From NCBI GenBank assembly GCA_902594635.1, contig CACJMX010000004.1:969-64968 (forward strand): a DNA stretch of 64,000 nt, read 5' to 3'. The notes beneath the pieces were generated by a model. That model worked only from the letters and a program-made list of their open reading frames with translations, had not been told where the DNA came from and made no database searches. Position numbers and translations under genes: made by a program. This DNA comes from an uncultured Pelagibacteraceae bacterium. Lineage in GTDB: Bacteria > Pseudomonadota > Alphaproteobacteria > Pelagibacterales > Pelagibacteraceae. Of this stretch, positions 1-64,000 are shown in pieces (positions within the stretch are counted from its first letter, which is position 1; each line of letters begins with the position of its first letter).

Positions 1-1
1 T

Positions 2-142
2 AAAAAAAAAAAATCTGAGAAAGGTATTAAGATACATTTACTATCTAAAGATAAAATTAATAAGTTAATTCTTAAAAATAAATTTTGTAATGCCTCTCAT
101 ATAGCATCATTTCTTAAAGTGATAGAGGCGCCTACTAAGTAA
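2..142 (+). CDS. 3' end of a gene entering from the left; possibly a NUDIX-hydrolase C-terminus
   Basis: Open frame KKKKSEKGIKIHLLSKDKINKLILKNKFCNASHIASFLKVIEAPTK* ending at TAA 140-142. The pattern loosely resembles NUDIX C-termini; no diagnostic motif lies in the window. Confidence 0.35.
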   Translation, partial: KKKKSEKGIKIHLLSKDKINKLILKNKFCNASHIASFLKVIEAPTK

Positions 143-246
143 GTACCCCCACAAGAGAAGAATAAAATTAAAACATCTACATATTAATCAAAAATTGTTT
201 CAATTATATTGTAAAAATCTTAAGTTTATTTTAAAAAAATTTTAAA

Positions 247-1755
247 TTAATTTGAATAAATTACTCTAGGTTCTAAAAATAATTCTCTTGCTAGGGCTTT
301 AAACTTTTTTGTAACTTGTTTGGAAATTATTTCTTGATGATGAGACGGTATTTTCAAAAAAACAGAGTTACCTCTTTTATATAATTTAAATTCCTCTAAA
401 AAAATTGTTGATATTGATGTTAATGCGTGTGCAAATCTTAAAGCTGTACCTACTTGTTTACTTGAAAAGATTTCATTATTGTTCAGAAAAGTTAAATATT
501 CAATCTTAGGATTATATTTGATGCTGCAATATCTCCAGTAACATGAAAGTGCTATTTGAATTCTTTCTTTATGTGTTAGTTTAAGCAAAGGTGTATTAAG
601 AGTTTCTTGAAAAACTAATTCTGCCTTTTGAAAAGCGCCAAGTCCCCAGTCCATATGGCTTAAAACACATGCTAGGTTTAATAATTTTTTATTATAATGC
701 TCATTACCCTCAAAAACAGGCTTAATAAAATCATAATATTTTTTAAATGTTAGTCCTAAATCACCTCTTTTTTTTGCGATATGCTCAAGAGATTTATTAA
801 ACATATCTGGACTTTCAAAATCTTTAAAATGTTCTTTTACTAAAGCTCCTTCCCTCAAACCGCTTATAGAACATACAATTTTTTTAGGATTTGTTAAATT
901 TATTATCTCGTTTAAAATTATCGAACTATACGGCAAATATTGAGTTCTAGATTTTGAAATATATTCTACAGTTTTTAATTTTGACTTACTAAAGGATGAG
1001 ATTTTATCTAAAAATTTTGTTAATCTATCATTATCAATCGAATATTGATGAATAATATGAACGGGGTATTCATTCTGAAATAAATGAAGTTTAAATAAAG
1101 CTCTCCATGTACCTCCAACTAAATATAAATTTTTAAATTTTTTCTTGGATAACCATTTTTCATCAGAAAATAAATTTTTAATGTACTTTGATAAATTTCT
1201 TTTTTTAATTATTGGATTATTAATTAATCTTAAAACACCAAGGGGTAAGGAAGTTTTATTAGTGATCACATTATTTTCAACTCTAGCCAATTCTAAACTA
1301 CCTCCACCTAAATCAGCAACAAGACCATCAACGTTTTCAAAACCTATTTTTACACCCTCAGCTGCACATTCTGCTTCTTGATCACCACTAAGAATTTCTA
1401 TTTTTTTTTGAAATAATTTTTCAACCTCTTCAGTAAAAGACCTGGCATCCGAAGCTTCTCTGAGAACTGCAGTTGCTATGATTTTTAAATTTGTAATTTG
1501 TGATACATTTAAAATTTCTGAAAATCTCTTAAGTACTTTAAGAGCATATATTTTTCCAGAATGGTGCAACTTTCTAGATTTATCTAAATTTTTGCCAAGT
1601 TCACATACAGCTTTTTCGTTAAAAAAAGGAACTCTAGACGAGGTAAAATCATCATAAATTAGCATTCTAATTGAATTTGAACCTATATCAATTATAGCAA
1701 GTTTCGCTTGCTTTAACTTTAAATTTGGATTTGTTTTAAGAACTTTGAGTGTCAT
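247..1755 (-). CDS. ppx: Exopolyphosphatase (Ppx/GppA family)
   Basis: IIDIGSNSIR, ATAVLREA, DLGGGSLE and GLREG ASKHA-fold motifs; overlaps the ppk stop. Confidence 0.95.
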   Translation of the reverse strand: MTLKVLKTNPNLKLKQAKLAIIDIGSNSIRMLIYDDFTSSRVPFFNEKAVCELGKNLDKSRKLHHSGKIYALKVLKRFSEILNVSQITNLKIIATAVLREASDARSFTEEVEKLFQKKIEILSGDQEAECAAEGVKIGFENVDGLVADLGGGSLELARVENNVITNKTSLPLGVLRLINNPIIKKRNLSKYIKNLFSDEKWLSKKKFKNLYLVGGTWRALFKLHLFQNEYPVHIIHQYSIDNDRLTKFLDKISSFSKSKLKTVEYISKSRTQYLPYSSIILNEIINLTNPKKIVCSISGLREGALVKEHFKDFESPDMFNKSLEHIAKKRGDLGLTFKKYYDFIKPVFEGNEHYNKKLLNLACVLSHMDWGLGAFQKAELVFQETLNTPLLKLTHKERIQIALSCYWRYCSIKYNPKIEYLTFLNNNEIFSSKQVGTALRFAHALTSISTIFLEEFKLYKRGNSVFLKIPSHHQEIISKQVTKKFKALARELFLEPRVIYSN

Positions 1756-3895
1756 TTTTAATTAATCTCAAATTAAGTTTTTTTGGACGAATTTTTAATT
1801 TTGCTTTACCTCTACCTGACAAACTTGGATTATTCATAAAATATTCATGGGCTGAAAAAGAATCATCCTTACTATATTTAATTTTTTTATAATTTCCAGT
1901 TGGATCTAAGTGCCAACTTTGCTTGTTGTCTAAATAATTTGCTAACATTATTTGATCTAATATTTGTTCATGAACTGTTGAATTTTCAATTGGTACTAGA
2001 AGTTCAACTCTTCTATTCAAATTTCTAGGCATTAAATCAGCTGAAGAAATAAAAACTTTTGCATTTCTGTTAGGCATCTCTTTTCCATTTGCAAAACAAT
2101 ATATTCTTGAGTGTTCAAGAAATCTTCCTATCATACTTTTGACCACTATATTTTCAGATTTATCTTTTACACCCGGTCTCAAACAGCAAACTCCCCTCAC
2201 AAAAAGATAAATTTTAACACCTGCGTTTGAAGCCTCATAAAATTTATCAATGATGATTGGATCAACCAGAGAGTTCATTTTTGCCCATATTTCAGCTTTT
2301 TTTCCTTTTTTAGCGTTTGAAATTTCTATATCTATACATTTGTTAAGAGTAATTCTTAGATTTATTGGTGAAATTGATATTTTATTTAAATTTCTAGGTT
2401 TTGAATAACCTGTAACGTAATTAAAAAATTTTTCTACATCACCAGCAATTTTTTTATTGGAGCTGAATAAAGATAAGTCTGTGTAAATTTTTGCATTTAC
2501 AGGGTGATAATTTCCAGTACCTAAATGAACATAGGTTTGTATTTTACCTAGTTCTCGTCTAAGCACTAAAGAAGACTTAGCGTGTGTCTTATACTTTGCA
2601 AAACCGTAAACAATTTGAACCCCGGCTTTTTCTAAACTTCTAGCTAATTGAATATTGGCCTCTTCATCAAATCTCGCTTTAATTTCAATAAGAGCTGTGA
2701 CCGTTTTTCCATTTTCTGCAGCTGAGATAAGCGCTTTAACTATGGGTGAATCTAAAGTTGTTCTATAAAGGGTTTGTTTTATTGCAATAACTTTTTTATC
2801 ATAAGCGGCTTGATTTAAAAATTCAATTACGGCATCAAATGTTTCAAAGGGGTGATGAACAACTAAATCTTTTTGTTTTATAGTATCAAAAAAATTGTTA
2901 TTAAATTCTTTTAATCTTTCTACTTCTCGAGGATTAAAATTTTTAAATCTGAGCTTAGAGTTTTTTAACTTACATATTTGATCTATATCTTCAATACCTA
3001 CAAGTCCTTCTGTTTCGTATATATAATCTGGGTTTACTTCTAGTTTATTAGTAATAAATTTTATTAAATCTTTATTGCTGTTTTTGATTACTTCTAAACG
3101 AACTATATCTCCAATTCTTCTTCTCTTGAGTGCTAATTCAAATGATCTTACCAGATCTTCAGCCTCCTCTTGTATTTCGACGTCACTATCTCTAATAACC
3201 CTAAATATCATTTTACTCTCTAGATTGTGATCTGGAAATATTTCAGAGGAAAAAAAACTAATTATATCATCAAGAATAACATATTTTTTGTAATTTTTTC
3301 CTCCATCTATTTCTATAAATCTTGATAAAGCTTTGGGAATTACGATGATTGAATTTAATAATCTTTTTTTATTTTTTTTTTTAAGTTTCATAACCACTGC
3401 TCTGCCTTGATTTACTATGAACGGAAATGGATGTGCAGGATCAATAGCTGAAGGTGTCAGTAAAGGATATATTTCCTCATAAAAAATATTTTTTAATTTG
3501 ATTTTTTCGTTTTTGCTAAGATCTTGTGGTTTCACTAAAGTAATATAATTTTTCTTTAGTTGTGAAATTAGATTTTTGTAAATTAAGTTCTGTTTAACAA
3601 GAAGATTTTTAGTTTCTTGAACAACTTCACTCATTTGTTCTTCTGGATTTAATCCATCTGAACTTAACGACTCTACCTCTTGTTTTATCTGGCTATATAA
3701 ACCAGCAACACGAACCATAAAAAACTCATCTAAATTAGATCCAGCTATGGACAGAAATTTTACTCTTTCATATAGTGGATTATCTATATTTTGAGCTTCA
3801 AGTAACACCCTATCATTAAATTTAAGCCAAGATAATTCTCTGTTGATATATTTAGATTTTAACTCTTGTTTCTGTTGTTTTTTTAATGGAGTCAT
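1736..3895 (-). CDS. ppk1: Polyphosphate kinase 1
   Basis: NRELSWLKFNDRVL, SNLDEFFMVRVAG, HHPF, ARFDEEANI, GRFLEHSR, SADLMPRNLNRRVE. Start moved to ATG 3895 because the ORF-track start at 3928 lies inside sixA. Confidence 0.96.
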   Translation of the reverse strand: MTPLKKQQKQELKSKYINRELSWLKFNDRVLLEAQNIDNPLYERVKFLSIAGSNLDEFFMVRVAGLYSQIKQEVESLSSDGLNPEEQMSEVVQETKNLLVKQNLIYKNLISQLKKNYITLVKPQDLSKNEKIKLKNIFYEEIYPLLTPSAIDPAHPFPFIVNQGRAVVMKLKKKNKKRLLNSIIVIPKALSRFIEIDGGKNYKKYVILDDIISFFSSEIFPDHNLESKMIFRVIRDSDVEIQEEAEDLVRSFELALKRRRIGDIVRLEVIKNSNKDLIKFITNKLEVNPDYIYETEGLVGIEDIDQICKLKNSKLRFKNFNPREVERLKEFNNNFFDTIKQKDLVVHHPFETFDAVIEFLNQAAYDKKVIAIKQTLYRTTLDSPIVKALISAAENGKTVTALIEIKARFDEEANIQLARSLEKAGVQIVYGFAKYKTHAKSSLVLRRELGKIQTYVHLGTGNYHPVNAKIYTDLSLFSSNKKIAGDVEKFFNYVTGYSKPRNLNKISISPINLRITLNKCIDIEISNAKKGKKAEIWAKMNSLVDPIIIDKFYEASNAGVKIYLFVRGVCCLRPGVKDKSENIVVKSMIGRFLEHSRIYCFANGKEMPNRNAKVFISSADLMPRNLNRRVELLVPIENSTVHEQILDQIMLANYLDNKQSWHLDPTGNYKKIKYSKDDSFSAHEYFMNNPSLSGRGKAKLKIRPKKLNLRLIKNDTQSS

Positions 3896-3908
3896 ATAAT
3901 TACAAATA

Positions 3909-4433
3909 ATGTTACATTTATATGTCATGCGTCACTCAAAATCCAGTTGGAGTGATCCCAGCCTAGACGATTTTGATAGACCTTTAAGTAAAAGAGGTAA
4001 GAACAATGCTAAATTAATTTGTGAATTTTTTATTAAAAAAAATTATAAGTTTGATTATGTATTAGTTTCTAGTGCAAATAGAACAAAAAAAACTTTAAGT
4101 ATACTTTTAAAGAAAATCGCTACACCAAGAAAAATTTTTTCATCAAAGAAACTTTATTTAGCAAATGAAGATAGAATTATTGAGTTAATTAAAAAAATTC
4201 CAAAAAAATATAAATCTATTTTGTTAATTAACCATGAACCTACAGTAAGAAATTTAGTAAAAACCTTAACAAAGAACCAAAATAATAATCATTTTAAATT
4301 ACTAAATTATAAATTTCCAACCTCTGCCTTTGCCAAAATTAATTTTAATTTAATTGAATGGAAAGAAATAAAAAATAATGGATTAATTAAAGAGTTTATT
4401 AGACCAAAAGATCTTCAGGACTCTAAAGAATAA
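3909..4433 (+). CDS. sixA: SixA-type histidine phosphatase superfamily protein
   Basis: N-terminal MRHSKSSW (RHG-like), DFDRPLSKRG, SSANRT, HEP, FPTSA; 174 aa. Confidence 0.85.
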   Translation: MLHLYVMRHSKSSWSDPSLDDFDRPLSKRGKNNAKLICEFFIKKNYKFDYVLVSSANRTKKTLSILLKKIATPRKIFSSKKLYLANEDRIIELIKKIPKKYKSILLINHEPTVRNLVKTLTKNQNNNHFKLLNYKFPTSAFAKINFNLIEWKEIKNNGLIKEFIRPKDLQDSKE

Positions 4434-5098
4434 CCTGCCGATCTAACAGTTCTTATTAATGGTTTAGTTTTTTCTATATTTATAGCTTGTCTCAATCTTC
4501 TTATATGAACATCAACCGTTCGAGACTCTACATAGATATTTTCACCCCAAACATTATTTAAAAGTTGTTCTCGTGAATAAACTCTTTTAGGGTTTTTAAT
4601 AAAAAAATCTAATAATTTAAATTCAGTTGGTCCTAAGGATATTTCTTTATTATTTCTGTAGACACGTTTTGTTACTCTATCTATTTTTAAATCAGTAAAT
4701 TCCACAACGTCCACTGAAGATTGAGGTTTAGACCTTCTTAGGAGAGATTTTATTCTAGCATTAAGTTCTTTTTGACTAAACGGTTTTGTCACATAATCGT
4801 CTGCACCTGTGTCAAATGCTTTAATTTTATCTGCTTCCTCGCCTTTAGCAGTTAGCATTATTATTGGTATATCACTAAATTTTTTATCCTTCTTTAAATT
4901 TTTACAAAGATCCACTCCAGAAAGATCTGGCAGCATCCAATCCAAAAGTATTAAATCAGGTTGCTTATCTTTAATTAATTTAAGTGCTTCCTCTCCATTT
5001 TCAGAAAAACTTACCTTATGACCCTCTTTTTCTAAATTGTATTTTAGTAAAGTTACTATTGGTGTTTCATCTTCAGCAATAAAAACATGTGCTGACAT
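4415..5098 (-). CDS. phoB: Phosphate regulon response regulator PhoB
   Basis: Receiver domain (LLDWMLP, GADDYVTKPF) plus winged helix (RTVDVHIRRLR, IRTVRSAGY); follows phoU. Confidence 0.95.
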   Translation of the reverse strand: MSAHVFIAEDETPIVTLLKYNLEKEGHKVSFSENGEEALKLIKDKQPDLILLDWMLPDLSGVDLCKNLKKDKKFSDIPIIMLTAKGEEADKIKAFDTGADDYVTKPFSQKELNARIKSLLRRSKPQSSVDVVEFTDLKIDRVTKRVYRNNKEISLGPTEFKLLDFFIKNPKRVYSREQLLNNVWGENIYVESRTVDVHIRRLRQAINIEKTKPLIRTVRSAGYSLES

Positions 5099-5100
5099 TA

Positions 5101-5808
5101 TTACTTTTCTCCAGTTACTATTGGCTCTGTGCCTTTTGGTCTATCACCTTCTAAATACTCACCTTCAACTAAATAATATATTTGTTCTGCAATGTTTGTT
5201 GTGTGATCACCAATTCTCTCTATATTTTTTGTAACAAACAATAAGTGAGTTCCATCATCCAAATTGCTTTCATGTTCTTTAAGATAGTTAATTACTTCTT
5301 GCATACAAAGATTAGTTAAATCATCTATTTGCTCATCATTCTCCCAGACGTTCACAGCCATCGATGAAGATCTATCCAGATAAGCGTCTAAAACAGATTT
5401 TAATTGTTTTTGTACATTTGTGGAAACTCTCACTAAAGCTTCAACTAGATTTTTTGGTAAATTTTCATTTAATAACAGAGTTCTTTTCGAAATGTTTTTG
5501 GCTAAATCACCAATTCTCTCTAAATCAGAGGATATTTTTAGTGCTGTAACTGTTTCTCTCAAATCTACAGCCATTGGTTGTCTTAAGGCAATGAGGTTTA
5601 CAACTTGCTGTTCTATTAAAGTTTCAAATTTATCAATTTTTTCATCGTTTTTTATTACTGTTTCTGCATTTTCGCTATCACGAGTAGTTATTGCAATAAT
5701 TGCTTTTCCTAATGCCTCTTCGCATGAAACACCCATTTTTATGATATTTTTATTTAAACTTTGTAATTCTTCTTCGTAAGATTTTACTGTATGCGTTGCT
5801 TCCGACAT
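5101..5808 (-). CDS. phoU: Phosphate signalling protein PhoU
   Basis: Repeated LERIGDLAKNI / IERIGDHTTNIAE motifs; RQPMAVDLR. Confidence 0.96.
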   Translation of the reverse strand: MSEATHTVKSYEEELQSLNKNIIKMGVSCEEALGKAIIAITTRDSENAETVIKNDEKIDKFETLIEQQVVNLIALRQPMAVDLRETVTALKISSDLERIGDLAKNISKRTLLLNENLPKNLVEALVRVSTNVQKQLKSVLDAYLDRSSSMAVNVWENDEQIDDLTNLCMQEVINYLKEHESNLDDGTHLLFVTKNIERIGDHTTNIAEQIYYLVEGEYLEGDRPKGTEPIVTGEK

Positions 5809-6563
5809 TATCCGAACCTCCCTGTAATATAATCTTGCGTTTTATTATTTTCTGGATTCTTAAATATCTTATCTGTTGATCCATGTTCTATCAATTCTCC
5901 TAAGTGAAAGAAACCAGTATTTTGAGATACTCTTGCTGCTTGAGCCATAGAGTGAGTAACTATAATTATTGTATGTTCTTTCTTTAATTCATCAATTAAC
6001 TCCTCAATTTGGGCTGTTGCAATTGGGTCTAATGCTGAGCAAGGCTCGTCCATTAAGATTACCTCCGGTTGTACCGAAATAGCTCTTGCTATACATAACC
6101 GTTGTTGCTGGCCACCTGACAAACCTGTTCCAGGTTCATGAAGTCTATCTTTTACTTCTTCCCAGAGCGCAGCTTTTTTTAAACTTGTCTCAACTATTTC
6201 ATCCATTTCTTGTTTTGATTGAGCCATACCATGGATTGTAGGACCATAAGAAATATTTTCGTATAATGTTTTTGGAAATGGATTTGGTTTTTGAAAAACC
6301 ATTCCAATTTTTTCTCGCAATCTTACTACGTCACACCCTTTATCGTTTATATTAAAATCATTTATAACTATCTCTCCTTGAACCTTACATATATCGATTA
6401 CATCATTCATTCTATTTAAGCATCTTAAAAAAGTAGATTTACCACATCCCGATGGTCCAATTAAGGCTGTTACCTGATTTTCCTCTATTTCTAAATTTAT
6501 ATTAAACAAAGCTTGTTTTTTTCCATAAAAAACATCAACATTTTTTGCACTAATCTTAATCAT
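5808..6563 (-). CDS. pstB: Phosphate ABC transporter ATPase PstB
   Basis: [34 protein letters not shown]; start at ATG 6563 with GGAG upstream. Confidence 0.96.
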
Positions 6564-6564
6564 A

Positions 6565-7833
6565 TTAACTCCATTTTTTTTCAAATTTATGTCTTATTAT
6601 TTGTGCGAACAAATTCATAACTATTAAAAAACCAAGTAAAACCATTATACAAGCTGAAACTTTTTCAACAAATCCCCTCTCAGCACTTTCAGCCCAAATA
6701 TAAATTTGAACAGGTAGACTTGCAGCAGGGTCCATTGGTGAGCCAGGGATAGTGTTTACAAAAGCGACCATACCAATTAATATTAATGGTGCTGTTTCAC
6801 CCAATGCTTGAGCTAATCCAATAATGGTCCCAGACAGCGTACCTGGCATTGACAGAGGTACAGTATGATGCATTGTGGTTTGCATACGACTAGCTCCCAT
6901 CGCTAGAGCTGCTTCTCTTATGCTTGGTGGCACTGCTTTTAAAGACGCTCTACAAGCAATAATAATCGTTGGCAAAGTCATCAAAGATAAGGTTATTCCT
7001 CCAACTAAAGGTGTTGACCTTGGTAATTGGAACACTGCTAATAAAATTCCCAAACCTAAAAGACCAAATACAATAGATGGTACTGCTGCTAGATTATTAA
7101 TATTTACCTCGATAAAATCTGTAAATCTATTTTTGGGGGCAAATTCTTCTAAGTATATTGCTGCTAAAACAGCCACAGGAAAAGCAATAGCTAAACAAAC
7201 TAAAATTGAAAATATAGAACCCATAAATGAACTTGCAATACCAGCTAACTCAGCTTCACGAGAGTCTGGATAAGTAAAAAAACTTAAATTAAATTTACTC
7301 TCTACTTTTCCTTGTTCTACAAGTTGATCAAAAATTTTTAATTGATAATCGGTAACTCTTCTTTGGTTTTCGGGTAGGTCTCTTGGGTAATTTCCTTTAA
7401 ATACTTGGTCCAAATCATCTGATGCAGTGATATAAACATCTTTTGTTTTTCCCAGTAAACTTGGATCATTAATCAATTCTTGTTTAATTTCTCTTTCAAA
7501 GAAATAAGAAACCATTTTTTTTAATTCATTTTGTTGTTTCTCATTTGCATTTTTATCTAAGTTAAACATTGACTGAAGTGATATTTCAAAATAATCTGCG
7601 TCTTCCAAATCTTCTTTGGACGGATTTGCATCTAAATACATAGTTTCAGCATCAAAATTAACAGGTACTATCAACCAAGTTTTTTGAAAAGCCGTATAAC
7701 CGGTTGAAAAAATTTTAAATATAAAAATTGCCAAAAACAAAAGTGCCATAAAAATTGCACTTTTACCTAAAAACTGAAATCTTTTTTCTGAGGAATATCT
7801 TTTTGCTAACAGTTTTTCTTTATTTTTATTCAT
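6565..7833 (-). CDS. pstA: Phosphate ABC transporter permease PstA
   Basis: [27 protein letters not shown]; N-terminal extension typical of alphaproteobacteria. Confidence 0.95.
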
Positions 7834-9211
7834 ATTTTTCTCTATATTTTTTTACTACTCTTAAAGCCACAATGTTTAAACACAAAGTCACTATAAATAA
7901 TGACATTCCTAAAGCAAATGCAGCTTGCGTTTTTGGATCTCCAAATGCTTGGTCACCAATTAAAATGACGACAATTTGCGCAGTAATTGTTGAAGTAGAC
8001 TCTAATGGATTTAAAGTTAAGTTCGCAGCTAATCCAGATGCCATCACTACAATCATCGTTTCACCTATTGCTCTTGAAACACCTAATAATATTGATCCAA
8101 CAATTCCAGGTAAGGCTGCAGGAAAAATAACTTTTTTAATTGTCTCTGATTTAGTTGCACCCATGGCATAACTTCCATCTCTAAGACTTTGAGGAACACT
8201 TGTGATAACATCGTCACTAAGACTTGATATAAATGGAATAATCATAATCCCCATCACTCCACCAGCAGCAAGAGCACTCTCAGCAGATACTTCTAGCCCC
8301 ATTGCTGTTCCTATATCTTTTAAAAATGGTCCAACAGTTAAAGCTGCAAAAAAACCATAAACCACTGTTGGTATTCCAGCTAAAATTTCTATCAAAGGTT
8401 TTGCATACTGTCTTACTTTATATGATGCATATTCAGCTAAATATATTCCACTCATTAGACCAATCGGTATAGCTACACACATAGCAATGAAGGCTATAAA
8501 AAAAGTACCTGCAAAAATTGGAACTGCGCCAAAAGTATCTGAATACATTGTTGGATCTAATGCTTCAGATGAGTCTCTTACAAAAGCTTTTGCTGGATAC
8601 CAATGAGTTCCAAAAACAAAATCAAACAAAGGGATTACTTTAAAAAAATCTATTGTTTGAAATATTAATGAAAAGACAATTCCAACAGTAGTTAAAATTG
8701 CAGCTAAAGAGGCAGTGAATAGAACAGCGTTAAAAAACTTTTCTACTGGTTCTCTCGTTCGATTATTCGATGAGATTCTTTTGTATGCATAAGCTACAGA
8801 AGCAATAATAATACATAAAACTATAACAACTTTTGAGCTTTGAGCTATTGAACGAAGATTTAAATATTTTTCTGATGAAACTTGAATAAAAGATGTAACT
8901 TCTCCTGTAAATTGACCACGGGAAAGTGCTTTCGTTTTTTCATAAATTAGATTTAGTTCATCATCTAGAAAACCTTGATTTGCATAATCACTTAAAATTA
9001 GTAATTTTACGATGGTTGGTTCAAAAATTGCCCATAAGGAATAAATAATAAATGCTGGAATAGCGCACCATATAGCTAGATAGTATCCGTAGAATTGTGG
9101 GAGTGCGGTTAATCTTTTATTAGTTGATTGAATTGTGTATGCTTTTTTTCTTCCAAAATAATAACTTGTGAAGCCTAGTAAAACTATAAATATAAACAAT
9201 ATTAAATTCAA
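7826..9211 (-). CDS. pstC: Phosphate ABC transporter permease PstC
   Basis: EILAGIPTVVYG, SRAIGETM, YAMGATKSE. Confidence 0.95.
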   Translation of the reverse strand: MNLILFIFIVLLGFTSYYFGRKKAYTIQSTNKRLTALPQFYGYYLAIWCAIPAFIIYSLWAIFEPTIVKLLILSDYANQGFLDDELNLIYEKTKALSRGQFTGEVTSFIQVSSEKYLNLRSIAQSSKVVIVLCIIIASVAYAYKRISSNNRTREPVEKFFNAVLFTASLAAILTTVGIVFSLIFQTIDFFKVIPLFDFVFGTHWYPAKAFVRDSSEALDPTMYSDTFGAVPIFAGTFFIAFIAMCVAIPIGLMSGIYLAEYASYKVRQYAKPLIEILAGIPTVVYGFFAALTVGPFLKDIGTAMGLEVSAESALAAGGVMGIMIIPFISSLSDDVITSVPQSLRDGSYAMGATKSETIKKVIFPAALPGIVGSILLGVSRAIGETMIVVMASGLAANLTLNPLESTSTITAQIVVILIGDQAFGDPKTQAAFALGMSLFIVTLCLNIVALRVVKKYREKYE

Positions 9212-9244
9212 TGAAACCCCTTTACGTTGACTTTACACTTTTCT

Positions 9245-9272
9245 AAAAAAAAGGGGTCTAAAAAGACCCCTT
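9245..9272 (-). terminator. Intrinsic terminator / stabilising hairpin between pstS and pstC
   Basis: Perfect 9-bp stem AAGGGGTCT-(4 nt)-AGACCCCTT followed by a T-run on the minus strand. Confidence 0.85.
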
Positions 9273-9297
9273 AATTTCTATTTGTTAATCAAACTTA

Positions 9298-10329
9298 TTA
9301 GTCAGCCATTGCGACAAGATTTTTCGCGTTATCTCTAGTTGTTCTATACAACCCTTTATCTAACGGTACTAAACCAATGTCAGCTAAATAACCATTTTTA
9401 CCTATCGCTTTAGTTGTAGTGAATTCTTTTACAAATTCATGTAAACCAGGGATCACACCAACGTGAGCCTTTTTAACGTAGAAAAATAATGGTCTTGCAA
9501 CTGCATAGCTGTAATCTTGAATAGATTCTAAAGAAGGTTGACCACCTTCAATACTTGCAGCTTGAAGTTTATCTTTAGCAGCTAAGAAGTAACTGAAACC
9601 AAAGAAACCAAACATTTCTTTATCTTGAGTAAGTTTTTGAATAATTAAACTATCATTTTCACCTACCTCAATTGCAGCACCATCTTCTCTGTAAAGTTTT
9701 TGTGGCTTTTTATATTTTTTGTTTCCAGCTTCAAAACCTTTTTTATAAAGCGCTTTAGCTTCTTTTGGCATACCTTTTTTCATTACCAAAGAATTCCAAG
9801 CATCTCTTGTTCCAGAAGTTCCTGGAGGAATCATAACTGAAATTTTTTGTTTTGGTAAACTTGGATCTATTTGATCCCATGAAGTATAAATGTTATCAAC
9901 TAGTTTACCATCAACAACAGAGTGTTTAGCTAATGCTTTCCAAAGTTGTTCTTTTGTAAAGTTAACTGGTTCTGCATCTAAGCTGTATGCTAATGTAATA
10001 CCGTCATTACCGATTACGATTTCAACGATTTCATTAACACCATTTTTTTTACATAGAGCTTTCTCTTTATCTTTCATTGCTCTTGATGCATTTGTTATAT
10101 CTGGATGGTTCTCACCAACACCAGCACAGAACAGTTTAGCTCCTCCACCAGTACCAGTAGATTCGATTACAGGAGTTTTAAATCCCTTACTACCAAATCT
10201 TTCAGCAACAACAGTTGCATATGGGAATACTGTAGATGAACCAACTATTTTGATTTGATCTCTTGCTTGTGCAACAGTTGCAATTGTTAGTGCAACTAAT
10301 GATGCAACAATTATAGTTAGTTTTTTCAT
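9298..10329 (-). CDS. pstS: Phosphate-binding protein PstS
   Basis: Signal peptide, GSSTV, ESTGTGGG, PPGTSGTR, YAVARPLFFY; start at ATG 10329 behind an AAAGGA RBS. Confidence 0.96.
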   Translation of the reverse strand: MKKLTIIVASLVALTIATVAQARDQIKIVGSSTVFPYATVVAERFGSKGFKTPVIESTGTGGGAKLFCAGVGENHPDITNASRAMKDKEKALCKKNGVNEIVEIVIGNDGITLAYSLDAEPVNFTKEQLWKALAKHSVVDGKLVDNIYTSWDQIDPSLPKQKISVMIPPGTSGTRDAWNSLVMKKGMPKEAKALYKKGFEAGNKKYKKPQKLYREDGAAIEVGENDSLIIQKLTQDKEMFGFFGFSYFLAAKDKLQAASIEGGQPSLESIQDYSYAVARPLFFYVKKAHVGVIPGLHEFVKEFTTTKAIGKNGYLADIGLVPLDKGLYRTTRDNAKNLVAMAD

Positions 10330-10395
10330 TATCTTTAATCCTTTCATTAATTAATTAAAAGATGAGTGACTCGTACAAATTCATTGAATCTTTAA

Positions 10396-10424
10396 TATTA
10401 CAGATTTGTTACAATTTTGTTAAA
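10396..10424 (-). promoter_or_regulatory. Pho-box-like array upstream of pstS (three 11-bp-phased repeats)
   Basis: Minus strand TTTAACA-aaat-TGTAACA-aatc-TGTAATA; 7+4 spacing matches the known PhoB box architecture. Confidence 0.75.
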
Positions 10425-10435
10425 ATGATAACTTT

Positions 10436-11044
10436 TTAGTTGTATTTCATTGAGATAACTATCTCATTAGTTTCAGTTTCTAAGCCCCCTTTGCAAGAAA
10501 CAGGATTAGAATTATTACTAAAAGCTAGGTCAGGTGTAGGATATAAAGTAACTTCAAGTCTAACTAAATTTACAAGTTCTTCTAATACCATTGGATCATA
10601 TCTCCATTTAGGCCAATTAGATGGTGTTGAGAATATTGAAGTAAGATAACTTGTTGCCATAGTGTACCTATAATTACTCAAATTTTGATCTTTTAAAAGA
10701 TGGTCCCTAACAGAATTAAATATATTTCTGCATCTAAATGAGTCGGACATATAAGTAGATTTATCGAGCCCCTCTTTCATTGGTATAGATACAAGCATAT
10801 CCACACTATTTCTCCACCAAGATGAAACAACATCTAAATAAATTTCCTCATACTTAGCAGCAGAATGCTGCTTTATTACTGGATAGGTTTTTTTTAAATC
10901 CTCCTGCAATCTAAAGACACCTATATCAAACACGGTTAATTGTTGATTTCTCAGAATTGTTGAAATATCTAAAGAATAACTATTCAAAATTGATGAGAAA
11001 ATAAAAACAAATGAAATTAAAATACTTTTAAATATTTTTAACAT
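10436..11044 (-). CDS. Hypothetical exported protein between phoR and pstS
   Basis: 202-aa ORF filling the gap, signal-peptide-like N-terminus (MLKIFKSILISFVFIFSSILNSYS), two Cys; family not recognised. Confidence 0.8.
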   Translation of the reverse strand: MLKIFKSILISFVFIFSSILNSYSLDISTILRNQQLTVFDIGVFRLQEDLKKTYPVIKQHSAAKYEEIYLDVVSSWWRNSVDMLVSIPMKEGLDKSTYMSDSFRCRNIFNSVRDHLLKDQNLSNYRYTMATSYLTSIFSTPSNWPKWRYDPMVLEELVNLVRLEVTLYPTPDLAFSNNSNPVSCKGGLETETNEIVISMKYN

Positions 11045-11052
11045 TCAAAAAA

Positions 11053-11074
11053 TTTAAATAAACTGTAACAATAA
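11053..11074 (+). promoter_or_regulatory. Pho-box-like element, reverse-oriented relative to the hypothetical gene
   Basis: TTTAAATAAACTGTAACAATAA closely matches the plcP box TTTAATAAAACTGTAACATAAA. Confidence 0.5.
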
Positions 11075-11139
11075 TCAATAAAATATTTGTTAAATTTTTA
11101 ACGAATTTTATTCAATTTTTAACACTTTTTCAGCTTTAA

Positions 11140-12288
11140 CTATTTTGTTGGAAGATAAATTTTTATTTCTGTACCTTTGTTAACAGAACTAAGAATCTCA
11201 TAATCTCCTCTATGCTGGGTGATTATATGTTTCATAATTGCTAACCCTAAACCTGTGCCACCAATTTTTTTACTTTTTTCGGTATCAACTCTAAAAAATC
11301 TTTCAGTAATTCTTGGAATAAATTCCTGTGGGATACCTATTCCATAATCTTTCACACTGATCATTAAATGTTTATCTATTAACTTACCAACGCAATCTTC
11401 ACTTTTTATTTTTATATTTTTATTTTCCTCTGAATACTTTATTGCATTATCAATTAAGTTAGAAAAAACAGTAAAAAGTTTATCGGTGTCTCCATACACT
11501 AAAGTTGGCTGCATTAAATTAACTTTTAAATTGAGTTTTTTCTTTTTGAGAGGTAACTCAAAATTACTTTTAATATTTAAAACAATATCATTAATATCTA
11601 CAATTTGGTTTGGTTTGATATGTTCTTCAAGTTCAATTCTACTTAATATTAACAAATCATTAATTAAATTCTCCATTCTTACAACTTGATCTGACATAAT
11701 TTTCATGAATTTCTTTTGAGCTTTTGCATCATCTGATGCTGGCCCCAAAATAGTTTCTAAAGAACTTTTTATAGAGACTAAAGGTGTTCTTAATTCGTGG
11801 CTAACGTTAGCAACAAAATCTGTTTTAAATTTTTGAGCTTTTGTAATTTCTGTAAAATCTTTCAAAAACAAAACAACAGAATTATTTTCTGGAAACAAAT
11901 ATGTAGGTCCAGGAATGATGTAAATTTTGTAAAGTTGATATGACGGAAGGTTAATTTCAATGTCAATATTTTGGGTCACCTGTGTCTCAATAGTTTTTTC
12001 TATTGACTCAAGTAGTTTGGTATCTCTGATTACAGTAGATATATTTTTGTCTATTAGATTTTGCCCAAATCGCTGTTTTGCACTTTTATTAAGATATTTA
12101 ATTTGATTATACCTATCTAATGCAAAAAATTGATCTTCTAACTCTTCAATTATAACTCTTTTACTTAAATCGTTTTTGTTAGATTTGTTTTCAACAGTAG
12201 CAGTGTTTTCAGGTTTTACATTTTTTTTAACTAAAAAATAACCTAATACAATTATTACAATAACAAAAAAAATAGTAAGTAAATCCAT
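11140..12288 (-). CDS. phoR: Phosphate sensor histidine kinase PhoR
   Basis: Single N-terminal TM, PAS-like region, ANVSHELRTPL, NLIDNAIKY, DYGIGIP, GGTGLGLAI. Confidence 0.92.
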   Translation of the reverse strand: MDLLTIFFVIVIIVLGYFLVKKNVKPENTATVENKSNKNDLSKRVIIEELEDQFFALDRYNQIKYLNKSAKQRFGQNLIDKNISTVIRDTKLLESIEKTIETQVTQNIDIEINLPSYQLYKIYIIPGPTYLFPENNSVVLFLKDFTEITKAQKFKTDFVANVSHELRTPLVSIKSSLETILGPASDDAKAQKKFMKIMSDQVVRMENLINDLLILSRIELEEHIKPNQIVDINDIVLNIKSNFELPLKKKKLNLKVNLMQPTLVYGDTDKLFTVFSNLIDNAIKYSEENKNIKIKSEDCVGKLIDKHLMISVKDYGIGIPQEFIPRITERFFRVDTEKSKKIGGTGLGLAIMKHIITQHRGDYEILSSVNKGTEIKIYLPTK

Positions 12289-12298
12289 AATATTATTA

Positions 12299-12327
12299 TG
12301 TAATAAATTTGAAATAATTTTTTAACA
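12299..12327 (+). promoter_or_regulatory. Pho-box-like array upstream of olsB
   Basis: TGTAATA-aatt-TGAAATA-attt-TTTAACA, 11-bp period, followed by TTAAA as in the pstS array. Confidence 0.7.
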
Positions 12328-12359
12328 TTAAATACATGTGAATCTTTTATCAAAGATTC

Positions 12360-13187
12360 ATGACAATAAATACTCTATTAAGAAAAGTTAATCAGAACAA
12401 AAAATTTAATATTAATACTTATGATTTTTTTAAACCTACATTTAATGTCAAACTAGCTGAAAGCAGAGGTGAAATAAAACTTGCACAAAAACTCAGATAT
12501 AAAGTCTTCTTCTCAGAAAGAATAAAAAACCCTATATTAAATATAGGAAACTTTAGAAGAGACTCTGATAAATTTGATAATTATGCAGATCATATAATTG
12601 TAACCCACAGAAAATCAAAATTTTCGAAGACAAAAGTAATTGGCACTTATCGTTTACTTAAGCAATCTGTTGCAGAAAAAAAATCAGGTTTTTATAGTTG
12701 CGATGAATTTAATTTAGAGAATTTATTAAATTCAAGAATTTATAATAATATGCTTGAATTGAGTCGATCATGTATATCTAAAAAATTTAGAAATAAAAAT
12801 GTACTCCAATTAATGTGGAAAGAAATTCATCATTATATTAATAAAAATAATATCGATGCTTTGTTTGGTACAGCCAGTTTCTTAAGCACTAATGTTAGCA
12901 AGATTGAGGATCAGTTAATATATCTTAATCATCATCACAAAATGCCAGATAACATTACCGTCAGTGCTTTACCAAAATATAGAGTAAATATTGATTACCA
13001 AAAGAAAATTAATTTAAATATTAAATTATTTGCAAAATTACCCACTTTAATCAAAGCATATTTAAAGTTTAATGCATCTATCGGGGCAGGTGCTGTAATT
13101 GACAATAAATTCAAGACAACAGATGTTTTTATTTTTTTACCAATTGAAAAAATAAATAAAGAATATGTAAATAAAATTTTGGACTAA
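12360..13187 (+). CDS. olsB: Ornithine-lipid N-acyltransferase OlsB (GNAT, often annotated 'hemolysin')
   Basis: AQKLRYKVF, DKFDNYADH, GTYRLL, FYSCDEF, ELSRSCI, LPTLIKAYL, DNKFKTTDV match the OlsB family pattern. Confidence 0.85.
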   Translation: MTINTLLRKVNQNKKFNINTYDFFKPTFNVKLAESRGEIKLAQKLRYKVFFSERIKNPILNIGNFRRDSDKFDNYADHIIVTHRKSKFSKTKVIGTYRLLKQSVAEKKSGFYSCDEFNLENLLNSRIYNNMLELSRSCISKKFRNKNVLQLMWKEIHHYINKNNIDALFGTASFLSTNVSKIEDQLIYLNHHHKMPDNITVSALPKYRVNIDYQKKINLNIKLFAKLPTLIKAYLKFNASIGAGAVIDNKFKTTDVFIFLPIEKINKEYVNKILD

Positions 13188-13924
13188 TGCAGCAAATACT
13201 GGAGAAAATTTCAAAAATTGATGAAATCAAATCTTTGTATAAAGTTAATTACAAGGAATTAAAACAATCAAATAATTTTTGGAAAAAAACTTTAGATATT
13301 TTAAAAATAAATTATATTGCAGAAAATGTTGACAATATACCTAAAGCAGGATCAAGTATAATAGTTGCAAATCATCCATTTGGATTATTAGATGGACTAA
13401 TAATTTGTTCAATAATATGTGATGTCCGAAAGGATTATAAAATTTTAATTAACGATGAAGTTTCACAAATTGACCAAATAAGAGAATACTTGTTACCAAT
13501 TAAATTTTCAACATTAACAGAAGATATTAAAAAAAATATCATTTCTAAAAAAAAAGCAATTGAGCACGTAAATTCAAATGGAATTTTAATAACCTTTCCT
13601 TCAGGAGAAGTTGCAACTTCTTCTCTAATTTTTAATGAGGCTAATGAAAGAAGATGGAAACCATTAATTGGATCTATAATTAACAAGACAAATGCTACAA
13701 TTATTCCTGTACGTTTTTTTGGAAAAAATAGCTTACTTTTTCACACAGTAGGTTTTGTAAATAATAATTTAAGAAGAATTTTATTTATACGAGAATTATT
13801 AAATAAAAAAAATCAAACATTTAAGCTTAGTATTGGGAAAAAAATTTCATCACTACAAAACGAAAGATTAAATAATAGACAAATAGTAGACAAACTTAGA
13901 TCTATAGTTGTAAATATTAATTAG
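13187..13924 (+). CDS. Lyso-lipid O-acyltransferase (PlsC fold; OlsA/OlsF-N-like)
   Basis: ANHPFGLLDG (HX4D) and FPSGEV motifs; start overlaps the olsB stop. Confidence 0.8.
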   Translation: MQQILEKISKIDEIKSLYKVNYKELKQSNNFWKKTLDILKINYIAENVDNIPKAGSSIIVANHPFGLLDGLIICSIICDVRKDYKILINDEVSQIDQIREYLLPIKFSTLTEDIKKNIISKKKAIEHVNSNGILITFPSGEVATSSLIFNEANERRWKPLIGSIINKTNATIIPVRFFGKNSLLFHTVGFVNNNLRRILFIRELLNKKNQTFKLSIGKKISSLQNERLNNRQIVDKLRSIVVNIN

Positions 13925-14921
13925 GGGAGATATTATCGAAGAATATTTTAGCTGTTTCTTCCCAGCTATATTTTTTAGCAAATTCTAAACAATCTTCTCT
14001 ATTAACTTTTAAAGCCTTTAGAGCAGAAGCTTTAAGATCATTATCTAATGTATCTATGTTAGTCTCACCTAATATATCTTTAGGGCCTGGAACAGGATAG
14101 GCAGCAACTGGTGTTCCACAATTTAAAGACTCTAGCACAACAATACCAAAAGTATCTGTTTTGCTAGGAAAGACAAAAACATCAGAAGAAGCAAAATGAG
14201 ATGCTAATTCTCCGTTTGTTTTTTCACCTAAAAAAATGTCATTTGGAAATTTTTTTTTCAAATTGTTCAGGTCTGGACCTTTTCCAATAATAACTTTTGT
14301 GCCTTCTAATTCTAAATCTAAAAATGCATTAATATTTTTTTCAACAGCCACTCTTCCAACATAAATCCATACAGGTCTTTTGTAAGGTAAATCTATTTTA
14401 ACTGGGTTTTTAAAGGCTCCATGATTACCACCCCTTGTCCAAGTTACCATTTTATTATTATCAACCCCTAATGCTATTAATTCCTCACGCATCGACTCTG
14501 TTGTTACTAAAATTCTTTCAGCTTTATTATGAAAATTACATAAAAACTTCTCTGACCATTTTGCAGGAATGATTGGCATGTAAAGTTTCATATATTTGTC
14601 AAATCTAGTGTGAAAGCTAGTAGTAAATTTTAAACCATTTTTAATACAGTGTCTTCTTGCCATAAAACCTAAAGGACCTTCGGTTGCGATGTGTATTGCA
14701 TCGGGTTTTATCGCATTGATTAAATTACTTACTCTTGGCCAAACATTTAATGATAATCTAATCTCATTATATTTTGGCATAGGAACAGTAAGAAATTGTT
14801 GGGGTGTGATGAACTCTATGTTGTGACCTTGAGATTTTAATATTTCTCCAGTTTCATGCAAAGTTCTAACTACACCATTCACTTGTGGATAGTATGCATC
14901 TGTTACGATTAGAATTTTCAC
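13917..14921 (-). CDS. agt: GT4 glycosyltransferase, Agt-like (glucuronosyl/glucosyl-diacylglycerol synthase)
   Basis: TDAYYPQVNGVV, ATEGPLG, YVGRVAVEKN, FPSKTDTFGIVVLE; downstream of plcP. Confidence 0.85.
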   Translation of the reverse strand: MKILIVTDAYYPQVNGVVRTLHETGEILKSQGHNIEFITPQQFLTVPMPKYNEIRLSLNVWPRVSNLINAIKPDAIHIATEGPLGFMARRHCIKNGLKFTTSFHTRFDKYMKLYMPIIPAKWSEKFLCNFHNKAERILVTTESMREELIALGVDNNKMVTWTRGGNHGAFKNPVKIDLPYKRPVWIYVGRVAVEKNINAFLDLELEGTKVIIGKGPDLNNLKKKFPNDIFLGEKTNGELASHFASSDVFVFPSKTDTFGIVVLESLNCGTPVAAYPVPGPKDILGETNIDTLDNDLKASALKALKVNREDCLEFAKKYSWEETAKIFFDNISPN

Positions 14922-14923
14922 GC

Positions 14924-15757
14924 TTAAGAAGCTCGCTTTAAATCTTCTACGTTATCTTTTTTATCTATTTCTTTTTTTTCTTCGTCCTCTGTTACGAATT
15001 CTTTCCTAGCATTATCCCAATAAATAATTTCAAATGTTCCATCATATTTCTCTGCTAAAGCAGTGCAGGACTCTACCCAGTCCCCACAGTTCAAATAATT
15101 AATTCCATCAAAATTTTGATCCTCAGCATGATGAATATGTCCACAAATTATACCATCATAGTTTTTTCTTTTTGCATAATCCGATACTGTTCTTTCATAT
15201 TCACCTATATATTTAACTGCATTTTTAACTTTATATTTTAAAAATTTTGCGAGAGACCAGTAACTTTTTCCTCTTAATTTTCTAAAGAAATTAATAACAA
15301 TATTTAATCTAAGTAATAGTCCATATGCGATTGATCCTAACTTAGATAACCATTTAGCATATTTCATTACACCGTCCCAAGCATCACCGTGGACAACAAG
15401 ATATTTTTTTCCAAGCGGTGTCTCATGAATAACTCTGTTAACTATATTGATATCCCCAAAATGCATTGGTATAAATTTTCTAAAAACCTCGTCATGGTTT
15501 CCAATTATATAAAATACTTTTGTTCCATGCCTTGCTTTTCTTAAAATTTTTTGTATTACGTCATTATGTTGTTGGGGCCAGTAAAAAGTTTTCTGCATTG
15601 CCCATACATCAATTATATCTCCTACTAGATATAAATTCTCTGACCTTGAATATTTAAAAAATTCTAATAATTTATCTGCCTGACACCCTTTAGTTCCTAG
15701 ATGCACATCTGAAATAAACAAGCTTTTATATGTAATTAAAGATTTTTTTGTTTTCAT
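14924..15757 (-). CDS. plcP: PlcP-type phospholipase C (LpxH-like metallophosphoesterase)
   Basis: SDVHLG, LVGDIID, GNHD, HGD, CGHIH, NCGDWVE. Next to agt and a Pho box; the lipid A step is already covered by lpxI in this window. Confidence 0.88.
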   Translation of the reverse strand: MKTKKSLITYKSLFISDVHLGTKGCQADKLLEFFKYSRSENLYLVGDIIDVWAMQKTFYWPQQHNDVIQKILRKARHGTKVFYIIGNHDEVFRKFIPMHFGDINIVNRVIHETPLGKKYLVVHGDAWDGVMKYAKWLSKLGSIAYGLLLRLNIVINFFRKLRGKSYWSLAKFLKYKVKNAVKYIGEYERTVSDYAKRKNYDGIICGHIHHAEDQNFDGINYLNCGDWVESCTALAEKYDGTFEIIYWDNARKEFVTEDEEKKEIDKKDNVEDLKRAS

Positions 15758-15821
15758 ATTTTCTTGTTATAATTAGTGATTCTATTATAAGTAGAATCTT
15801 TAACTCAATACTACATTTTTA

Positions 15822-15839
15822 TGTTACAGTTTTATTAAA
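15822..15839 (-). promoter_or_regulatory. Pho-box-like element for plcP-agt, abutting the dagK start
   Basis: Minus strand TTTAATA-aaac-TGTAACA, with a TATAAT 32 nt further toward plcP. Confidence 0.7.
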
Positions 15840-15840
15840 T

Positions 15841-16731
15841 ATGAAATTTTGTCTTATATATAACAAGAAATCAGCAGGTGGAAGAAAGTCAAAATTTATC
15901 AAAAAAATACTTGAAGAAATATCGAATCACCACAAAGTTGATTTATTTGAAACATCGAGTGAGTCTGAAGCCTCTGAGGTAATAAAAAACTTTGAAATAA
16001 ATAACTATGATAGATTGTTAGTTGCTGGAGGAGATGGTTCTGTTTCTTTTGCAATTAATGAATTAATAAAAAATAATTTCAAACTCCCTGAAAACTTTGC
16101 AATTGGATATATTCCAGCTGGTACGGCTAATATTTTGCAAGCAGAATTAGGTATGACTAAAAATGTAAAACATATTGCTAATACGCTTACATCAGATAAT
16201 TATGATAAAACATGTTTGGTTAAAATTAATGACAAGCATTTTATTTTAATGGCAGGTATTGGATGGGACGCTCAAATTGTAAATTCGATTGATTCTTATC
16301 TAAAGAAAATTCTAGGAAAAGTTATTTTTGGTATCAAAGGTTTCCATAAATTTTTATCAATGAATAATAAAAAAATTAAAGTGACGATAGATAAAGAAGA
16401 TATATTTGCTGATTGGGTTCTTTGCTCGAATAGCAAATACTATGCTGGACACCATAAAATTACAGATACACATATATTTGATAAAAAATTTACTACCTAT
16501 ATTTTTAAGGATCTAAAAAGATATAAATTGCTTTATTATATTTATTTAATAGCTGTATATGGAAATTTGGATAAATCTAAATCTGTGATTACTATACATG
16601 TAAATGAAATTAAATTTGATGGTTTGGGAAATAATATACCTGTACAAATTGATGGTGATAATTTCGGTGAGCACAAAAAAATAGTTGTTTCGTCTTCGGA
16701 AAGAAAATTTAATATCTTAAAAGCAGCTTAA
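15841..16731 (+). CDS. Diacylglycerol-kinase-family lipid kinase (DgkB/YegS-like)
   Basis: AGGDGSV, IPAGTANIL, MAGIGWDA, QIDGD; start placed at ATG 15841. Confidence 0.85.
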   Translation: MKFCLIYNKKSAGGRKSKFIKKILEEISNHHKVDLFETSSESEASEVIKNFEINNYDRLLVAGGDGSVSFAINELIKNNFKLPENFAIGYIPAGTANILQAELGMTKNVKHIANTLTSDNYDKTCLVKINDKHFILMAGIGWDAQIVNSIDSYLKKILGKVIFGIKGFHKFLSMNNKKIKVTIDKEDIFADWVLCSNSKYYAGHHKITDTHIFDKKFTTYIFKDLKRYKLLYYIYLIAVYGNLDKSKSVITIHVNEIKFDGLGNNIPVQIDGDNFGEHKKIVVSSSERKFNILKAA

Positions 16732-16732
16732 T

Positions 16733-17938
16733 CTATTTTACACGTCCATAAAAATCCTGGTATCTAACTATATCTGTTTCTTTAAGTATTGATCCTATTT
16801 GAGCTTCCATGATTTTTACAGGTTTTTTTCCAGGGTTTTGAATTCTATGTATTGATTGTAATGGTATAAATATATGCTCATTTGGTTTTTTTATAAAACT
16901 ATCTTTATTTAAAGTGATCTTGGGATTTCCTTGTGTAACTAACCAGTGTTCAGCTCTATGATGATGTTTCTGTAAACTTAATATTCCTTTTGGTTTAACA
17001 AATAATTCTTTAATCAAGAACTCTTTACCATTGAATAAATTTGTATATTTCCCCCAGGGACGATAGAAAATATTTTTTTTCTTAGCTAATTTGTTTTTAT
17101 TTTTGTCATACATCTTTAATATTTCTTTCCAGCTGCCAAGATCTGACCAAGGTATATCTAATTTAATTGCATTGATTTGTTTTGTTTTTTCCAAAATTGC
17201 ATAATCAAAAGATTTAGCAGTGGCTTTTATAAATGAAGCTTTATTTAAATAGTAAGTATTAGCTTTATATTTTGCTTTATTAACTGAATTTAAACAACTT
17301 CTGTAAATACTTGGATTATATTTTTTAAAGTTATTAATTATTGAATCTTTTCGAAGATAAAACATTCCTGAATTCCAATAACCTTTTTGTTTAATTACTT
17401 GTTTTGCTCTACTTTCTTTGGGTTTTTCTATGAATTTTGTTACTTTATTGATATTTCCTTTGATTTTTTTGGTTACAAAATATCCATATTCACTTGATGG
17501 TGAGGTTGGTTTAATTCCAAATATGAAAATATTTTGATCAGTTAAATTTGTCTGATTTTTGTTAATGGCTTTATTAAAAACGCTCATCTTTTCTATCAAA
17601 TGGTCTGCTGTAAAAAACATTAACGGCTGATTGTTAGGAATATCTTTTATTAAAGCAGTACTTAAAATAGCAGGAGCTGTATTTCTTTTTGCAGGTTCTA
17701 AAACAATTTTATATTTTTTAATCTTTTTTTTTTTAAGATGTTTTTTTACCTCTTTTAAATATTTCTTATTAGTGCTGATAATTGGTGCATCAAATATAGT
17801 TGCTTTTATTCTCTCTAAAGTTTTTCCAAATAGTGTCCAATTACCAAAATCAATAAACTGTTTTGCTTGATGATTTTTAGAATTTGGCCAAAGTCGAGTT
17901 CCAGCACCTCCACATAAAATGACTGGACGAATTTTCAT
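16733..17938 (-). CDS. manC: Mannose-1-phosphate guanylyltransferase / mannose-6-phosphate isomerase
   Basis: ILCGGAGTRLWP, EPAKRNTAPA, WNSGMF, WSDLGSW, cupin RPWG...SLQKHHHRAEHW. Confidence 0.9.
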   Translation of the reverse strand: MKIRPVILCGGAGTRLWPNSKNHQAKQFIDFGNWTLFGKTLERIKATIFDAPIISTNKKYLKEVKKHLKKKKIKKYKIVLEPAKRNTAPAILSTALIKDIPNNQPLMFFTADHLIEKMSVFNKAINKNQTNLTDQNIFIFGIKPTSPSSEYGYFVTKKIKGNINKVTKFIEKPKESRAKQVIKQKGYWNSGMFYLRKDSIINNFKKYNPSIYRSCLNSVNKAKYKANTYYLNKASFIKATAKSFDYAILEKTKQINAIKLDIPWSDLGSWKEILKMYDKNKNKLAKKKNIFYRPWGKYTNLFNGKEFLIKELFVKPKGILSLQKHHHRAEHWLVTQGNPKITLNKDSFIKKPNEHIFIPLQSIHRIQNPGKKPVKIMEAQIGSILKETDIVRYQDFYGRVK

Positions 17939-19656
17939 TAAATCTCTGAATAATCCTTAACTTCTTTTTTCTTACCTGGGTGTGTTGGTGCGCCTAAAAA
18001 CGCTGGACCAACGGTTTGTGCATATTTCCATAAAGTACCAGATCCAAAATCAGATTTTCTTGCTCTCCATTTTCTTTTTCTTAAAGCTAATTCTTTTTTA
18101 GAAAGTCTGACATTGATAGTTCCTTTTTTGGCATCGATATCAATAATATCTCCATTACGTAAAAGGCCTATAGGACCTCCTAGGGCAGCTTCAGGGCCCA
18201 CATGACCCACACAGAAGCCTCTCGTAGCTCCAGAGAACCTTCCATCAGTTATAAGAGCTACTTTCTCCCCTTTTCCCTGTCCATAAATTGCACCTGTTGT
18301 AGATAACATTTCTCTCATACCAGGACCCCCTACTGGTCCTTCGTATCTAATTATAATTACATCACCATCATTGTACTTTTTGCTTTGAACTGCTTTCATT
18401 GCACTTTCTTCATTATCAAAACATCTTGCTTTTCCAGTAAATTGTAATTTAGCTAATCCAGCAACTTTTACTATCGCTCCATCTGGAGCTAAGTTACCTT
18501 TTAAACCAACAACCCCTCCAGTAGGTGATAATGGATCTTTATAAGATCTCATTACTTTTTGTTTAGGATTAAATTTAATATTTTTTAAATTTTCTTTCAT
18601 TGTTTTCCCTGTGACAGTCATACAATCACCGTGGATGTAGCCACCTTCATATAAAGTTTTTAATAACATTGGTACACCACCTGCCAACCACATATCTTTT
18701 GCAACATATTTTCCACCTGGTTTTAAATCAGCAAGATAAGGAGTTCTTTTAAAAATTTTAGCAACATCCATTAAGTCAAATTTTATTCCTGCTTCATTTG
18801 CAATTGCCGGTAAATGTAATCCAGCATTAGTAGAGCCACCTGTTGCAGCAACTATTGTTGCGGCATTTTCTAAAGCTTTTCTGGTTACAATATCTCTTGG
18901 CTTAATTTGTTTTTTTAAAAGTTGCATAACCATTTTGCCACTTTCTTTTGCATACTTATCTCTTTCTTCGTATGGAGCTGGAGTACCTGCTGAATATGGT
19001 AATGCTAATCCAATAGCCTCAGATACACAGGCCATAGTATTTGCAGTAAATTGGCCACCACAAGCACCAGCGCTTGGACAAGCAACTAATTCTAATTTTC
19101 TAAGTTCTGCAGATGACATTTTACCTGATGAATGTTTTCCAACTGCTTCAAATACATCAACAACCGTTACGTCTTTACCTTTATATCTTCCTGGCAGAAT
19201 TGAACCTCCATAAATAAACACACTTGGAACATTTAATCTGACCATCGACATCATTAATCCTGGCAAAGATTTATCACATCCTGCAATACCAACTAATGCA
19301 TCATAACAATGTCCTCTAACTGTTAACTCAGCTGAGTCAGCTATAACTTCTCTTGAGATCAAAGATGATTTCATTCCTTCATGACCCATGGCAATTCCAT
19401 CGGTAACAGTGATGGTACAAAATTCTCTAGGAGTTCCACCATTTGCTCTAACTCCCTTTTTGACAGATTGAGCCTGTCGCATTAAAGCAATGTTACAAGG
19501 CGCGGCCTCATTCCACGTTGAAACCACGCCAATAAAGGGTTTTGATACATCTTTTTCAGTTTCTCCCATTGCATAATAAAATGATCTGTGTGGAGCTCTA
19601 TCTGCTCCTAATGATGTATGTCTACTTGGAAGTTTCTTTTTGTTAAATTTTGCCAT
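17938..19656 (-). CDS. ilvD: Dihydroxy-acid dehydratase
   Basis: [39 protein letters not shown]. Confidence 0.93.
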
Positions 19657-22283
19657 TATATACCCTTTATTGTTATTGATATCTTATCAACATCGTTCTT
19701 TAAATTATTATAATTAGTTTTTTCTTGTTCAACAATCTCTTTTGGTGCCTTATCTACAAAACTTTTATTTTCTAGTCTTTGAGATATCTTATGCATCTCT
19801 TGTTCTAATCGTTCTTGTTTACTAGTTAAATTTTCCTTTATTAATTTTAAATCAACATCTTTATCAAAATAGATCTTAAATAAATCCCCTGAAACAACCA
19901 TCGTAGCAGCCGGCTTATCTAAATCATCACTAAGGATATTATTTATACGACCTAATTTTTTAAGAATTATTTTATTTGAACTAATAAATTGCTTTTGATC
20001 TTTGTTTATATTGTTGATCGAAATATCTATAAATGAACCAGGACTTACATTTAGCTCATTTTTAAAGGATCTCAGCTCAGATATGATATTAATTATATTT
20101 TCTACCTGATCTGTGTGTGAATCTTTATTTGATTTTGCAGATATCCAATTTTTAAACATTAAATAATCATTACCCTTATTATCAAATTTATTTTTCAGCC
20201 AAATTTCTTCAGTAACAAAGGGAATAAATGGATGTAATAAAACTAGTATTTGTTTAAATACGTAAGCTGAAACTTTTTTAACCTCTTCTTTAGCGTCCTC
20301 ATCATCTGAAAAAAGAATTGTTTTAGAAAGCTCTAGATACCAGTCACAATAAGAATGCCAAGTAAATTGATAAGCATTTTTTGCGGCTTCATCAAATCGA
20401 TAATCTTCTAAGTTCTTAATGATTTTGTTAGTAGTTTCTGCTAACTCAGAATATATCCATTTATTAATATTAACTTTTAACTCTGGAATTTGATCTGTAT
20501 TTTTAAAATCACATTCATTGGTAATTAAAAAATTATTAGCATTCCATAGTTTATTTAAGAAATTTCTATAACCTTTAACTCTATCTTCAGAAAGTTTAAC
20601 ATCGGTTCCTGGTGACGCCATAGAAAGTAAAGTAAATCTTAAAGCATCTGCACTATATTTTTCAATTAGATCTAAGGGATCAATAACATTCCCTTTTGAT
20701 TTAGACATTTTTTGTCCTTTTTCATCTCTAACTAAAGCATGAACATAAATATCTTTAAAAGGTTCTTTGTTTAAAAATTCAGTTCCAAACATAATCATTC
20801 TTGCAACCCAAAAGAAAATAATATCAAAACCTGTTACTAATACTGAAGTTGGATAAAACTTATCAACAAACTTTTTATCATTAGGCCATCCAAGTGTTGC
20901 AAATGGCCAAAGACCAGACGAAAACCAAGTGTCTAAAACATCAGGATCTCTGTTTAGTTCAACATCTTTACCATAATGTTTGTTAGCTAATTGTTTTGCT
21001 TCATCTTCATCGTAAGCAACAAAAATTTTATTATCAGGACCATACCAAGCAGGTATTTGATGACCCCACCACAACTGTCTTGAAATACACCAGGGTTCTA
21101 TATTGTTCATCCATTGAAAATAAGTTTTGGACCAATTTTCTGGAAAGAAATTAGTTTTTTTTGAATTAACTACCTCTTTTGCTTTTACTGATAATTTTCC
21201 AGCATCAGCAAACCATTGCTCTGTTAAAAAAGGTTCAATTATCGAATTAGATCTATCTCCATAAGGAACTTTATTTTTAATATTTTCTTCCTTATCATAA
21301 AACTCTTTATCTTTTAATTCCTTTAAAATTCTTTTTCTTGCTTCAAACCTATCAAGACCAATATATTCTTTAGGAGCATTATCATTAATTTTGCCTGCTT
21401 CAGTAAAAATATTTATAATTTCAAGATTATTCCTTTGACCTACATCATAATCATTAAAGTCATGTGCTGGAGTTATTTTTAAAGCACCTGTTCCTTGTTC
21501 AGGATCTGCGTAATCATCTTCTATAATTTTTATTTTTCTTCCAACTATTGGGATTGTAACAGTTTTGCCAACATAAGATTTAAAACGATCATCTTTTGGA
21601 TTTACAGCTATTGCAGTGTCACCCAACATTGTTTCAGGTCTTGTAGTAGCAATTGTTATAAATTCATCCGTTCCATTAATTGGATATTTAATATAATAAA
21701 TTTTTGAATTTACTTCTCTTTGATCAACTTCTAAATCTGAAATGGCCGTTTTTAAAACTGTGTCCCAATTTACTAGTTTTTTATCCTTATAAATTAAACC
21801 TTTATTATATAAATCAACAAATACCTTTATTACAGATTTTGATAGATTTTCATCCATCGTAAAAGCATTTCTGGACCAATCACAAGAACATCCAAGTTTC
21901 TTTAATTGATTAATAATGATGTCACCGTATTGCTCTTTCCATTCCCAAACTTTTTCAATGAATTTTTCTCGACCAATTTCATTTTTATCAATTTTTTCTG
22001 CACTAAGTTTTTTTTCAACAAGAGCTTGAGTAGCAATTCCTGCGTGATCAGTTCCTGGTTGCCATAAAGTTTCATAGTTATTCATTCGATGATAACGAAC
22101 TAATAAATCTTGAATAGAATTATTCAAAGCATGCCCCATATGAAGACTACCAGTCACATTGGGTGGAGGTATTACTATAGAAAATTTTTTAGAATTTTCT
22201 TTAGGTTTAAATAGTCCATTTTTTTCCCAATAAGAATAAATTCTATCCTCAACATCAGAATGTATATATTTATCGTTACTCAT
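19656..22283 (-). CDS. valS: Valine--tRNA ligase
   Basis: [30 protein letters not shown]-terminal coiled coil. Confidence 0.97.
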
Positions 22284-22407
22284 GGATTTAAAGTTTATAA
22301 TTTAATAATCTAAATTAACAATAATCAATTTAGATCGTTATTTAATAGACTAATGAAAAATATTTAATATAAAAAGGCATCTGTAGCTATAAGTCAAAAA
22401 ACAAGAC

Positions 22408-22481
22408 GGCAACGTGGCGGAATGGTTACGCAGAGGATTGCAAATCCTTGTATCCCGGTTCGATTCCGGGCGTTGCCTCCA
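22408..22481 (+). tRNA. tRNA-Cys (GCA)
   Basis: Cloverleaf GGCAACG...CGTTGCC-T-CCA, anticodon loop TTGCAAA, GGTTCGATT T-arm; 74 nt. Confidence 0.96.
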
Positions 22482-22530
22482 AAATAAATCTTGTTTTAGT
22501 TTTAAAAAAAAGTAAGTTGCTTTTTTACAT

Positions 22531-22606
22531 TCCTCGGTAGCTCAGTTGGTAGAGCAGTTGACTGTTAATCAATTGGTCGCAGGTTCGAGTCCTGCCCGAG
22601 GAGCCA
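22531..22606 (+). tRNA. tRNA-Asn (GTT)
   Basis: TCCTCGG...CCGAGGA-G-CCA, anticodon loop CTGTTAA, GGTTCGAGT; 76 nt. Confidence 0.97.
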
Positions 22607-22678
22607 AAAAAAATCTTTCACTAAAAAAATAAATAAAAAATTATAAAATTAATTTAAGGGTCTTAATAAAATTTTAAT

Positions 22679-23050
22679 TTAGCCAGTTTTTGAAATTCCA
22701 ACTGAAGAAATCTGTAAAGATTTATTAAATTTTAATTTTTGATCAGCTGTTAATTCTGAATATAATTTTGTTAAAAAATTATAATTCACATTCATATGAC
22801 CTTCTTGTGATTTTTCTAAATTAATTAGATACTCTGAAAAATCTTCAAAGAAATAATTGATTGGAACCTTTAAATAATTTGAAAGTTGTAATAGTCTTAT
22901 TGAACTTACCCCGTTAGTACCTTTTTCGTATTTTTGAATTTGTTGAAATGTAACGTTGATTGCTTTTGCTACTTTAGTTTGTGTCAAACCTAAAGCTAAT
23001 CTTCTTAGCTTAAGCTTATTGCCTAAGTGTTTGTTGAAATTATCTTCCAT
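22679..23050 (-). CDS. XRE-family HTH regulator (PraR/PhrR-like)
   Basis: RRLALGLTQ...TFQQIQKYEKGTN...PINYFF signature of the alphaproteobacterial PraR/PhrR group. Confidence 0.85.
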   Translation of the reverse strand: MEDNFNKHLGNKLKLRRLALGLTQTKVAKAINVTFQQIQKYEKGTNGVSSIRLLQLSNYLKVPINYFFEDFSEYLINLEKSQEGHMNVNYNFLTKLYSELTADQKLKFNKSLQISSVGISKTG

Positions 23051-23238
23051 TAAGACCCCTCTTAATTAAATTTTAAAGTCTTATTCAATAGAAAATTTAA
23101 ATTCTCTGCAATAGAAAAATTTTTATATTTCATTAGGTTTTTAGATAATTTTAAAACCTGTCAAGCATAAGTTAGCATTAAAAACTCAGAATAGGCCTAT
23201 GGAAATTGACCCTTATCTGACCTAAAAGTAAAAATTTG

Positions 23239-23973
23239 TTATAAGATTTGACTTAAAAATAGCTTAGTTCTCTCACTCTTTGGATTAGCAAAAAATTCTT
23301 TAGTATCAGCCTTTTCTACTATCTTTCCTTCATCCATAAAAATCATACTATCTGCCACTTCTTTAGCAAATCCCATTTCATGTGTAACAACAATCATTGT
23401 CATACCTTGATTAGCCAAATTTACCATAACATCTAGTACTTCTTTAATCATTTCAGGGTCAAGTGCTGATGTTGGTTCGTCAAATAACATTATTTTTGGC
23501 TCCATACATAAAGCTCTTGCAATAGCTACACGTTGTTGTTGTCCACCTGATAGTTGTCCTGGAAATTTTTGAGCTTGATCTAATATTTGTACTCTCTCTA
23601 AATGTTTTAAGGCTAATTCTTCTGCTTCTTTTTTAGGCAATTTTTTTACCCATATAGGCGCAAGCGTACAATTGTCTAATATAGATAAATGTGGAAATAA
23701 ATTGAATTGCTGAAATACCATACCAACTTCAGCTCTAACCTGCTCAATATTCTTAGTATCTTCTGAAATTTCTGTACCGTCAACAATTATATTACCTTCT
23801 TGATGTTCCTCTAATCGGTTAATGCATCTTATCAAAGTAGATTTTCCTGAACCGGAAGGCCCACATACAACTATTTTTTCTTTCGGCATCACCTCAAGAT
23901 TTATTCCACTTAAAACTTGAAAGTCTCCAAACCACTTGTTTACATCTTTGATTTGAATAATTGCTTCAGACAT
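23239..23973 (-). CDS. aapP: General L-amino acid ABC transporter ATPase
   Basis: [34 protein letters not shown]. Confidence 0.93.
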
Positions 23974-23976
23974 CTA

Positions 23977-25248
23977 CTACCTATCAGTTTTATATTTGAG
24001 TTCTAAATTATAGCTATATTTACTCATAGCATAACAAATAATCCAGAAAATTATCGCTGCGAAAACATAGCCCTCCATTGCATAACCTAACCATTTTGGA
24101 TTTGTCTTAGCCATTTGCAACATTCCAGCAAGTTCTGCCAAACCTACTACGAAAATCAAAGGAGTGTCTTTAACTAAAGCTAAAAATGTATTTGCCATTC
24201 CTGGTATTACTAATTTTAGTGCTTGAGGTAATATTACAAATATATGCATTTTCCAGTATCCCATACCTAAAGACTTTGCTGCATCGTATTGACCTCTTGG
24301 AAGAGCTTGAAGACCACCTCTAATAACTTCTGCAACATAAGCAGCCTCAAATAAAGAAATAGCAATTATCACTCTCACAAGTTTATCCATAAAAAAATCT
24401 TCAGGTAAAAACATTGGAAACATTACAGAAGACATAAATAAAACTGTAATTAGAGGGACTCCTCTCCAAAATTCTATAAAACCAACTGACACATATTTTA
24501 TGATTGGTAATTCAGTTCTTCTTCCCAAAGCAAGAGCCATTCCTAATGGAAAGCAAAAAATTAAGCTAAAAAAAGAAACTATAAATGTTAACGATAGTCC
24601 TCCCCATGCGCCTGTTTCAACCCACTCTAAACCAAATTCACCCCCAGATATTAAGTAATAAATTAATATAAATGCAATGATTGGATAAATGACAACGTAA
24701 TATAAAGTCAGAAGGTTTCTGTATTTTTGTGGAGTTATAAAACCAACAAAAGCTAAAACAACTAAAAAGATAAATGCTAAGTTTACTCTCCAAATTTGTT
24801 CATTCGGATACATTCCATACATAAATCTTTTAAACCAAACTTTTATGTAAGTCCAACAAGCGCCCGATCCTGTACATGCATCTTTCGTGTCACCTGAAAT
24901 ATTGGCATCTAAAATCATCCAACTCATTACAGGTGGTATTGCTTTAATAATTAAAAAAATAATTAGTAAAGTTAAAGCTGCATTAAAATTATTTGTATTA
25001 ATATTTTTATTTAACCTATCTAGATTTTTTATTCCTGAAAATTCAATCCTCATTAAATGAAGACCAAACATTCCTAATAGAAAAGGTAAAAGTAAACTTA
25101 TAATTGACGGTAAAAAAGAAGTAATATTTAACTTTAAAAATGAGTTAAGAAATACATCCAATAAAGAAATTCCAACCAAAAAAGATCCTAAATACAAATT
25201 ACTTTGTAGATTATCTTTTGAGGGATTTAATAAATTTAATGTGCTCAT
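23977..25248 (-). CDS. aapM: General L-amino acid ABC transporter permease
   Basis: GACW, WGGL, EFWRGVPL, AEVIRGGLQ. Confidence 0.92.
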   Translation of the reverse strand: MSTLNLLNPSKDNLQSNLYLGSFLVGISLLDVFLNSFLKLNITSFLPSIISLLLPFLLGMFGLHLMRIEFSGIKNLDRLNKNINTNNFNAALTLLIIFLIIKAIPPVMSWMILDANISGDTKDACTGSGACWTYIKVWFKRFMYGMYPNEQIWRVNLAFIFLVVLAFVGFITPQKYRNLLTLYYVVIYPIIAFILIYYLISGGEFGLEWVETGAWGGLSLTFIVSFFSLIFCFPLGMALALGRRTELPIIKYVSVGFIEFWRGVPLITVLFMSSVMFPMFLPEDFFMDKLVRVIIAISLFEAAYVAEVIRGGLQALPRGQYDAAKSLGMGYWKMHIFVILPQALKLVIPGMANTFLALVKDTPLIFVVGLAELAGMLQMAKTNPKWLGYAMEGYVFAAIIFWIICYAMSKYSYNLELKYKTDR

Positions 25249-26393
25249 TATTTTTCTACAATTGCAATTTTGGCGTTATACCAATTCATAAAAAATGAAA
25301 TTGACAAACTTAAAGTTAAATATGTAAGCATTGTAATTGAGACAATTTCAATTGCTTTTCCGGTTTGCATTAATGCTGTACCAGCAAAAACCAAAACTAA
25401 ATCAGGATATGCTATAGCAGCAGCTAATGATGAGTTTTTTGTTAAGTTTAAATATTGATTAGTTGTTGGTGGAATTATTATCCTTAGTGCTTGAGGCATA
25501 ATAATTAAATTTAAAACTTGTTTTCTATTTAAACCAATAGATGCGGCTGCTTCTCTCTGACCTTTTCCAACACCCTGGATACCTGCTCTTACACATTCCG
25601 CCACAAATGTTGCTGTATAAAGTGATAAAGCTATAACTAATGACAAAAGTTCAGGCGGTATGCTTAAACCACCTTCAAACTTAAATGATGTTTTTGCCAA
25701 CTGTTTAAGTTCTGGTGTTTCATACCCTACATTAACTCCACCAAACAAGAATGTTAGAAGTGGTAATACAAAAAGAATAGCTATTGAAATATTTAAAACG
25801 GGTAGGTGTTTACCTTGGTTTTCTCTTAGTTTTTTAGCATGAATTCTTACAAATACAATTGCAACAATTGCAGCAATAACTGAATAAATAAAAATATCTA
25901 GATTTTCCCAAATCAAAGATGGAGTGTAAAAACCTTTAATTGTTAAATATGATGAACCAAAAATAGCTTCTGCATCTTGAGGTAATGGTAATGCTCTCAA
26001 TGCTGCATAATACCAAAAGAAAATTTGTAAAAGGAGTGGAATGTTTCTAAAGAATTCAACATACCATGCTGCTGTAGTTCTAATTAAGTAATTTGGTGAA
26101 AGTCTTGCTATACCAATTATAACTCCGATAATAGTACATATAATAATTCCTAAAACTGAAACTAAAAGAGTGTTTAAAAGACCAACTAGATATGCTCTCC
26201 CATAGCTGTCTGAACCACTGTACTCGATTAATGAAAACTGAACATCAAATGAAGACTCCTGCGTAAGAAATCCATATCCAAAGTCTATCCCTCTATTTTC
26301 CATATTAAGCTGAGCATTCATGGTAAAAAAACCAAAGATAAGAACAACAACAAATAAGGTTACAAGTTGAGGAAGAATTTTTTTAAGCTTCAT
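25248..26393 (-). CDS. aapQ: General L-amino acid ABC transporter permease
   Basis: GLLNTL, RNIPLLLQ, AECVRAGI, NLTKNSSLA. Confidence 0.92.
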   Translation of the reverse strand: MKLKKILPQLVTLFVVVLIFGFFTMNAQLNMENRGIDFGYGFLTQESSFDVQFSLIEYSGSDSYGRAYLVGLLNTLLVSVLGIIICTIIGVIIGIARLSPNYLIRTTAAWYVEFFRNIPLLLQIFFWYYAALRALPLPQDAEAIFGSSYLTIKGFYTPSLIWENLDIFIYSVIAAIVAIVFVRIHAKKLRENQGKHLPVLNISIAILFVLPLLTFLFGGVNVGYETPELKQLAKTSFKFEGGLSIPPELLSLVIALSLYTATFVAECVRAGIQGVGKGQREAAASIGLNRKQVLNLIIMPQALRIIIPPTTNQYLNLTKNSSLAAAIAYPDLVLVFAGTALMQTGKAIEIVSITMLTYLTLSLSISFFMNWYNAKIAIVEK

Positions 26394-26416
26394 TAAAAGC
26401 GAATATATTTAATATT

Positions 26417-26449
26417 AAAAAAAAGGGCTAGATAAATCTAGCCCTTTTT
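26417..26449 (-). terminator. Intrinsic (bidirectional-type) hairpin between aapJ and aapQ
   Basis: AAAAGGGCTAGA-TAAA-TCTAGCCCTTTT perfect stem with A/T runs on both sides. Confidence 0.88.
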
Positions 26450-26469
26450 AAAATTGTTTTAATTCACAA

Positions 26470-27510
26470 TTATCTTGCAGGTGGAACGTATAAAATTCCA
26501 CCTTTAGTCCATAACTCGTTTGGACCCCTGTCTGGTAAAATTCCAGTGTCAGCTATATTTCTTTTATAACTTTCACCGTAATTACCAACCTGAGTGATAA
26601 TTCTGTAACTCCAGTCATTATCAAGACCGAATGCAGCACCTAATTCACCTTCAGAACCGACTAATCTTTTGATTGCTGGGTTGTCTGAAGTTTTCATCAT
26701 GTCAGCATTACCAGAAGTAATTCCATACTCCTCAGCTTCGATCATAGTATTCAAAGACCATCTTACGATATCTTCCCATACTGAATCACCTTGTCTAACA
26801 ACAGGGCCTAATGGCTCTTTTGAAATAGTTTCAGGCAATACGATATGCTCATCTGGATTAGACATTTTAGTTCTTTGTGCAGCTAAACCTGATTTGTCTG
26901 TAGTGTAAGTATCACATCTACCAGCATCATAAGCAGCTACGACTTCATCAGCTTTTTCAAAAGCTACTGGCTCATAAGAAATTCCTCTAGAATTAAAGAA
27001 GTCTCTCATGTTTAACTCAGTTGTTGTACCAATATTTGTACAAGCTGAGATACCATTTTTGAATTGGCTTGTTGAAGTAATACCAGAACTTTTTCTAACC
27101 ATGAAACCTTGACCATCGTAGAAGTTTACTCCAACGAAAGTAAGTCCGATATCAGCATCTCTAGAAAGAGTCCAAGTTGTGTTTCTTGATAAGATATCAA
27201 TCTCACCAGAAGTTAAAGCTGTAAATCTTTCTTTAGCACTTAGTGGTGTGTATTTTACTTTACTTGCATCACCTAGTACTGCAGCAGCTACCGCTCTACA
27301 TACATCAACGTCAACACCAGTCCAATTTCCTGCAGCGTCAGCATTAGAAAATCCTGGAAGACCTTGAGATACTCCACATCTTACAAAACCCTTTTTTTGA
27401 GTGTTTTTAAGTGTCTTAGATTTTTTAGCAGCCATAGTTTCTGTTGTAAAAGTAAACAACACAGCAACCATAGCGACTAAAGAAGTTAATTGTTTTAAGT
27501 ATTTAAACAT
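26470..27510 (-). CDS. aapJ: Amino acid-binding periplasmic protein (AapJ/BztA/YhdW)
   Basis: CGVSQGLPGFS, LSRNTTWT, FYDGQGF, ISKEPLGP, GNYGE. Confidence 0.94.
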   Translation of the reverse strand: MFKYLKQLTSLVAMVAVLFTFTTETMAAKKSKTLKNTQKKGFVRCGVSQGLPGFSNADAAGNWTGVDVDVCRAVAAAVLGDASKVKYTPLSAKERFTALTSGEIDILSRNTTWTLSRDADIGLTFVGVNFYDGQGFMVRKSSGITSTSQFKNGISACTNIGTTTELNMRDFFNSRGISYEPVAFEKADEVVAAYDAGRCDTYTTDKSGLAAQRTKMSNPDEHIVLPETISKEPLGPVVRQGDSVWEDIVRWSLNTMIEAEEYGITSGNADMMKTSDNPAIKRLVGSEGELGAAFGLDNDWSYRIITQVGNYGESYKRNIADTGILPDRGPNELWTKGGILYVPPAR

Positions 27511-27639
27511 TATTCTTCCTTTTGTTTTTATTTGTTAACAAATAATTCAAAATCACTTTTGAATATTCATAATTTAAGCACGTTAAATATTTACCATCAA
27601 GATAAATTTCTGGATAATTATGACCTAAAATGAACAAGA

Positions 27640-27716
27640 TGGCGCGCCCTGGAGGATTCGAACCTCCGACCCTCGGTTTAGAAAACCGATGCTCTATCCA
27701 GCTGAGCTAAGGGCGC
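27640..27716 (-). tRNA. tRNA-Arg (TCT)
   Basis: Minus strand GCGCCCT...AGGGCGC-G-CCA, anticodon loop TTTCTAA; 77 nt. Confidence 0.96.
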
Positions 27717-27747
27717 ACAGATATTATGATACTGTTATAATACTAAA

Positions 27748-29154
27748 TTAATATTTAAAAAGAAATTTTTTAGCTATCAATAACAAAGATAAAAATTCAA
27801 CCCTTCCTATAATCATAAAAAAAATAAGAAAATATTTAGTTAAAAAATGTAAGTTTTGAAAGTCAAAATCACTAATTCCATAAGCAGAAGAATTGACCGT
27901 ATTCATTAAGGTTAATACTGCCAATTTAAATGCATTTTCAAACTCAATATTACTCAATGATAATAAAATTGTTAATGAAAAAAGAGAAATAATAAATATT
28001 AAGACGGTTAAGAAATATTTATTAATATCAGCTGTATCAAAATTAATTTTAGAAAAAATAAGCTTATTCATAAATACTTTATTAGGTTTACTAAAAGAAA
28101 GAATTTGATTGATTGAATATTTAGAAAGAGAGTAAATTTTTAAAAACCTTAATCCTGAACTGGTTGAAAAAAAAGAACCACCAACTATTACTAATATTAA
28201 ATAGATTAAGTTTAAGTTTTTTTGTTCTACTTCTAAAGAAATGCCGATATTTGAAATACTACTAACTAAATTTAAGAAGTTAAATGAGAAATTTTTATCA
28301 TAACTAAAAAAAATAAAAAAAATACTTACCAATATTAAAAAATACAAAAATAAATGAATATCTTCATAAAAAAAATTAAGATTTTTTTTTCGTAAAAAAA
28401 TTAAGTTATAGGTAAAAAAAATACTAAAGAAAGAGATCAACATTAAAAGTGAGAAAACAATTATTTGAGTGTTTGTCAATAATATCGTTGAAAGCTCATT
28501 ATCGGGTAAAAAACCCCCAGAGGAAATAGCTGTCATTGCAAGATTAAGAGAGTTAAATATCCTGATACCAAATATATTTAAAACAATAAAAATAAAAAAT
28601 GTTAAGCTGGAATATAAAAGAAAAATTTTAATAGTTTGTTTTAAAATCTCAGAGCTACTGAAAGATAAAAAATTTGTTAATGATTTTTTTAAACTTTCAT
28701 CATAAATATCAATAAGAAAAATTATCGAGAATAAAAAGTATAATCCTCCAATCCATTGAATTGAAGATCTCCACAATATTAAGCCTTGGTCTATATGCTT
28801 GATATTGTCAAAAATAGTAAAACCAGTTGAAGTAAATCCTGATACTGCCTCAAAAATAGCGTTTAAAAAAGTTAAATTATAAATACTTAAATAAAATGGA
28901 ATACATAATACTAAAGGTAATAATATATAACCAAGTAGTACTGTTAAAATCTTCTCAAAAATTGATGGTTTTTTTAAACTTGATTTTAAGACATAAAAAA
29001 GAATTCCTATTAGTCCTGAAATTATTAAGCTTACGTAGTAAGTGTTTAGATTGAGATATAAGTTAAAATAATAAGAATAAATTATATTAAAAAAAGAAAA
29101 TACAGAGATAAGTATAAAAAAAAAACTTAAATATTTAACTCTGAATAATGACAT
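27748..29154 (-). CDS. trkH: Trk potassium uptake membrane protein
   Basis: FEAVSGFTSTG, WRSSIQWIGG, SSGGF, MIIGRVE; follows trkA. Confidence 0.85.
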   Translation of the reverse strand: MSLFRVKYLSFFFILISVFSFFNIIYSYYFNLYLNLNTYYVSLIISGLIGILFYVLKSSLKKPSIFEKILTVLLGYILLPLVLCIPFYLSIYNLTFLNAIFEAVSGFTSTGFTIFDNIKHIDQGLILWRSSIQWIGGLYFLFSIIFLIDIYDESLKKSLTNFLSFSSSEILKQTIKIFLLYSSLTFFIFIVLNIFGIRIFNSLNLAMTAISSGGFLPDNELSTILLTNTQIIVFSLLMLISFFSIFFTYNLIFLRKKNLNFFYEDIHLFLYFLILVSIFFIFFSYDKNFSFNFLNLVSSISNIGISLEVEQKNLNLIYLILVIVGGSFFSTSSGLRFLKIYSLSKYSINQILSFSKPNKVFMNKLIFSKINFDTADINKYFLTVLIFIISLFSLTILLSLSNIEFENAFKLAVLTLMNTVNSSAYGISDFDFQNLHFLTKYFLIFFMIIGRVEFLSLLLIAKKFLFKY

Positions 29155-29158
29155 TTAG

Positions 29159-30550
29159 TTAGACTGAACTAATTCTAAAAATATTTTCCACCACTGAAAT
29201 AGAGTCTTTATTTGCCAAAAACACAACTTTATCTTCTTTTAAAAAAATAAAATCGGATCGAGGAATTATTATCTTATCTCCTCTTAAAACTGCGCCTATT
29301 CTAACTTCTTCAGGTAAATTTGAATTCTTTAACTCTTTATTAATTAACTCTGATGTCTCAATAATTTCAGCTTCAATTACTTCATATTCACCATTCATAA
29401 TTGTGTAAGCTGTTTCTATGGTACCTTTATGAACATGTTTTAATATACTAGAAACAGTATTCATTCTTGGATCTATTAAATCATCAATTTTAAGAGAGTC
29501 TTGTAATAGAGAATAATTAGGTTTATTCACTAATGCCATCGTTCTTTTATCTTCAATTTCTTTTTCATCTTTAGCAAATTTTTCAACAAGAACACTAACC
29601 ATCAAGTTATCCTCATCATCATTCGTTAAAGCAAGAACCGTTTCAGCTTCCTCTAAATTTGCTTCAGCTAACACTTCCTCATCTAAACCGTTGCCATTAA
29701 TCACAATTGTATTGTTTAATTCTGAGGCGAGGAATTCAGCTCGTTCTTTGTCTTTTTCAACAATTTTAACTCTTGCAGCATCTAACGTTTCTTCAATATT
29801 CTTTGCAAGATTAAATCCGATGTTACCACCGCCAACAATAAGAATTTTTTTAGATACTTTTTCTGTATGTCCAAATGCTTCTAAAGTTTCTACAGTTTGT
29901 GAAGAATTAATAATTACATAAATTTTGTCATTTTTTTTAACTTCATCTTCTTTTTTTGGAATTAAAAATTTATCATCTCTAATAATTCCAATTACATTTG
30001 CATCTAAATTTGGATATTTTTTTGTTAGATCTTTAAGCTTAATATTAATCAGACTACAACCATCATTAATAAGAATTTCTAATAATCGTATTTTATTATC
30101 TGCAAAAGGAACACTATCTAATGCTCCTGGAGCCTCTAGCTTTCTTTGAATTGATTTAGCAATTTCAAGTTCTGGTGAAATAATTACATCAATTGGTAAA
30201 TTTTCTTTATTGTAAACTGTAGTAAACTTTGGATTTAAATAATCCTGTGATCTTATTCTTGCAATTTTTTTTGGAATATTGAATATGGAAAAAGCTATTT
30301 GACATATAACCATATTAATTTCATCGTTTCTGGTAACAGCTATGATCATGTCTGTTTCAGCTGCATTCGCTTTCTCAAGTATAGTTGGATAAGTTGCCTT
30401 ACCAACAATTGCTTTTACATCTAAAGCATCGTCTATTTTTTGGATATCTTCACTAGATGTATCAATTACTGTTATCGAATGACCTTGTTCACTTAATTGT
30501 TTAGCAATAGTAAACCCCACTCTTCCAGCACCACAAATAATAATGTTCAT
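29159..30550 (-). CDS. trkA: Trk potassium uptake regulatory subunit
   Basis: Two RCK_N domains (CGAGRVG; VGGGNIG) with RCK_C domains. Confidence 0.95.
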   Translation of the reverse strand: MNIIICGAGRVGFTIAKQLSEQGHSITVIDTSSEDIQKIDDALDVKAIVGKATYPTILEKANAAETDMIIAVTRNDEINMVICQIAFSIFNIPKKIARIRSQDYLNPKFTTVYNKENLPIDVIISPELEIAKSIQRKLEAPGALDSVPFADNKIRLLEILINDGCSLINIKLKDLTKKYPNLDANVIGIIRDDKFLIPKKEDEVKKNDKIYVIINSSQTVETLEAFGHTEKVSKKILIVGGGNIGFNLAKNIEETLDAARVKIVEKDKERAEFLASELNNTIVINGNGLDEEVLAEANLEEAETVLALTNDDEDNLMVSVLVEKFAKDEKEIEDKRTMALVNKPNYSLLQDSLKIDDLIDPRMNTVSSILKHVHKGTIETAYTIMNGEYEVIEAEIIETSELINKELKNSNLPEEVRIGAVLRGDKIIIPRSDFIFLKEDKVVFLANKDSISVVENIFRISSV

Positions 30551-31905
30551 TAATTAAATTCTTTAATTCCTAAGCCTTTAAGTTTTCTGTGTAAGGCGCT
30601 TCGTTCCATGCCAACAAAGTTTGCTGTTTTTGAAATATTTCCATTAAATTTTTTTAATTGGATAGTTAAATACTCTTTTTCAAACTTTTCTCTAGCCTCT
30701 TTTAATGGCACAGATAGGCTATTTTCAGCAATTTGATCATCAAAATTATTATTTTTTAAAGACTCTTTAATTATATTTGAAATTTTATCTTTTGTATCTG
30801 GTTGCAATATAGCAATCCTTTCAATTAAATTTCTAAGCTCTCTAACGTTACCCTGCCAATTGTGATTTAAAATATAACTATTATTCTCGTCGATATTTAA
30901 TTCTTTAATATTATAATTCTCAGATATTTTGTTTGAAAAATATTTTATTAAAAGTGGAATATCAGAAATTCTTTGACTTAAAGGCTCAACATTAATTTCA
31001 AATACATTTATTCTGTGAAAAAGATCTTCTCTAAAGTTGCCAATCTCAATTTCCTTTTTTAAATCCTTACTAGATGAACACATTAATCTTACATCAACTG
31101 TAACATCACTACTACCATTGACACGTTTAAATTTTTGGTCAATTAAAACACGAAGTATTTTTGATTGTATATCTAAAGGGATTTCAGAAACTTGATCAAT
31201 TAAAAGTATACCACTATTAGCTTTTTCCAAAGCTCCATATGAAATTGCTCCATTTTCTTTTTCTTCGCCAAATAACTCAAGCTCATACTTATCAGAATCT
31301 AACAATGCTCCATTTAATATTACAAAAGGATTTTTACTTCTTTTAGAATTTTTGTGAATCTTCCTGGCGATCAACTCTTTACCTGATCCAGAAGGACCGT
31401 TTATAAATACTCTACTTTCGGTAATTGATATTTTTTTAATCTGATCTTTGATATTAGTTATATTTTTACTGTTCCCTATAATCTCATAAGATGAGAAAAG
31501 TTTACTTTCATATTCTTTGTTTTCTTTTTTAAGATTATAATTTTCTACAGCTCTTTTAACAAAATTTAGTAACCTCTCACGATCAAATGGTTTTTCAATA
31601 AATTCAAAAGCACCATTGTGTAAAGATTTAACTGCCATTTCAATATTAGCGTGACCGGAGATTATAATTACAGGAACATCTTTGTTTTTTGACTTTATAT
31701 GAGATAGAAGCTCTATGCCGTCATTATCTCCTTTATCTAACTTAACATCTAAAATAGCAACATCAGGTAATTTTTTATCAATCTCGGATAGGGCTTGGTT
31801 GTAATTAGCGGCTAGTCTAGTTTTATAGCCTGCGTCCAAAATAAGTTCATTGATGATATTTCTGATATCAGCATTATCATCAACAATTAGAATTTCACTA
31901 CTCAT
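30550..31905 (-). CDS. ntrX: Response regulator NtrX (REC-AAA+-Fis HTH)
   Basis: ILDVKL, GPSGSGKE, FREDLFHR, GNVRELRN, AREKFEKEY, MERSALHRKLK. Confidence 0.92.
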   Translation of the reverse strand: MSSEILIVDDNADIRNIINELILDAGYKTRLAANYNQALSEIDKKLPDVAILDVKLDKGDNDGIELLSHIKSKNKDVPVIIISGHANIEMAVKSLHNGAFEFIEKPFDRERLLNFVKRAVENYNLKKENKEYESKLFSSYEIIGNSKNITNIKDQIKKISITESRVFINGPSGSGKELIARKIHKNSKRSKNPFVILNGALLDSDKYELELFGEEKENGAISYGALEKANSGILLIDQVSEIPLDIQSKILRVLIDQKFKRVNGSSDVTVDVRLMCSSSKDLKKEIEIGNFREDLFHRINVFEINVEPLSQRISDIPLLIKYFSNKISENYNIKELNIDENNSYILNHNWQGNVRELRNLIERIAILQPDTKDKISNIIKESLKNNNFDDQIAENSLSVPLKEAREKFEKEYLTIQLKKFNGNISKTANFVGMERSALHRKLKGLGIKEFN

Positions 31906-31906
31906 G

Positions 31907-33688
31907 TTATTTTATAAAATTAATATTAATTTGGGCGCCATCATTTTTTGGGATAAATTCAATTTTACCATTATGATCATTTATAATTTTATTTACAATT
32001 GATAAGCCTAAACCAGTACCATTTTTTTTTGTCGTAAAATAGGGATTTAAAATTTCTTTAATATTTTTTGAAAGATTTCCAAATCCTATTCCATTATCGA
32101 CAATTACAAGTTTTATGTGACCATTATTCTCGGTAAGTTCAATAGTGATTTTTTTAATGAAATTACTGTCATTTTCAGCTTTTTGTTGAATACTTTCAAT
32201 CGAGTTTTTAATTAAATTTAAAAATACCCTGCTTATTTGTTCTTTATCACTATTTAAAATTATTTTTTCTATATTACTAGATAAATGTATCTCAATAGAA
32301 TGATCTAATTCTTTTAATAGTTTAACATTTTCTTTAAGTAAATTAACAAGGTTGTTTTCTCTTAAAGTAGGTTTAGGCATTCTTGCAAAATCGGAAAATT
32401 CATTAACTAAATTGCCAATTTGCTTTATCTGATTATTAATTATTTTTAAATTATCTTTAAAATTTTCTGAGTCTTTTTCATTTAGTAAATCAGAATATTT
32501 TTCTCTTAATCTATCAATTGTCAATTGAATTGGTGTAAGCGGATTTCTAATTTCATGTGCAAGTTTTCTTGCTAAGCTACCCCAGGCCTCATGCCTTTCA
32601 TTTATAATAAGCTTTTCCTGCTGAGTCTTAAGTCGATCAATCATTAAATTAAAATTTTTATTTAATACTTCCAAATCTTTATCAGTTTTGACTTCTGGTA
32701 CTTTTGCATCAAAATTTCCTTCACCAATTGAAGTTGATGCATAAATTAAATTGTTAATAGATCTAAAAAATCTTGATGAGAACCTGATAGCTATAGATAT
32801 GGATACAAATAATAAAACACTCACAACAATAATATAAATAATCGCAAAAGATATCTTTATACCAGTACTTTTTTCTTCTACTGTATAATAAAAATTAATT
32901 GCTTCCTGTGACTCATTTAAATAATTTGAAATTTCTTTATCCAAATATTTAATCACATAAAGAAATCTATCATCAAAATTTTGTAGTCGCATTATTGCTG
33001 CAGAAATATTTTTTGGTGCATTGATTATTTTTAAAGGTCTATCATCATCCAAAACTAAATTAAGAGCTTTATCAACAGGAGGTACAAAAAATTGGTTATT
33101 TTTTATAGTTGAAAATAAAAGTTTTTTATTTACATCAATGATATGAATTTCATCAACATCTCTTATTATTTTTTGGGTATTTAAAAAACGTTTGTATTCT
33201 CTAGTATCGTCATTTAAAAATTTTTTACTCTTATTTGTATCAAAAGCTATTAGCACTATATCAGATTGAATTTTGTTTCTGATTTCATTTACATAACTTC
33301 TGGCTAGTTCATAAGAATTATTTACCACTGTTGTAACTTTTTTGTCAAAATATTTTTCTAATGCAAAAGAAAATAAAAATAATGAAAAAATTGATATTAG
33401 AACAGATGGTATTAATGTAAATAGAGCAAAGTAAGTAATATATTTTTTATTCGACTTTAAACCATCTTTATCAATATCGTTTTTAATTGCTTTTTGAATT
33501 TCTGAAAAAATAAATAAGAAAAGAGAAATTAATAAAATAATATTAAGTATTAATAAATACTGTAAATTCTGATCATTTAATTCAATAAAGCCTTTATCGA
33601 TAAAAGTTAAAAAGGTTAAAAAACCTATCGATAATGTGATAATAAATAATATTATAAGGTATATGTTTTTTTTAATAAAATCTGACAT
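31907..33688 (-). CDS. ntrY: Sensor histidine kinase NtrY
   Basis: Multi-TM N-terminus, HAMP, AWGSLARKLAHEIRNPLTPIQL, DNGIGF, GTGLGL; upstream of ntrX. Confidence 0.9.
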   Translation of the reverse strand: MSDFIKKNIYLIILFIITLSIGFLTFLTFIDKGFIELNDQNLQYLLILNIILLISLFLFIFSEIQKAIKNDIDKDGLKSNKKYITYFALFTLIPSVLISIFSLFLFSFALEKYFDKKVTTVVNNSYELARSYVNEIRNKIQSDIVLIAFDTNKSKKFLNDDTREYKRFLNTQKIIRDVDEIHIIDVNKKLLFSTIKNNQFFVPPVDKALNLVLDDDRPLKIINAPKNISAAIMRLQNFDDRFLYVIKYLDKEISNYLNESQEAINFYYTVEEKSTGIKISFAIIYIIVVSVLLFVSISIAIRFSSRFFRSINNLIYASTSIGEGNFDAKVPEVKTDKDLEVLNKNFNLMIDRLKTQQEKLIINERHEAWGSLARKLAHEIRNPLTPIQLTIDRLREKYSDLLNEKDSENFKDNLKIINNQIKQIGNLVNEFSDFARMPKPTLRENNLVNLLKENVKLLKELDHSIEIHLSSNIEKIILNSDKEQISRVFLNLIKNSIESIQQKAENDSNFIKKITIELTENNGHIKLVIVDNGIGFGNLSKNIKEILNPYFTTKKNGTGLGLSIVNKIINDHNGKIEFIPKNDGAQININFIK

Positions 33689-33712
33689 TTGAGTAAAAAA
33701 TCACCACTATAA

Positions 33713-34813
33713 ATGAACAACTATTTTATAATACTAGCATCAGGACAAAGCAAAAGATTTAATTCAAACAAACTTAAGCAATATATTATCTATAAAAATA
33801 AGCCTCTTTTTGAACACTCGATTGAAAAAGCCTTAGCATCTAAATTATTTAAAAAAATAATCCTAGTTGTTAACAGCAAAAAACAAATCAATAAAAAATT
33901 TTCTAAAAATGTAGTTATTATTAAAGGAGGGAAAGAAAGATCAGACTCCTCTTTAATTGGGCTTAAATATATAAAAAAATTTAAACCATCAAATGTGTTA
34001 ATCCATGATGCGGCAAGACCAAATTTTTCATTACAGCTTTTAAAAAATTTAGTTAAATCACTTAAGAAAAATAAGGCAGTGATCCCAACTGTAAATACAA
34101 AAGACTCTATTAAGTATAAAGTTAAAAAACAGCTATTTAATTTAAATCGTGATCATTCTTTTTCAACTCAAACGCCACAAGCTTTTAGATTTAATGATCT
34201 TTATAATTTATCAATAAAACAGAAAGCTAAAATTCAGGATGAAGCAACATTATTTATTGAAAATAATTTAAAAGTAAAATGTATAAAAGGTGAAAATTCC
34301 AATAATAAAATTACTTATAAAGAAGATATTAAAACTAATAAAACATTTATTGGAATAGGTTTTGATATTCATCGATTAATTAAAGGTAAAAAACTTTACT
34401 TAGGTGGTTTAAAAATACCGTTTCATTCAGGGTTAAAAGGTCATTCAGATGGAGATGTTATAATTCATTCTATTATCGATGCTTTACTGGGTGCAATGAG
34501 AAAAAAAGACATAGGGACTTTGTTTCCTGATAATAAAAAAAAATTTAAAAATATACGATCTCCTAAAATGTTAAAACCAGTAATTGAGATAATGGATAAA
34601 AATGATTTCTATATCAATAACGTTGACATTAATTTGATATGTGAACAACCCAAAGTCTCAAAATACAGGAATAAAATAATTAAATCCTTATCTGAATTAT
34701 TTAACATTGATAGTTCATTAATAAATCTAAAAGGCAAAACTGTTGAAAAATTAGGATTAATAGGAAAGGAAAAAGCAATTGCTTGTGAGGTAATTTGCTC
34801 AATTTCTCAATGA
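33713..34813 (+). CDS. ispDF: Bifunctional IspD/IspF
   Basis: LASGQSKRF, IHDAARP, QTPQAF; GIGFDIH, GHSDGDV. Confidence 0.94.
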   Translation: MNNYFIILASGQSKRFNSNKLKQYIIYKNKPLFEHSIEKALASKLFKKIILVVNSKKQINKKFSKNVVIIKGGKERSDSSLIGLKYIKKFKPSNVLIHDAARPNFSLQLLKNLVKSLKKNKAVIPTVNTKDSIKYKVKKQLFNLNRDHSFSTQTPQAFRFNDLYNLSIKQKAKIQDEATLFIENNLKVKCIKGENSNNKITYKEDIKTNKTFIGIGFDIHRLIKGKKLYLGGLKIPFHSGLKGHSDGDVIIHSIIDALLGAMRKKDIGTLFPDNKKKFKNIRSPKMLKPVIEIMDKNDFYINNVDINLICEQPKVSKYRNKIIKSLSELFNIDSSLINLKGKTVEKLGLIGKEKAIACEVICSISQ

Positions 34814-35301
34814 AAAAAATTAACGTTTTAATATCTACTTTCTTTGGGTACGGATATCTAACCAAAATGCCTGGCACTGTAGCTTCTTTAGTGACAACTA
34901 TTTTTATTTATATTGCTTATGAATATCTTGGCTACACTGATTTAAAATTTTCAATTATCTTCTTTTTTATTATATTTTTTTATTCATTTTATGCAGTGAA
35001 AGATAGTGAGAGTGAATTTGTAAATAAAGATCCAAGACAAATAGTAATTGATGAAGTTTTAGGTCAATCTATGCCGTTAATTCTACTATTGTATTTGAGC
35101 CAAACTAATCAGATATCCATGCAGATAGAAATTTATTATATTATTTCTTTCTTTGTTTTTAGATTTTTTGATATCTTTAAGCCATTTCCTGTAAGCTATT
35201 TTGATAAAAATTTTAAAAATTATTTTGGAATCATTATGGATGATATAATGGCTGGATTTTATACGATGTTGGTAATTTACCTAATAAGCCTTAAATTTTA
35301 A
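34810..35301 (+). CDS. pgpA: Phosphatidylglycerophosphatase A
   Basis: PGTVAS, DPRQIVIDEVLG, FRFFDIFKPFP, GIIMDDIMAG; ATGA overlap with ispDF. Confidence 0.92.
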   Translation: MKKINVLISTFFGYGYLTKMPGTVASLVTTIFIYIAYEYLGYTDLKFSIIFFFIIFFYSFYAVKDSESEFVNKDPRQIVIDEVLGQSMPLILLLYLSQTNQISMQIEIYYIISFFVFRFFDIFKPFPVSYFDKNFKNYFGIIMDDIMAGFYTMLVIYLISLKF

Positions 35302-35765
35302 TGAACATTAAACTTCTACATAAAAAACTAATTCAAAAGAAATTGAGTATTTCTGTTGCTGAATCTTGCACCGGAGGTCTTTTAGCTAATAATTTAACAA
35401 AATTGTCTAATGCATCTAAATATTTCCAAGTAGGGTTAATTACATATTCTAACAATGCAAAAATTAAAATTTTGAAGGTGAATAAAAAAATTATTGATAA
35501 ATATGGTGCTGTAAGCCCAGAAACTTGTGGAGAAATGGTAAAAAACTTAGCAAAGATTTCTAAAAGTAAAATTAATATCTCTATTACAGGAATTGCAGGA
35601 CCTAATGGAGGAACAAAACTTAAACCAGTTGGATTAGTTTATATTGGAGTAAAAAAAAATAATAAAATATTAATTACTAAAAATATATTTAAAAACAAAA
35701 ACAGAGTTAGTATACAAAAAGCTACAGTTAGAAGATCTTTAGATATTGTGAATTCTTTAATCTAA
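35301..35765 (+). CDS. cinA: CinA C-terminal domain protein (PncC-like NMN deamidase)
   Basis: AESCTGG, TYSNNAK, GAVS, TGIAGPNGG, KPVGLV. Confidence 0.88.
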   Translation: MNIKLLHKKLIQKKLSISVAESCTGGLLANNLTKLSNASKYFQVGLITYSNNAKIKILKVNKKIIDKYGAVSPETCGEMVKNLAKISKSKINISITGIAGPNGGTKLKPVGLVYIGVKKNNKILITKNIFKNKNRVSIQKATVRRSLDIVNSLI

Positions 35766-36199
35766 AGATTTTCAGCTTTTTTTTGAAAAGCATCTGCTAT
35801 TTTATTTAATCCAAATTGGAAAGATTTTTCCATAATTAAATTTAAAAACTTATTTTTAATTTCAAAATCAACATCAAATTGAACCTCTGTATAATTTTCT
35901 TTTTGAGTAAATTTCCAGTTATTTTGTAGATGTTTCAAGGGACCACCAATATTAGTAACATGTATTGAGTCGTTTTTTTTATCATAACGTACATCACTTT
36001 TATAAGTATCTACAAAAGGTTTTCTGCCGATAGTCAGATCTGCAATGATTGCTATTTCTTCATCTTTGTCTTCTCTTTCATAAACTTTTGAGTCTATGCA
36101 AAAAGGGATGAACTCAGGATATTTTTCAATGTCCAAAACAAAATCTATTAATTTTTGTTTCTCTCTTTCTATTTGCCTTGTGACTGAGGCTTTTGGCAT
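35762..36199 (-). CDS. START-domain COQ10/RatA family protein
   Basis: DIEKYPEFIPFC, GPLKHLQNNWKF, AFQKKA; follows lipA. Confidence 0.88.
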   Translation of the reverse strand: MPKASVTRQIEREKQKLIDFVLDIEKYPEFIPFCIDSKVYEREDKDEEIAIIADLTIGRKPFVDTYKSDVRYDKKNDSIHVTNIGGPLKHLQNNWKFTQKENYTEVQFDVDFEIKNKFLNLIMEKSFQFGLNKIADAFQKKAENL

Positions 36200-37128
36200 T
36201 AATTATTTTTTAATCTATTTTGTTGGAGTTTAGCAAAATCTTCGTCTGCATGATAAGACGATCTTGTAAGCGGGGATGATGACACTAATAAAAATCCTTT
36301 TGATTTTGCAATATTTTCTAACTCTTTAAATTCATCCGGGTGATAATATCTGCCAAGTGGATGATGTTTTGGAGAAGGTTGTAAATATTGACCAATAGTT
36401 ATGAAATCTACATCTGCAGATCTTAAGTCATCCATCACTTGAATTAATTCATCCTTTTCTTCACCAAGTCCAACCATTAAACCCGATTTTGTAAAAACTT
36501 TTTTATTAATTTTTTTTACATTTTTTAAAAGTTCTAGAGATCCAAAATATCTAGCACCTGGTCTTACTTTTAAATAAAGACGTGGCACTGTTTCAATATT
36601 GTGATTAAACACATCTAAATCTGCTTCTAAAATTTTTTTATAAGCATCCCCTTTTCTTAAGAAATCTGGTGTTAAGACCTCTATTGAGGTTTTAGGATTT
36701 TTTTTACGAGTTGCATTTATTACTTCATAAAAATGATTTGACCCACCATCATCCAAATCATCTCTATCAACTGAGGTAATGACAACATGTTTTAAATCTA
36801 ATTTGCTTACAGCATTTGAAATTTTGTAGGGTTCAAACGGGTCTAACTTTTCTGGCTTACCCGTTTTGACATCACAAAAAGCACAAGCTCTTGTACAGGT
36901 GTCCCCCATTATCATAAATGTTGCATGTCTTTTACTCCAACATTCAGTAATATTTGGACAATTAGCTTCCTGACAAACAGTGACTAAATTATTTTGGTTA
37001 ACAATAGTTTTTGTCAAAAAAAACTCTTTACTGTTTGATAACTTAGATCTGATCCAATCAGGTTTTTTTTTGATTGGATTAATAGGCTTATTTACTTTTT
37101 CAGGATGTCTAATTTTTGTTTTCATCAT
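36199..37128 (-). CDS. lipA: Lipoyl synthase
   Basis: [44 protein letters not shown]. Confidence 0.97.
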
Positions 37129-37417
37129 TTTTAATTATATAGATCGTCTCTCCTTCTTTGCCAAATAGAAATCGCTCTCTAATTAAAGTCTCAATATAGT
37201 CTAAATCTAAATTAGTACTTAATAGTGAATTTTTATGATCCATATCTTCTATTTTACTAATTAAGGTTAATTCCTCATTTTTCAAGTTTGACAAAAGCTC
37301 TTTTTTTTCAATGTACGAAAAAAGACCTCTTTCACCAGAAACAAGATTAAAACCAAAGTAAAGAATCAAAAACAATGATATTAATAAAAAATAATTTCTT
37401 TTTATTAACCTCAACAT
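37109..37417 (-). CDS. ftsB: Septum formation initiator FtsB/DivIC-like
   Basis: N-terminal TM, GERGL, coiled coil, [11 protein letters not shown]; immediately after eno. Confidence 0.8.
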
Positions 37418-38673
37418 TAGTTGATTTTATTCATTCTCACTTTTTTTCCAAGTTCTTCTTCAATTCGAATTAATTGATTATATTTAGCTACTCTTTCAGA
37501 TCTTGCTAATGATCCTGTTTTAATTTGATTTGAATTAGTTCCAACTGCAAGATCTGCAATAAAAGTATCTTCACTATCACCAGATCGGTGAGAAATTATT
37601 GTTTTATAACCAATGGTTTGGGCAAATTTGATTACATCTAACGTTTCAGAAACTGTTCCAATTTGGTTTAATTTAATCAAAATTGAATTTGAGGAAATGT
37701 TTAAAAACCCTTTCTTAAGTCTTTCTAAATTTGTCACATAAAGATCATCCCCCACTATTTGAACTTTATTAATTGACCTCATCAATTTATTCCAAGCTAG
37801 CCAATCATTTTCAGCAAATGGGTCTTCGATGGATTTGATTTTATATTTTTTAATAATTTTTTGATATTCTTTGATAGATTTTTCAACAGATATGTAGGAC
37901 TTAGAATGAATTGAATATTTATTTTTTTTAATTAATTCATTTGCAGCTACATCTAAACATATTGAAACATCTCTGCCATTGATAAATCCTGATTTTTTTA
38001 TCGCTGTCACAACTAAATCAAGAGCTTGGTTGTTACTACTGATCATTGGGGCAAAACCACCTTCGTCTCCAACAGAGGTAGATAAACCTTTATCTTTTAT
38101 TAATTTTGATAAATTTTTAATCACTATGAAGCATATTCTCATTGCCTCAGAAAAACTTTTAGCACGATCAGGTCTGATCATAAATTCTTGAATTCTAAGA
38201 CCATTGTTTGCATGAGCTCCACCATTAATAATATTCATTAAAGGATAAGGTAATTGGAAATTTTTCTTTATAAAAAAAGTTTTATACAATGGTAATTTTT
38301 TAACTTTAGCCGAAAGCTTTTTAGCAGCCATTGAGACTGCAAGCATGGCATTTGCACCAAGATTTGTTTTTTGTCTTGTTCCATCTAATTTTATTAATAA
38401 AGTATCAATACGTTCTTGATTGTGAACACTTTGACCTTTTAATTTATTTGAGATTTTTGTGTTAACTAAATTAACAGCGTTTAAAACACTCTTACCTAAA
38501 TAACGTTTATTATTTTTATCTCTTTTCTCAAAAGCTTCATACGTTCCAGTTGATGCTCCAGATGGACAAATTGCAGTTGCACTATTATTTTTTGTATAAA
38601 CCTCAGCCTCTATGGTTGGATTTCCTCTACTGTCAAATACTTGACGGGCCTTTACTTTTAAAATTTTACTCAC
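37417..38673 (-). CDS. eno: Enolase
   Basis: DSRGNPT, PSGASTG, GDEGGFAP, GDDL, SHRSG, KTGSLARSER. Confidence 0.96.
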   Translation of the reverse strand: MSKILKVKARQVFDSRGNPTIEAEVYTKNNSATAICPSGASTGTYEAFEKRDKNNKRYLGKSVLNAVNLVNTKISNKLKGQSVHNQERIDTLLIKLDGTRQKTNLGANAMLAVSMAAKKLSAKVKKLPLYKTFFIKKNFQLPYPLMNIINGGAHANNGLRIQEFMIRPDRAKSFSEAMRICFIVIKNLSKLIKDKGLSTSVGDEGGFAPMISSNNQALDLVVTAIKKSGFINGRDVSICLDVAANELIKKNKYSIHSKSYISVEKSIKEYQKIIKKYKIKSIEDPFAENDWLAWNKLMRSINKVQIVGDDLYVTNLERLKKGFLNISSNSILIKLNQIGTVSETLDVIKFAQTIGYKTIISHRSGDSEDTFIADLAVGTNSNQIKTGSLARSERVAKYNQLIRIEEELGKKVRMNKIN

Positions 38674-39497
38674 TATTTTTTTATTAATTTATCTATATCT
38701 GATAATTGATGTAACAGATTTTCTAACTTATCCAATGGGACCATGTTAGGACCATCTGATGGTGCATTATCTGGATCTTGATGAGTTTCAATAAAAACTC
38801 CAGCAACACCTACTGCAACAGCAGCTCTAGCTAAATACTCGACAAACTCTCTTTGACCTCCTGATGACTCACCTTGACCTCCAGGTTGTTGTACTGAATG
38901 GGTTGCATCAAAAATCACTGGATAACCATTCTTAGCCATTATTGGTAAAGACCTCATGTCAGAAACTAAAGTATTGTAACCAAAACTTGCACCTCTCTCG
39001 GTGACTAAAATATTTGTATTTCCAGAATCTGAAATTTTTTTAGTAACATTAACCATATCCCATGGTGCTAAGAATTGACCTTTTTTAACATTAATAATTT
39101 TATTTGTTTTTGCGGCAGCTATCAAAAGATCAGTCTGTCTGCATAAGAAAGCAGGAATTTGTAATATGTCAACATGATCAGCTACTTCCGAACATTGATC
39201 AATACTATGAATGTCTGTTAAAATAGGAATATTAAATTCTTTTTTTATTTTGTCAAAAACAGGTAAGGATGCTTCAAGTCCAGCTCCCCTTTTTCCTTTA
39301 AGACTAGTTCGGTTAGCTTTATCAAAAGAGGTTTTATAAATAAAGCCAAGTCCAAATTTTTTTGTAATTTCTTGAATTTTGCCAGCCATATCCATTGCAT
39401 GCTGTTCAGTTTCAAGTTGACAAGGTCCGGCAATGATGCAAATTTTATTATTATTTGAAATTTCTATATTTCCACAATTTACTTTTATGCTATTCAT
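38673..39497 (-). CDS. kdsA: KDO8P synthase
   Basis: [38 protein letters not shown]. Confidence 0.96.
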
Positions 39498-41110
39498 TTA
39501 TGATTTTTTGCTGCCTTGACAAATGAAGAGAATAAAGGATGGGGCGATAAAGGTCTAGATTTAAATTCTGGGTGGAACTGTACCCCAATAAACCATGGGT
39601 GATTTTTAAGCTCAATAATTTCAGGTAATTGATTATCAGGTGATAAACCTGAAAAAATCATGCCCTTTTTTTCAAATTTTTCTCTATAAGCAATATTCAC
39701 TTCATATCTATGACGATGTCGCTCTTTAATTAACTTAGACTTATAAATTTTTCTAATCTTTGTATTGTTTTGTAATTTAGCATCATAAGATCCCAGTCTC
39801 ATCGTGCCACCAAGATCCTTATCAGTACCCTTAATAGTTTTACCGTCTTTAGACCATTCGTTTATTAAACCAATTATAGGAAGACCTTTTTTATCAAATT
39901 CACTTGAAGTAGCATTTTTTAAATTGAGTTCATTTCTAGCAAATTCAATAATTGCCATTTGCATTCCATAACATATTCCAAGGAAAGGAATTTTATTCAT
40001 TCTTGCATGTTTTATAGCTTGTATTTTTCCATCGGTACCTCTTTTACCAAATCCACCAGGTATCAATATTCCTGAAATATTTTTTAGTTTTTTCTTTATT
40101 TCTGTAATTTTTAATTTTTCAGAGTCAATCCTGACTAAATTAACTTTAATTTTATTATCTATTCCACCATGTGTTAAGGCTTCATCTAATGACTTATATG
40201 CATCTTGAAGCTCAACATATTTTCCAATAATAGCAATATTCACTTGTCTCTTATTTTGTAAAATAATTTTTGTTATTTTTTTCCAAGGATTTAAATTTGC
40301 AGGCTTCTTAGTTTTTAATTTAAAATAATTTAAAACTTGAACATCTAATTTTTCTCTAAAAAAACTTATTGGTGCCTCGTAAATAGTTTTGACATCGACA
40401 GTTTCAATTACATTTTTAATATCCACATTGCAAAACAAAGAAATCTTCTTTCTATGCTCTAATGGTATGGGTCTTTCAGATCTACAAATGATAATATCCG
40501 GCTGAATACCTATGCTTCTTAACTCTTTTACAGAATGTTGTGTTGGTTTTGTTTTTATCTCATCTGATGCTTTTAAGTAAGGAACTAGAGTTAAATGGAT
40601 AAATAAAGCATTTTTCTTACCAACATCGTTTGCAAATTGTCTTATCGCTTCGACAAATGGAAGACTTTCTATATCTCCAACTATCCCTCCGATTTCACAA
40701 ATAACAAAGTCCTCTTTGGATGAATCGTGTTTAATGAATTGTTTTATGCGATCTGTAATATGTGGGATTACTTGAACAGTTTTTCCAAGATACTCTCCCT
40801 TTCGTTCTTTTTTTAAAACATCATTATATATTTTACCAGTAGTGATATTGTCTGATTTTTTTGCTGATACCCCTGAAAACCGTTCATAATGACCAAGGTC
40901 TAAATCTGTTTCAGCACCATCGTCAGTTACATACACTTCACCATGCTGAAATGGACTCATTGTTCCAGGATCTACATTTAGATACGGATCAAGTTTTCTG
41001 ATCCTTACTTTAAAACCTCGTGATTGAAGTAGGTATGCTAGTGAAGCTGAGGATAATCCTTTACCTAATGATGAAACCACGCCGCCCGTGACAAATATAT
41101 ATCGCGCCAT
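39494..41110 (-). CDS. pyrG: CTP synthase
   Basis: [39 protein letters not shown]. Confidence 0.97.
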
Positions 41111-41154
41111 GGAATTATCTTATAGCGAATAAAAAAGAAATTGAAAAGTATTAA

Positions 41155-41454
41155 TTAATTATTTTCAGGAATTGAAGGAGTATCTTCTGTTTTTTCCTCA
41201 ACCGTATCCAAAACTGAGCTAGTTGGTGTTAGTTCTGCTCTTGAGATAATTGTAAGAGCTAAGCTACAAATAATAAATAAAGTTGCAACAATTGCAGTGG
41301 CTTTAGTCATGAAACTACCAGCTGATCTTGATAACATAAAGTTTTCTTGTGAAACACCAATACCTAATGCACCACCTTCGGATTTCTGTATCAAAACTAG
41401 TAATACCAAAATAACTGCAAGTATAATGTTGATTACTAATAATATAGTTTCCAT
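41155..41454 (-). CDS. secG: Preprotein translocase subunit SecG
   Basis: VLIQKSEGGALG, two TMs, between tpiA and pyrG. Confidence 0.92.
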   Translation of the reverse strand: METILLVINIILAVILVLLVLIQKSEGGALGIGVSQENFMLSRSAGSFMTKATAIVATLFIICSLALTIISRAELTPTSSVLDTVEEKTEDTPSIPENN

Positions 41455-41460
41455 GGCGAT

Positions 41461-42201
41461 CTAATTAATGGTTTTTTTAATTATATCAATAAATTTATTT
41501 GGATCTTGAGAAGCCCCACCTATTAAAAAACCATCAATAGTATTAATATTTTTCAATTGATTGATGTTATCACTATTTACAGAGCCTCCATACAAAATTT
41601 TTGATGGTTTTTTACCTAATTTTTTTTTAATAAACGAAATAGATTTTATTAAGTCACTTGGTTTTGGAATTAATCCAGTTCCAATCGACCAGACTGGTTC
41701 GTAAGCAATTATTATATTTGATTTGTTTCGAATTGATTTTAAACCCATTTTAATTTGCTTACTTAACACTTGATTTGTTTTTTTGTTTCTTTTCTCTTTT
41801 AACGTTTCGCCAATACAATAAATAATTTTTAGTCCAGATTTTAACGAATTTATAATTTTAGAGTTAATTTTTTGGTTATCTTCACCTGTCTGTCTATTCT
41901 CAGAGTGACCCAATATAACATAACGCGCTCCAACATTTTTTAACATTTTAGAATTTATCTGACCAGTAAACGCACCGTAATGATCGCTCTCGTGAGAATT
42001 TTGAGCACCAACTTCAATTTTTGTATTTTTAAGTTTATTGGATAAAGAATTAATAAGAGTGCTGGGTGGACAATAAATTAACTTTAATTTTTTATGTTTT
42101 ATACTTTTATAAAATTTAATAACTTTATTCAGCGAATTAAGTGCTTTTAAATCACCATACATTTTCCAATTAGCTACAAAATACAGATATTTATTTGTCA
42201 T
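41461..42201 (-). CDS. tpiA: Triosephosphate isomerase
   Basis: NWKM, GHSENR, AYEPVWSIGTG, YGGSV, GGAS. Confidence 0.96.
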   Translation of the reverse strand: MTNKYLYFVANWKMYGDLKALNSLNKVIKFYKSIKHKKLKLIYCPPSTLINSLSNKLKNTKIEVGAQNSHESDHYGAFTGQINSKMLKNVGARYVILGHSENRQTGEDNQKINSKIINSLKSGLKIIYCIGETLKEKRNKKTNQVLSKQIKMGLKSIRNKSNIIIAYEPVWSIGTGLIPKPSDLIKSISFIKKKLGKKPSKILYGGSVNSDNINQLKNINTIDGFLIGGASQDPNKFIDIIKKTIN

Positions 42202-42257
42202 AATTGAATTTTTAATCTATAGATTTGTTTTTTACAGATCAATATATTATTGGCTTT

Positions 42258-43679
42258 ATGTTAGAAACTTTAAAAAATTTTGGTGGAAAAAAATTAGGTG
42301 GGTTAATCCTAATCATAGTAATTATTATTGCATTTGGTTTTGGTGGATTTGGTGGTGGCTTCAGTACAAATAATCAAAATAATATAGCAAAAATAAATAA
42401 AACAAATGTAACTACTCAAGATTTTATGGACTATGTGAACCAAAGTGGCATATCACTTGATGCCATAAGAACCAATTTAGATAATAATATAATTGAAGAA
42501 TTATTGTCAGGTTTAATTTCAACTACATTAATTGATTTAGAGATAAAAGACTTCGCACTTTCAATCAGCGAGAGAACAATACTTAAAACAATTAAAGACA
42601 ACAAAAATTTCCAAGATGAAAATGGTATTTTTCAAAGAGTAAAATATGAAAAATTTTTACTATCAAGCAATTTATCAGCGCCAATGTTTGAATTGAAATT
42701 AAAAAATAGAGAATTACAAAAACACCTATTCGACATTATTGGTGCTGGAACAATAACACCTAATTTTTTGATTGAAAAGAAATATGAAGAAAATAACAAA
42801 ACATTAAGTCTTGAGTACTTTAATATGGAAGGACTTTATAAGAATAAAGATGAATATACAGATGAAGATCTATTGGTATTTATTAAAGAGAACGAAGATC
42901 AACTAAAAAGAGAATATATAGATTTTAAATATGTAGTTTTAAATCCAAAAAATTTAATTGGAGTTGAAGAATTTAATCAAGAATTTTTTGATAGGATTGA
43001 TAAAATTGAAAATCAAATTTCAGAAGGAGCTGATTTTGACACTATTTTAGAGAGTATAAATGTCAACGTTAACAAAATAATTGAATACGCTCCAAACTCA
43101 GAGGCTCAATCAAGTGAAAATTTAATTTATCAAAACAAATCCACAAAACTAAACTTAATTGAAAATGGGGATAATTTCTTATTATACAACGTCGATAAAG
43201 AATATAGTAAAAGTCCAAATTTAAATGATGACAAAACTAAAAGCGAATTAACAGAGTTGATTTACCAAAAAGGTAAATTTGATTTTAATAGAAAAATCCT
43301 AGAAGAAATTCAAAGTAAAGAATTCAATAACAGTAAATTTGAAGATTTAGGAAATAATGATTTACTAAATTTAGAAGTTAAAACAATCAATGATGATACG
43401 ACATTTGACGTTAATTCAATTAAAATGCTCTATACCTTGCCTGTAAATTCTTTCACATTGGTTAATGATAAAGATAATAACATTTTTTTAGTAAAAATTT
43501 CAGATTCTAAGAAAAATTTTTTCAATAAATCTGATGAAGATTATGTTCAATTTGTTAAAAATCAAAATACCGATAATCGAAAAAGTATTTTGCAATCCTA
43601 TGATCAATTATTAAACAACAAATACCAAGTCAAAGTTAACCAAAAATCTGTTGATAGAGTAAAAAATTATTTCAAATGA
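42258..43679 (+). CDS. PpiD/SurA-like membrane-anchored periplasmic chaperone
   Basis: N-terminal TM, IAKINKTNVT, SurA-N-like helical domain, conserved tpiA<>ppiD-trp position; start at ATG 42258. Confidence 0.75.
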   Translation: MLETLKNFGGKKLGGLILIIVIIIAFGFGGFGGGFSTNNQNNIAKINKTNVTTQDFMDYVNQSGISLDAIRTNLDNNIIEELLSGLISTTLIDLEIKDFALSISERTILKTIKDNKNFQDENGIFQRVKYEKFLLSSNLSAPMFELKLKNRELQKHLFDIIGAGTITPNFLIEKKYEENNKTLSLEYFNMEGLYKNKDEYTDEDLLVFIKENEDQLKREYIDFKYVVLNPKNLIGVEEFNQEFFDRIDKIENQISEGADFDTILESINVNVNKIIEYAPNSEAQSSENLIYQNKSTKLNLIENGDNFLLYNVDKEYSKSPNLNDDKTKSELTELIYQKGKFDFNRKILEEIQSKEFNNSKFEDLGNNDLLNLEVKTINDDTTFDVNSIKMLYTLPVNSFTLVNDKDNNIFLVKISDSKKNFFNKSDEDYVQFVKNQNTDNRKSILQSYDQLLNNKYQVKVNQKSVDRVKNYFK

Positions 43680-45136
43680 TCATTAATCGAAGCTTCAAGG
43701 ACTTCAAGTTTCGACATAGAAGCAAAAAAAATCAAATTATATACACTTCAAAAAAAGTTAAGAATGACGAAGAGATATTAAATTTAATTGATAATTTTTT
43801 AGAAGAAAAAAATAGTTTTATATTTGAGTCTGTTGAAAAAGGGAAAATTAAAGGAAGATATACAATATTTGGAAAAAACCCTGATAAAATTTGGGAATTT
43901 AACAATCAAAGCTCTTATCTAATTAAAAATAACAAAAAAATAAAACTAAAGGATAAACCAGATCAATTAATAGAAAAAATAATTGAGGAGTTTAAGTTTG
44001 AAACACCAAAGAATTTGCCTAAGATATGCTCATTAATTTCTGGATATTTTTCTTACGACTCTATTAGATATATAGAAAAAATTCCAAACAATTGCAAAAA
44101 TGATTTAAATATACCAGACGTTAGACTTCTTCGTCCTAGAACATTAATTATTCATGATAATTTAAAAAAAGAAATATTTTATATAAGTAATATTTTCAAA
44201 GACGAAAAAATTAAAAACTATCAAAGTAAATTTAATGAGATTAAATCTGACCTTTTTAAATTATTAATTCAATCTTCTATTAAAAATTTAAATAAACCAC
44301 TCAAAGAAAAGATAAAAAATATTAAAGTTAAATCCAACACTTCTAAAAGTAAATTTTTAAAAATGGTCAATAAGGCAAAAAAATACATTAAACTTGGTGA
44401 TATTTTTCAAGTGGTATTAAGTCAAAGATTTGAGGCTAAATTATCAAAAAAGCCAATAGATATTTATAAAAAGTTAAGAGTAACTAATCCCTCTCCTTTC
44501 ATGTTCTTCTTTAATTTTAATGATTTTCAAATAATAGGTGCTAGTCCTGAAATCTTAGTAAGGTTAAGAGATAATAAAATTACTGTAAGACCAATTGCAG
44601 GAACAAGACCGAGAGGTAAAACATTAAAAGAAGATCTTTATTATGAAAAAGATTTATTAAAAGATAAAAAAGAACTCTCTGAACATTTAATGCTTTTAGA
44701 TTTAGGTAGAAATGATGCTGGCAAGGTATCTAAGATAAATTCTGTTAAGGTAACTGAAAGCTTCATCATAGAGAGGTATTCACATGTTATGCATATAGTA
44801 TCTAACGTAATTGGAGATTATAATAAAAAATTCTCAAAGTTTAAATCTTTGCTGGCTGGTTTTCCTGCTGGAACGGTCTCCGGTGCCCCAAAAATAAGAG
44901 CCATGGAAATCATTGATGAGCTAGAGACAACAAGAAGAAAAGTTTATGCGGGTGGTATAGGTTATTTTTCTGCAAATGGCGAATTTGATACTTGTATCGC
45001 CTTGAGAACAGCTGTCGCTAAAAATAAAAAGTTCTATGTACAAGCTGGTGCGGGAATTGTTGCTGATAGCAAAGCTATAAACGAATATGTGGAGACGGTT
45101 AATAAAGCTAAAGCTTTAATTAATGCATTAAGATAA
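43676..45136 (+). CDS. trpE: Anthranilate synthase component I
   Basis: FQVVLSQRF, NPSPFM, ASPE, RPIAGTR, EHLMLLDLGRND, GTVSGAPK. Confidence 0.94.
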   Translation: MIINRSFKDFKFRHRSKKNQIIYTSKKVKNDEEILNLIDNFLEEKNSFIFESVEKGKIKGRYTIFGKNPDKIWEFNNQSSYLIKNNKKIKLKDKPDQLIEKIIEEFKFETPKNLPKICSLISGYFSYDSIRYIEKIPNNCKNDLNIPDVRLLRPRTLIIHDNLKKEIFYISNIFKDEKIKNYQSKFNEIKSDLFKLLIQSSIKNLNKPLKEKIKNIKVKSNTSKSKFLKMVNKAKKYIKLGDIFQVVLSQRFEAKLSKKPIDIYKKLRVTNPSPFMFFFNFNDFQIIGASPEILVRLRDNKITVRPIAGTRPRGKTLKEDLYYEKDLLKDKKELSEHLMLLDLGRNDAGKVSKINSVKVTESFIIERYSHVMHIVSNVIGDYNKKFSKFKSLLAGFPAGTVSGAPKIRAMEIIDELETTRRKVYAGGIGYFSANGEFDTCIALRTAVAKNKKFYVQAGAGIVADSKAINEYVETVNKAKALINALR

Positions 45137-45702
45137 TGAAAATATTACTAATCGATAATTATGATAGTTTTACCTTTAATTTGTATCATTACATATCTTC
45201 GTTAGGCATTAAAGTAGATGTTGTTAGAAATGACAAAATCACAGCTAATGATATTAAAAAAAATAAGTATAATAGAATTATCATATCTCCAGGACCAGGT
45301 AATCCAAATCAATCAGGAAATTGTATAAATATTTTAAAATCTTTACATAAAGAAATACCTTTTTTAGGAGTATGTCTGGGTCATCAAATTATTGGACAAG
45401 TATTTGGATCAAAGATTATTCAAGCTAAAAAACTTATGCATGGAAAAATAAGTAAAATTAAATCCAAAAAAATTGGTATTTTAAAAAATCTTCCAAAAAC
45501 TTTTGAGGCAACCCGATATCACAGTCTTATAATTGATAAGAAAACTTTATCTGACAATTTAAAAATAACAGCAGAAACTGAAGAAGGCTTGATTATGGGC
45601 GTGCAACATAAAGTATATAATATTCATGGTGTACAATTTCACCCAGAAAGTATTAAAACTAAGTTGGGAATTAAAATATTAAAAAATTTTGTAAATTATT
45701 AA
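45136..45702 (+). CDS. trpG: Anthranilate synthase component II (glutamine amidotransferase)
   Basis: DNYDSFT, SPGPG, GVCLGHQ, RYHSL, QFHPES. Confidence 0.94.
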   Translation: MKILLIDNYDSFTFNLYHYISSLGIKVDVVRNDKITANDIKKNKYNRIIISPGPGNPNQSGNCINILKSLHKEIPFLGVCLGHQIIGQVFGSKIIQAKKLMHGKISKIKSKKIGILKNLPKTFEATRYHSLIIDKKTLSDNLKITAETEEGLIMGVQHKVYNIHGVQFHPESIKTKLGIKILKNFVNY

Positions 45703-45706
45703 CCAA

Positions 45707-46699
45707 ATGGAACAAATTTTAGAAAAATTAAGAAACAAAAATGATCTTTCTTTTGAGGAAAGTAAATCTGCCTTTGAATTACTTATGACTGGTCAGGCAA
45801 ATGAAGATCAAATTTATGATTTTTTAACTTTATTATCAGATAAAGGTGAAGTGTCAGACGAAATTGCTGGGGGTGTTTATGTGCTAAGAGAAAAGTCAAA
45901 AAGGGTGAAAGTCAGAAATTGTGTTGATACCTGCGGAACTGGAGGGGATGGCATGAATACTCTAAATATATCAACTGCCTCTGCTTTACTTTTAGCTAGT
46001 ATGGGAACTAAGGTCGCTAAACATGGTAATAAAGCAGTTTCTTCTAATTGTGGTTCAGGAGATGTTCTTGAGGCTCTTAATATCAAAATAGATCTTGAAC
46101 CAAGTGATATAGAAAAAGAGATCAATGATAACAACTTTGGTTTTATGTTTGCTCCTAACTACCATAGTGCAATGAGATTTGTTGGGCCAGTAAGAAAAAA
46201 AATAGGTAAAAGAACAATATTTAATATGATCGGTCCATTAAGCAGCCCTGCTTTAGTTACAAGACAAGTAGTTGGAGTATTTGATAAAAAATTACTCAAG
46301 ATTTTTGCTGAAAGTCTTAAAAATTTAAATATTAAATTTGCTTGGATTGTAAATAGTGAAGACGGTTTGGATGAGATATCTCCTTATGCTAAGACAAACG
46401 TAATACAATTAAAGGATGGAGAGATATCAGAGATTATAATTGATCCTCAATTATTAAATATTAATGCTGAGAAATTTGATAATTTAGTTGGTAATGATGC
46501 AAAATACAATGCAAGTAAAATGATTGAAATTTTTAAAGGAAAAGACAATGATTTTTCAAAAGCAGTTTGTTTAAATGCCGCTGCAGGTTTAATTGTAAAT
46601 GAAAAATATTCAGAATATTCTAAAGCTTATAATTATGCTAGAGAATTTATTTTATCAGGAAAACCATATATTCATTTAGAAAAAATACAAAATGCCTAA
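45707..46699 (+). CDS. trpD: Anthranilate phosphoribosyltransferase
   Basis: DTCGTGGDG, NIST, KHGN, RTIFN, DGLDEI. Confidence 0.96.
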   Translation: MEQILEKLRNKNDLSFEESKSAFELLMTGQANEDQIYDFLTLLSDKGEVSDEIAGGVYVLREKSKRVKVRNCVDTCGTGGDGMNTLNISTASALLLASMGTKVAKHGNKAVSSNCGSGDVLEALNIKIDLEPSDIEKEINDNNFGFMFAPNYHSAMRFVGPVRKKIGKRTIFNMIGPLSSPALVTRQVVGVFDKKLLKIFAESLKNLNIKFAWIVNSEDGLDEISPYAKTNVIQLKDGEISEIIIDPQLLNINAEKFDNLVGNDAKYNASKMIEIFKGKDNDFSKAVCLNAAAGLIVNEKYSEYSKAYNYAREFILSGKPYIHLEKIQNA

Positions 46700-47483
46700 C
46701 AATATTCTTGAGGAAATAATAAAAAAAAAAATTGCAAAAATTGATATTTTAAAAAAATCAACAAGTTTAAATTCTTTAAATGAAATTATTGATAAAAATA
46801 ATTCTTTCATAGATTTTAAAGAAAAAATTCAATCTAATTTATCAAACAGTAAAACTTCGATTATTGCAGAAATTAAAAAAGCTAGCCCTTCAGCAGGCAT
46901 AATTATTGAAAATTACAATCCAGTAGAAATTGCCGATATATACAATTCTAATAATGTAACTTGTTTGTCCGTTCTTACTGAAGAGGATTATTTTTTAGGA
47001 AACCTAATTCATATCAGTAAAATAAAAGAAAAAATAAACTTGCCAATTTTATGTAAAGATTTCTTCATAGATAAATTCCAAATACCCTTGGCTAAAAGTT
47101 ATGGAGCAGATGCAATTTTAATTATTTTAGCTGGTGTATCAGATAATCTAGCCAACGATTTATATGAAGAGGCTCTAAAATATAAAATGTCAGTAATCGT
47201 AGAAGTTCATACCGTTGATGAAGCTAAAAAAGCACTAAACTTCAAAGAGTCTTTGATTGGAATAAACAATAGGAATTTAAAAACTCTTAAAACAGACATT
47301 AATACAACCTATGATATTCATAATGTGTTAATTAATCATGATGGACCTTTGATTTCAGAGAGTGGAATTAAAACGAAAGAAGAACTTTTAGACCTAAAAA
47401 ACAAAACATCTATTAACACTTTTTTAATTGGTGAATCACTTTTAAAGAGTTTGGACAAAAATTCTATTTTTTCAGTTTTATAG
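46692..47483 (+). CDS. trpC: Indole-3-glycerol phosphate synthase
   Basis: IAEIKKASPS, SVLTE, KDF, GINNRNL, ISESG. Confidence 0.95.
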   Translation: MPNNILEEIIKKKIAKIDILKKSTSLNSLNEIIDKNNSFIDFKEKIQSNLSNSKTSIIAEIKKASPSAGIIIENYNPVEIADIYNSNNVTCLSVLTEEDYFLGNLIHISKIKEKINLPILCKDFFIDKFQIPLAKSYGADAILIILAGVSDNLANDLYEEALKYKMSVIVEVHTVDEAKKALNFKESLIGINNRNLKTLKTDINTTYDIHNVLINHDGPLISESGIKTKEELLDLKNKTSINTFLIGESLLKSLDKNSIFSVL

Positions 47484-47532
47484 TCAATTTAATCCTTATT
47501 TTATTGGTTTTTTTAATGTTGTTTAATTATAA

Positions 47533-47569
47533 GAACTTTTATAGAACATTGTTTGTACGATATTTGTTC
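47533..47569. promoter_or_regulatory. LexA (SOS) operator upstream of lexA
   Basis: GAAC-N7-GAAC (47533-47547) then GTAC-N7-GTTC (47555-47569); the alphaproteobacterial SOS box is GTTC-N7-GTTC. Confidence 0.85.
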
Positions 47570-47571
47570 TT

Positions 47572-48249
47572 ATGCTTACAAAAAAACAAAAAAACTTACT
47601 TTTATTTATCAACAAGAAGTTGAGAAGTTCAGGTGTATCTCCTTCATATGAAGAGATGAAGCAATCTCTAAATTTAAAATCTAAGTCGGGAATACACAGA
47701 TTGATAAGTGCTTTAGAAGAACGTGGTTTTATAAAGAGACTAGCTCACAAAGCTAGAGCCCTAGAAGTGATAAAGCTTCCTGAAACCGCTTCAGCAAACG
47801 ATATTTACAATAATTTTTCACCTAGCGTTATAAAAGGTGGTTTAGATGAAGAGCAAGTTAATTCTGATGAGGTAGAGGTACCGGTTCTTGGTAAAATTGC
47901 AGCCGGAACACCAGTTGAGGCAATACAAAATGAGGTTGCAAGAATACCTTTGCCTAATAATCTAGAAAAAAATGGAGATTACTTTGGTTTGAAGGTTCAG
48001 GGAGACTCTATGATTGAAGCTGGTATTCATGAAGGAGATACTGTTATTATCAGAAGAACAGATACTGCAGATAATGGAAAAATTGTTGTTGCTCTTATTG
48101 ATGAACATGAGGCAATGCTTAAAAGAATTCGTAAAAAAGGTAAAGTAGTCGCTTTAGAAAGTGCAAATAGAAACTACGAAACTAAGATTTTTGGTCCTGA
48201 CAGAGTTAAGGTCCAAGGTGTTTTGGTATCTTTATATAGAAACTTCTAG
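47572..48249 (+). CDS. lexA: SOS repressor LexA
   Basis: MLTKKQ, SPSYEEM, GKIAAGTP (Ala-Gly cleavage site), GDSM, MLKR. Confidence 0.96.
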   Translation: MLTKKQKNLLLFINKKLRSSGVSPSYEEMKQSLNLKSKSGIHRLISALEERGFIKRLAHKARALEVIKLPETASANDIYNNFSPSVIKGGLDEEQVNSDEVEVPVLGKIAAGTPVEAIQNEVARIPLPNNLEKNGDYFGLKVQGDSMIEAGIHEGDTVIIRRTDTADNGKIVVALIDEHEAMLKRIRKKGKVVALESANRNYETKIFGPDRVKVQGVLVSLYRNF

Positions 48250-48271
48250 AAAAATAGTCTAAATATCTCGG

Positions 48272-49672
48272 ATGTCAAAAGTAGCAACTCGTTTTGCTCC
48301 CTCACCTACTGGAGCCCTTCATATTGGGGGTATAAGAACCGCTTTATTCAATTGGCTTTATTCAAAAAATCAAAAAGGAACTTTTCATCTAAGAATTGAA
48401 GATACAGATAAGGAAAGATCTAAAGACGAGCATAAAGTTCAAATTATAAATTCTTTAAAGTGGATTGGAATAGAACATGATGGAGATGAATATATCCAAT
48501 CTACAAAAATTAATGATCATATTAAAGTAGCAAATGAATTATTAAAAAATGGCAACGCTTATAAATGTTATTGTTCTAATGAAGAAATTGAAGAACAAAA
48601 AAAAAGAGCTAGACAAAAAAAATTACCTTATATCTATAATAGAAAATGGAGAGATGCAGATGAAAAAGATATTCCTCAAGATATTAAACCCGTAATTAGA
48701 TTTAAGAGTAAAATTGAGGGGAAATCTATCCTAAAAGACCTGGTGCAGGGTGATGTTGAGATTGAGAACAATACTATAGAGGATTTTATTATATTAAGAA
48801 ATGATGGAACACCAACATATAACCTTTCAGCAACTGTAGATGATCATCAAATGGGAATGACTCACATTATTAGAGGTGATGATCATAAAATAAATACTTT
48901 CAAACAAATACAGATTTATCTGGCTATGGGTTGGGAAGTGCCAAATTTTGCACATATACCTTTAATCCATACAATTGAGGGTAAAAAGCTTTCTAAAAGA
49001 GATAATGCCTCCACATTAGATGACTATTCAAAAATTGGTATTATGCCAGATGCTTTAAGAAACTACTTGTTAAGACTAGGCTGGTCCTATCAAGATAAAG
49101 AAATATTTAACTTAAATGAAAGTATTAAATATTTTAATCTAGAGGGAATTGGAAAATCACCTTCAAAACTTGATATGAGCCGTATTTTATCAATGAATGA
49201 GCACTATATTAAAACTATTGATGAACAGGAGCTTTTCAAAAGTTTGGTAGAATATTGTGAGATTTACAAAGAAAAAATCAAACCTGAAAAAGAGGAAAAA
49301 ATAAAAAATTCATTATCCTTTTTAAAAAATAAAGCAAAAACATTAGAAGATATATTCAACAACGCAAAATACATAATCTTAGATAAAATTAATTTTAATC
49401 CAGATAATCTGAAGTTAATTGATGATAAAGCAGAAAGAATAATTCAAGAATTTAAAGTTGAAATTTCTTCCTTAGATATTTTAAACAGAGAAAAATTAGA
49501 GCCTATAGTAAATAATTTAATAAAAAAGCATGAAACTAACTTTAAAGGTATAGGACAGCCTCTAAGAGTAATTTTAACGGGATCTAAATTTGGTCCAGGT
49601 CTCTATGATATTTTAATTTCTTTAGGCAAGGAAGAAGTGGATAAAAGATTAGGAAACAAGATAACTAGATAG
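48272..49672 (+). CDS. gltX: Glutamate--tRNA ligase
   Basis: RFAPSPTGALHIG, LRIEDTD, RGDDH, KLSKR. Confidence 0.96.
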   Translation: MSKVATRFAPSPTGALHIGGIRTALFNWLYSKNQKGTFHLRIEDTDKERSKDEHKVQIINSLKWIGIEHDGDEYIQSTKINDHIKVANELLKNGNAYKCYCSNEEIEEQKKRARQKKLPYIYNRKWRDADEKDIPQDIKPVIRFKSKIEGKSILKDLVQGDVEIENNTIEDFIILRNDGTPTYNLSATVDDHQMGMTHIIRGDDHKINTFKQIQIYLAMGWEVPNFAHIPLIHTIEGKKLSKRDNASTLDDYSKIGIMPDALRNYLLRLGWSYQDKEIFNLNESIKYFNLEGIGKSPSKLDMSRILSMNEHYIKTIDEQELFKSLVEYCEIYKEKIKPEKEEKIKNSLSFLKNKAKTLEDIFNNAKYIILDKINFNPDNLKLIDDKAERIIQEFKVEISSLDILNREKLEPIVNNLIKKHETNFKGIGQPLRVILTGSKFGPGLYDILISLGKEEVDKRLGNKITR

Positions 49673-50785
49673 AACTGTTGAGGACTCATCTGATGATGAA
49701 GTTTTTGATCTGATACCTTCTAAAGTTTTATTACATTCTGATAGTTGCTTCTTCATAAGTTCAGGATTCTTTAAAAAATATATTACTTTTTTATAAATTT
49801 CTTCGGCATTACACTCATTTTGAAGAAGTTCAGGAATTATTTCTCGTTTATTAATAATATTGATAATATTTGCAAATTTAACATTCACTAATAACTTAAA
49901 TATCATAAAATTAATAAAGCTTAATTTATAAATAATTATTGATGGTATATTTGCATTACAAATTTGTAATGAAACAGTGCCAGATTTTGATACAGCAAAA
50001 ATAGATTTAGATAAAACATCTAATTTAATATTTTCTTCCGATATAACATCTACATTTTCAATATTTTTTTTTTTAATGATATCTAAAATTGAATTTTTAT
50101 TTTCCTCTGTGGCATGGAAATAAAAAAAATAATTTTTATAATTTTTATTCATTAACTCTACAAAGGTAATTAAAATTGGTAACAAAATTAAAGTTTCAGA
50201 TTTTCTACTTCCAGCAAATAAGGATATAATTTTTTTGTCTTGAGGTAATAAATTATCAATTATAGTTTTTGAATTAGCTTTTGTTTCGATTAAAGGATGT
50301 CCGACAAAAGTATTTTTTATATTTTCTTCGTCAAAATATTTTTTTTCAAAATCAAATAATAAAAGAATATGATCAATAAACTTTTTGATTTTTTTAACCC
50401 TATTTTTTCTCCAAATCCATACCTGAGGAGCAACATAGTGAATTGTTTTTATAGTGCTATTAATATTCTTTACTTTTTCGGCTACTCTTAAAGTAAAATC
50501 AGGGCTATCCACACTAAATAAAATATCAGGATTAAATTTTATAATCTCCTCGACAGTTTGGTTGATTTTTTTTTTAATTTTAAAAATATTTAAAATAACA
50601 CTCGTAAACCCAAGATAGGTTATCTCTTTTAAATCGTAAATTGAGGCAATACCTAACTTCTTCAAATTAGATCCACCAACTGATAAATATTCAATTTCTG
50701 AACTTGTAGATTGAAGTTTTGATATTACTGTAGATGCTAACTTGTCACCTGAAGGTTCACCAGTTAATACAAATATTTTTTTCAT
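49649..50785 (-). CDS. lpxB: Lipid A disaccharide synthase
   Basis: GEPSGD, DSPDF, YVAPQVWIW, VGHPL, GSRKSE, SGTVSL. Confidence 0.95.
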   Translation of the reverse strand: MKKIFVLTGEPSGDKLASTVISKLQSTSSEIEYLSVGGSNLKKLGIASIYDLKEITYLGFTSVILNIFKIKKKINQTVEEIIKFNPDILFSVDSPDFTLRVAEKVKNINSTIKTIHYVAPQVWIWRKNRVKKIKKFIDHILLLFDFEKKYFDEENIKNTFVGHPLIETKANSKTIIDNLLPQDKKIISLFAGSRKSETLILLPILITFVELMNKNYKNYFFYFHATEENKNSILDIIKKKNIENVDVISEENIKLDVLSKSIFAVSKSGTVSLQICNANIPSIIIYKLSFINFMIFKLLVNVKFANIINIINKREIIPELLQNECNAEEIYKKVIYFLKNPELMKKQLSECNKTLEGIRSKTSSSDESSTVLSSYLVS

Positions 50786-51567
50786 ATAATTTTAATAAAT
50801 ATCCTATTTTTATTTGCAAATTGGATACATTTAGCTTTATCCAAAATTATGTTTTTTTTTGATTTTAACACTATTCCTTTTAGGCCATATTTTTTACAAT
50901 CCTTGATAGTTTGAAGACCAATTGTGGGTAAATCCATTCTTAAATCTTGTTTTTTTTTAGGAAATTTAATTAATATACCATGTGTTTTTTTCTTTAATTT
51001 AATTAGCATTTTTCTTGTTCCCTCTCTTCCCTCTTTGGCAACAATTTTACCATCATTCACAATCAAAGCTTGGACATGATCCAACTCATTCAGTTTATTA
51101 AAATATTTAATTCCTTTTTTAATTGATACCAAATCTTCTCTATTAGGTTTTAATTTTGAATAATTTCCTGCTTTCAAGGCTAATTCTGGATTAAAACTAA
51201 TTGAACTAATAACTTTAATACCCTCTACGTTTAATATTTTAATAATTGCTTTAATTATGGCTGCATCTCCTTTTTTTGCAGCCTTAATGACACTGGGCAT
51301 ATAATAAAAACCCTTAAAATCTAATCTTAATGAAGAAAACTCAGGTTTTGCTATTTTACCAGCAAATAAAACTTTTTTTGATTTTTTTTCTTTAATTAGG
51401 TTTAGAATTTTACCAAATTTTCCAATACTTATACGGTGAGAGTAAATATTTTTTTTGAATTTTGAATTTTTTGAAAAATCAATGATGAAATATTTTTTTT
51501 TTAATTTTTTAATTTTGCTCAGTACAATCTGAGAAAAATCTGTATCTCCTAAAAATAATCCTATCAT
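50782..51567 (-). CDS. lpxI: UDP-2,3-diacylglucosamine pyrophosphatase LpxI
   Basis: Between lpxA and lpxB; AKEGREGT, KKKQDLRMDLPTIG. Confidence 0.88.
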   Translation of the reverse strand: MIGLFLGDTDFSQIVLSKIKKLKKKYFIIDFSKNSKFKKNIYSHRISIGKFGKILNLIKEKKSKKVLFAGKIAKPEFSSLRLDFKGFYYMPSVIKAAKKGDAAIIKAIIKILNVEGIKVISSISFNPELALKAGNYSKLKPNREDLVSIKKGIKYFNKLNELDHVQALIVNDGKIVAKEGREGTRKMLIKLKKKTHGILIKFPKKKQDLRMDLPTIGLQTIKDCKKYGLKGIVLKSKKNIILDKAKCIQFANKNRIFIKII

Positions 51568-51568
51568 C

Positions 51569-52351
51569 TTATTTTGAAAATGGAGTACATATTGGTCTTT
51601 TTTTATCTTTCTCTATAAAACTAACTACTTCGCTTACCAATTCATGTTTTCTTATTTCTTTGCTAAAATTGTTTAAATTTTCAGTTAAATTTTCATTTTT
51701 AAATAGTTCTTTATATGCATCGCTTAAGATCTTTATGTCTCGATTTGGGATATTTTTTCTTCTTAATCCAATTAAATTAAGTCCATGTAGTTTGCTTCTG
51801 TTACCGTGTGCTATACCATAAGGAATAATGTCCCTAACAACACCACACATTCCTCCAATCATTGCAGATCTTCCAACTCTGGTAAATTGTTGAACAGCTG
51901 AATTTCCACCAATAATTACATTATCCTCTATGTAAGCATGACCACCCAAAGGAACACTATTTGCTAAGATGACATTATTACCTACAAAACAATCATGTGC
52001 TATATGAGCCGACACCATGAATAAACATTTATTACCCACTTTTGTTACTCCTCCACCACCATTTGTACCTGGGTTAATTGTTACATACTCTCTAATTTTA
52101 TTATCATTTCCTATTTCAAGTTTTGTTTCCTCACCCTGGAACTTTAAATCTTGAGGGTCATTTCCAATAGATGCAAAGGGATAAATTTTATTATTTTTTC
52201 CTATTTTTGTATTACCGACGATACTGACATGTGATTGTACCTCTGTATTTTCATCAATTTCTACATTTGGTCCCACAACAGAATAAGGTCCAATTTTTAC
52301 ACTGCTATGTAGTTTAGCTTTCGGATCGATTATCGCTGTTTGATGAATCAT
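51569..52351 (-). CDS. lpxA: UDP-N-acetylglucosamine acyltransferase
   Basis: IHQTAIID, PQDLKF, IREYVTI, HIAHDC, hexapeptide repeats. Confidence 0.96.
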   Translation of the reverse strand: MIHQTAIIDPKAKLHSSVKIGPYSVVGPNVEIDENTEVQSHVSIVGNTKIGKNNKIYPFASIGNDPQDLKFQGEETKLEIGNDNKIREYVTINPGTNGGGGVTKVGNKCLFMVSAHIAHDCFVGNNVILANSVPLGGHAYIEDNVIIGGNSAVQQFTRVGRSAMIGGMCGVVRDIIPYGIAHGNRSKLHGLNLIGLRRKNIPNRDIKILSDAYKELFKNENLTENLNNFSKEIRKHELVSEVVSFIEKDKKRPICTPFSK

Positions 52352-53325
52352 TTATTGTCCTTTAAAAATTGTCTAATATTTTTGGCTGGATATCCCATTA
52401 CTTTTGAATTTTCAGGAATATCTTTAATAACCCCACTTCCACCAGCTATTTCAACATTATCTCCAATCCTTAAATGACCTGAAATCCCGGCTTGTCCTCC
52501 AATTTTTACGTTTTTTCCTAAAATGGAACTGCCAGCAATACCTACCTGTCCAGCAATTATTGAATTTTCCCCAATTTTGACATTGTGAGCTATATGAATT
52601 TGGTTGTCCAGAAAAGTGTTTTTACCTATTACAGTATTAGACATAGATCCCCTATCTATAGTTGCATTACAGCCAATTTCACAATTATCTGCAATACGAA
52701 CAATTCCTATATGGGGATATCTTATATTTTTTTTGTTATCAGGAAAAAAACCAAATCCATGTTTACCAATAGTACAATTATCAAGAATTTTTACATTATC
52801 TCCAATTAATGTATTTCTTATTATTGTATTTGACCCAATAGAACAATTATTTCCGATAGAAACATTTTTTTCAATTATTGTATTATGACCTATTAAACAA
52901 TTAGAGCCTATTGAAACATTTTTTCCTATTAAAACATTTTTTCCAAATTTTACTTTTTTTAAATTTTTAATTTCATTTATATTAATTACTGTCTCATCAT
53001 AATGATCATTAACTGAGCTAGGATAGAATTTAGCTGTAACTAATGATGTAGAAATTAAAACATTTTCAACAATTATTGGGGTGCAAGAGTCAGGTAAATA
53101 ATTTTTCAAATTATGAGTAGTAATACAGAATGATGCTTTGGTTAATTTAGCTATTTCAATATATTTTTTTGAATGAAAAAAAGTGATGTCTTTAGCAGTA
53201 GCAGTGTTTAAATCACTTATGTTATTAATTTTTTGAATCGGGATCCCATCTGAGTTTATATTAAGTACCTCTAAAATTTTCACAATTTCAAAAGGACCAT
53301 GATTTATAAAAAAGGGATTTAACAT
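52348..53325 (-). CDS. lpxD: UDP-3-O-acylglucosamine N-acyltransferase
   Basis: Hexapeptide repeats, GFGF, IDRG, DNQIHIAHNV, GQVGIAG; start placed at ATG 53325. Confidence 0.94.
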   Translation of the reverse strand: MLNPFFINHGPFEIVKILEVLNINSDGIPIQKINNISDLNTATAKDITFFHSKKYIEIAKLTKASFCITTHNLKNYLPDSCTPIIVENVLISTSLVTAKFYPSSVNDHYDETVININEIKNLKKVKFGKNVLIGKNVSIGSNCLIGHNTIIEKNVSIGNNCSIGSNTIIRNTLIGDNVKILDNCTIGKHGFGFFPDNKKNIRYPHIGIVRIADNCEIGCNATIDRGSMSNTVIGKNTFLDNQIHIAHNVKIGENSIIAGQVGIAGSSILGKNVKIGGQAGISGHLRIGDNVEIAGGSGVIKDIPENSKVMGYPAKNIRQFLKDNK

Positions 53326-53376
53326 TATTGCTTTTACCAAAGCAAATTTTATTAAGTTATCAATATTTATTGCTAT

Positions 53377-53823
53377 TTATTTCTTATCTACAATCGTAGC
53401 TGACCAAATAGCGTCAGCCATCTTTATTTCATTTACATATGCCTCACCCTTGTATTTCCAAACTTTACCGTGAGACCTAATAGATTCAATTTTTAAAAGA
53501 AGTTTGCAATCTGGTAAAACTGGGTTTCTAAACCTTGCTTTCTCTACACCCATTAGAAAAACTAATTTATTTTCATAAGTTGATCTATCCAAACCGTGAG
53601 CGGTTAAGGCTGCAGCAGCTTGACCAAAAGCCTCGACAATTAAAACACCAGGCATGACCGGTTGACCTGGGAAATGTCCTTGAACAAAAAAACTGTCTTT
53701 TTTGACATTTAATACAGCTGTTGCTGAAGAAAGTTTTTTTATATCATGAAGCTCATCAATCAATAGCATTGGCTCTCTATGGGGTAGTAATTCTAGTATT
53801 TCTTTTTTATATAAAGATGTCAT
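53377..53823 (-). CDS. fabZ: 3-hydroxyacyl-ACP dehydratase
   Basis: LPHREPMLLID, GHFPGQPVMPGVLIVE. Confidence 0.96.
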   Translation of the reverse strand: MTSLYKKEILELLPHREPMLLIDELHDIKKLSSATAVLNVKKDSFFVQGHFPGQPVMPGVLIVEAFGQAAAALTAHGLDRSTYENKLVFLMGVEKARFRNPVLPDCKLLLKIESIRSHGKVWKYKGEAYVNEIKMADAIWSATIVDKK

Positions 53824-54329
53824 TATTTGTTAGACTTATTAACTAACTCTAAAATTTCATTTGTTATATTATATTTATTTTTCCCCATTAAAATATCTTT
53901 TTTATTAAGTACTAAATCAATAGCATTTTTTTCAACATATTCCCCAAGTATTTGATCAACTAGTTTTATAAATTCATTAATTTCTTGCTGCCGAAGTTGA
54001 TTAAAATTTTTAACTAATTTGTCTTTGTCTTTTTTAAATATATCAATTTTATTTTTAAGGTTATTAACCTTTTCTTTATAAGAGTCCTCAGAGATTATAT
54101 TTTTTTGTTTAATTATTTGTGTTTCCTGGTCCTTTAAAATTTTTTCTTTTGACTGTAAAATTTTAATATTTTCCTTATTTTTTTCCTCTAAATTTGAAAG
54201 TATTATTTTTCCTTTATCAGAATTGGCTAAAACAAAATCAACATCTAGATAAACAATTTTTTCATTCGATTGAGACAAACCTGTAAAGAAAAAAAAAATT
54301 GTAAAAAATTTTAAACAAAAACTTTTCAT
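53823..54329 (-). CDS. skp: Skp/OmpH chaperone
   Basis: Signal peptide, KIVYLDV, coiled coil, NITNEIL; follows bamA. Confidence 0.85.
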   Translation of the reverse strand: MKSFCLKFFTIFFFFTGLSQSNEKIVYLDVDFVLANSDKGKIILSNLEEKNKENIKILQSKEKILKDQETQIIKQKNIISEDSYKEKVNNLKNKIDIFKKDKDKLVKNFNQLRQQEINEFIKLVDQILGEYVEKNAIDLVLNKKDILMGKNKYNITNEILELVNKSNK

Positions 54330-54335
54330 TTTAAT

Positions 54336-56582
54336 TTAAAATGTTGTTCCAAGATTAAACCTAAAAGATTCAGTAACATCGTTAGAGCTTTTAGAAATAG
54401 GGTACGCTAAAGAGAAATTCATTGGTCCAGCAGGTGAAAACCAATCTAAGCCTATACCTATGGAACTTTTAATTTTATTATCATCTAAAGCAGAATCGTA
54501 ATCAACACCCCAAATACTTGCTACATCTATAAAAAAAACAAAATCTGTATTTTGTGAATTTTCTAATATTTGAGGGATTGTAGATGTAAAATTAATAGAA
54601 GATAAATAATTTCCACCAATAAAATCGTCTCCATCTTTTGGTCCAACTTTTCCGTATTCAAATCCTCTTAAGGAGCTAGATGGGATTCTTAATCTTTCAG
54701 ACAATTTGATATCTTCATCTTTTAAGGAATGAGCACTTTTAAGAGACAGAGATATTGATGATATATTATTTTCAAATAATTCTGTAAAATATCTGTACCT
54801 ATATGAATTAGTCAAAGTATAAGTGTCACTAATTATAGGTAAGTCAATAGAATATGAACTAAAAAAACCATCAGAAGTTTGAAATTTTTGATTACGCTTA
54901 TCTAATGTGGCACCAAATTGCAAAAAACTATCTATATAATCACCTTCTTGTTTTTTTTGACGATCAGAAGCTGTGCTGTCAGTCTCAATTCTTTCATAAT
55001 AATTTGAGGTTCCTAATTTTACAAAAAAATCATCAAAATATTCAAATCTAGTGCCAATATCAAAACCAGTTTTATTAAATTTATAACCAGAATCTTTTAA
55101 CCTATCGGTTTCACTAGCATCTAAAGTAAAAAATAAAGATTTATCTGAATTTTTATAATTACGATTTTCAACATTAAATGAACCTTTAATTGACTCTGTA
55201 CTTAAGTTAAGATTTGTATCTAAACTAACACCTCTGCCTAAAAAATTATTTTCTTTGACTCCAAACATAAAAGTTGAGCCTGATGTACCAAATCCAGCAC
55301 CTGCCATAATTTCTCCTGTGGGTTTTTCCTCAACAGAAATATTAATAATTCTTGTTTCTGGATTTGATCCCTCCAAGATTTCAGATTTTACATCTTTAAA
55401 GAAATTGAGACTTTTTATGTTATTTATTGACCTTGTGGTCAAAATTTCGTTAAAAGGATCACCCTCGTCTACTAACAACTGATTTCTTATTACTGTTTCT
55501 TCTGTTACATTATTTCCCAGTATATTTATTTTTTCTACAAACCTTTTTTCTGTCTCAGATATTATAAATTTTAAATTTAAATTATTTTCTGTTAATTTTT
55601 CTTCAACCGATGCATTTATAGATTCAAATTGCTCATTCAAAACAATTAGATCAATATCTTCAAGTATATCATTAATCTTATTTAATGAGTATACAGTTCC
55701 TGTCAATTCATCAAACAAATCAGTAATTTTTGTAAAATTATTTATCTCATAGTCGTCAGGTAATTGAAGTTCTAATTTTCCAAAATTTACTTTATCTTTA
55801 GCATCAATATTATAAATCAACTCAAATGAACCATCATTAAATTTTTTAGCAAATGATGAATTTATTGAAACATTGTAATGTCCTTTATTTAAATAAAAAT
55901 TCCTTAAAAGTCTTTCATCAAACCTAATCATACTCTCATTCAAGTATTTTTTTCCACTTAAAATTTTCCAAAACTTGTATTCTTCACTAACAATTACTCT
56001 TTTTAATTTTTGGTCTTTATAAATTTTATCTCCAACAAATATAATTCTTTTAATTTTGGCTTTATCACCTAAATTAATATCAAATATTAGATTTACTTTA
56101 TTGTCGTCAAGGTCCTCTTTATAAAAATCAATTTTAGCAAAATGGAAACCTTGTTCTTTTAATAAAGATAATATTTTTTCCTGTTCTTCTATAAGTTTAA
56201 TCTCATTAAAAGACGACTTTTCTCTAATTGAAAGAACATTATTGATGCCCTCTTTTATTCTTTTTGCTTTAATACCTTTGATTGTAATGTCGGAAATAAT
56301 TGGATTTTCTACTACTGAAATTTTTAAAATACTATTATCAAGTTTAATTTCTAAATTTTTAAAAAAATTAGTTTCATAAAGATTTTTTAAAAGATTATTT
56401 AAATCATTTTCATTTATATCATCATTTATCTTTACTTCACTTAGCATATTTATTGTTTCAATTGGTATACGCTCATTACCATAAATTTCGATTTTTTTTA
56501 CAATTTCACTAAAAGCTGGCCTTGTAGTAAGAGTAAACATTAGCAAAATTATGGATATAAATTTCACTGTATTGTTGAACAT
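54336..56582 (-). CDS. bamA: Outer-membrane assembly factor BamA
   Basis: POTRA repeats (IYGNERI; ILGNNVTEETVIR), LRGF, SPAGP, terminal F. Confidence 0.94.
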   Translation of the reverse strand: MFNNTVKFISIILLMFTLTTRPAFSEIVKKIEIYGNERIPIETINMLSEVKINDDINENDLNNLLKNLYETNFFKNLEIKLDNSILKISVVENPIISDITIKGIKAKRIKEGINNVLSIREKSSFNEIKLIEEQEKILSLLKEQGFHFAKIDFYKEDLDDNKVNLIFDINLGDKAKIKRIIFVGDKIYKDQKLKRVIVSEEYKFWKILSGKKYLNESMIRFDERLLRNFYLNKGHYNVSINSSFAKKFNDGSFELIYNIDAKDKVNFGKLELQLPDDYEINNFTKITDLFDELTGTVYSLNKINDILEDIDLIVLNEQFESINASVEEKLTENNLNLKFIISETEKRFVEKINILGNNVTEETVIRNQLLVDEGDPFNEILTTRSINNIKSLNFFKDVKSEILEGSNPETRIINISVEEKPTGEIMAGAGFGTSGSTFMFGVKENNFLGRGVSLDTNLNLSTESIKGSFNVENRNYKNSDKSLFFTLDASETDRLKDSGYKFNKTGFDIGTRFEYFDDFFVKLGTSNYYERIETDSTASDRQKKQEGDYIDSFLQFGATLDKRNQKFQTSDGFFSSYSIDLPIISDTYTLTNSYRYRYFTELFENNISSISLSLKSAHSLKDEDIKLSERLRIPSSSLRGFEYGKVGPKDGDDFIGGNYLSSINFTSTIPQILENSQNTDFVFFIDVASIWGVDYDSALDDNKIKSSIGIGLDWFSPAGPMNFSLAYPISKSSNDVTESFRFNLGTTF

Positions 56583-56583
56583 A

Positions 56584-57753
56584 TTAGGACTTATACACTT
56601 TTTCTAATACTTTTAAACGTACATATTTATTTAGATCAAGAATATCATTTAAATTTTTGGGATAAATATTTCTATATTTTAAAAATTCTTTATCTTTTAT
56701 ATATTTAAATAATTTACTATTTATTTCAGTAAATTTAATTTTTTTTTGCAAAAATAACTCAACTAAAACATCATTAGCAGAAACTACAATTGTATCATAT
56801 AGGGTATGTTTTTCTGTTAATAAATTTAATAACTTAATCATTGGGTATCTCCTAGAATCTATTTTTATTAAATTTAAATTATTTAGGGTGCCTAAATTTA
56901 AGTCACTAGTATTGATTGTTTTGTTGGTATTGAAGTATAATGTATTAAATATTGGAATTTTCATTGTTGTATCATGTGCTATTATTTTGATTAGACCATT
57001 CTTAAATTTAACAATGGCATGAATATAGGATTTAGGGTGAACTAAAATATCAATTTTGTTATATGGTATTTTAAAAATATTTTTTGCCTCTATTACTTCA
57101 TAAACTTTATTAATCATAGTAGCTGAGTCAATTGATATTTTATTACCCATTTTCCAAGTTGGATGTTTTAATGCTTTATTAATATCTATATTTTTAAATT
57201 TATTTAACGGTAATTTAAAAAAAGGACCTCCGGATGCTGTTAAATAAATTCTTTCAATAAGATTTATGTTCATATTTTTTAACGAGTACCACAAAGAAAA
57301 ATGCTCAGAGTCCACGGGGATAAATTCTGTTTGATATTTATTTAACTCTTTTTGTATTAACCCCCAGCCACAAATTATTGACTCTTTATTTGCAATTGCA
57401 ATTTTTTTAGTATGCTTAATAATATTAATTGTTGGATAAAGACCATCAACACCCGTAATTGAACTCATAACGTAATCAACTTTTTTTTTTAAAATTGATT
57501 TTAATTCTCTGTAATTATTGAATATATTTACATCTAAGTTATTTGTTTTTTTTTTTAAAATTAAATAACTCGATGGATCAGTAATTATTATATTTTTAAC
57601 TTTAAACTTTTTAACTTGTCTCAAAAGAGTGTTATAGTCTTTGTGAGCTGAAATTAAATCAATTTGAAATTTATTTTTTTCCTTTTCAATAATATTTATT
57701 AAATTTTTCCCTATTGAACCAGTTGATCCTAAAATTGCTATTTTTTTTTTCAT
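56584..57753 (-). CDS. dxr: 1-deoxy-D-xylulose 5-phosphate reductoisomerase
   Basis: GSTGSIG, ANKES, PVDSEH, TASGGPF, HPTWKMG, DSATM. Confidence 0.94.
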   Translation of the reverse strand: MKKKIAILGSTGSIGKNLINIIEKEKNKFQIDLISAHKDYNTLLRQVKKFKVKNIIITDPSSYLILKKKTNNLDVNIFNNYRELKSILKKKVDYVMSSITGVDGLYPTINIIKHTKKIAIANKESIICGWGLIQKELNKYQTEFIPVDSEHFSLWYSLKNMNINLIERIYLTASGGPFFKLPLNKFKNIDINKALKHPTWKMGNKISIDSATMINKVYEVIEAKNIFKIPYNKIDILVHPKSYIHAIVKFKNGLIKIIAHDTTMKIPIFNTLYFNTNKTINTSDLNLGTLNNLNLIKIDSRRYPMIKLLNLLTEKHTLYDTIVVSANDVLVELFLQKKIKFTEINSKLFKYIKDKEFLKYRNIYPKNLNDILDLNKYVRLKVLEKVYKS

Positions 57754-57759
57754 TTGATC

Positions 57760-58407
57760 CTAATTTAAAATTTCAAAAGTCAGAACTAAATATCCAAATG
57801 GGAAAGCAAAAATCATACCATCAATTCTATCTAATAATCCTCCATGTCCAGGTATTAAATTGCCAGTATTTTTAATTTTTGATTTTCTTTTAAAATAAGA
57901 AATAACTATATCACCAACTTGACTGATTAATGAAATTAACAATATGAAAATTAACATGTTTATAGAATTAAACTTTAAATAAGGAAAAATAGTTGTTAAT
58001 TCTAAAAACAAATAAGAAAATACTACAGATAATGTAAAACTACCAAACATGCCGGCATATGTTTTATTAGGACTTATTTTTGTTAATTTTTTTCCTTTAA
58101 AAAATTTTCCAAAAATATAACCACCTATATCAGTAGAAATACATATTAACAAAATAAAGACGAAATAAGAGTAATCAACTTCAAAATTAGTCAATCGAAA
58201 AACTGAGTAAAAAGAAAAAAGTAAAAAAATAATTCCAATGACATATTGAATGTTATTTTTTTTCATCATGTGCCATTCATACAGTGAAACTAAAAAACAA
58301 CATAATATAAATAAATTTAAGAATATAGATCCCTTAATAATAAAAAAAATAATTATTGAAATTAATACAAACGAACTAATAATCCTTTTTAAAAATTCTT
58401 GTTTCAT
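57760..58407 (-). CDS. cdsA: Phosphatidate cytidylyltransferase
   Basis: DIGGYIFGK, ISPNKT, SQVGD, PGHGGLLDRID. Confidence 0.93.
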   Translation of the reverse strand: MKQEFLKRIISSFVLISIIIFFIIKGSIFLNLFILCCFLVSLYEWHMMKKNNIQYVIGIIFLLFSFYSVFRLTNFEVDYSYFVFILLICISTDIGGYIFGKFFKGKKLTKISPNKTYAGMFGSFTLSVVFSYLFLELTTIFPYLKFNSINMLIFILLISLISQVGDIVISYFKRKSKIKNTGNLIPGHGGLLDRIDGMIFAFPFGYLVLTFEILN

Positions 58408-59081
58408 TAAATATTACCAAAATTTCTTTTAATAGATTGGTATTCTTTAATAATTTTATCAAAATCCTTTTCATTAAAGTCTGGCCATAATTTCTTTACG
58501 AAAAATATTTCAGAGTAAGCTAATTGCCACAATAAAAAATTACTTAATCTTTTTGTATTGCCAGTTCTAATTAAAAAATCAGGATCTGGTATATTAGAGG
58601 TTTGTAAATATTTAATTAAATTTTTTTCAGTAACCTTTTTTTTAGAATTCTTTAACTTTTTAATAGCATCAATTAATTCAGATTTTGAACCATAATTTAA
58701 TGCTAGGTTGACTTGTAAAGTTTTATTATTAAAGGTTTTTTTTTCTGCATATCTCAGAAGTATATTTAGTTTTCGTGAAAAATTTTTTTTACCAATTATT
58801 TTTAATTTAATCTTATTTTTATGAAATTCATCCAATTTTTTAGTTAAAAAATATTCAAGTAGATTGAATAAGTAATCAATTTCTTTTTTTGGTCTTTTCC
58901 AATTTTCGGTTGAAAAAGCGTATAATGTCAAATATGAGATTTTTCTTTTTATAGTTTGCTTAATTATTTTTTCAATTGCTTTAAGACCTTGCCTATGACC
59001 TGAATTTCTAGAATTTTTATTTTTTTTACCCCATCTTCCGTTACCATCCATGATAATGGCTACATGATTTAATGGGTTCAT
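58407..59081 (-). CDS. uppS: Undecaprenyl diphosphate synthase
   Basis: IIMDGNGRW, YAFSTENWKRP, NYG, RTG, SNFLLWQ. Confidence 0.95.
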   Translation of the reverse strand: MNPLNHVAIIMDGNGRWGKKNKNSRNSGHRQGLKAIEKIIKQTIKRKISYLTLYAFSTENWKRPKKEIDYLFNLLEYFLTKKLDEFHKNKIKLKIIGKKNFSRKLNILLRYAEKKTFNNKTLQVNLALNYGSKSELIDAIKKLKNSKKKVTEKNLIKYLQTSNIPDPDFLIRTGNTKRLSNFLLWQLAYSEIFFVKKLWPDFNEKDFDKIIKEYQSIKRNFGNI

Positions 59082-59629
59082 ATTGTCATTATTTCTTTTT
59101 CTTTTAAGGAAACTTTTTCATCAACTAATTTTATATGATCATCTGTTATTGTTTGAACTTTTTTTTCTTGTGTTTTTTCTTCATCCTCACCGATATCTTT
59201 TGATTTTAAAAGTTTTTTTAAATCCTCATTGGCTTCTCGTCTAATATTTCTTATGGAAACTTTACATTTTTCTCCAACAGACTTAATTATTTTTTTTAGT
59301 TCTGTTCTTCTCTCTTCATTAAGTTCAGGGACAGGTAATCTTACCAACTGCCCATCTATTTGAGGATTTAATCCAAGATCAGACTTTTTAATAGCTGCGT
59401 CAACTAATGAAACGTTATTTATGTCCCAAACTTGAATATTTATCATCCGTGGCTCCGGTGTTGTTATACTGCCAACTTGATTAATTGGCATTTGCTGACC
59501 ATAAACATCAACTTTAATTAAATCTAACATAGCAGCGTTTGCCCTGCCTGTACGAAGTGAAGATAATTCTTTTGAAAATACCTCTATGGCTTTATCCATT
59601 TTAAGGTTGTAAGATTTTTCATCAAACAT
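59078..59629 (-). CDS. frr: Ribosome recycling factor
   Basis: RTGRAN, LNPQ, PELNEERR, IRNIRR. Confidence 0.96.
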   Translation of the reverse strand: MFDEKSYNLKMDKAIEVFSKELSSLRTGRANAAMLDLIKVDVYGQQMPINQVGSITTPEPRMINIQVWDINNVSLVDAAIKKSDLGLNPQIDGQLVRLPVPELNEERRTELKKIIKSVGEKCKVSIRNIRREANEDLKKLLKSKDIGEDEEKTQEKKVQTITDDHIKLVDEKVSLKEKEIMTI

Positions 59630-60481
59630 TTACTCTCCAATTTTAATTCTATAAAATTCTCTAATTTTTAGATCAGCAATAGATAATTCTGACAATATAT
59701 CCTTCACCTTTTTTTTAGGTTCCATAACCCAAGCTTGTGTTAAGAGAGCATTTTCCTCTTTAAACTTATTCATTTTACCTAAACTAATTTTTTTAGCAAT
59801 TTCCTCAGGTTTTCCAGAATTTTTTAATTCCTCTGCAACAAGCTCTTGCTCTTTGTCGATAATATCTTGATCAATTAAATTAGACTCTAAAGCTAAAGGG
59901 TTTGAAGCAGCAATGTGCATGGATAACTGTTTACTAAAAGTTTTTACTGCCTCAGAATTTTCATTTGTTTCTAATGAAACTAATACAGCTAACTTAGCAA
60001 CGTTATCTTGAACAACTGTGTGGAGATAATGATTATTTACACCTTTTGAGTTTTCAATGGTTTTAGATTTACCAATCGTTATTTTTTCACCAATTTTTGC
60101 AATCAAAGCAACTAGATTTTCATCAACTGTTTGACCATTTCCCATTTTTGAGTTTTTTAATTCTTCAAGATTAGAATTTTTTTGGTTATTTAATTCACTA
60201 AGTTCTTTAACAAAACTTATAAAGTCCTCATTTTTAGCAACAAAATCAGTCTCACAATTTACCTCAATTATGGAAGTTTTTGTTTCATTTCCACTTACAA
60301 CAACAACACCTTCTTTAGCATCTCTAGACATTTTTTTTGAAGCCTTAGAAATTCCTTTTACTCTAAGGATTTCGATAGCCTTATCTATATCTCCGTTAGC
60401 TTCTTTAATTGCTAAATTGCAATCTTTGAAACCTGCACCAGTTACTTCTCTTAATTTTTTTACGTTCTCTATGTCGCTCAT
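59630..60481 (-). CDS. tsf: Elongation factor Ts
   Basis: [30 protein letters not shown]. Confidence 0.97.
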
Positions 60482-60482
60482 A

Positions 60483-61304
60483 TTAATTTAAAGTCTCCTT
60501 AGTTTCTTTAGAGAACTTCTGTTCTAATTTTTCTCTATCAAGTTCTTGGATTGTTTTTGATTTATCTTCGTCTTTTATATTTTCTTTAATTTTATCTTGA
60601 GTAGTTTCTTGAGTTGGAATTGAGCTTTTTGCGCTGTTAATTGTTTCCTTTATAAGATTGCAATATAGATCAATTGCTCTTCTGGCATCATCATTTCCAG
60701 GAATTGGATAATCAATGTTCTCAGGATTTGAGTTACTATCTAAAATTGCAATTATAGGTATTCCAAGTTTAGCAGACTCTGCAATTGCTAAGGATTCGTA
60801 GTTTGTATCTATTACAAAAACAAGATCAGGAACTTTTTTCATTTCAGCAATTCCACCTAAAGATCTTTGAAGCTTATCTTTTTTAACACTCATTTTTAAG
60901 AGTTCTTTTTTAGTAAACCCTCTATTTTCAGCAGAAATATCTATTTCTAATTTTTTCAATTTTTTAATTGAATTTGAAATTGTTCCCCAATTAGTTAACA
61001 TTCCACCTAACCATCTATAATTTACAAAATATTGATCTGTTTCTTTTGCAACTTCTGCTATTGCTTCTGAAGCTTGTTTTTTAGTAGAAACAAATAAAAT
61101 TTTTCCATTATTGGCTATTGTATTATAGACCTTTTCTAAAGCCACTTTAGTTAGCTCCAGTGTTTGTGTTAAATCTATAATGTGAATTGAGTCTCTCTTT
61201 CCAAAAATATATTTCTTCATTTTCGGATTCCACCTCAAGGTTTTGTGACCAAGATGTACACCTGCTTCTAATAATTGTTGAATTGTAACGTTAGGTATTT
61301 TCAT
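60483..61304 (-). CDS. rpsB: 30S ribosomal protein S2
   Basis: [31 protein letters not shown]. Confidence 0.97.
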
Positions 61305-61307
61305 ATT

Positions 61308-61384
61308 TATTCCCGGTTAAGCCACCACAGTAATTTCCAATTAAGGACCGGAGGTATAAAACCAACAACTGTGTGCGTGTTAAT
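61308..61384 (-). ncRNA. rpsB 5' leader (S2 autoregulatory RNA with pseudoknot)
   Basis: GC-rich leader with CACAGT/ACTGTG stem and CCGGT/ACCGG crossing pair next to the start. Structured rpsB leaders are known in Proteobacteria including Pelagibacter. Confidence 0.8.
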
Positions 61385-61433
61385 TTAATTAATGCTGTAT
61401 TTACAAATAATTTATGAATTTAACAAGTTTTAT

Positions 61434-64000
61434 TTATGAAATAGTGGCTTGTATTTGTTGTTTTCTTAATAAATTTAGTGATTTTCTGTCTAAATTTTTC
61501 GAATTTTTCAGTTTAAATTGAAGAATATCACCATCATTTACTAAATTAATATTAACTAATGTTTTGCCGTTTTCTTTTAGAATTTTTGATATCACTTGAA
61601 CTTGATCTTTAGAACTGACTTCAAAACATACTTCATTAATTGGACTATTGAACAATTCTTTTAATGAGGATATTTTTTGAACATTAATTCTTTTAAACCT
61701 GTTTTCATCCTCAGTTACATTTTTAACTAAATTTAATATTAAAGAATTACCCTCTTTCAAAATCTCTCTATTTAATTCCAAAACATCAGAAAATATAAAA
61801 AGTTCAAAAACACTTGACAAATCTGTTAATTTCAAAACTGCATAAGAATTTCCTTTAGCTGTTTTTCTCTCCTGTAATTTTAATAGGGTAGCAGCTATAT
61901 TGGAATTTTTAATCTCATTATCTAAAATAAATTTTGTATATTCATTTATTTTATAATCATTAAATATTTCAGTAAATTGGTTTAATGGATGATCAGAAAT
62001 AAAAAAACCTACTGCTTCAAATTCTTTTGCTAGTCTCTCTTCGAATTGCCAGTCTTCAATATTATTTATTATATCATCTTGGATATTTTCCTCTTCTGAA
62101 AATAAATCAATTTGATTTGCTGACTTATTCTCAAAAATATTTTTACTTTTGGTTATAATATTTGGAATTGAGTCAAGTAGTGCTCGTCTATTAGGATTTA
62201 TATTATCAAAAGCACCTGCCTTTACTAATCCTTCTAGTTGAAGTTTATTAATGTCTTTTGGGTTTACTCTATTTAAAAAATCATTAATTGATGAAAATTT
62301 TCCATTCGCAATTCTTTCCTCAATAATATTTGAAATTGCTTCATACCCTACAGCTTTTATTCCTCCTAATGCATAATAAAACTTTCCATCTACTGTTCTA
62401 AAATTAGCAAAACATTCGTTTATATCTGGTCGAACAACTTCTACATTTAATCTGTTCAATTCTTCATAAAACTCACTTAGTTTATTTTGATTAGAAATGT
62501 CCATCGTCATTGATGCTGCAATAAATTCTTGTGGATAATAAGTCTTTAAAAAGGCTGTTTGATAAGAAATTATTGCATAAGCAGCTGCGTGACTTTTGTT
62601 AAATCCATATTCTGCAAAAGGTTCTATTTTTAAAAAAATTCCAGCTGCAACATCTTTTGCAATTCCGTTTTTTATCGCCCCATCGATAAAACCTTGTTTT
62701 TGCTTTTCAAGTTCAGCCCTTTTCTTTTTACCCATTGCTCTACGAAGTAGGTCTGCTTGACCAGCAGAAAATCCAGATAACTTTTGTGCGATTTGCATTA
62801 CTTGTTCTTGATAAATAATTACTCCATATGTAGGTTTTAAAATGTCCTCTAAAAGTGGATGTAAATAATCAGGTTTTTGCCTCCCATGTTTACAATCATT
62901 ATAAGTTGGAATATTGCTCATTGGTCCTGGTCTATATAAAGCTACAAGAGCAATAATATCTTCTATATGATTTGGTTTCATTTGTATTAAGGCCTCTCTC
63001 ATTCCAGCACTTTCAATTTGAAATAACCCAACCGTTTTGCCGCTTGATAATAAATCAAAAACGTTTTGATCTTCAAAATCAATTTTTTCTATATCAAAAT
63101 CCTTATTAATTTTTTTAATTAACTTTTGAGTGTTACTAATTACAGTTAGAGTTTTCAAACCCAAAAAATCAAATTTTATTAGCCCTGCATTTTCAGCTGA
63201 ATACATGTCAAATTGAGTTGAGGGTAATAACAAATTTGCAGAACTGTCTTTATATAAAGGAACTACTTCATTCAGTTTTCTATCCGCAATAACTACTCCT
63301 GCTGCATGTGTTGCAACATTTCTATTCAGGCCTTCAAGTTGAAGTGATAAGTCAGTTAATTTTTTTACTTTTGGATCTTCATTGATTAGTTTTTGAAGCC
63401 TTGGTTCTCCAGCTATACATTGTGTTAAGTTTTGTGGTCTCGAGGGATCAAAAGGTATCATTTTAGAAATACTGTCTACAAAACCATAGGATAATCCCAA
63501 AACTCTACCGACATCGCGAATGACCATTCTAGCTTTTAACTTTCCAAATGTAATTATGTGAGCAACACTATCTTTGTACTTTTTTGTTAAATATTTAAAA
63601 ACAAGATCTCTTTTATCCTCACAAAAATCAATATCAAAATCAGGCATAGATATTCGATCTGGATTTAAAAATCTTTCAAATATTAAATTAAATTTAATTG
63701 GATCTACATCTGTAATAGATAAACACCAAGCAACTAAAGATCCTGCACCTGAACCTCTACCAGGACCAACCGGTATATCATTATTTTTAGCCCACTTGAT
63801 ATAATCTGATACTATAAGAAAATAACTAGCATATTTCATTTCAATAATTATCGAAAGCTCGTGATCTAATCTTTTTTTGTAATCTAAATAATTTTTTTTT
63901 GCCTCAATTTCATTCACACTAATATTAAATACCTTTTCAAATTTAGTTTTTAAACCTTCTAAAGACTCTTTTTTTAAAATTTCATCAGCATCTCCACCTT
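61434..64000 (-). CDS. dnaE: DNA polymerase III alpha subunit (partial; 5' end outside the window)
   Basis: GPGRGSGAGS, PDFDIDF, KFDFLGL, YRPGP, YGFNKSH; the frame stays open to base 64000. Confidence 0.96.
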   Translation of the reverse strand, partial: GGDADEILKKESLEGLKTKFEKVFNISVNEIEAKKNYLDYKKRLDHELSIIIEMKYASYFLIVSDYIKWAKNNDIPVGPGRGSGAGSLVAWCLSITDVDPIKFNLIFERFLNPDRISMPDFDIDFCEDKRDLVFKYLTKKYKDSVAHIITFGKLKARMVIRDVGRVLGLSYGFVDSISKMIPFDPSRPQNLTQCIAGEPRLQKLINEDPKVKKLTDLSLQLEGLNRNVATHAAGVVIADRKLNEVVPLYKDSSANLLLPSTQFDMYSAENAGLIKFDFLGLKTLTVISNTQKLIKKINKDFDIEKIDFEDQNVFDLLSSGKTVGLFQIESAGMREALIQMKPNHIEDIIALVALYRPGPMSNIPTYNDCKHGRQKPDYLHPLLEDILKPTYGVIIYQEQVMQIAQKLSGFSAGQADLLRRAMGKKKRAELEKQKQGFIDGAIKNGIAKDVAAGIFLKIEPFAEYGFNKSHAAAYAIISYQTAFLKTYYPQEFIAASMTMDISNQNKLSEFYEELNRLNVEVVRPDINECFANFRTVDGKFYYALGGIKAVGYEAISNIIEERIANGKFSSINDFLNRVNPKDINKLQLEGLVKAGAFDNINPNRRALLDSIPNIITKSKNIFENKSANQIDLFSEEENIQDDIINNIEDWQFEERLAKEFEAVGFFISDHPLNQFTEIFNDYKINEYTKFILDNEIKNSNIAATLLKLQERKTAKGNSYAVLKLTDLSSVFELFIFSDVLELNREILKEGNSLILNLVKNVTEDENRFKRINVQKISSLKELFNSPINEVCFEVSSKDQVQVISKILKENGKTLVNINLVNDGDILQFKLKNSKNLDRKSLNLLRKQQIQATIS

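What the first reader, a model, noticed from the sequence alone, without database searches (positions are those of the whole stretch)
10436..11044. Unknown exported protein inserted between phoR and pstS
Seen: an intact 202-aa ORF, co-oriented with phoR and pstSCAB-phoU-phoB, with a signal-peptide-like N-terminus, two Cys (possible disulfide) and several Trp/Tyr. PhoR here has one TM and no periplasmic sensor domain. In a streamlined genome, retention inside the Pho locus suggests function. Inference: a periplasmic partner of PstS/PstC or PhoR, or a P-scavenging/binding protein, i.e. a candidate new Pho component.
Basis: partly seen in the sequence, partly recalled or inferred. Interest (0 to 1): 0.7.

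Follow-up and report, generated by a model that had tools for sequence, protein, structure and literature searches.

The report
Unknown exported protein in SAR11 phosphate locus
A real, conserved gene for a small protein exported to the periplasm sits between the phosphate sensor gene phoR and the phosphate-binding gene pstS in one widespread version of the SAR11 phosphate-starvation island; it belongs to no described family, its confident predicted fold matches no solved structure, and its function is still unknown.

Summary
The ORF at 10436-11044 (minus strand, 202 aa) is intact and co-oriented with phoR and pstSCAB-phoU-phoB. It has a cleavable Sec signal peptide and two Cys that are invariant across the family, and it is under purifying selection (dN/dS 0.08-0.27).

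It founds a small unannotated family. There is no Pfam, NCBIfam, PHROGs or PDB sequence hit, and only 21 representatives among 1.8 billion proteins. Two AlphaFold models (pLDDT 88 and 90.5) find no Foldseek match in PDB or BFVD.

In Pelagibacteraceae, 54 of 55 genomes carrying it have it directly upstream of pstS. In the genus it tracks one locus version perfectly: 41 of 41 genomes with an HTCC7211-type PstS have it, and 0 of 35 with the divergent version do.

More distant homologs lie in unrelated contexts. These are in a second Pelagibacterales family, in Niveispirillum and in metagenomic alphaproteobacteria.

Its own Pho box is weak in this genome (16/21) and stronger in relatives (17-19/21). 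In two genera the gene overlaps phoR.

Best reading: an auxiliary periplasmic protein, probably non-enzymatic, that is co-regulated with the phosphate-starvation island. A direct Pst or PhoR partnership is neither shown nor excluded.

The parts
10436..11044 (-). orf202: CDS of the unknown exported protein (202 aa plus stop)
   Evidence: Intact ORF. There are 171-189 homolog clusters. dN/dS is 0.08-0.27. No Pfam, NCBIfam or PHROGs family matches.
10973..11044 (-). Sec signal peptide (residues 1-24, predicted cleavage after NSYS)
   Evidence: Sequence inspection shows the n-h-c layout with small residues at -1 and -3. The layout is conserved in all aligned homologs. This part of the model is a helix of lower confidence.
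10439..10972 (-). Mature periplasmic alpha/beta domain (178 aa) with the invariant Cys pair C105 (10730-10732) and C184 (10493-10495)
   Evidence: AlphaFold2 model of the mature domain has pLDDT 90.5 and pTM 0.86. Invariant columns are listed. Foldseek finds no match in PDB or BFVD.
11045..11139 (-). phoR-orf202 spacer (95 nt). It contains a conserved block TTTAACAAATATTTTATTGAT (11074-11094) at about -50 to -30 from the ATG. No terminator lies in the spacer.
   Evidence: The block is conserved in 7 lineages whose synonymous sites are saturated. As a Pho box it scores only 12/14 (double) or 16/21 (triple) in this genome. No terminator-like site was found.
10348..10435 (-). orf202-pstS spacer carrying the triple Pho box TTTAACA-N4-TGTAACA-N4-TGTAATA (10396-10424). 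The box starts 11 nt after the orf202 stop codon.
   Evidence: The box is conserved in genera g1, g2 and g5. It provides two of only 7 perfect 14/14 sites in the 1.25-Mb genome, and the only 21/21 triple.
11140..12288 (-). phoR: histidine kinase with a single N-terminal membrane helix and no periplasmic domain
   Evidence: HisKA and HATPase_c domains, with best NCBIfam matches PnpS and PhoR. Hydropathy analysis.
9298..10347 (-). pstS: HTCC7211-type phosphate-binding protein
   Evidence: PBP_like_2 domain. About 90% identical to PDB chain 9jwy_A. Followed by a terminator-like hairpin at 9251-9272.

Best explanation
orf202 encodes a protein exported by the Sec pathway and cleaved by signal peptidase I. 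The mature product is a soluble periplasmic single-domain alpha/beta protein of about 178 residues, held by one conserved disulfide (C105-C184).

It is the founding example of an unannotated, sparsely distributed alphaproteobacterial family. In Pelagibacteraceae this family member is a fixed accessory gene of one version of the flexible phosphate-starvation island, the HTCC7211 type. That island runs plcP-agt-(olsBA)-phoR-orf202-pstSCAB-phoU-phoB-ppk-ppx.

The gene is transcribed either by read-through from phoR or from its own weak promoter that carries a degenerate PhoB-type repeat. It lies upstream of the strong pstS Pho-box promoter and is not part of that promoter's transcript.

The most likely role is an auxiliary, non-enzymatic periplasmic protein (a ligand-binding or adaptor protein) made together with the phosphate-starvation machinery. 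It is dispensable for Pst/PhoR function as such.

Shown: the gene is real, its product has the features of an exported protein, and its position is conserved. Inferred: its regulation by phosphate and its biochemical role.
For: - Export and disulfide: signal-peptide layout and two invariant Cys.
- Real and selected: dN/dS 0.08-0.27; the exact protein is on 547 contigs.
- Confident single-domain models: pLDDT 88 and 90.5, pTM 0.78 and 0.86.
- Position: 54 of 55 Pelagibacteraceae genomes that carry it have it no more than about 130 bp upstream of pstS (coordinates; loci). It is kept there in four genera down to 35% identity.
- Locus version: in genus g1 it is present in 41 of 41 genomes with PstS at least 85% identical to the window's, and in 0 of 35 with PstS at most 66% identical.
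- Link to phoR: in genera g2 and g4 phoR overlaps its start by 17 nt. No terminator lies between phoR, orf202 and pstS.
- Own promoter: a 21-nt upstream block is conserved although dS exceeds 1. Triple Pho-like arrays score 17-19/21 upstream of the gene in 8 of 14 lineages, where about 0.01 is expected per 100 nt. The best, 19/21, is in G001, where phoR is not upstream.
- Probably not an enzyme: no conserved His, nucleophile triad or metal-binding motif. The conserved polar residues are D40, R45, D49, K/R104, K/R106 and Y133.
Against: - In this genome the upstream repeat scores only 16/21 (12/14 as a double). The genome holds 969 sites scoring exactly 12/14 and 95 scoring higher.
- Distant homologs lie in contexts unrelated to phosphate: AtuA with an ABC ATPase and an acyl-CoA ligase; two alpha/beta hydrolases; GlcDEF-like genes with an SDR; TauD with a thioesterase.
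- SAR11 gene order is generally very stable, so retention at one place is weaker evidence of function than it would be elsewhere.
- No expression, binding or interaction data exist.
- 'Non-enzymatic' rests only on the absence of recognisable catalytic motifs.
Confidence: 0.5

Rival explanations
1. Direct Pho component. The periplasmic protein docks on PstS or on the periplasmic face of PstC/PstA, or it signals to PhoR through the transporter. It would tune high-affinity uptake or sensing, or itself bind phosphate or a phosphate analogue.
For: - It sits immediately next to pstS in 54 of 55 genomes, and it overlaps phoR in g2 and g4.
- It stays with pstS when phoR has moved to the other end of the cluster (G001, G017).
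- It stays with phoR when pstS is 15 kb away (G159).
- Conserved Arg/Lys, Asp and Tyr residues could form an anion site.
Against: - PhoR has no periplasmic part to contact.
- 35 Pelagibacter species run phoR-pstS without the gene.
- The conserved residues are equally conserved in homologs from non-Pho contexts.
- Isoelectric point ranges from 4.6 to 9.8 across the family.
- No interaction test could be run.
Confidence: 0.2
2. Passenger gene. It is a general periplasmic or envelope protein with no role in phosphate physiology, carried along in one version of a flexible genomic island and kept in place by SAR11's rigid synteny.
For: - Family members elsewhere have no pho neighbours.
- The gene is dispensable within the genus.
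- Its own Pho box is weak in this genome.
- Published work already describes two versions of the SAR11 pst/pho cluster, less than 60% identical, at the same island position (PMC7318151).
Against: - The position is kept in four genera down to 35% identity, with purifying selection throughout.
- It overlaps phoR in g2 and g4.
- G001 has a 19/21 Pho-like array upstream of the gene.
- The other genes of the 16-kb block that could be assigned are phosphate-related.
Confidence: 0.2
3. Envelope-lipid helper. It is a periplasmic protein that binds lipids or acyl compounds and assists the phosphate-starvation membrane remodelling encoded next door (PlcP, Agt, OlsB and its acyltransferase partner, and a diacylglycerol kinase).
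For: - In type A loci the lipid-remodelling genes lie directly upstream of phoR.
- Several unrelated contexts of the family include acyl- or lipid-type enzymes: an acyl-CoA ligase, alpha/beta hydrolases, a nearby LplT-Aas fusion and a thioesterase.
- In the second Pelagibacterales family the phoR-pstS slot is filled by a TMEM164-family membrane protein. From my own knowledge, this family includes a lipid acyltransferase in humans.
Against: - AMP-binding and alpha/beta-hydrolase genes are among the commonest in alphaproteobacteria, so the theme may be chance.
- Other contexts (GlcDEF-like, TauD) do not fit.
- Foldseek found no known lipid-carrier fold.
Confidence: 0.07
4. Periplasmic phosphate-scavenging enzyme, i.e. 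a new phosphatase or phosphodiesterase.
For: It lies in the Pho locus, it is exported, and SAR11 lacks the classical PhoA/PhoX/PhoD phosphatases (the last point is from my own knowledge).
Against: - No Pfam or NCBIfam phosphatase match.
- No conserved His, no metal-binding or nucleophile motif, and few invariant polar residues.
- Homologs lie in non-phosphate contexts.
Confidence: 0.03

Closest known systems
PsiF of Escherichia coli (phoA-psiF operon; Pfam PsiF repeat). Recalled from my own knowledge.
   Same: A small Sec-exported protein of unknown function, encoded inside a Pho-regulon operon next to a major periplasmic phosphate-acquisition protein.
   Different: No sequence relationship: no Pfam family was hit at E<=1 by the window protein, nor at E<=0.1 by any of the 38 members. 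The size (178 aa mature) and fold differ. orf202 has its own family and one conserved disulfide.
Versions of the flexible phosphate genomic island in streamlined marine alphaproteobacteria: fGIp versions A-H in HIMB59 (PMC10734472), and the two pst/pho cluster versions, less than 60% identical, in SAR11 genomospecies (PMC7318151).
   Same: A phosphate-acquisition island at a fixed genomic position exists in alternative versions. The versions differ in accessory genes, including 'hypothetical proteins'. orf202 is such a version-specific accessory gene.
   Different: In the passages retrieved, those papers neither single out nor characterise this gene. Here its family, export signals, fold prediction and distribution are defined.
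PstS of Candidatus Pelagibacter sp. HTCC7211 (CpPstS, PDB 9JWY; PMC12421899)
   Same: A periplasmic protein of the same locus type. The window's PstS is about 90% identical to it.
   Different: orf202 is not a periplasmic binding protein. It has no PBP_like_2 match, is half the size and has a different secondary-structure order. The passages of that paper that were retrieved describe the HTCC7211 system as PstSCAB with PhoB/PhoU and do not mention this gene.
TMEM164-family membrane protein between phoR and pstS in the second Pelagibacterales family (L042 8135-8857)
   Same: It occupies the same phoR-pstS slot, co-oriented with both genes.
   Different: It is a polytopic membrane protein of a described Pfam family (PF14808) and is unrelated to orf202.

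Membership tests
Sec-exported soluble periplasmic protein (signal peptidase I substrate) | N-terminal positive n-region, a hydrophobic h-region of about 12-15 residues, and a c-region with small residues at -1 and -3 | tested here: met
   The N-terminus MLKIFK-SILISFVFIFSSIL-NSYS|LD shows this layout, and so does every aligned homolog. SignalP itself was not available.
Bacterial lipoprotein | Lipobox with an invariant Cys at +1 of the mature protein | tested here: not met
   There is no Cys in residues 1-40. The only Cys are C105 and C184.
PsiF (Pho-regulated periplasmic protein, Pfam PsiF repeat) | Match to the PsiF repeat profile | tested here: not met
   The window protein hits no Pfam family at E<=1. 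None of the 38 members hits PsiF at E<=0.1.
PstS / type 2 periplasmic binding proteins | PBP_like_2 (PF12849) or TIGR02136 profile match, and a two-lobe fold | tested here: not met
   There is no profile match. The model is a single domain of 178 aa. Foldseek finds no PBP hit.
Periplasmic phosphatases PhoA / PhoX / PhoD / metallophosphoesterases | Profile match and conserved metal-binding or nucleophile residues | tested here: not met
   There is no Pfam or NCBIfam match. No His is conserved, and the invariant polar residues are only D40 and D49.
Pho regulon member | PhoB-type direct repeats (7 nt at an 11-nt period) at the promoter | tested here: inconclusive
   The window scores 16/21 as a triple and 12/14 as a double; the genome holds 969 sites scoring exactly 12/14. 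Relatives score 17-19/21, where about 0.01 is expected per 100 nt. A 21-nt block is conserved.
Pho regulon member | Induction on phosphate starvation | not testable with these tools
Carini et al. 2014 (HTCC7211 microarrays) is not held.
Pfam, NCBIfam, PHROGs or PDB-represented families in general | Any significant sequence or structure match | tested here: not met
   Searches return nothing significant. The best Foldseek result is E=0.02 with TM<=0.34. AlphaFold DB was not available.

The most novel reading that the evidence does not exclude
orf202 is a previously unrecognised periplasmic component of high-affinity phosphate acquisition in the HTCC7211-type SAR11 lineages that dominate phosphate-poor oceans. 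It would be a protein of a new fold that captures, buffers or hands over phosphate (or discriminates it from arsenate) for PstS, or that modulates Pst-dependent signalling to the anchor-only PhoR. This would give a molecular handle on the proposed periplasmic phosphate buffer of oligotrophic bacterioplankton.
Probability: 0.12. Interest if true: 0.85.

Novelty: new variant of a known kind. Interest (0 to 1): 0.5.

Why it matters
SAR11 is the most abundant heterotrophic bacterial group in the ocean, and phosphate limitation shapes its biogeography. The Pst/Pho island of HTCC7211-type strains has been treated as fully understood (pstSCAB, phoU, phoB, phoR). Yet it carries a conserved, selected, exported protein that no database describes and whose confident model resembles no solved structure.

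If the protein takes part in phosphate capture or sensing, it is a missing part of a globally important nutrient-uptake system. If it does not, it is still a clean marker of one island version and a candidate new fold that is easy to express and solve.

Tried and rejected
- Correlation between the PhoR membrane anchor and orf202: rejected. Type B loci without orf202 have the same single-helix PhoR. PhoR in g2 and g3 seems to have two helices, and PhoR in the second Pelagibacterales family is soluble.
- A strong Pho box of its own in this genome: not supported. The site scores 12/14, and the genome holds 969 sites scoring exactly 12/14.
- The reverse-oriented box noted by another reader at 11053-11074 also scores 12/14, and its TGTAACA half-site is not conserved in relatives (read).
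- Family and structure searches gave nothing: Pfam, NCBIfam, PHROGs, a PDB sequence profile, and Foldseek against PDB (two models) and BFVD.
- Carini 2014 is not held. Literature searches found no paper that mentions this gene.
- A 'lipid theme' across the contexts of the family was considered and kept only as a low-probability rival, because further contexts did not fit.
- Model coordinates are not exposed, so the Cys-Cys distance, pockets and clustering of the conserved Arg/Lys/Asp residues could not be checked.

Full report
**1. Observation**

The window is AT-rich (about 28% G+C) and lies in a 1.25-Mb genome of the order Pelagibacterales. Named relatives of the proteins are Pelagibacter or Pelagibacterales.

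ORF 10436-11044 on the minus strand is intact and 202 aa long. It lies between phoR (11140-12288) and pstS (9298-10347). Downstream on the same strand follow pstC, pstA, pstB, phoU and phoB, and then ppk and ppx.

The N-terminus, MLKIFK-SILISFVFIFSSIL-NSYS|LD, has the n-, h- and c-regions of a signal peptidase I substrate and no lipobox Cys. PhoR has a single N-terminal hydrophobic helix followed directly by its cytoplasmic domains.

**2. A real, selected gene of an unannotated family**

No Pfam, NCBIfam or PHROGs model matches the window protein or any of 38 family members. A family profile finds nothing among PDB sequences.

The family is small:
- 171-189 clusters at 90% identity among 5.8 billion proteins.
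- Only 21 representatives at E<=0.001 among 1.84 billion 50%-identity clusters.

All names given by the sources are 'hypothetical protein'. The exact window protein occurs on 547 public contigs, so it is common in ocean data.

Alignments show these invariant residues: D40, G42, D49, C105, L116, Y133, F138, L157, L163, P169 and C184. R45, K/R104 and K/R106 are conserved as basic residues. There are exactly two Cys in every clear family member; one borderline homolog (L059, E about 2e-4) lacks the first.

Pairwise dN/dS is 0.08-0.27. For the unsaturated pair L004/L014, dN is 0.058, dS 0.67 and omega 0.087. This is comparable to phoR and somewhat higher than pstS.

**3. Structure**

- The full-length AlphaFold2 model, built on 38 sequences, has pLDDT 88 and pTM 0.78.
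- The mature-domain model, built on 51 sequences, has pLDDT 90.5 and pTM 0.86.

Both give one alpha/beta domain with five strands and about six helices. C105 lies in the long central helix and C184 in a C-terminal strand.

Foldseek finds no match at E<=0.001 in the PDB with either model, nor in BFVD. The best TM-score, normalised to the query, is 0.34. AlphaFold DB was not available, so the most I can claim is that the fold has no solved relative detectable by Foldseek.

**4. Distribution and context**

Overall, 64 of 201 sampled Pelagibacterales genomes have a homolog.

*Family f1 (Pelagibacteraceae).* 55 genomes in four genera carry it, at 35-100% identity. In 54 of them the gene ends about 90-130 bp upstream of pstS (coordinates; 31 loci inspected). 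The exception is G159, where the phoR-orf pair is intact but the nearest pstS is 15 kb away.

In G001 and G017, phoR lies at the other end of the cluster, convergent with phoB, while the orf stays in front of pstS.

In genera g2 and g4, phoR overlaps the orf start by 17 nt.

*Genus g1.* Presence tracks the locus version perfectly. All 41 genomes with PstS at least 85% identical to the window's have the gene. All 35 with a PstS of 55-66% identity lack it, and the five such loci inspected have phoR about 115-125 bp from pstS.

The window's PstS is about 90% identical to PDB 9jwy_A, which I take to be the HTCC7211 PstS of PMC12421899. I therefore call this version 'HTCC7211-type'. Two pst/pho versions, less than 60% identical, at the same island position have been published for SAR11 genomospecies (PMC7318151). 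Version-specific 'hypothetical proteins' are described for the analogous HIMB59 island (PMC10734472).

*Family f2 (a second Pelagibacterales family).* Homologs of 27-28% identity lie about 27-30 kb from pstS. They sit after an AtuA gene and before an ABC ATPase, an acyl-CoA-ligase-like gene and two binding proteins. There the phoR-pstS slot holds a TMEM164-family membrane protein instead.

*Outside the order.* A class-wide sample of 401 genomes gave six further hits at E<=0.001, four of them strong (E<=3.5e-16):
- Niveispirillum and relatives: after two alpha/beta hydrolases.
- One metagenomic member: between GlcDEF-like genes and an SDR.
- One: near TauD and a thioesterase.
- One: near an LplT-Aas-type fusion.

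The family as such is therefore not phosphate-specific. The phosphate link is a property of the Pelagibacteraceae branch.

**5. Regulation**

The spacer after the orf202 stop carries TTTAACA-N4-TGTAACA-N4-TGTAATA. This triple box is conserved across g1, g2 and g5. With the half-site written as T[GT]TAA[CT]A, the whole genome has only 7 perfect double sites. Two of them are the pstS array and one lies before plcP. The pstS array is the only 21/21 triple in the genome. orf202 is therefore upstream of the pstS promoter and not part of its transcript.

No terminator-like hairpin separates phoR, orf202 and pstS, whereas one follows pstS.

Upstream of orf202, a 21-nt block (TTTAACAnnTcTTTnnTTGAt, at about -50 to -30) is conserved in seven lineages whose synonymous sites are saturated. 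As a Pho box it is weak in this genome: 12/14 as a double (969 sites score exactly 12/14 genome-wide) and 16/21 as a triple.

Eight of 14 lineages have triples of 17-19/21 at the equivalent place, where about 0.01 is expected per 100 nt. The best, 19/21, is in G001, where phoR is not upstream.

I read this as a weak promoter that is possibly assisted by PhoB, in addition to read-through from phoR.

**6. Interpretation**

The shown facts are export features, a conserved disulfide pair, purifying selection, a confident fold with no solved relative, and a fixed position in one island version.

The inferred steps are these:
- Co-regulation with the phosphate-starvation response. This rests on position, the overlap with phoR, and the degenerate repeats.
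- A non-enzymatic role. This rests on the absence of catalytic-type conservation.
- Dispensability for the core Pst/PhoR function. This rests on the 35 species that lack the gene.

A direct partnership with PstS, PstCA or PhoR remains possible but has no positive evidence. PhoR offers no periplasmic surface, and its anchor does not co-vary with the gene. The passenger-gene reading and a lipid-handling reading are kept as rivals.

**7. Novelty**

The system, a Pho/Pst island in alternative versions, is known. The component is not: it is an undescribed protein family with no structural relative in the PDB, embedded in the phosphate locus of a globally dominant bacterium. I rate it a new variant of a known kind, with moderate interest (0.5).

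Noticed in passing
L042 8135-8857 (G002) and L043 (G026): In the second Pelagibacterales family, the slot between phoR and pstS holds a 240-aa polytopic membrane protein of the TMEM164 family (PF14808, E=6e-37). PhoR there has no membrane helix at all.
   Followed up: partly
G000 C1:496883-499536 (locus L066 384-3037): One of only 7 perfect Pho-box double sites in the genome (TTTAATA-N4-TTTAACA) lies 66 nt upstream of a DUF1800-DUF1501 gene pair. This is a candidate further Pho-regulon operon outside the island.
   Followed up: partly
L045 4845-5887 (G183): phoR is split into two ORFs (220 aa and 114 aa) in this complete type B genome. It is probably a frameshifted sensor kinase.
   Followed up: no
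L046 (G111): This is a minimal island version at the same chromosomal position. The order is ilvD-manC, then directly pstSCAB-phoU, then ppk-ppx. There is no phoR, phoB, orf202 or lipid-remodelling gene.
   Followed up: no
window 9298-12288 and loci L004, L014, L018, L021, L022, L033: Divergence within the locus is mosaic. For L004 versus L033, dS is 0.25 for pstS but 1.16 for orf202 and 1.58 for phoR. For L021 versus L022, dN is 0.33 for phoR but 0.10 for orf202. This suggests recombination breakpoints on both sides of orf202.
   Followed up: partly
window 12360-16731: The genes directly upstream of phoR are lipid-type: an OlsB-like N-acyltransferase (PF13444), an acyltransferase (PF19576 and PF01553), a 334-aa ORF that I take to be the glycosyltransferase Agt from position and length (no profile search run), a PlcP-like metallophosphoesterase (PF00149) with a perfect Pho box at 15822-15839, and a 327-aa ORF that other readers' notes call a diacylglycerol kinase (not scanned here).
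   Followed up: partly
window 9251-9272: A 9-bp G+C-rich hairpin followed by a T run lies directly after pstS. It is a likely attenuating terminator that would give a pstS transcript more abundant than pstCAB.
   Followed up: no
window 3909-4433: A 174-aa plus-strand ORF lies between ppk and phoB and overlaps the phoB 3' end. Another reader called it SixA (phosphohistidine phosphatase). I did not analyse it.
   Followed up: no

What the first reader, a model, noticed from the sequence alone, without database searches (positions are those of the whole stretch)
15758..15843. Candidate PhoB toggle at the diacylglycerol branch point: plcP-agt on, dagK off
Seen: plcP-agt and the DAG-kinase gene are divergent across 83 bp. 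The Pho box oriented toward plcP ends 1 bp before the dagK ATG (box 15822-15839, ATG 15841). Established: PlcP releases DAG from phospholipids, Agt glycosylates DAG, and DAG kinases return DAG to phosphatidic acid, so co-expression would be a futile cycle. Inference: one PhoB-P binding event activates degradation/glycolipid synthesis and blocks the kinase, and P resupply reverses it. The same reverse-box-at-start layout recurs at phoR, the unknown gene and perhaps sixA, suggesting a compact reversible lipid-remodelling circuit that I have not seen described.
Basis: partly seen in the sequence, partly recalled or inferred. Interest (0 to 1): 0.8.

Follow-up and report, generated by a model that had tools for sequence, protein, structure and literature searches.

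The report
Pho box overlapping the DAG-kinase promoter
In this SAR11 genome, the phosphate-starvation control site that switches on membrane-lipid remodelling (plcP-agt) lies on top of the start of the neighbouring diacylglycerol-kinase transcript, but ocean RNA data show the kinase staying roughly constant rather than being switched off.

Summary
A Pho box, ATTTAATAAAACTGTAACA (15822-15840, minus strand), abuts the kinase ATG. The box is not a chance match. A matrix built only from relatives ranks it 4th in the 1.25-Mb genome, and it and the two pstS boxes are the top non-coding hits. All 80 Pelagibacteraceae loci fetched keep agt-plcP<>dagK. The box lies 0-1 nt from the kinase ATG in six lineages, but 5-23 nt away in others.

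New evidence: in five metatranscriptomes the kinase mRNA begins at 15827-15830, inside the strong half-site. PhoB bound there would cover -7..+12 of the kinase promoter.

The "kinase off" half of the toggle is not supported. Across 13 metatranscriptomes plcP tracks pstS (rho 0.88), while dagK tracks neither pstS (-0.07) nor plcP (0.11). It falls by at most about 1.5-fold in the two most starved samples.

In Burkholderia and Pseudomonas DagK is co-induced with PlcP. One Pelagibacter lineage carries a second, kinase-directed Pho box.

Best reading: PhoB raises PlcP/Agt against a constitutive DagK. Strong repression in individual cells remains possible but unproven.

The parts
13917..14921 (-). 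agt, a GT4 glycosyltransferase that makes glucosyl- and glucuronosyl-DAG in HTCC7211
   Evidence: Pfam Glyco_transf_4 / Glycos_transf_1. Lies immediately downstream of plcP (3-nt gap). Transcript depth tracks pstS (rho 0.77). The HTCC7211 Agt function is shown in PMC4796936 and PMC8231724.
14924..15757 (-). plcP, a metallophosphoesterase-type phospholipase C that releases DAG
   Evidence: Pfam Metallophos 1.3e-13, with sub-threshold LpxH similarity. 95.7% identical to the same-genus copy G126/L003. Transcript depth tracks pstS (rho 0.88, p 6e-5).
15758..15840 (.). 83-bp divergent spacer that holds both promoters
   Evidence: The same arrangement occurs in 80 of 80 related loci.
15822..15840 (-). 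Pho box ATTTAATAAAACTGTAACA. The weak half-site ATTTAAT is at 15834-15840 and the strong half-site CTGTAAC is at 15823-15829.
   Evidence: Matrix rank 4 genome-wide and top non-coding hit, together with the pstS boxes. TTTAATAA and TGTAACAT are invariant among spacers from relatives with 69-99% DagK identity. Present in nearly all lineages examined.
15784..15789 (-). Conserved -10 element TATAAT (TATAAG in relatives at 70% identity) of the plcP-agt promoter
   Evidence: Conserved block in the phylogenetic footprint. plcP-side contig ends at 15778, 15780, 15783 and 15784. It lies 33 nt from the strong half-site (23 nt in L064), which is two (or one) 11-bp units beyond the E. coli Pho-promoter spacing.
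15766..15771 (-). Second -10-like element, TATAAC, followed by the conserved ACAAG block. It could drive a near-leaderless plcP start.
   Evidence: Adapter-flanked contig ends at 15758 (X14, a P-stressed sample, depth 98.7) and 15756 (X9). AACAAG is conserved. These ends could instead come from RNA processing.
15778..15798 (.). Inverted repeat GATTCTA-N7-TAGAATC (two GANTC sites) that brackets the plcP -10
   Evidence: Read directly from the sequence. TTCTA and GAATCA blocks are conserved. GATTC also follows the Pho boxes of pstS and of other genera. Its function is unknown.
15817..15822 (+). Putative -10 of the kinase promoter (TTTTAT here; AATAAT in relatives at 70% identity)
   Evidence: Inferred from its position 7 nt upstream of the mapped 5' end. 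It is only a weak consensus match.
15827..15830 (+). 5' end of the kinase mRNA, giving a 5' UTR of about 12 nt. It lies inside the strong Pho half-site.
   Evidence: Kinase-side contigs begin at 15827 (X6), 15829 (X9, X12, X16) and 15830 (X1). Four of these are flanked by sequencing-adapter sequence. X11 begins at 15815.
15841..16731 (+). dagK, a soluble DgkB/YegS/BmrU-type lipid kinase (DAGK_cat)
   Evidence: Pfam DAGK_cat 3e-21. NCBIfam YegS/Rv2252/BmrU subfamily scores 93.6 bits, below its cut-off of 118.65. PDB relatives are DgkB 2qv7, BmrU 3t5p and 3s40. GGDG (63-66) and D271-G272 are invariant. It shares a 90% cluster with HTCC7211 EDZ60488.1.

Best explanation
The 83-bp spacer holds two back-to-back promoters. 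The Pho box at 15822-15840 is the conserved, distal PhoB~P site of the plcP-agt promoter. Under phosphate stress PhoB~P binds it and raises plcP-agt transcription about six-fold. It probably reaches the -10 at 15784-15789 through two degenerate 11-bp units.

The kinase gene has its own weak, PhoB-independent promoter. Its start (about G15829) falls inside the box only because the streamlined genome leaves no spare DNA. In natural populations kinase mRNA is constitutive, at about the level of ilvD, and is at most mildly dampened (about 1.5-fold or less) when the box is in use.

The diacylglycerol branch point is therefore shifted mainly from one side. The dagK:plcP transcript ratio goes from about 5:1 to about 0.5:1 because PlcP/Agt rise over a constant DagK. 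DagK most likely acts as a standing salvage valve that returns surplus DAG to phosphatidic acid.

Shown here: gene identities, the motif and its specificity, conservation, transcript 5' ends, and field co-variation. Inferred: PhoB binding, the activation geometry, and the substrate of the kinase.
For: - Motif specificity: the plcP box and the pstS boxes are the top non-coding hits of a relatives-only matrix.
- The box is invariant in the phylogenetic footprint and is present, oriented toward plcP, in nearly all lineages.
- Across 13 metatranscriptomes, relative to pstS: plcP rho 0.88 (p 6e-5), agt 0.77, olsBA 0.63, dagK -0.07. dagK vs plcP is 0.11.
- Stressed vs unstressed samples: plcP median 0.49 vs 0.13 (p 0.001); dagK 0.86 vs 0.63 (p 0.53).
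- dagK contig depth exceeds plcP depth 3-9-fold in every sample except the two most starved.
- Kinase 5' ends at 15827-30 in five samples.
- Spacers are 45-109 bp everywhere, so overlap of the two promoters is forced by packing.
Against: - Expression comes from assembler contig word-depth of mixed natural populations. This is a poor, unstranded measure that cannot see single-cell switching.
- Only two samples are strongly starved. Those two have the lowest and third-lowest dagK/ilvD of the 13 (0.37, 0.55), which would fit partial occlusion.
- A box covering -7..+12 of a promoter is a classical repressor position.
- The box-to-ATG gap of 0-1 nt is kept in six lineages whose plcP-side spacing varies from 33 to 64 nt. 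This could reflect selection rather than packing.
- PhoB binding was not tested.
Confidence: 0.5

Rival explanations
1. True reciprocal toggle. PhoB~P on the box activates plcP-agt and sterically blocks RNA polymerase at the kinase promoter. In a fully starved cell dagK is off, and it comes back on when phosphate returns. Population averaging and a low-affinity box hide this in bulk field RNA.
For: - The kinase 5' end at 15827-30 lies inside the strong half-site, so the box spans -7..+12.
- The box abuts the ATG (0-1 nt) in six lineages spanning 37-99% DagK identity.
- The two most starved samples have dagK/ilvD of 0.37 and 0.55 against an unstressed median of 0.63, and the dagK:plcP ratio falls about 10-fold.
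- phoR shares a spacer with the olsB-directed Pho array and trends down under stress (0.13 vs 0.45, p 0.07).
- Repression by promoter occlusion is established for PhoB/PhoP-type regulators (general knowledge).
Against: - There is no anti-correlation in 13 samples (rho +0.11 and -0.07).
- Four moderately stressed samples have normal or high dagK.
- DagK is co-induced with PlcP in Burkholderia (PMC13691135) and Pseudomonas (PMC5082522), so co-expression is physiologically tolerated.
- The 98-bp-spacer lineage has a dagK-directed box 13 nt from the plcP ATG. On the same logic that box would repress plcP.
- The unknown gene, which has a reverse box 8 nt from its ATG, goes up under stress.
- In the g10/g12 genera and two Pelagibacter lineages the box lies 18-23 nt from the ATG.
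Confidence: 0.25
2. Bidirectional co-activation. The shared Pho box (or PhoB spreading from it) also stimulates the kinase, so PlcP, Agt and DagK form one P-stress module as in Burkholderia.
For: - Published co-induction in B. cenocepacia and P. putida.
- The kinase is always found beside a Pho-controlled operon: plcP, pstS or phoR.
- About 30 Pelagibacter loci have a dedicated dagK-directed box at 66 nt, mirroring the plcP geometry of 61-64 nt.
- dagK/ilvD is somewhat higher in the four moderately stressed samples (0.77-2.0).
Against: - In this lineage there is no box oriented toward dagK, and the only box lies downstream of or over its start.
- dagK does not follow pstS or plcP in 13 samples, and is lowest in the most starved ones.
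Confidence: 0.08
3. The repeat is not a PhoB site. It could be the operator of another regulator or just a conserved AT-rich promoter element, and plcP induction works through something else, for example the GANTC inverted repeat.
For: - Only one half-site is strong in this genome.
- It lies 33 nt from the -10, further than in E. coli Pho promoters.
- A conserved GATTC/GAATC element accompanies all three P-stress promoters.
Against: - The same 11-bp-period motif occurs three times before pstS in this genome.
- It is specific to the Pho island genome-wide and resembles CTGTCAT-N4-CTGTCAT.
- phoB is encoded 11 kb away.
- plcP co-varies with pstS.
- Pho boxes were already predicted at plcP clusters (PMC4796936).
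Confidence: 0.05

Closest known systems
PlcP-Agt lipid renovation of SAR11 HTCC7211 (Carini 2015; Sebastian 2016, PMC4796936; Wei 2021, PMC8231724)
   Same: This is the orthologous locus. The kinase falls in the same 90% cluster as HTCC7211 EDZ60488.1. The neighbourhood is the same (phoR-olsBA-agt-plcP). A Pho box upstream of the plcP cluster was already predicted bioinformatically.
   Different: The two held papers that I searched do not mention the divergent kinase ('kinase' has 0 hits in PMC4796936 and in PMC8231724). They also give no transcription-start data.
Burkholderia cenocepacia plcP-agt-dagK operon (BCAL2364-2366; PMC13691135)
   Same: The same three enzymatic functions are linked genetically. 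The published model is that DagK recycles excess DAG made by PlcP.
   Different: There dagK is co-directional in one operon, and all three proteins rise under Pi depletion. Here dagK is divergent, has its own start inside the Pho box, and is not co-induced in field RNA. Orthology of the two kinases was not tested.
Pseudomonas putida BIRD-1 Pho regulon (PMC5082522)
   Same: PlcP, DagK, OlsA and OlsB are all part of the P-stress lipid response.
   Different: In BIRD-1 DagK is enriched under Pi depletion and is reported as PHO-dependent, which is the opposite of the toggle and different from the flat field profile seen here.
E. coli-type Pho promoters (pstS, phoA): CTGTCAT-N4-CTGTCAT replacing the -35 element
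   Same: Direct 7-bp repeats at an 11-bp period, oriented toward the activated gene, with multiple units at pstS. The spacing from the last 11-bp unit to the -10 is 7 nt here if four units are counted, against 6 nt in E. coli pstS.
   Different: The half-site is (C/T)T(G/T)TAA(C/T). The conserved pair sits two units further upstream, and the two proximal units are degenerate. Binding has not been tested.
Repression by promoter occlusion by PhoB/PhoP-family regulators (for example S. meliloti orfA-pit, Streptomyces PhoP targets; general knowledge, reviewed in PMC6988585)
   Same: A Pho box overlaps the core promoter and start site of a gene that has no box oriented toward it.
   Different: No repression was demonstrated here, and field RNA shows at most a 1.5-fold drop.

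Membership tests
Pho box (PhoB-binding site of a Pho-regulon promoter) | Two or more 7-bp direct repeats separated by about 4 A/T-rich bp (11-bp period) | tested here: met
   ATTTAAT-AAAA-CTGTAAC. The same period is seen in three units before pstS and olsB. TTTAAC-N5-CTGTAAC is conserved across genera.
Pho box (PhoB-binding site of a Pho-regulon promoter) | The same motif lies upstream of core Pho genes (pstS) in the same genome and is rare elsewhere | tested here: met
   In the relatives-only matrix scan, the plcP site ranks 4th and the pstS sites 5th and 7th of the whole genome. They are the top three non-coding hits.
Pho box (PhoB-binding site of a Pho-regulon promoter) | The box takes the place of the -35, about 10 bp upstream of the -10 | tested here: inconclusive
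   The conserved pair ends 33 nt from the conserved TATAAT (23 nt in L064). This fits only if two degenerate units bridge the gap. The consensus promoter scan did no better than chance.
Pho box (PhoB-binding site of a Pho-regulon promoter) | The downstream gene is induced by phosphate limitation | tested here: met
   plcP and agt depth co-vary with pstS in 13 metatranscriptomes (rho 0.88 and 0.77). This is correlative field data.
Pho box (PhoB-binding site of a Pho-regulon promoter) | Bound by phosphorylated PhoB | not testable with these tools
   Needs EMSA, footprinting or ChIP. phoB is present at 4415-5098.
DgkB/YegS/BmrU soluble lipid kinases (Pfam DAGK_cat) | DAGK_cat domain above the Pfam threshold | tested here: met
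   PF00781, 75.8 bits against a cut-off of 23.6.
DgkB/YegS/BmrU soluble lipid kinases (Pfam DAGK_cat) | Nucleotide-binding GGDG(T) motif and the C-terminal catalytic Asp (DGE-type) | tested here: met
   G63 G64 D65 G66 and D271 G272 are invariant across seven family members. The match to DgkB catalytic residues is from memory of the 2qv7 literature.
DgkB/YegS/BmrU soluble lipid kinases (Pfam DAGK_cat) | Reaches a curated NCBIfam equivalog or subfamily cut-off | tested here: not met
   The best hits are PRK13059 (97.4 bits, cut-off 313) and TIGR00147 (93.6 bits, cut-off 118.65). It is therefore a divergent member, and its substrate cannot be assigned by homology.
DgkB/YegS/BmrU soluble lipid kinases (Pfam DAGK_cat) | Phosphorylates diacylglycerol | not testable with these tools
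   Only genomic linkage to plcP-agt supports DAG as the substrate.
Single-site reciprocal switch (activator for one divergent promoter, occluding repressor for the other) | The regulator site overlaps the core promoter or start site of the second gene | tested here: met
   Kinase 5' ends at 15827-30 lie inside the box at 15822-40.
Single-site reciprocal switch (activator for one divergent promoter, occluding repressor for the other) | Transcripts of the two genes change in opposite directions with the signal | tested here: not met
   dagK vs plcP rho +0.11; dagK vs pstS -0.07; stressed vs unstressed p 0.53. The data are bulk, unstranded contig depths.
Single-site reciprocal switch (activator for one divergent promoter, occluding repressor for the other) | The layout is conserved wherever the gene pair occurs | tested here: inconclusive
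   The gap is 0-1 nt in six lineages, 5-6 nt in one and 18-23 nt in four. One lineage adds a dagK-directed box. In the g14 genus the kinase faces phoR with no box, or is separated from plcP by about 1.25 kb.

The most novel reading that the evidence does not exclude
One PhoB dimer site serves two roles in the ocean's most abundant heterotroph. It is the activator site of plcP-agt and an operator over the dagK start. In fully starved single cells DAG is then committed to glycolipids with the kinase shut, and the switch reverses on phosphate resupply. Sister lineages have rewired the same spacer: a second, dagK-directed box gives co-induction, and filler DNA gives insulation. Ecotypes would therefore differ in how they partition DAG under P stress.
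Probability: 0.2. Interest if true: 0.6.

Novelty: new variant of a known kind. Interest (0 to 1): 0.42.

Why it matters
PlcP/Agt lipid renovation is a major way in which SAR11 lowers its phosphorus quota in oligotrophic oceans. The role and control of the third enzyme, the DAG kinase, are undescribed in SAR11.

- The kinase is tightly linked to the module in all 80 fetched loci.
- Its transcript starts inside the Pho box.
- It is neither co-induced, as in Burkholderia and Pseudomonas, nor visibly shut off.

This gives a concrete and cheap experiment in HTCC7211. It also suggests that lineages differ in how this branch point is wired. In addition, it cautions against reading repression from a site that merely sits beside a neighbouring gene in streamlined genomes.

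Tried and rejected
What is known is that dagK is present in 54 of 151 family genomes and in only 2 of about 20 genomes of the same genus.

2. The published HTCC7211 P-starvation expression data could not be read. Carini 2014 and 2015 are not held.

3. Transcript starts from contigs are not clean.
- Contigs in X2, X5, X10, X25 and X26 span the whole spacer, so read-through, antisense RNA or DNA carry-over exists.
- X8 and X10 have flat, DNA-like depth and were left out of the statistics.
- In the two most starved samples the 5' parts of both genes are not assembled, so the start site under stress is unknown.

4. The consensus sigma-70 scan of the spacer gave one site against two expected by chance, so it adds nothing.

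5. I considered TATGAT/AAAGAT next to GATTC as the plcP -10, because it is conserved in other genera and at pstS. Within Pelagibacter the invariant block is TATAAT/G, so I prefer that. The difference between genera remains unexplained.

6. I rejected the upstream TTG at 15748 as the kinase start, because it lies upstream of the mapped 5' end.

7. phoR was tried as an internal positive control for 'reverse-box' repression. It gave only a trend (p 0.07).

8. Other intergenic matrix hits lie upstream of atpH-like, SnoaL-like and DUF1800-like genes. They show no obvious link to phosphorus.

Full report
**What is there.** The window is a 28% G+C piece of a 1.25-Mb, 17-contig genome. Domain searches give a contiguous phosphorus island:
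- ppx, ppk1, sixA
- phoB-phoU-pstBACS (4415-10347, -)
- an unknown gene (10436-11044, -)
- phoR (11140-12288, -)
- olsB and an OlsF-N-like acyltransferase (12360-13924, +)
- agt (13917-14921, -)
- plcP (14924-15757, -)
- a DAGK_cat lipid kinase (15841-16731, +)
- then manC-ilvD-valS.

The kinase belongs to the same 90%-identity cluster as the HTCC7211 protein EDZ60488.1. This is therefore the ortholog of the SAR11 locus whose PlcP and Agt were characterised experimentally (PMC4796936, PMC8231724).

**The observation.** plcP and the kinase are divergent across exactly 83 bp. Read toward plcP, the spacer begins ATTTAAT-AAAA-CTGTAAC-A (15840-15822). This is two 7-mers at an 11-bp period, directly against the kinase ATG. 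The pstS promoter of the same genome carries TTTTAAC-AAAA-TTGTAAC-AAAT-CTGTAAT, so the local half-site is (C/T)T(G/T)TAA(C/T). At plcP only the proximal half-site is strong.

**Is the box more than chance?** I built a 19-mer matrix only from the plcP spacers of other genera and scanned both strands of the whole genome. The plcP site ranks 4th and the two pstS sites rank 5th and 7th. These are the three best non-coding hits.

**Conservation.**
- The kinase is found in 54 of 151 family genomes, but in only 2 of about 20 genomes of the same genus.
- Where present, it is almost always divergent from agt-plcP (genera g1, g2, g5, g10, g12, g17).
- In g14 it faces phoR-pstS, or is separated from plcP by a 211-aa ORF plus about 470 nt. 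In g15 it faces pstS, with a Pho box between them.
- A scan of species-representative genomes returned 80 Pelagibacteraceae loci, all with agt- plcP- <> dagK+ manC- ilvD- valS-.
- These loci have 43 distinct spacers. Scoring every spacer shows a plcP-directed box 0-1 nt from the kinase ATG in six lineages (DagK identity 37-99%), 5-6 nt away in one, and 18-23 nt away in four.
- Within Pelagibacter (69-99% DagK identity) the invariant blocks are TTTAATAA, TGTAACAT, TTCTA, TATAA(T/G), GAATCA and AACAAG.
- The conserved -10 TATAAT (15784-15789) lies 33 nt from the strong half-site, and 23 nt in L064. Counted in 11-bp units, four units end 7 nt before the -10, against 6 nt in E. coli pstS. The conserved pair is therefore probably a distal, nucleating box followed by two degenerate units.

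**Transcript ends.** Public marine metatranscriptomes hold this locus at 96-99% identity. They are available only as unstranded assembler contigs.
- Kinase-side contigs begin at 15827 (X6), 15829 (X9, X12, X16) and 15830 (X1). Four of these are directly flanked by adapter sequence. X11 begins at 15815.
- The kinase mRNA therefore starts at about G15829, the complement of the first base of CTGTAAC, with a 12-nt leader. The Pho box spans about -7 to +12 of the kinase promoter.
- plcP-side contigs end at 15778-15784 in four samples. Adapter-flanked ends occur at 15758 (X14) and 15756 (X9).
- Contigs in five other runs cross the whole spacer, so these ends are good leads, not proof.

**Expression test of the toggle.** I took binned contig depths over 9200-19700 for 13 RT-PCR-type metatranscriptomes and normalised them to ilvD. 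The samples span a 1,500-fold range of pstS/ilvD.
- plcP follows pstS (Spearman 0.88, p 6e-5), as do agt (0.77) and olsBA (0.63).
- dagK follows neither pstS (-0.07) nor plcP (+0.11).
- Six stressed against seven unstressed samples: plcP 0.49 vs 0.13 (p 0.001); dagK 0.86 vs 0.63 (p 0.53).
- In the two extreme samples (X7 and X14, pstS/ilvD 385 and 176) plcP/ilvD is 0.82 and 0.75, and dagK/ilvD is 0.55 and 0.37. That is low in the range but not off.
- The dagK:plcP ratio moves from about 3-9 to about 0.5-0.7, almost entirely through plcP.

**Context from the literature and from relatives.**
- In B. cenocepacia, plcP-agt-dagK is one operon and all three proteins rise under Pi depletion. The authors propose that DagK recycles surplus DAG (PMC13691135).
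- In P. putida BIRD-1, PlcP, DagK, OlsA and OlsB are enriched under Pi depletion in a PHO-dependent manner (PMC5082522).
- Co-expression is therefore tolerated, and the 'futile cycle' argument is not a constraint.
- About 30 of the 80 Pelagibacter loci (98-bp spacer) carry a second Pho box on the other strand. It points at dagK, 66 nt from the dagK ATG and only 13 nt from the plcP ATG. This mirrors the 61-64 nt geometry of the plcP box. That lineage probably co-induces the kinase, and it shows that a box beside the partner's start does not by itself mean repression.
- In this genome the unknown gene, which has a reverse-oriented box 8 nt from its ATG, goes up under stress (1.3 vs 0.7, p 0.014). 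phoR only trends down (0.13 vs 0.45, p 0.07).

**Verdict.** The mechanism best supported by the evidence is one-sided. PhoB raises PlcP/Agt over a constitutive kinase, with at most mild interference (confidence 0.5). A genuine single-cell toggle remains possible (0.25). Co-activation is unlikely in this lineage (0.08).

The enzymes, the Pho control of plcP and the plcP-agt-dagK linkage are all known. What is new is the conserved divergent layout with the start inside the box, its decoupled field expression, and the lineage-specific rewiring. It is a new variant of a known kind and of moderate interest.

**Limits.** Expression rests on contig word-depths of mixed populations, with no strand information. 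The start site under stress is unresolved.

Noticed in passing
L104-L131 type loci (98-bp plcP<>dagK spacer), e.g. L104 just upstream of its dagK match (match 4001-4876): Two face-to-face Pho boxes. TTTTAACAAATTTGTAACA points toward plcP, 61 nt from the plcP ATG. TTTTAATACAACTGTAACA, on the other strand, points toward dagK, 66 nt from the dagK ATG and 13 nt from the plcP ATG. This suggests PhoB co-induction of the kinase in this Pelagibacter lineage.
   Followed up: partly
window 11140-12359 (phoR and the phoR<>olsB spacer): phoR transcript depth trends lower in P-stressed metatranscriptomes (median phoR/ilvD 0.13 vs 0.45, p 0.07). In unstressed samples one contig covers phoR plus the unknown gene. 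In stressed samples the contig covers only the unknown gene and stops at about 11257-11319, inside the phoR 3' end.
   Followed up: partly
window 10436-11139 (unknown 202-aa gene and its upstream region): The unknown gene is well expressed everywhere and rises with P stress (1.3 vs 0.7 of ilvD, p 0.014). This is despite a reverse-oriented near-copy of the plcP box (ATTTAAATAAACTGTAACA, + strand) 8 nt from its ATG. Its transcripts appear to start inside the phoR 3' end.
   Followed up: partly
window 15778-15798; also 10386-10395 and 12339-12359: GATTC/GAATC (GANTC) elements accompany all three P-stress promoters, and at plcP they form an inverted repeat around the -10. (T/A)A(T/A)GATTC directly follows the Pho box in other genera. 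This could be a second regulator's operator or CcrM-type methylation sites.
   Followed up: partly
L043, L046-L049 (genus g14), between plcP and dagK: A 211-aa ORF on the + strand is followed by about 470 nt without an ORF, before dagK. That is unusually long non-coding DNA for this family. A lone ATGTAAC half-site sits 3 nt before the dagK ATG.
   Followed up: no
80 related loci: Only about 16 of the 80 loci keep olsB-olsA between phoR and agt. In the others phoR sits directly next to agt, so the ornithine-lipid pair is an optional insert in the island.
   Followed up: no
window 9298-10347 (pstS): pstS contig depth reaches 23,000-38,600 in two metatranscriptomes, against about 50-60 for ilvD. 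An adapter-flanked end at 10345 lies within the start codon (ATG 10345-10347), as at plcP.
   Followed up: no
genome contigs C1:299849-299867, C2:3171-3189, C1:496882-496900: Weaker intergenic matches to the Pho-box matrix lie 48-72 nt upstream of an atpH-like gene, a SnoaL-like 127-aa gene and a DUF1800-like 479-aa gene. There is no obvious link to phosphorus.
   Followed up: partly
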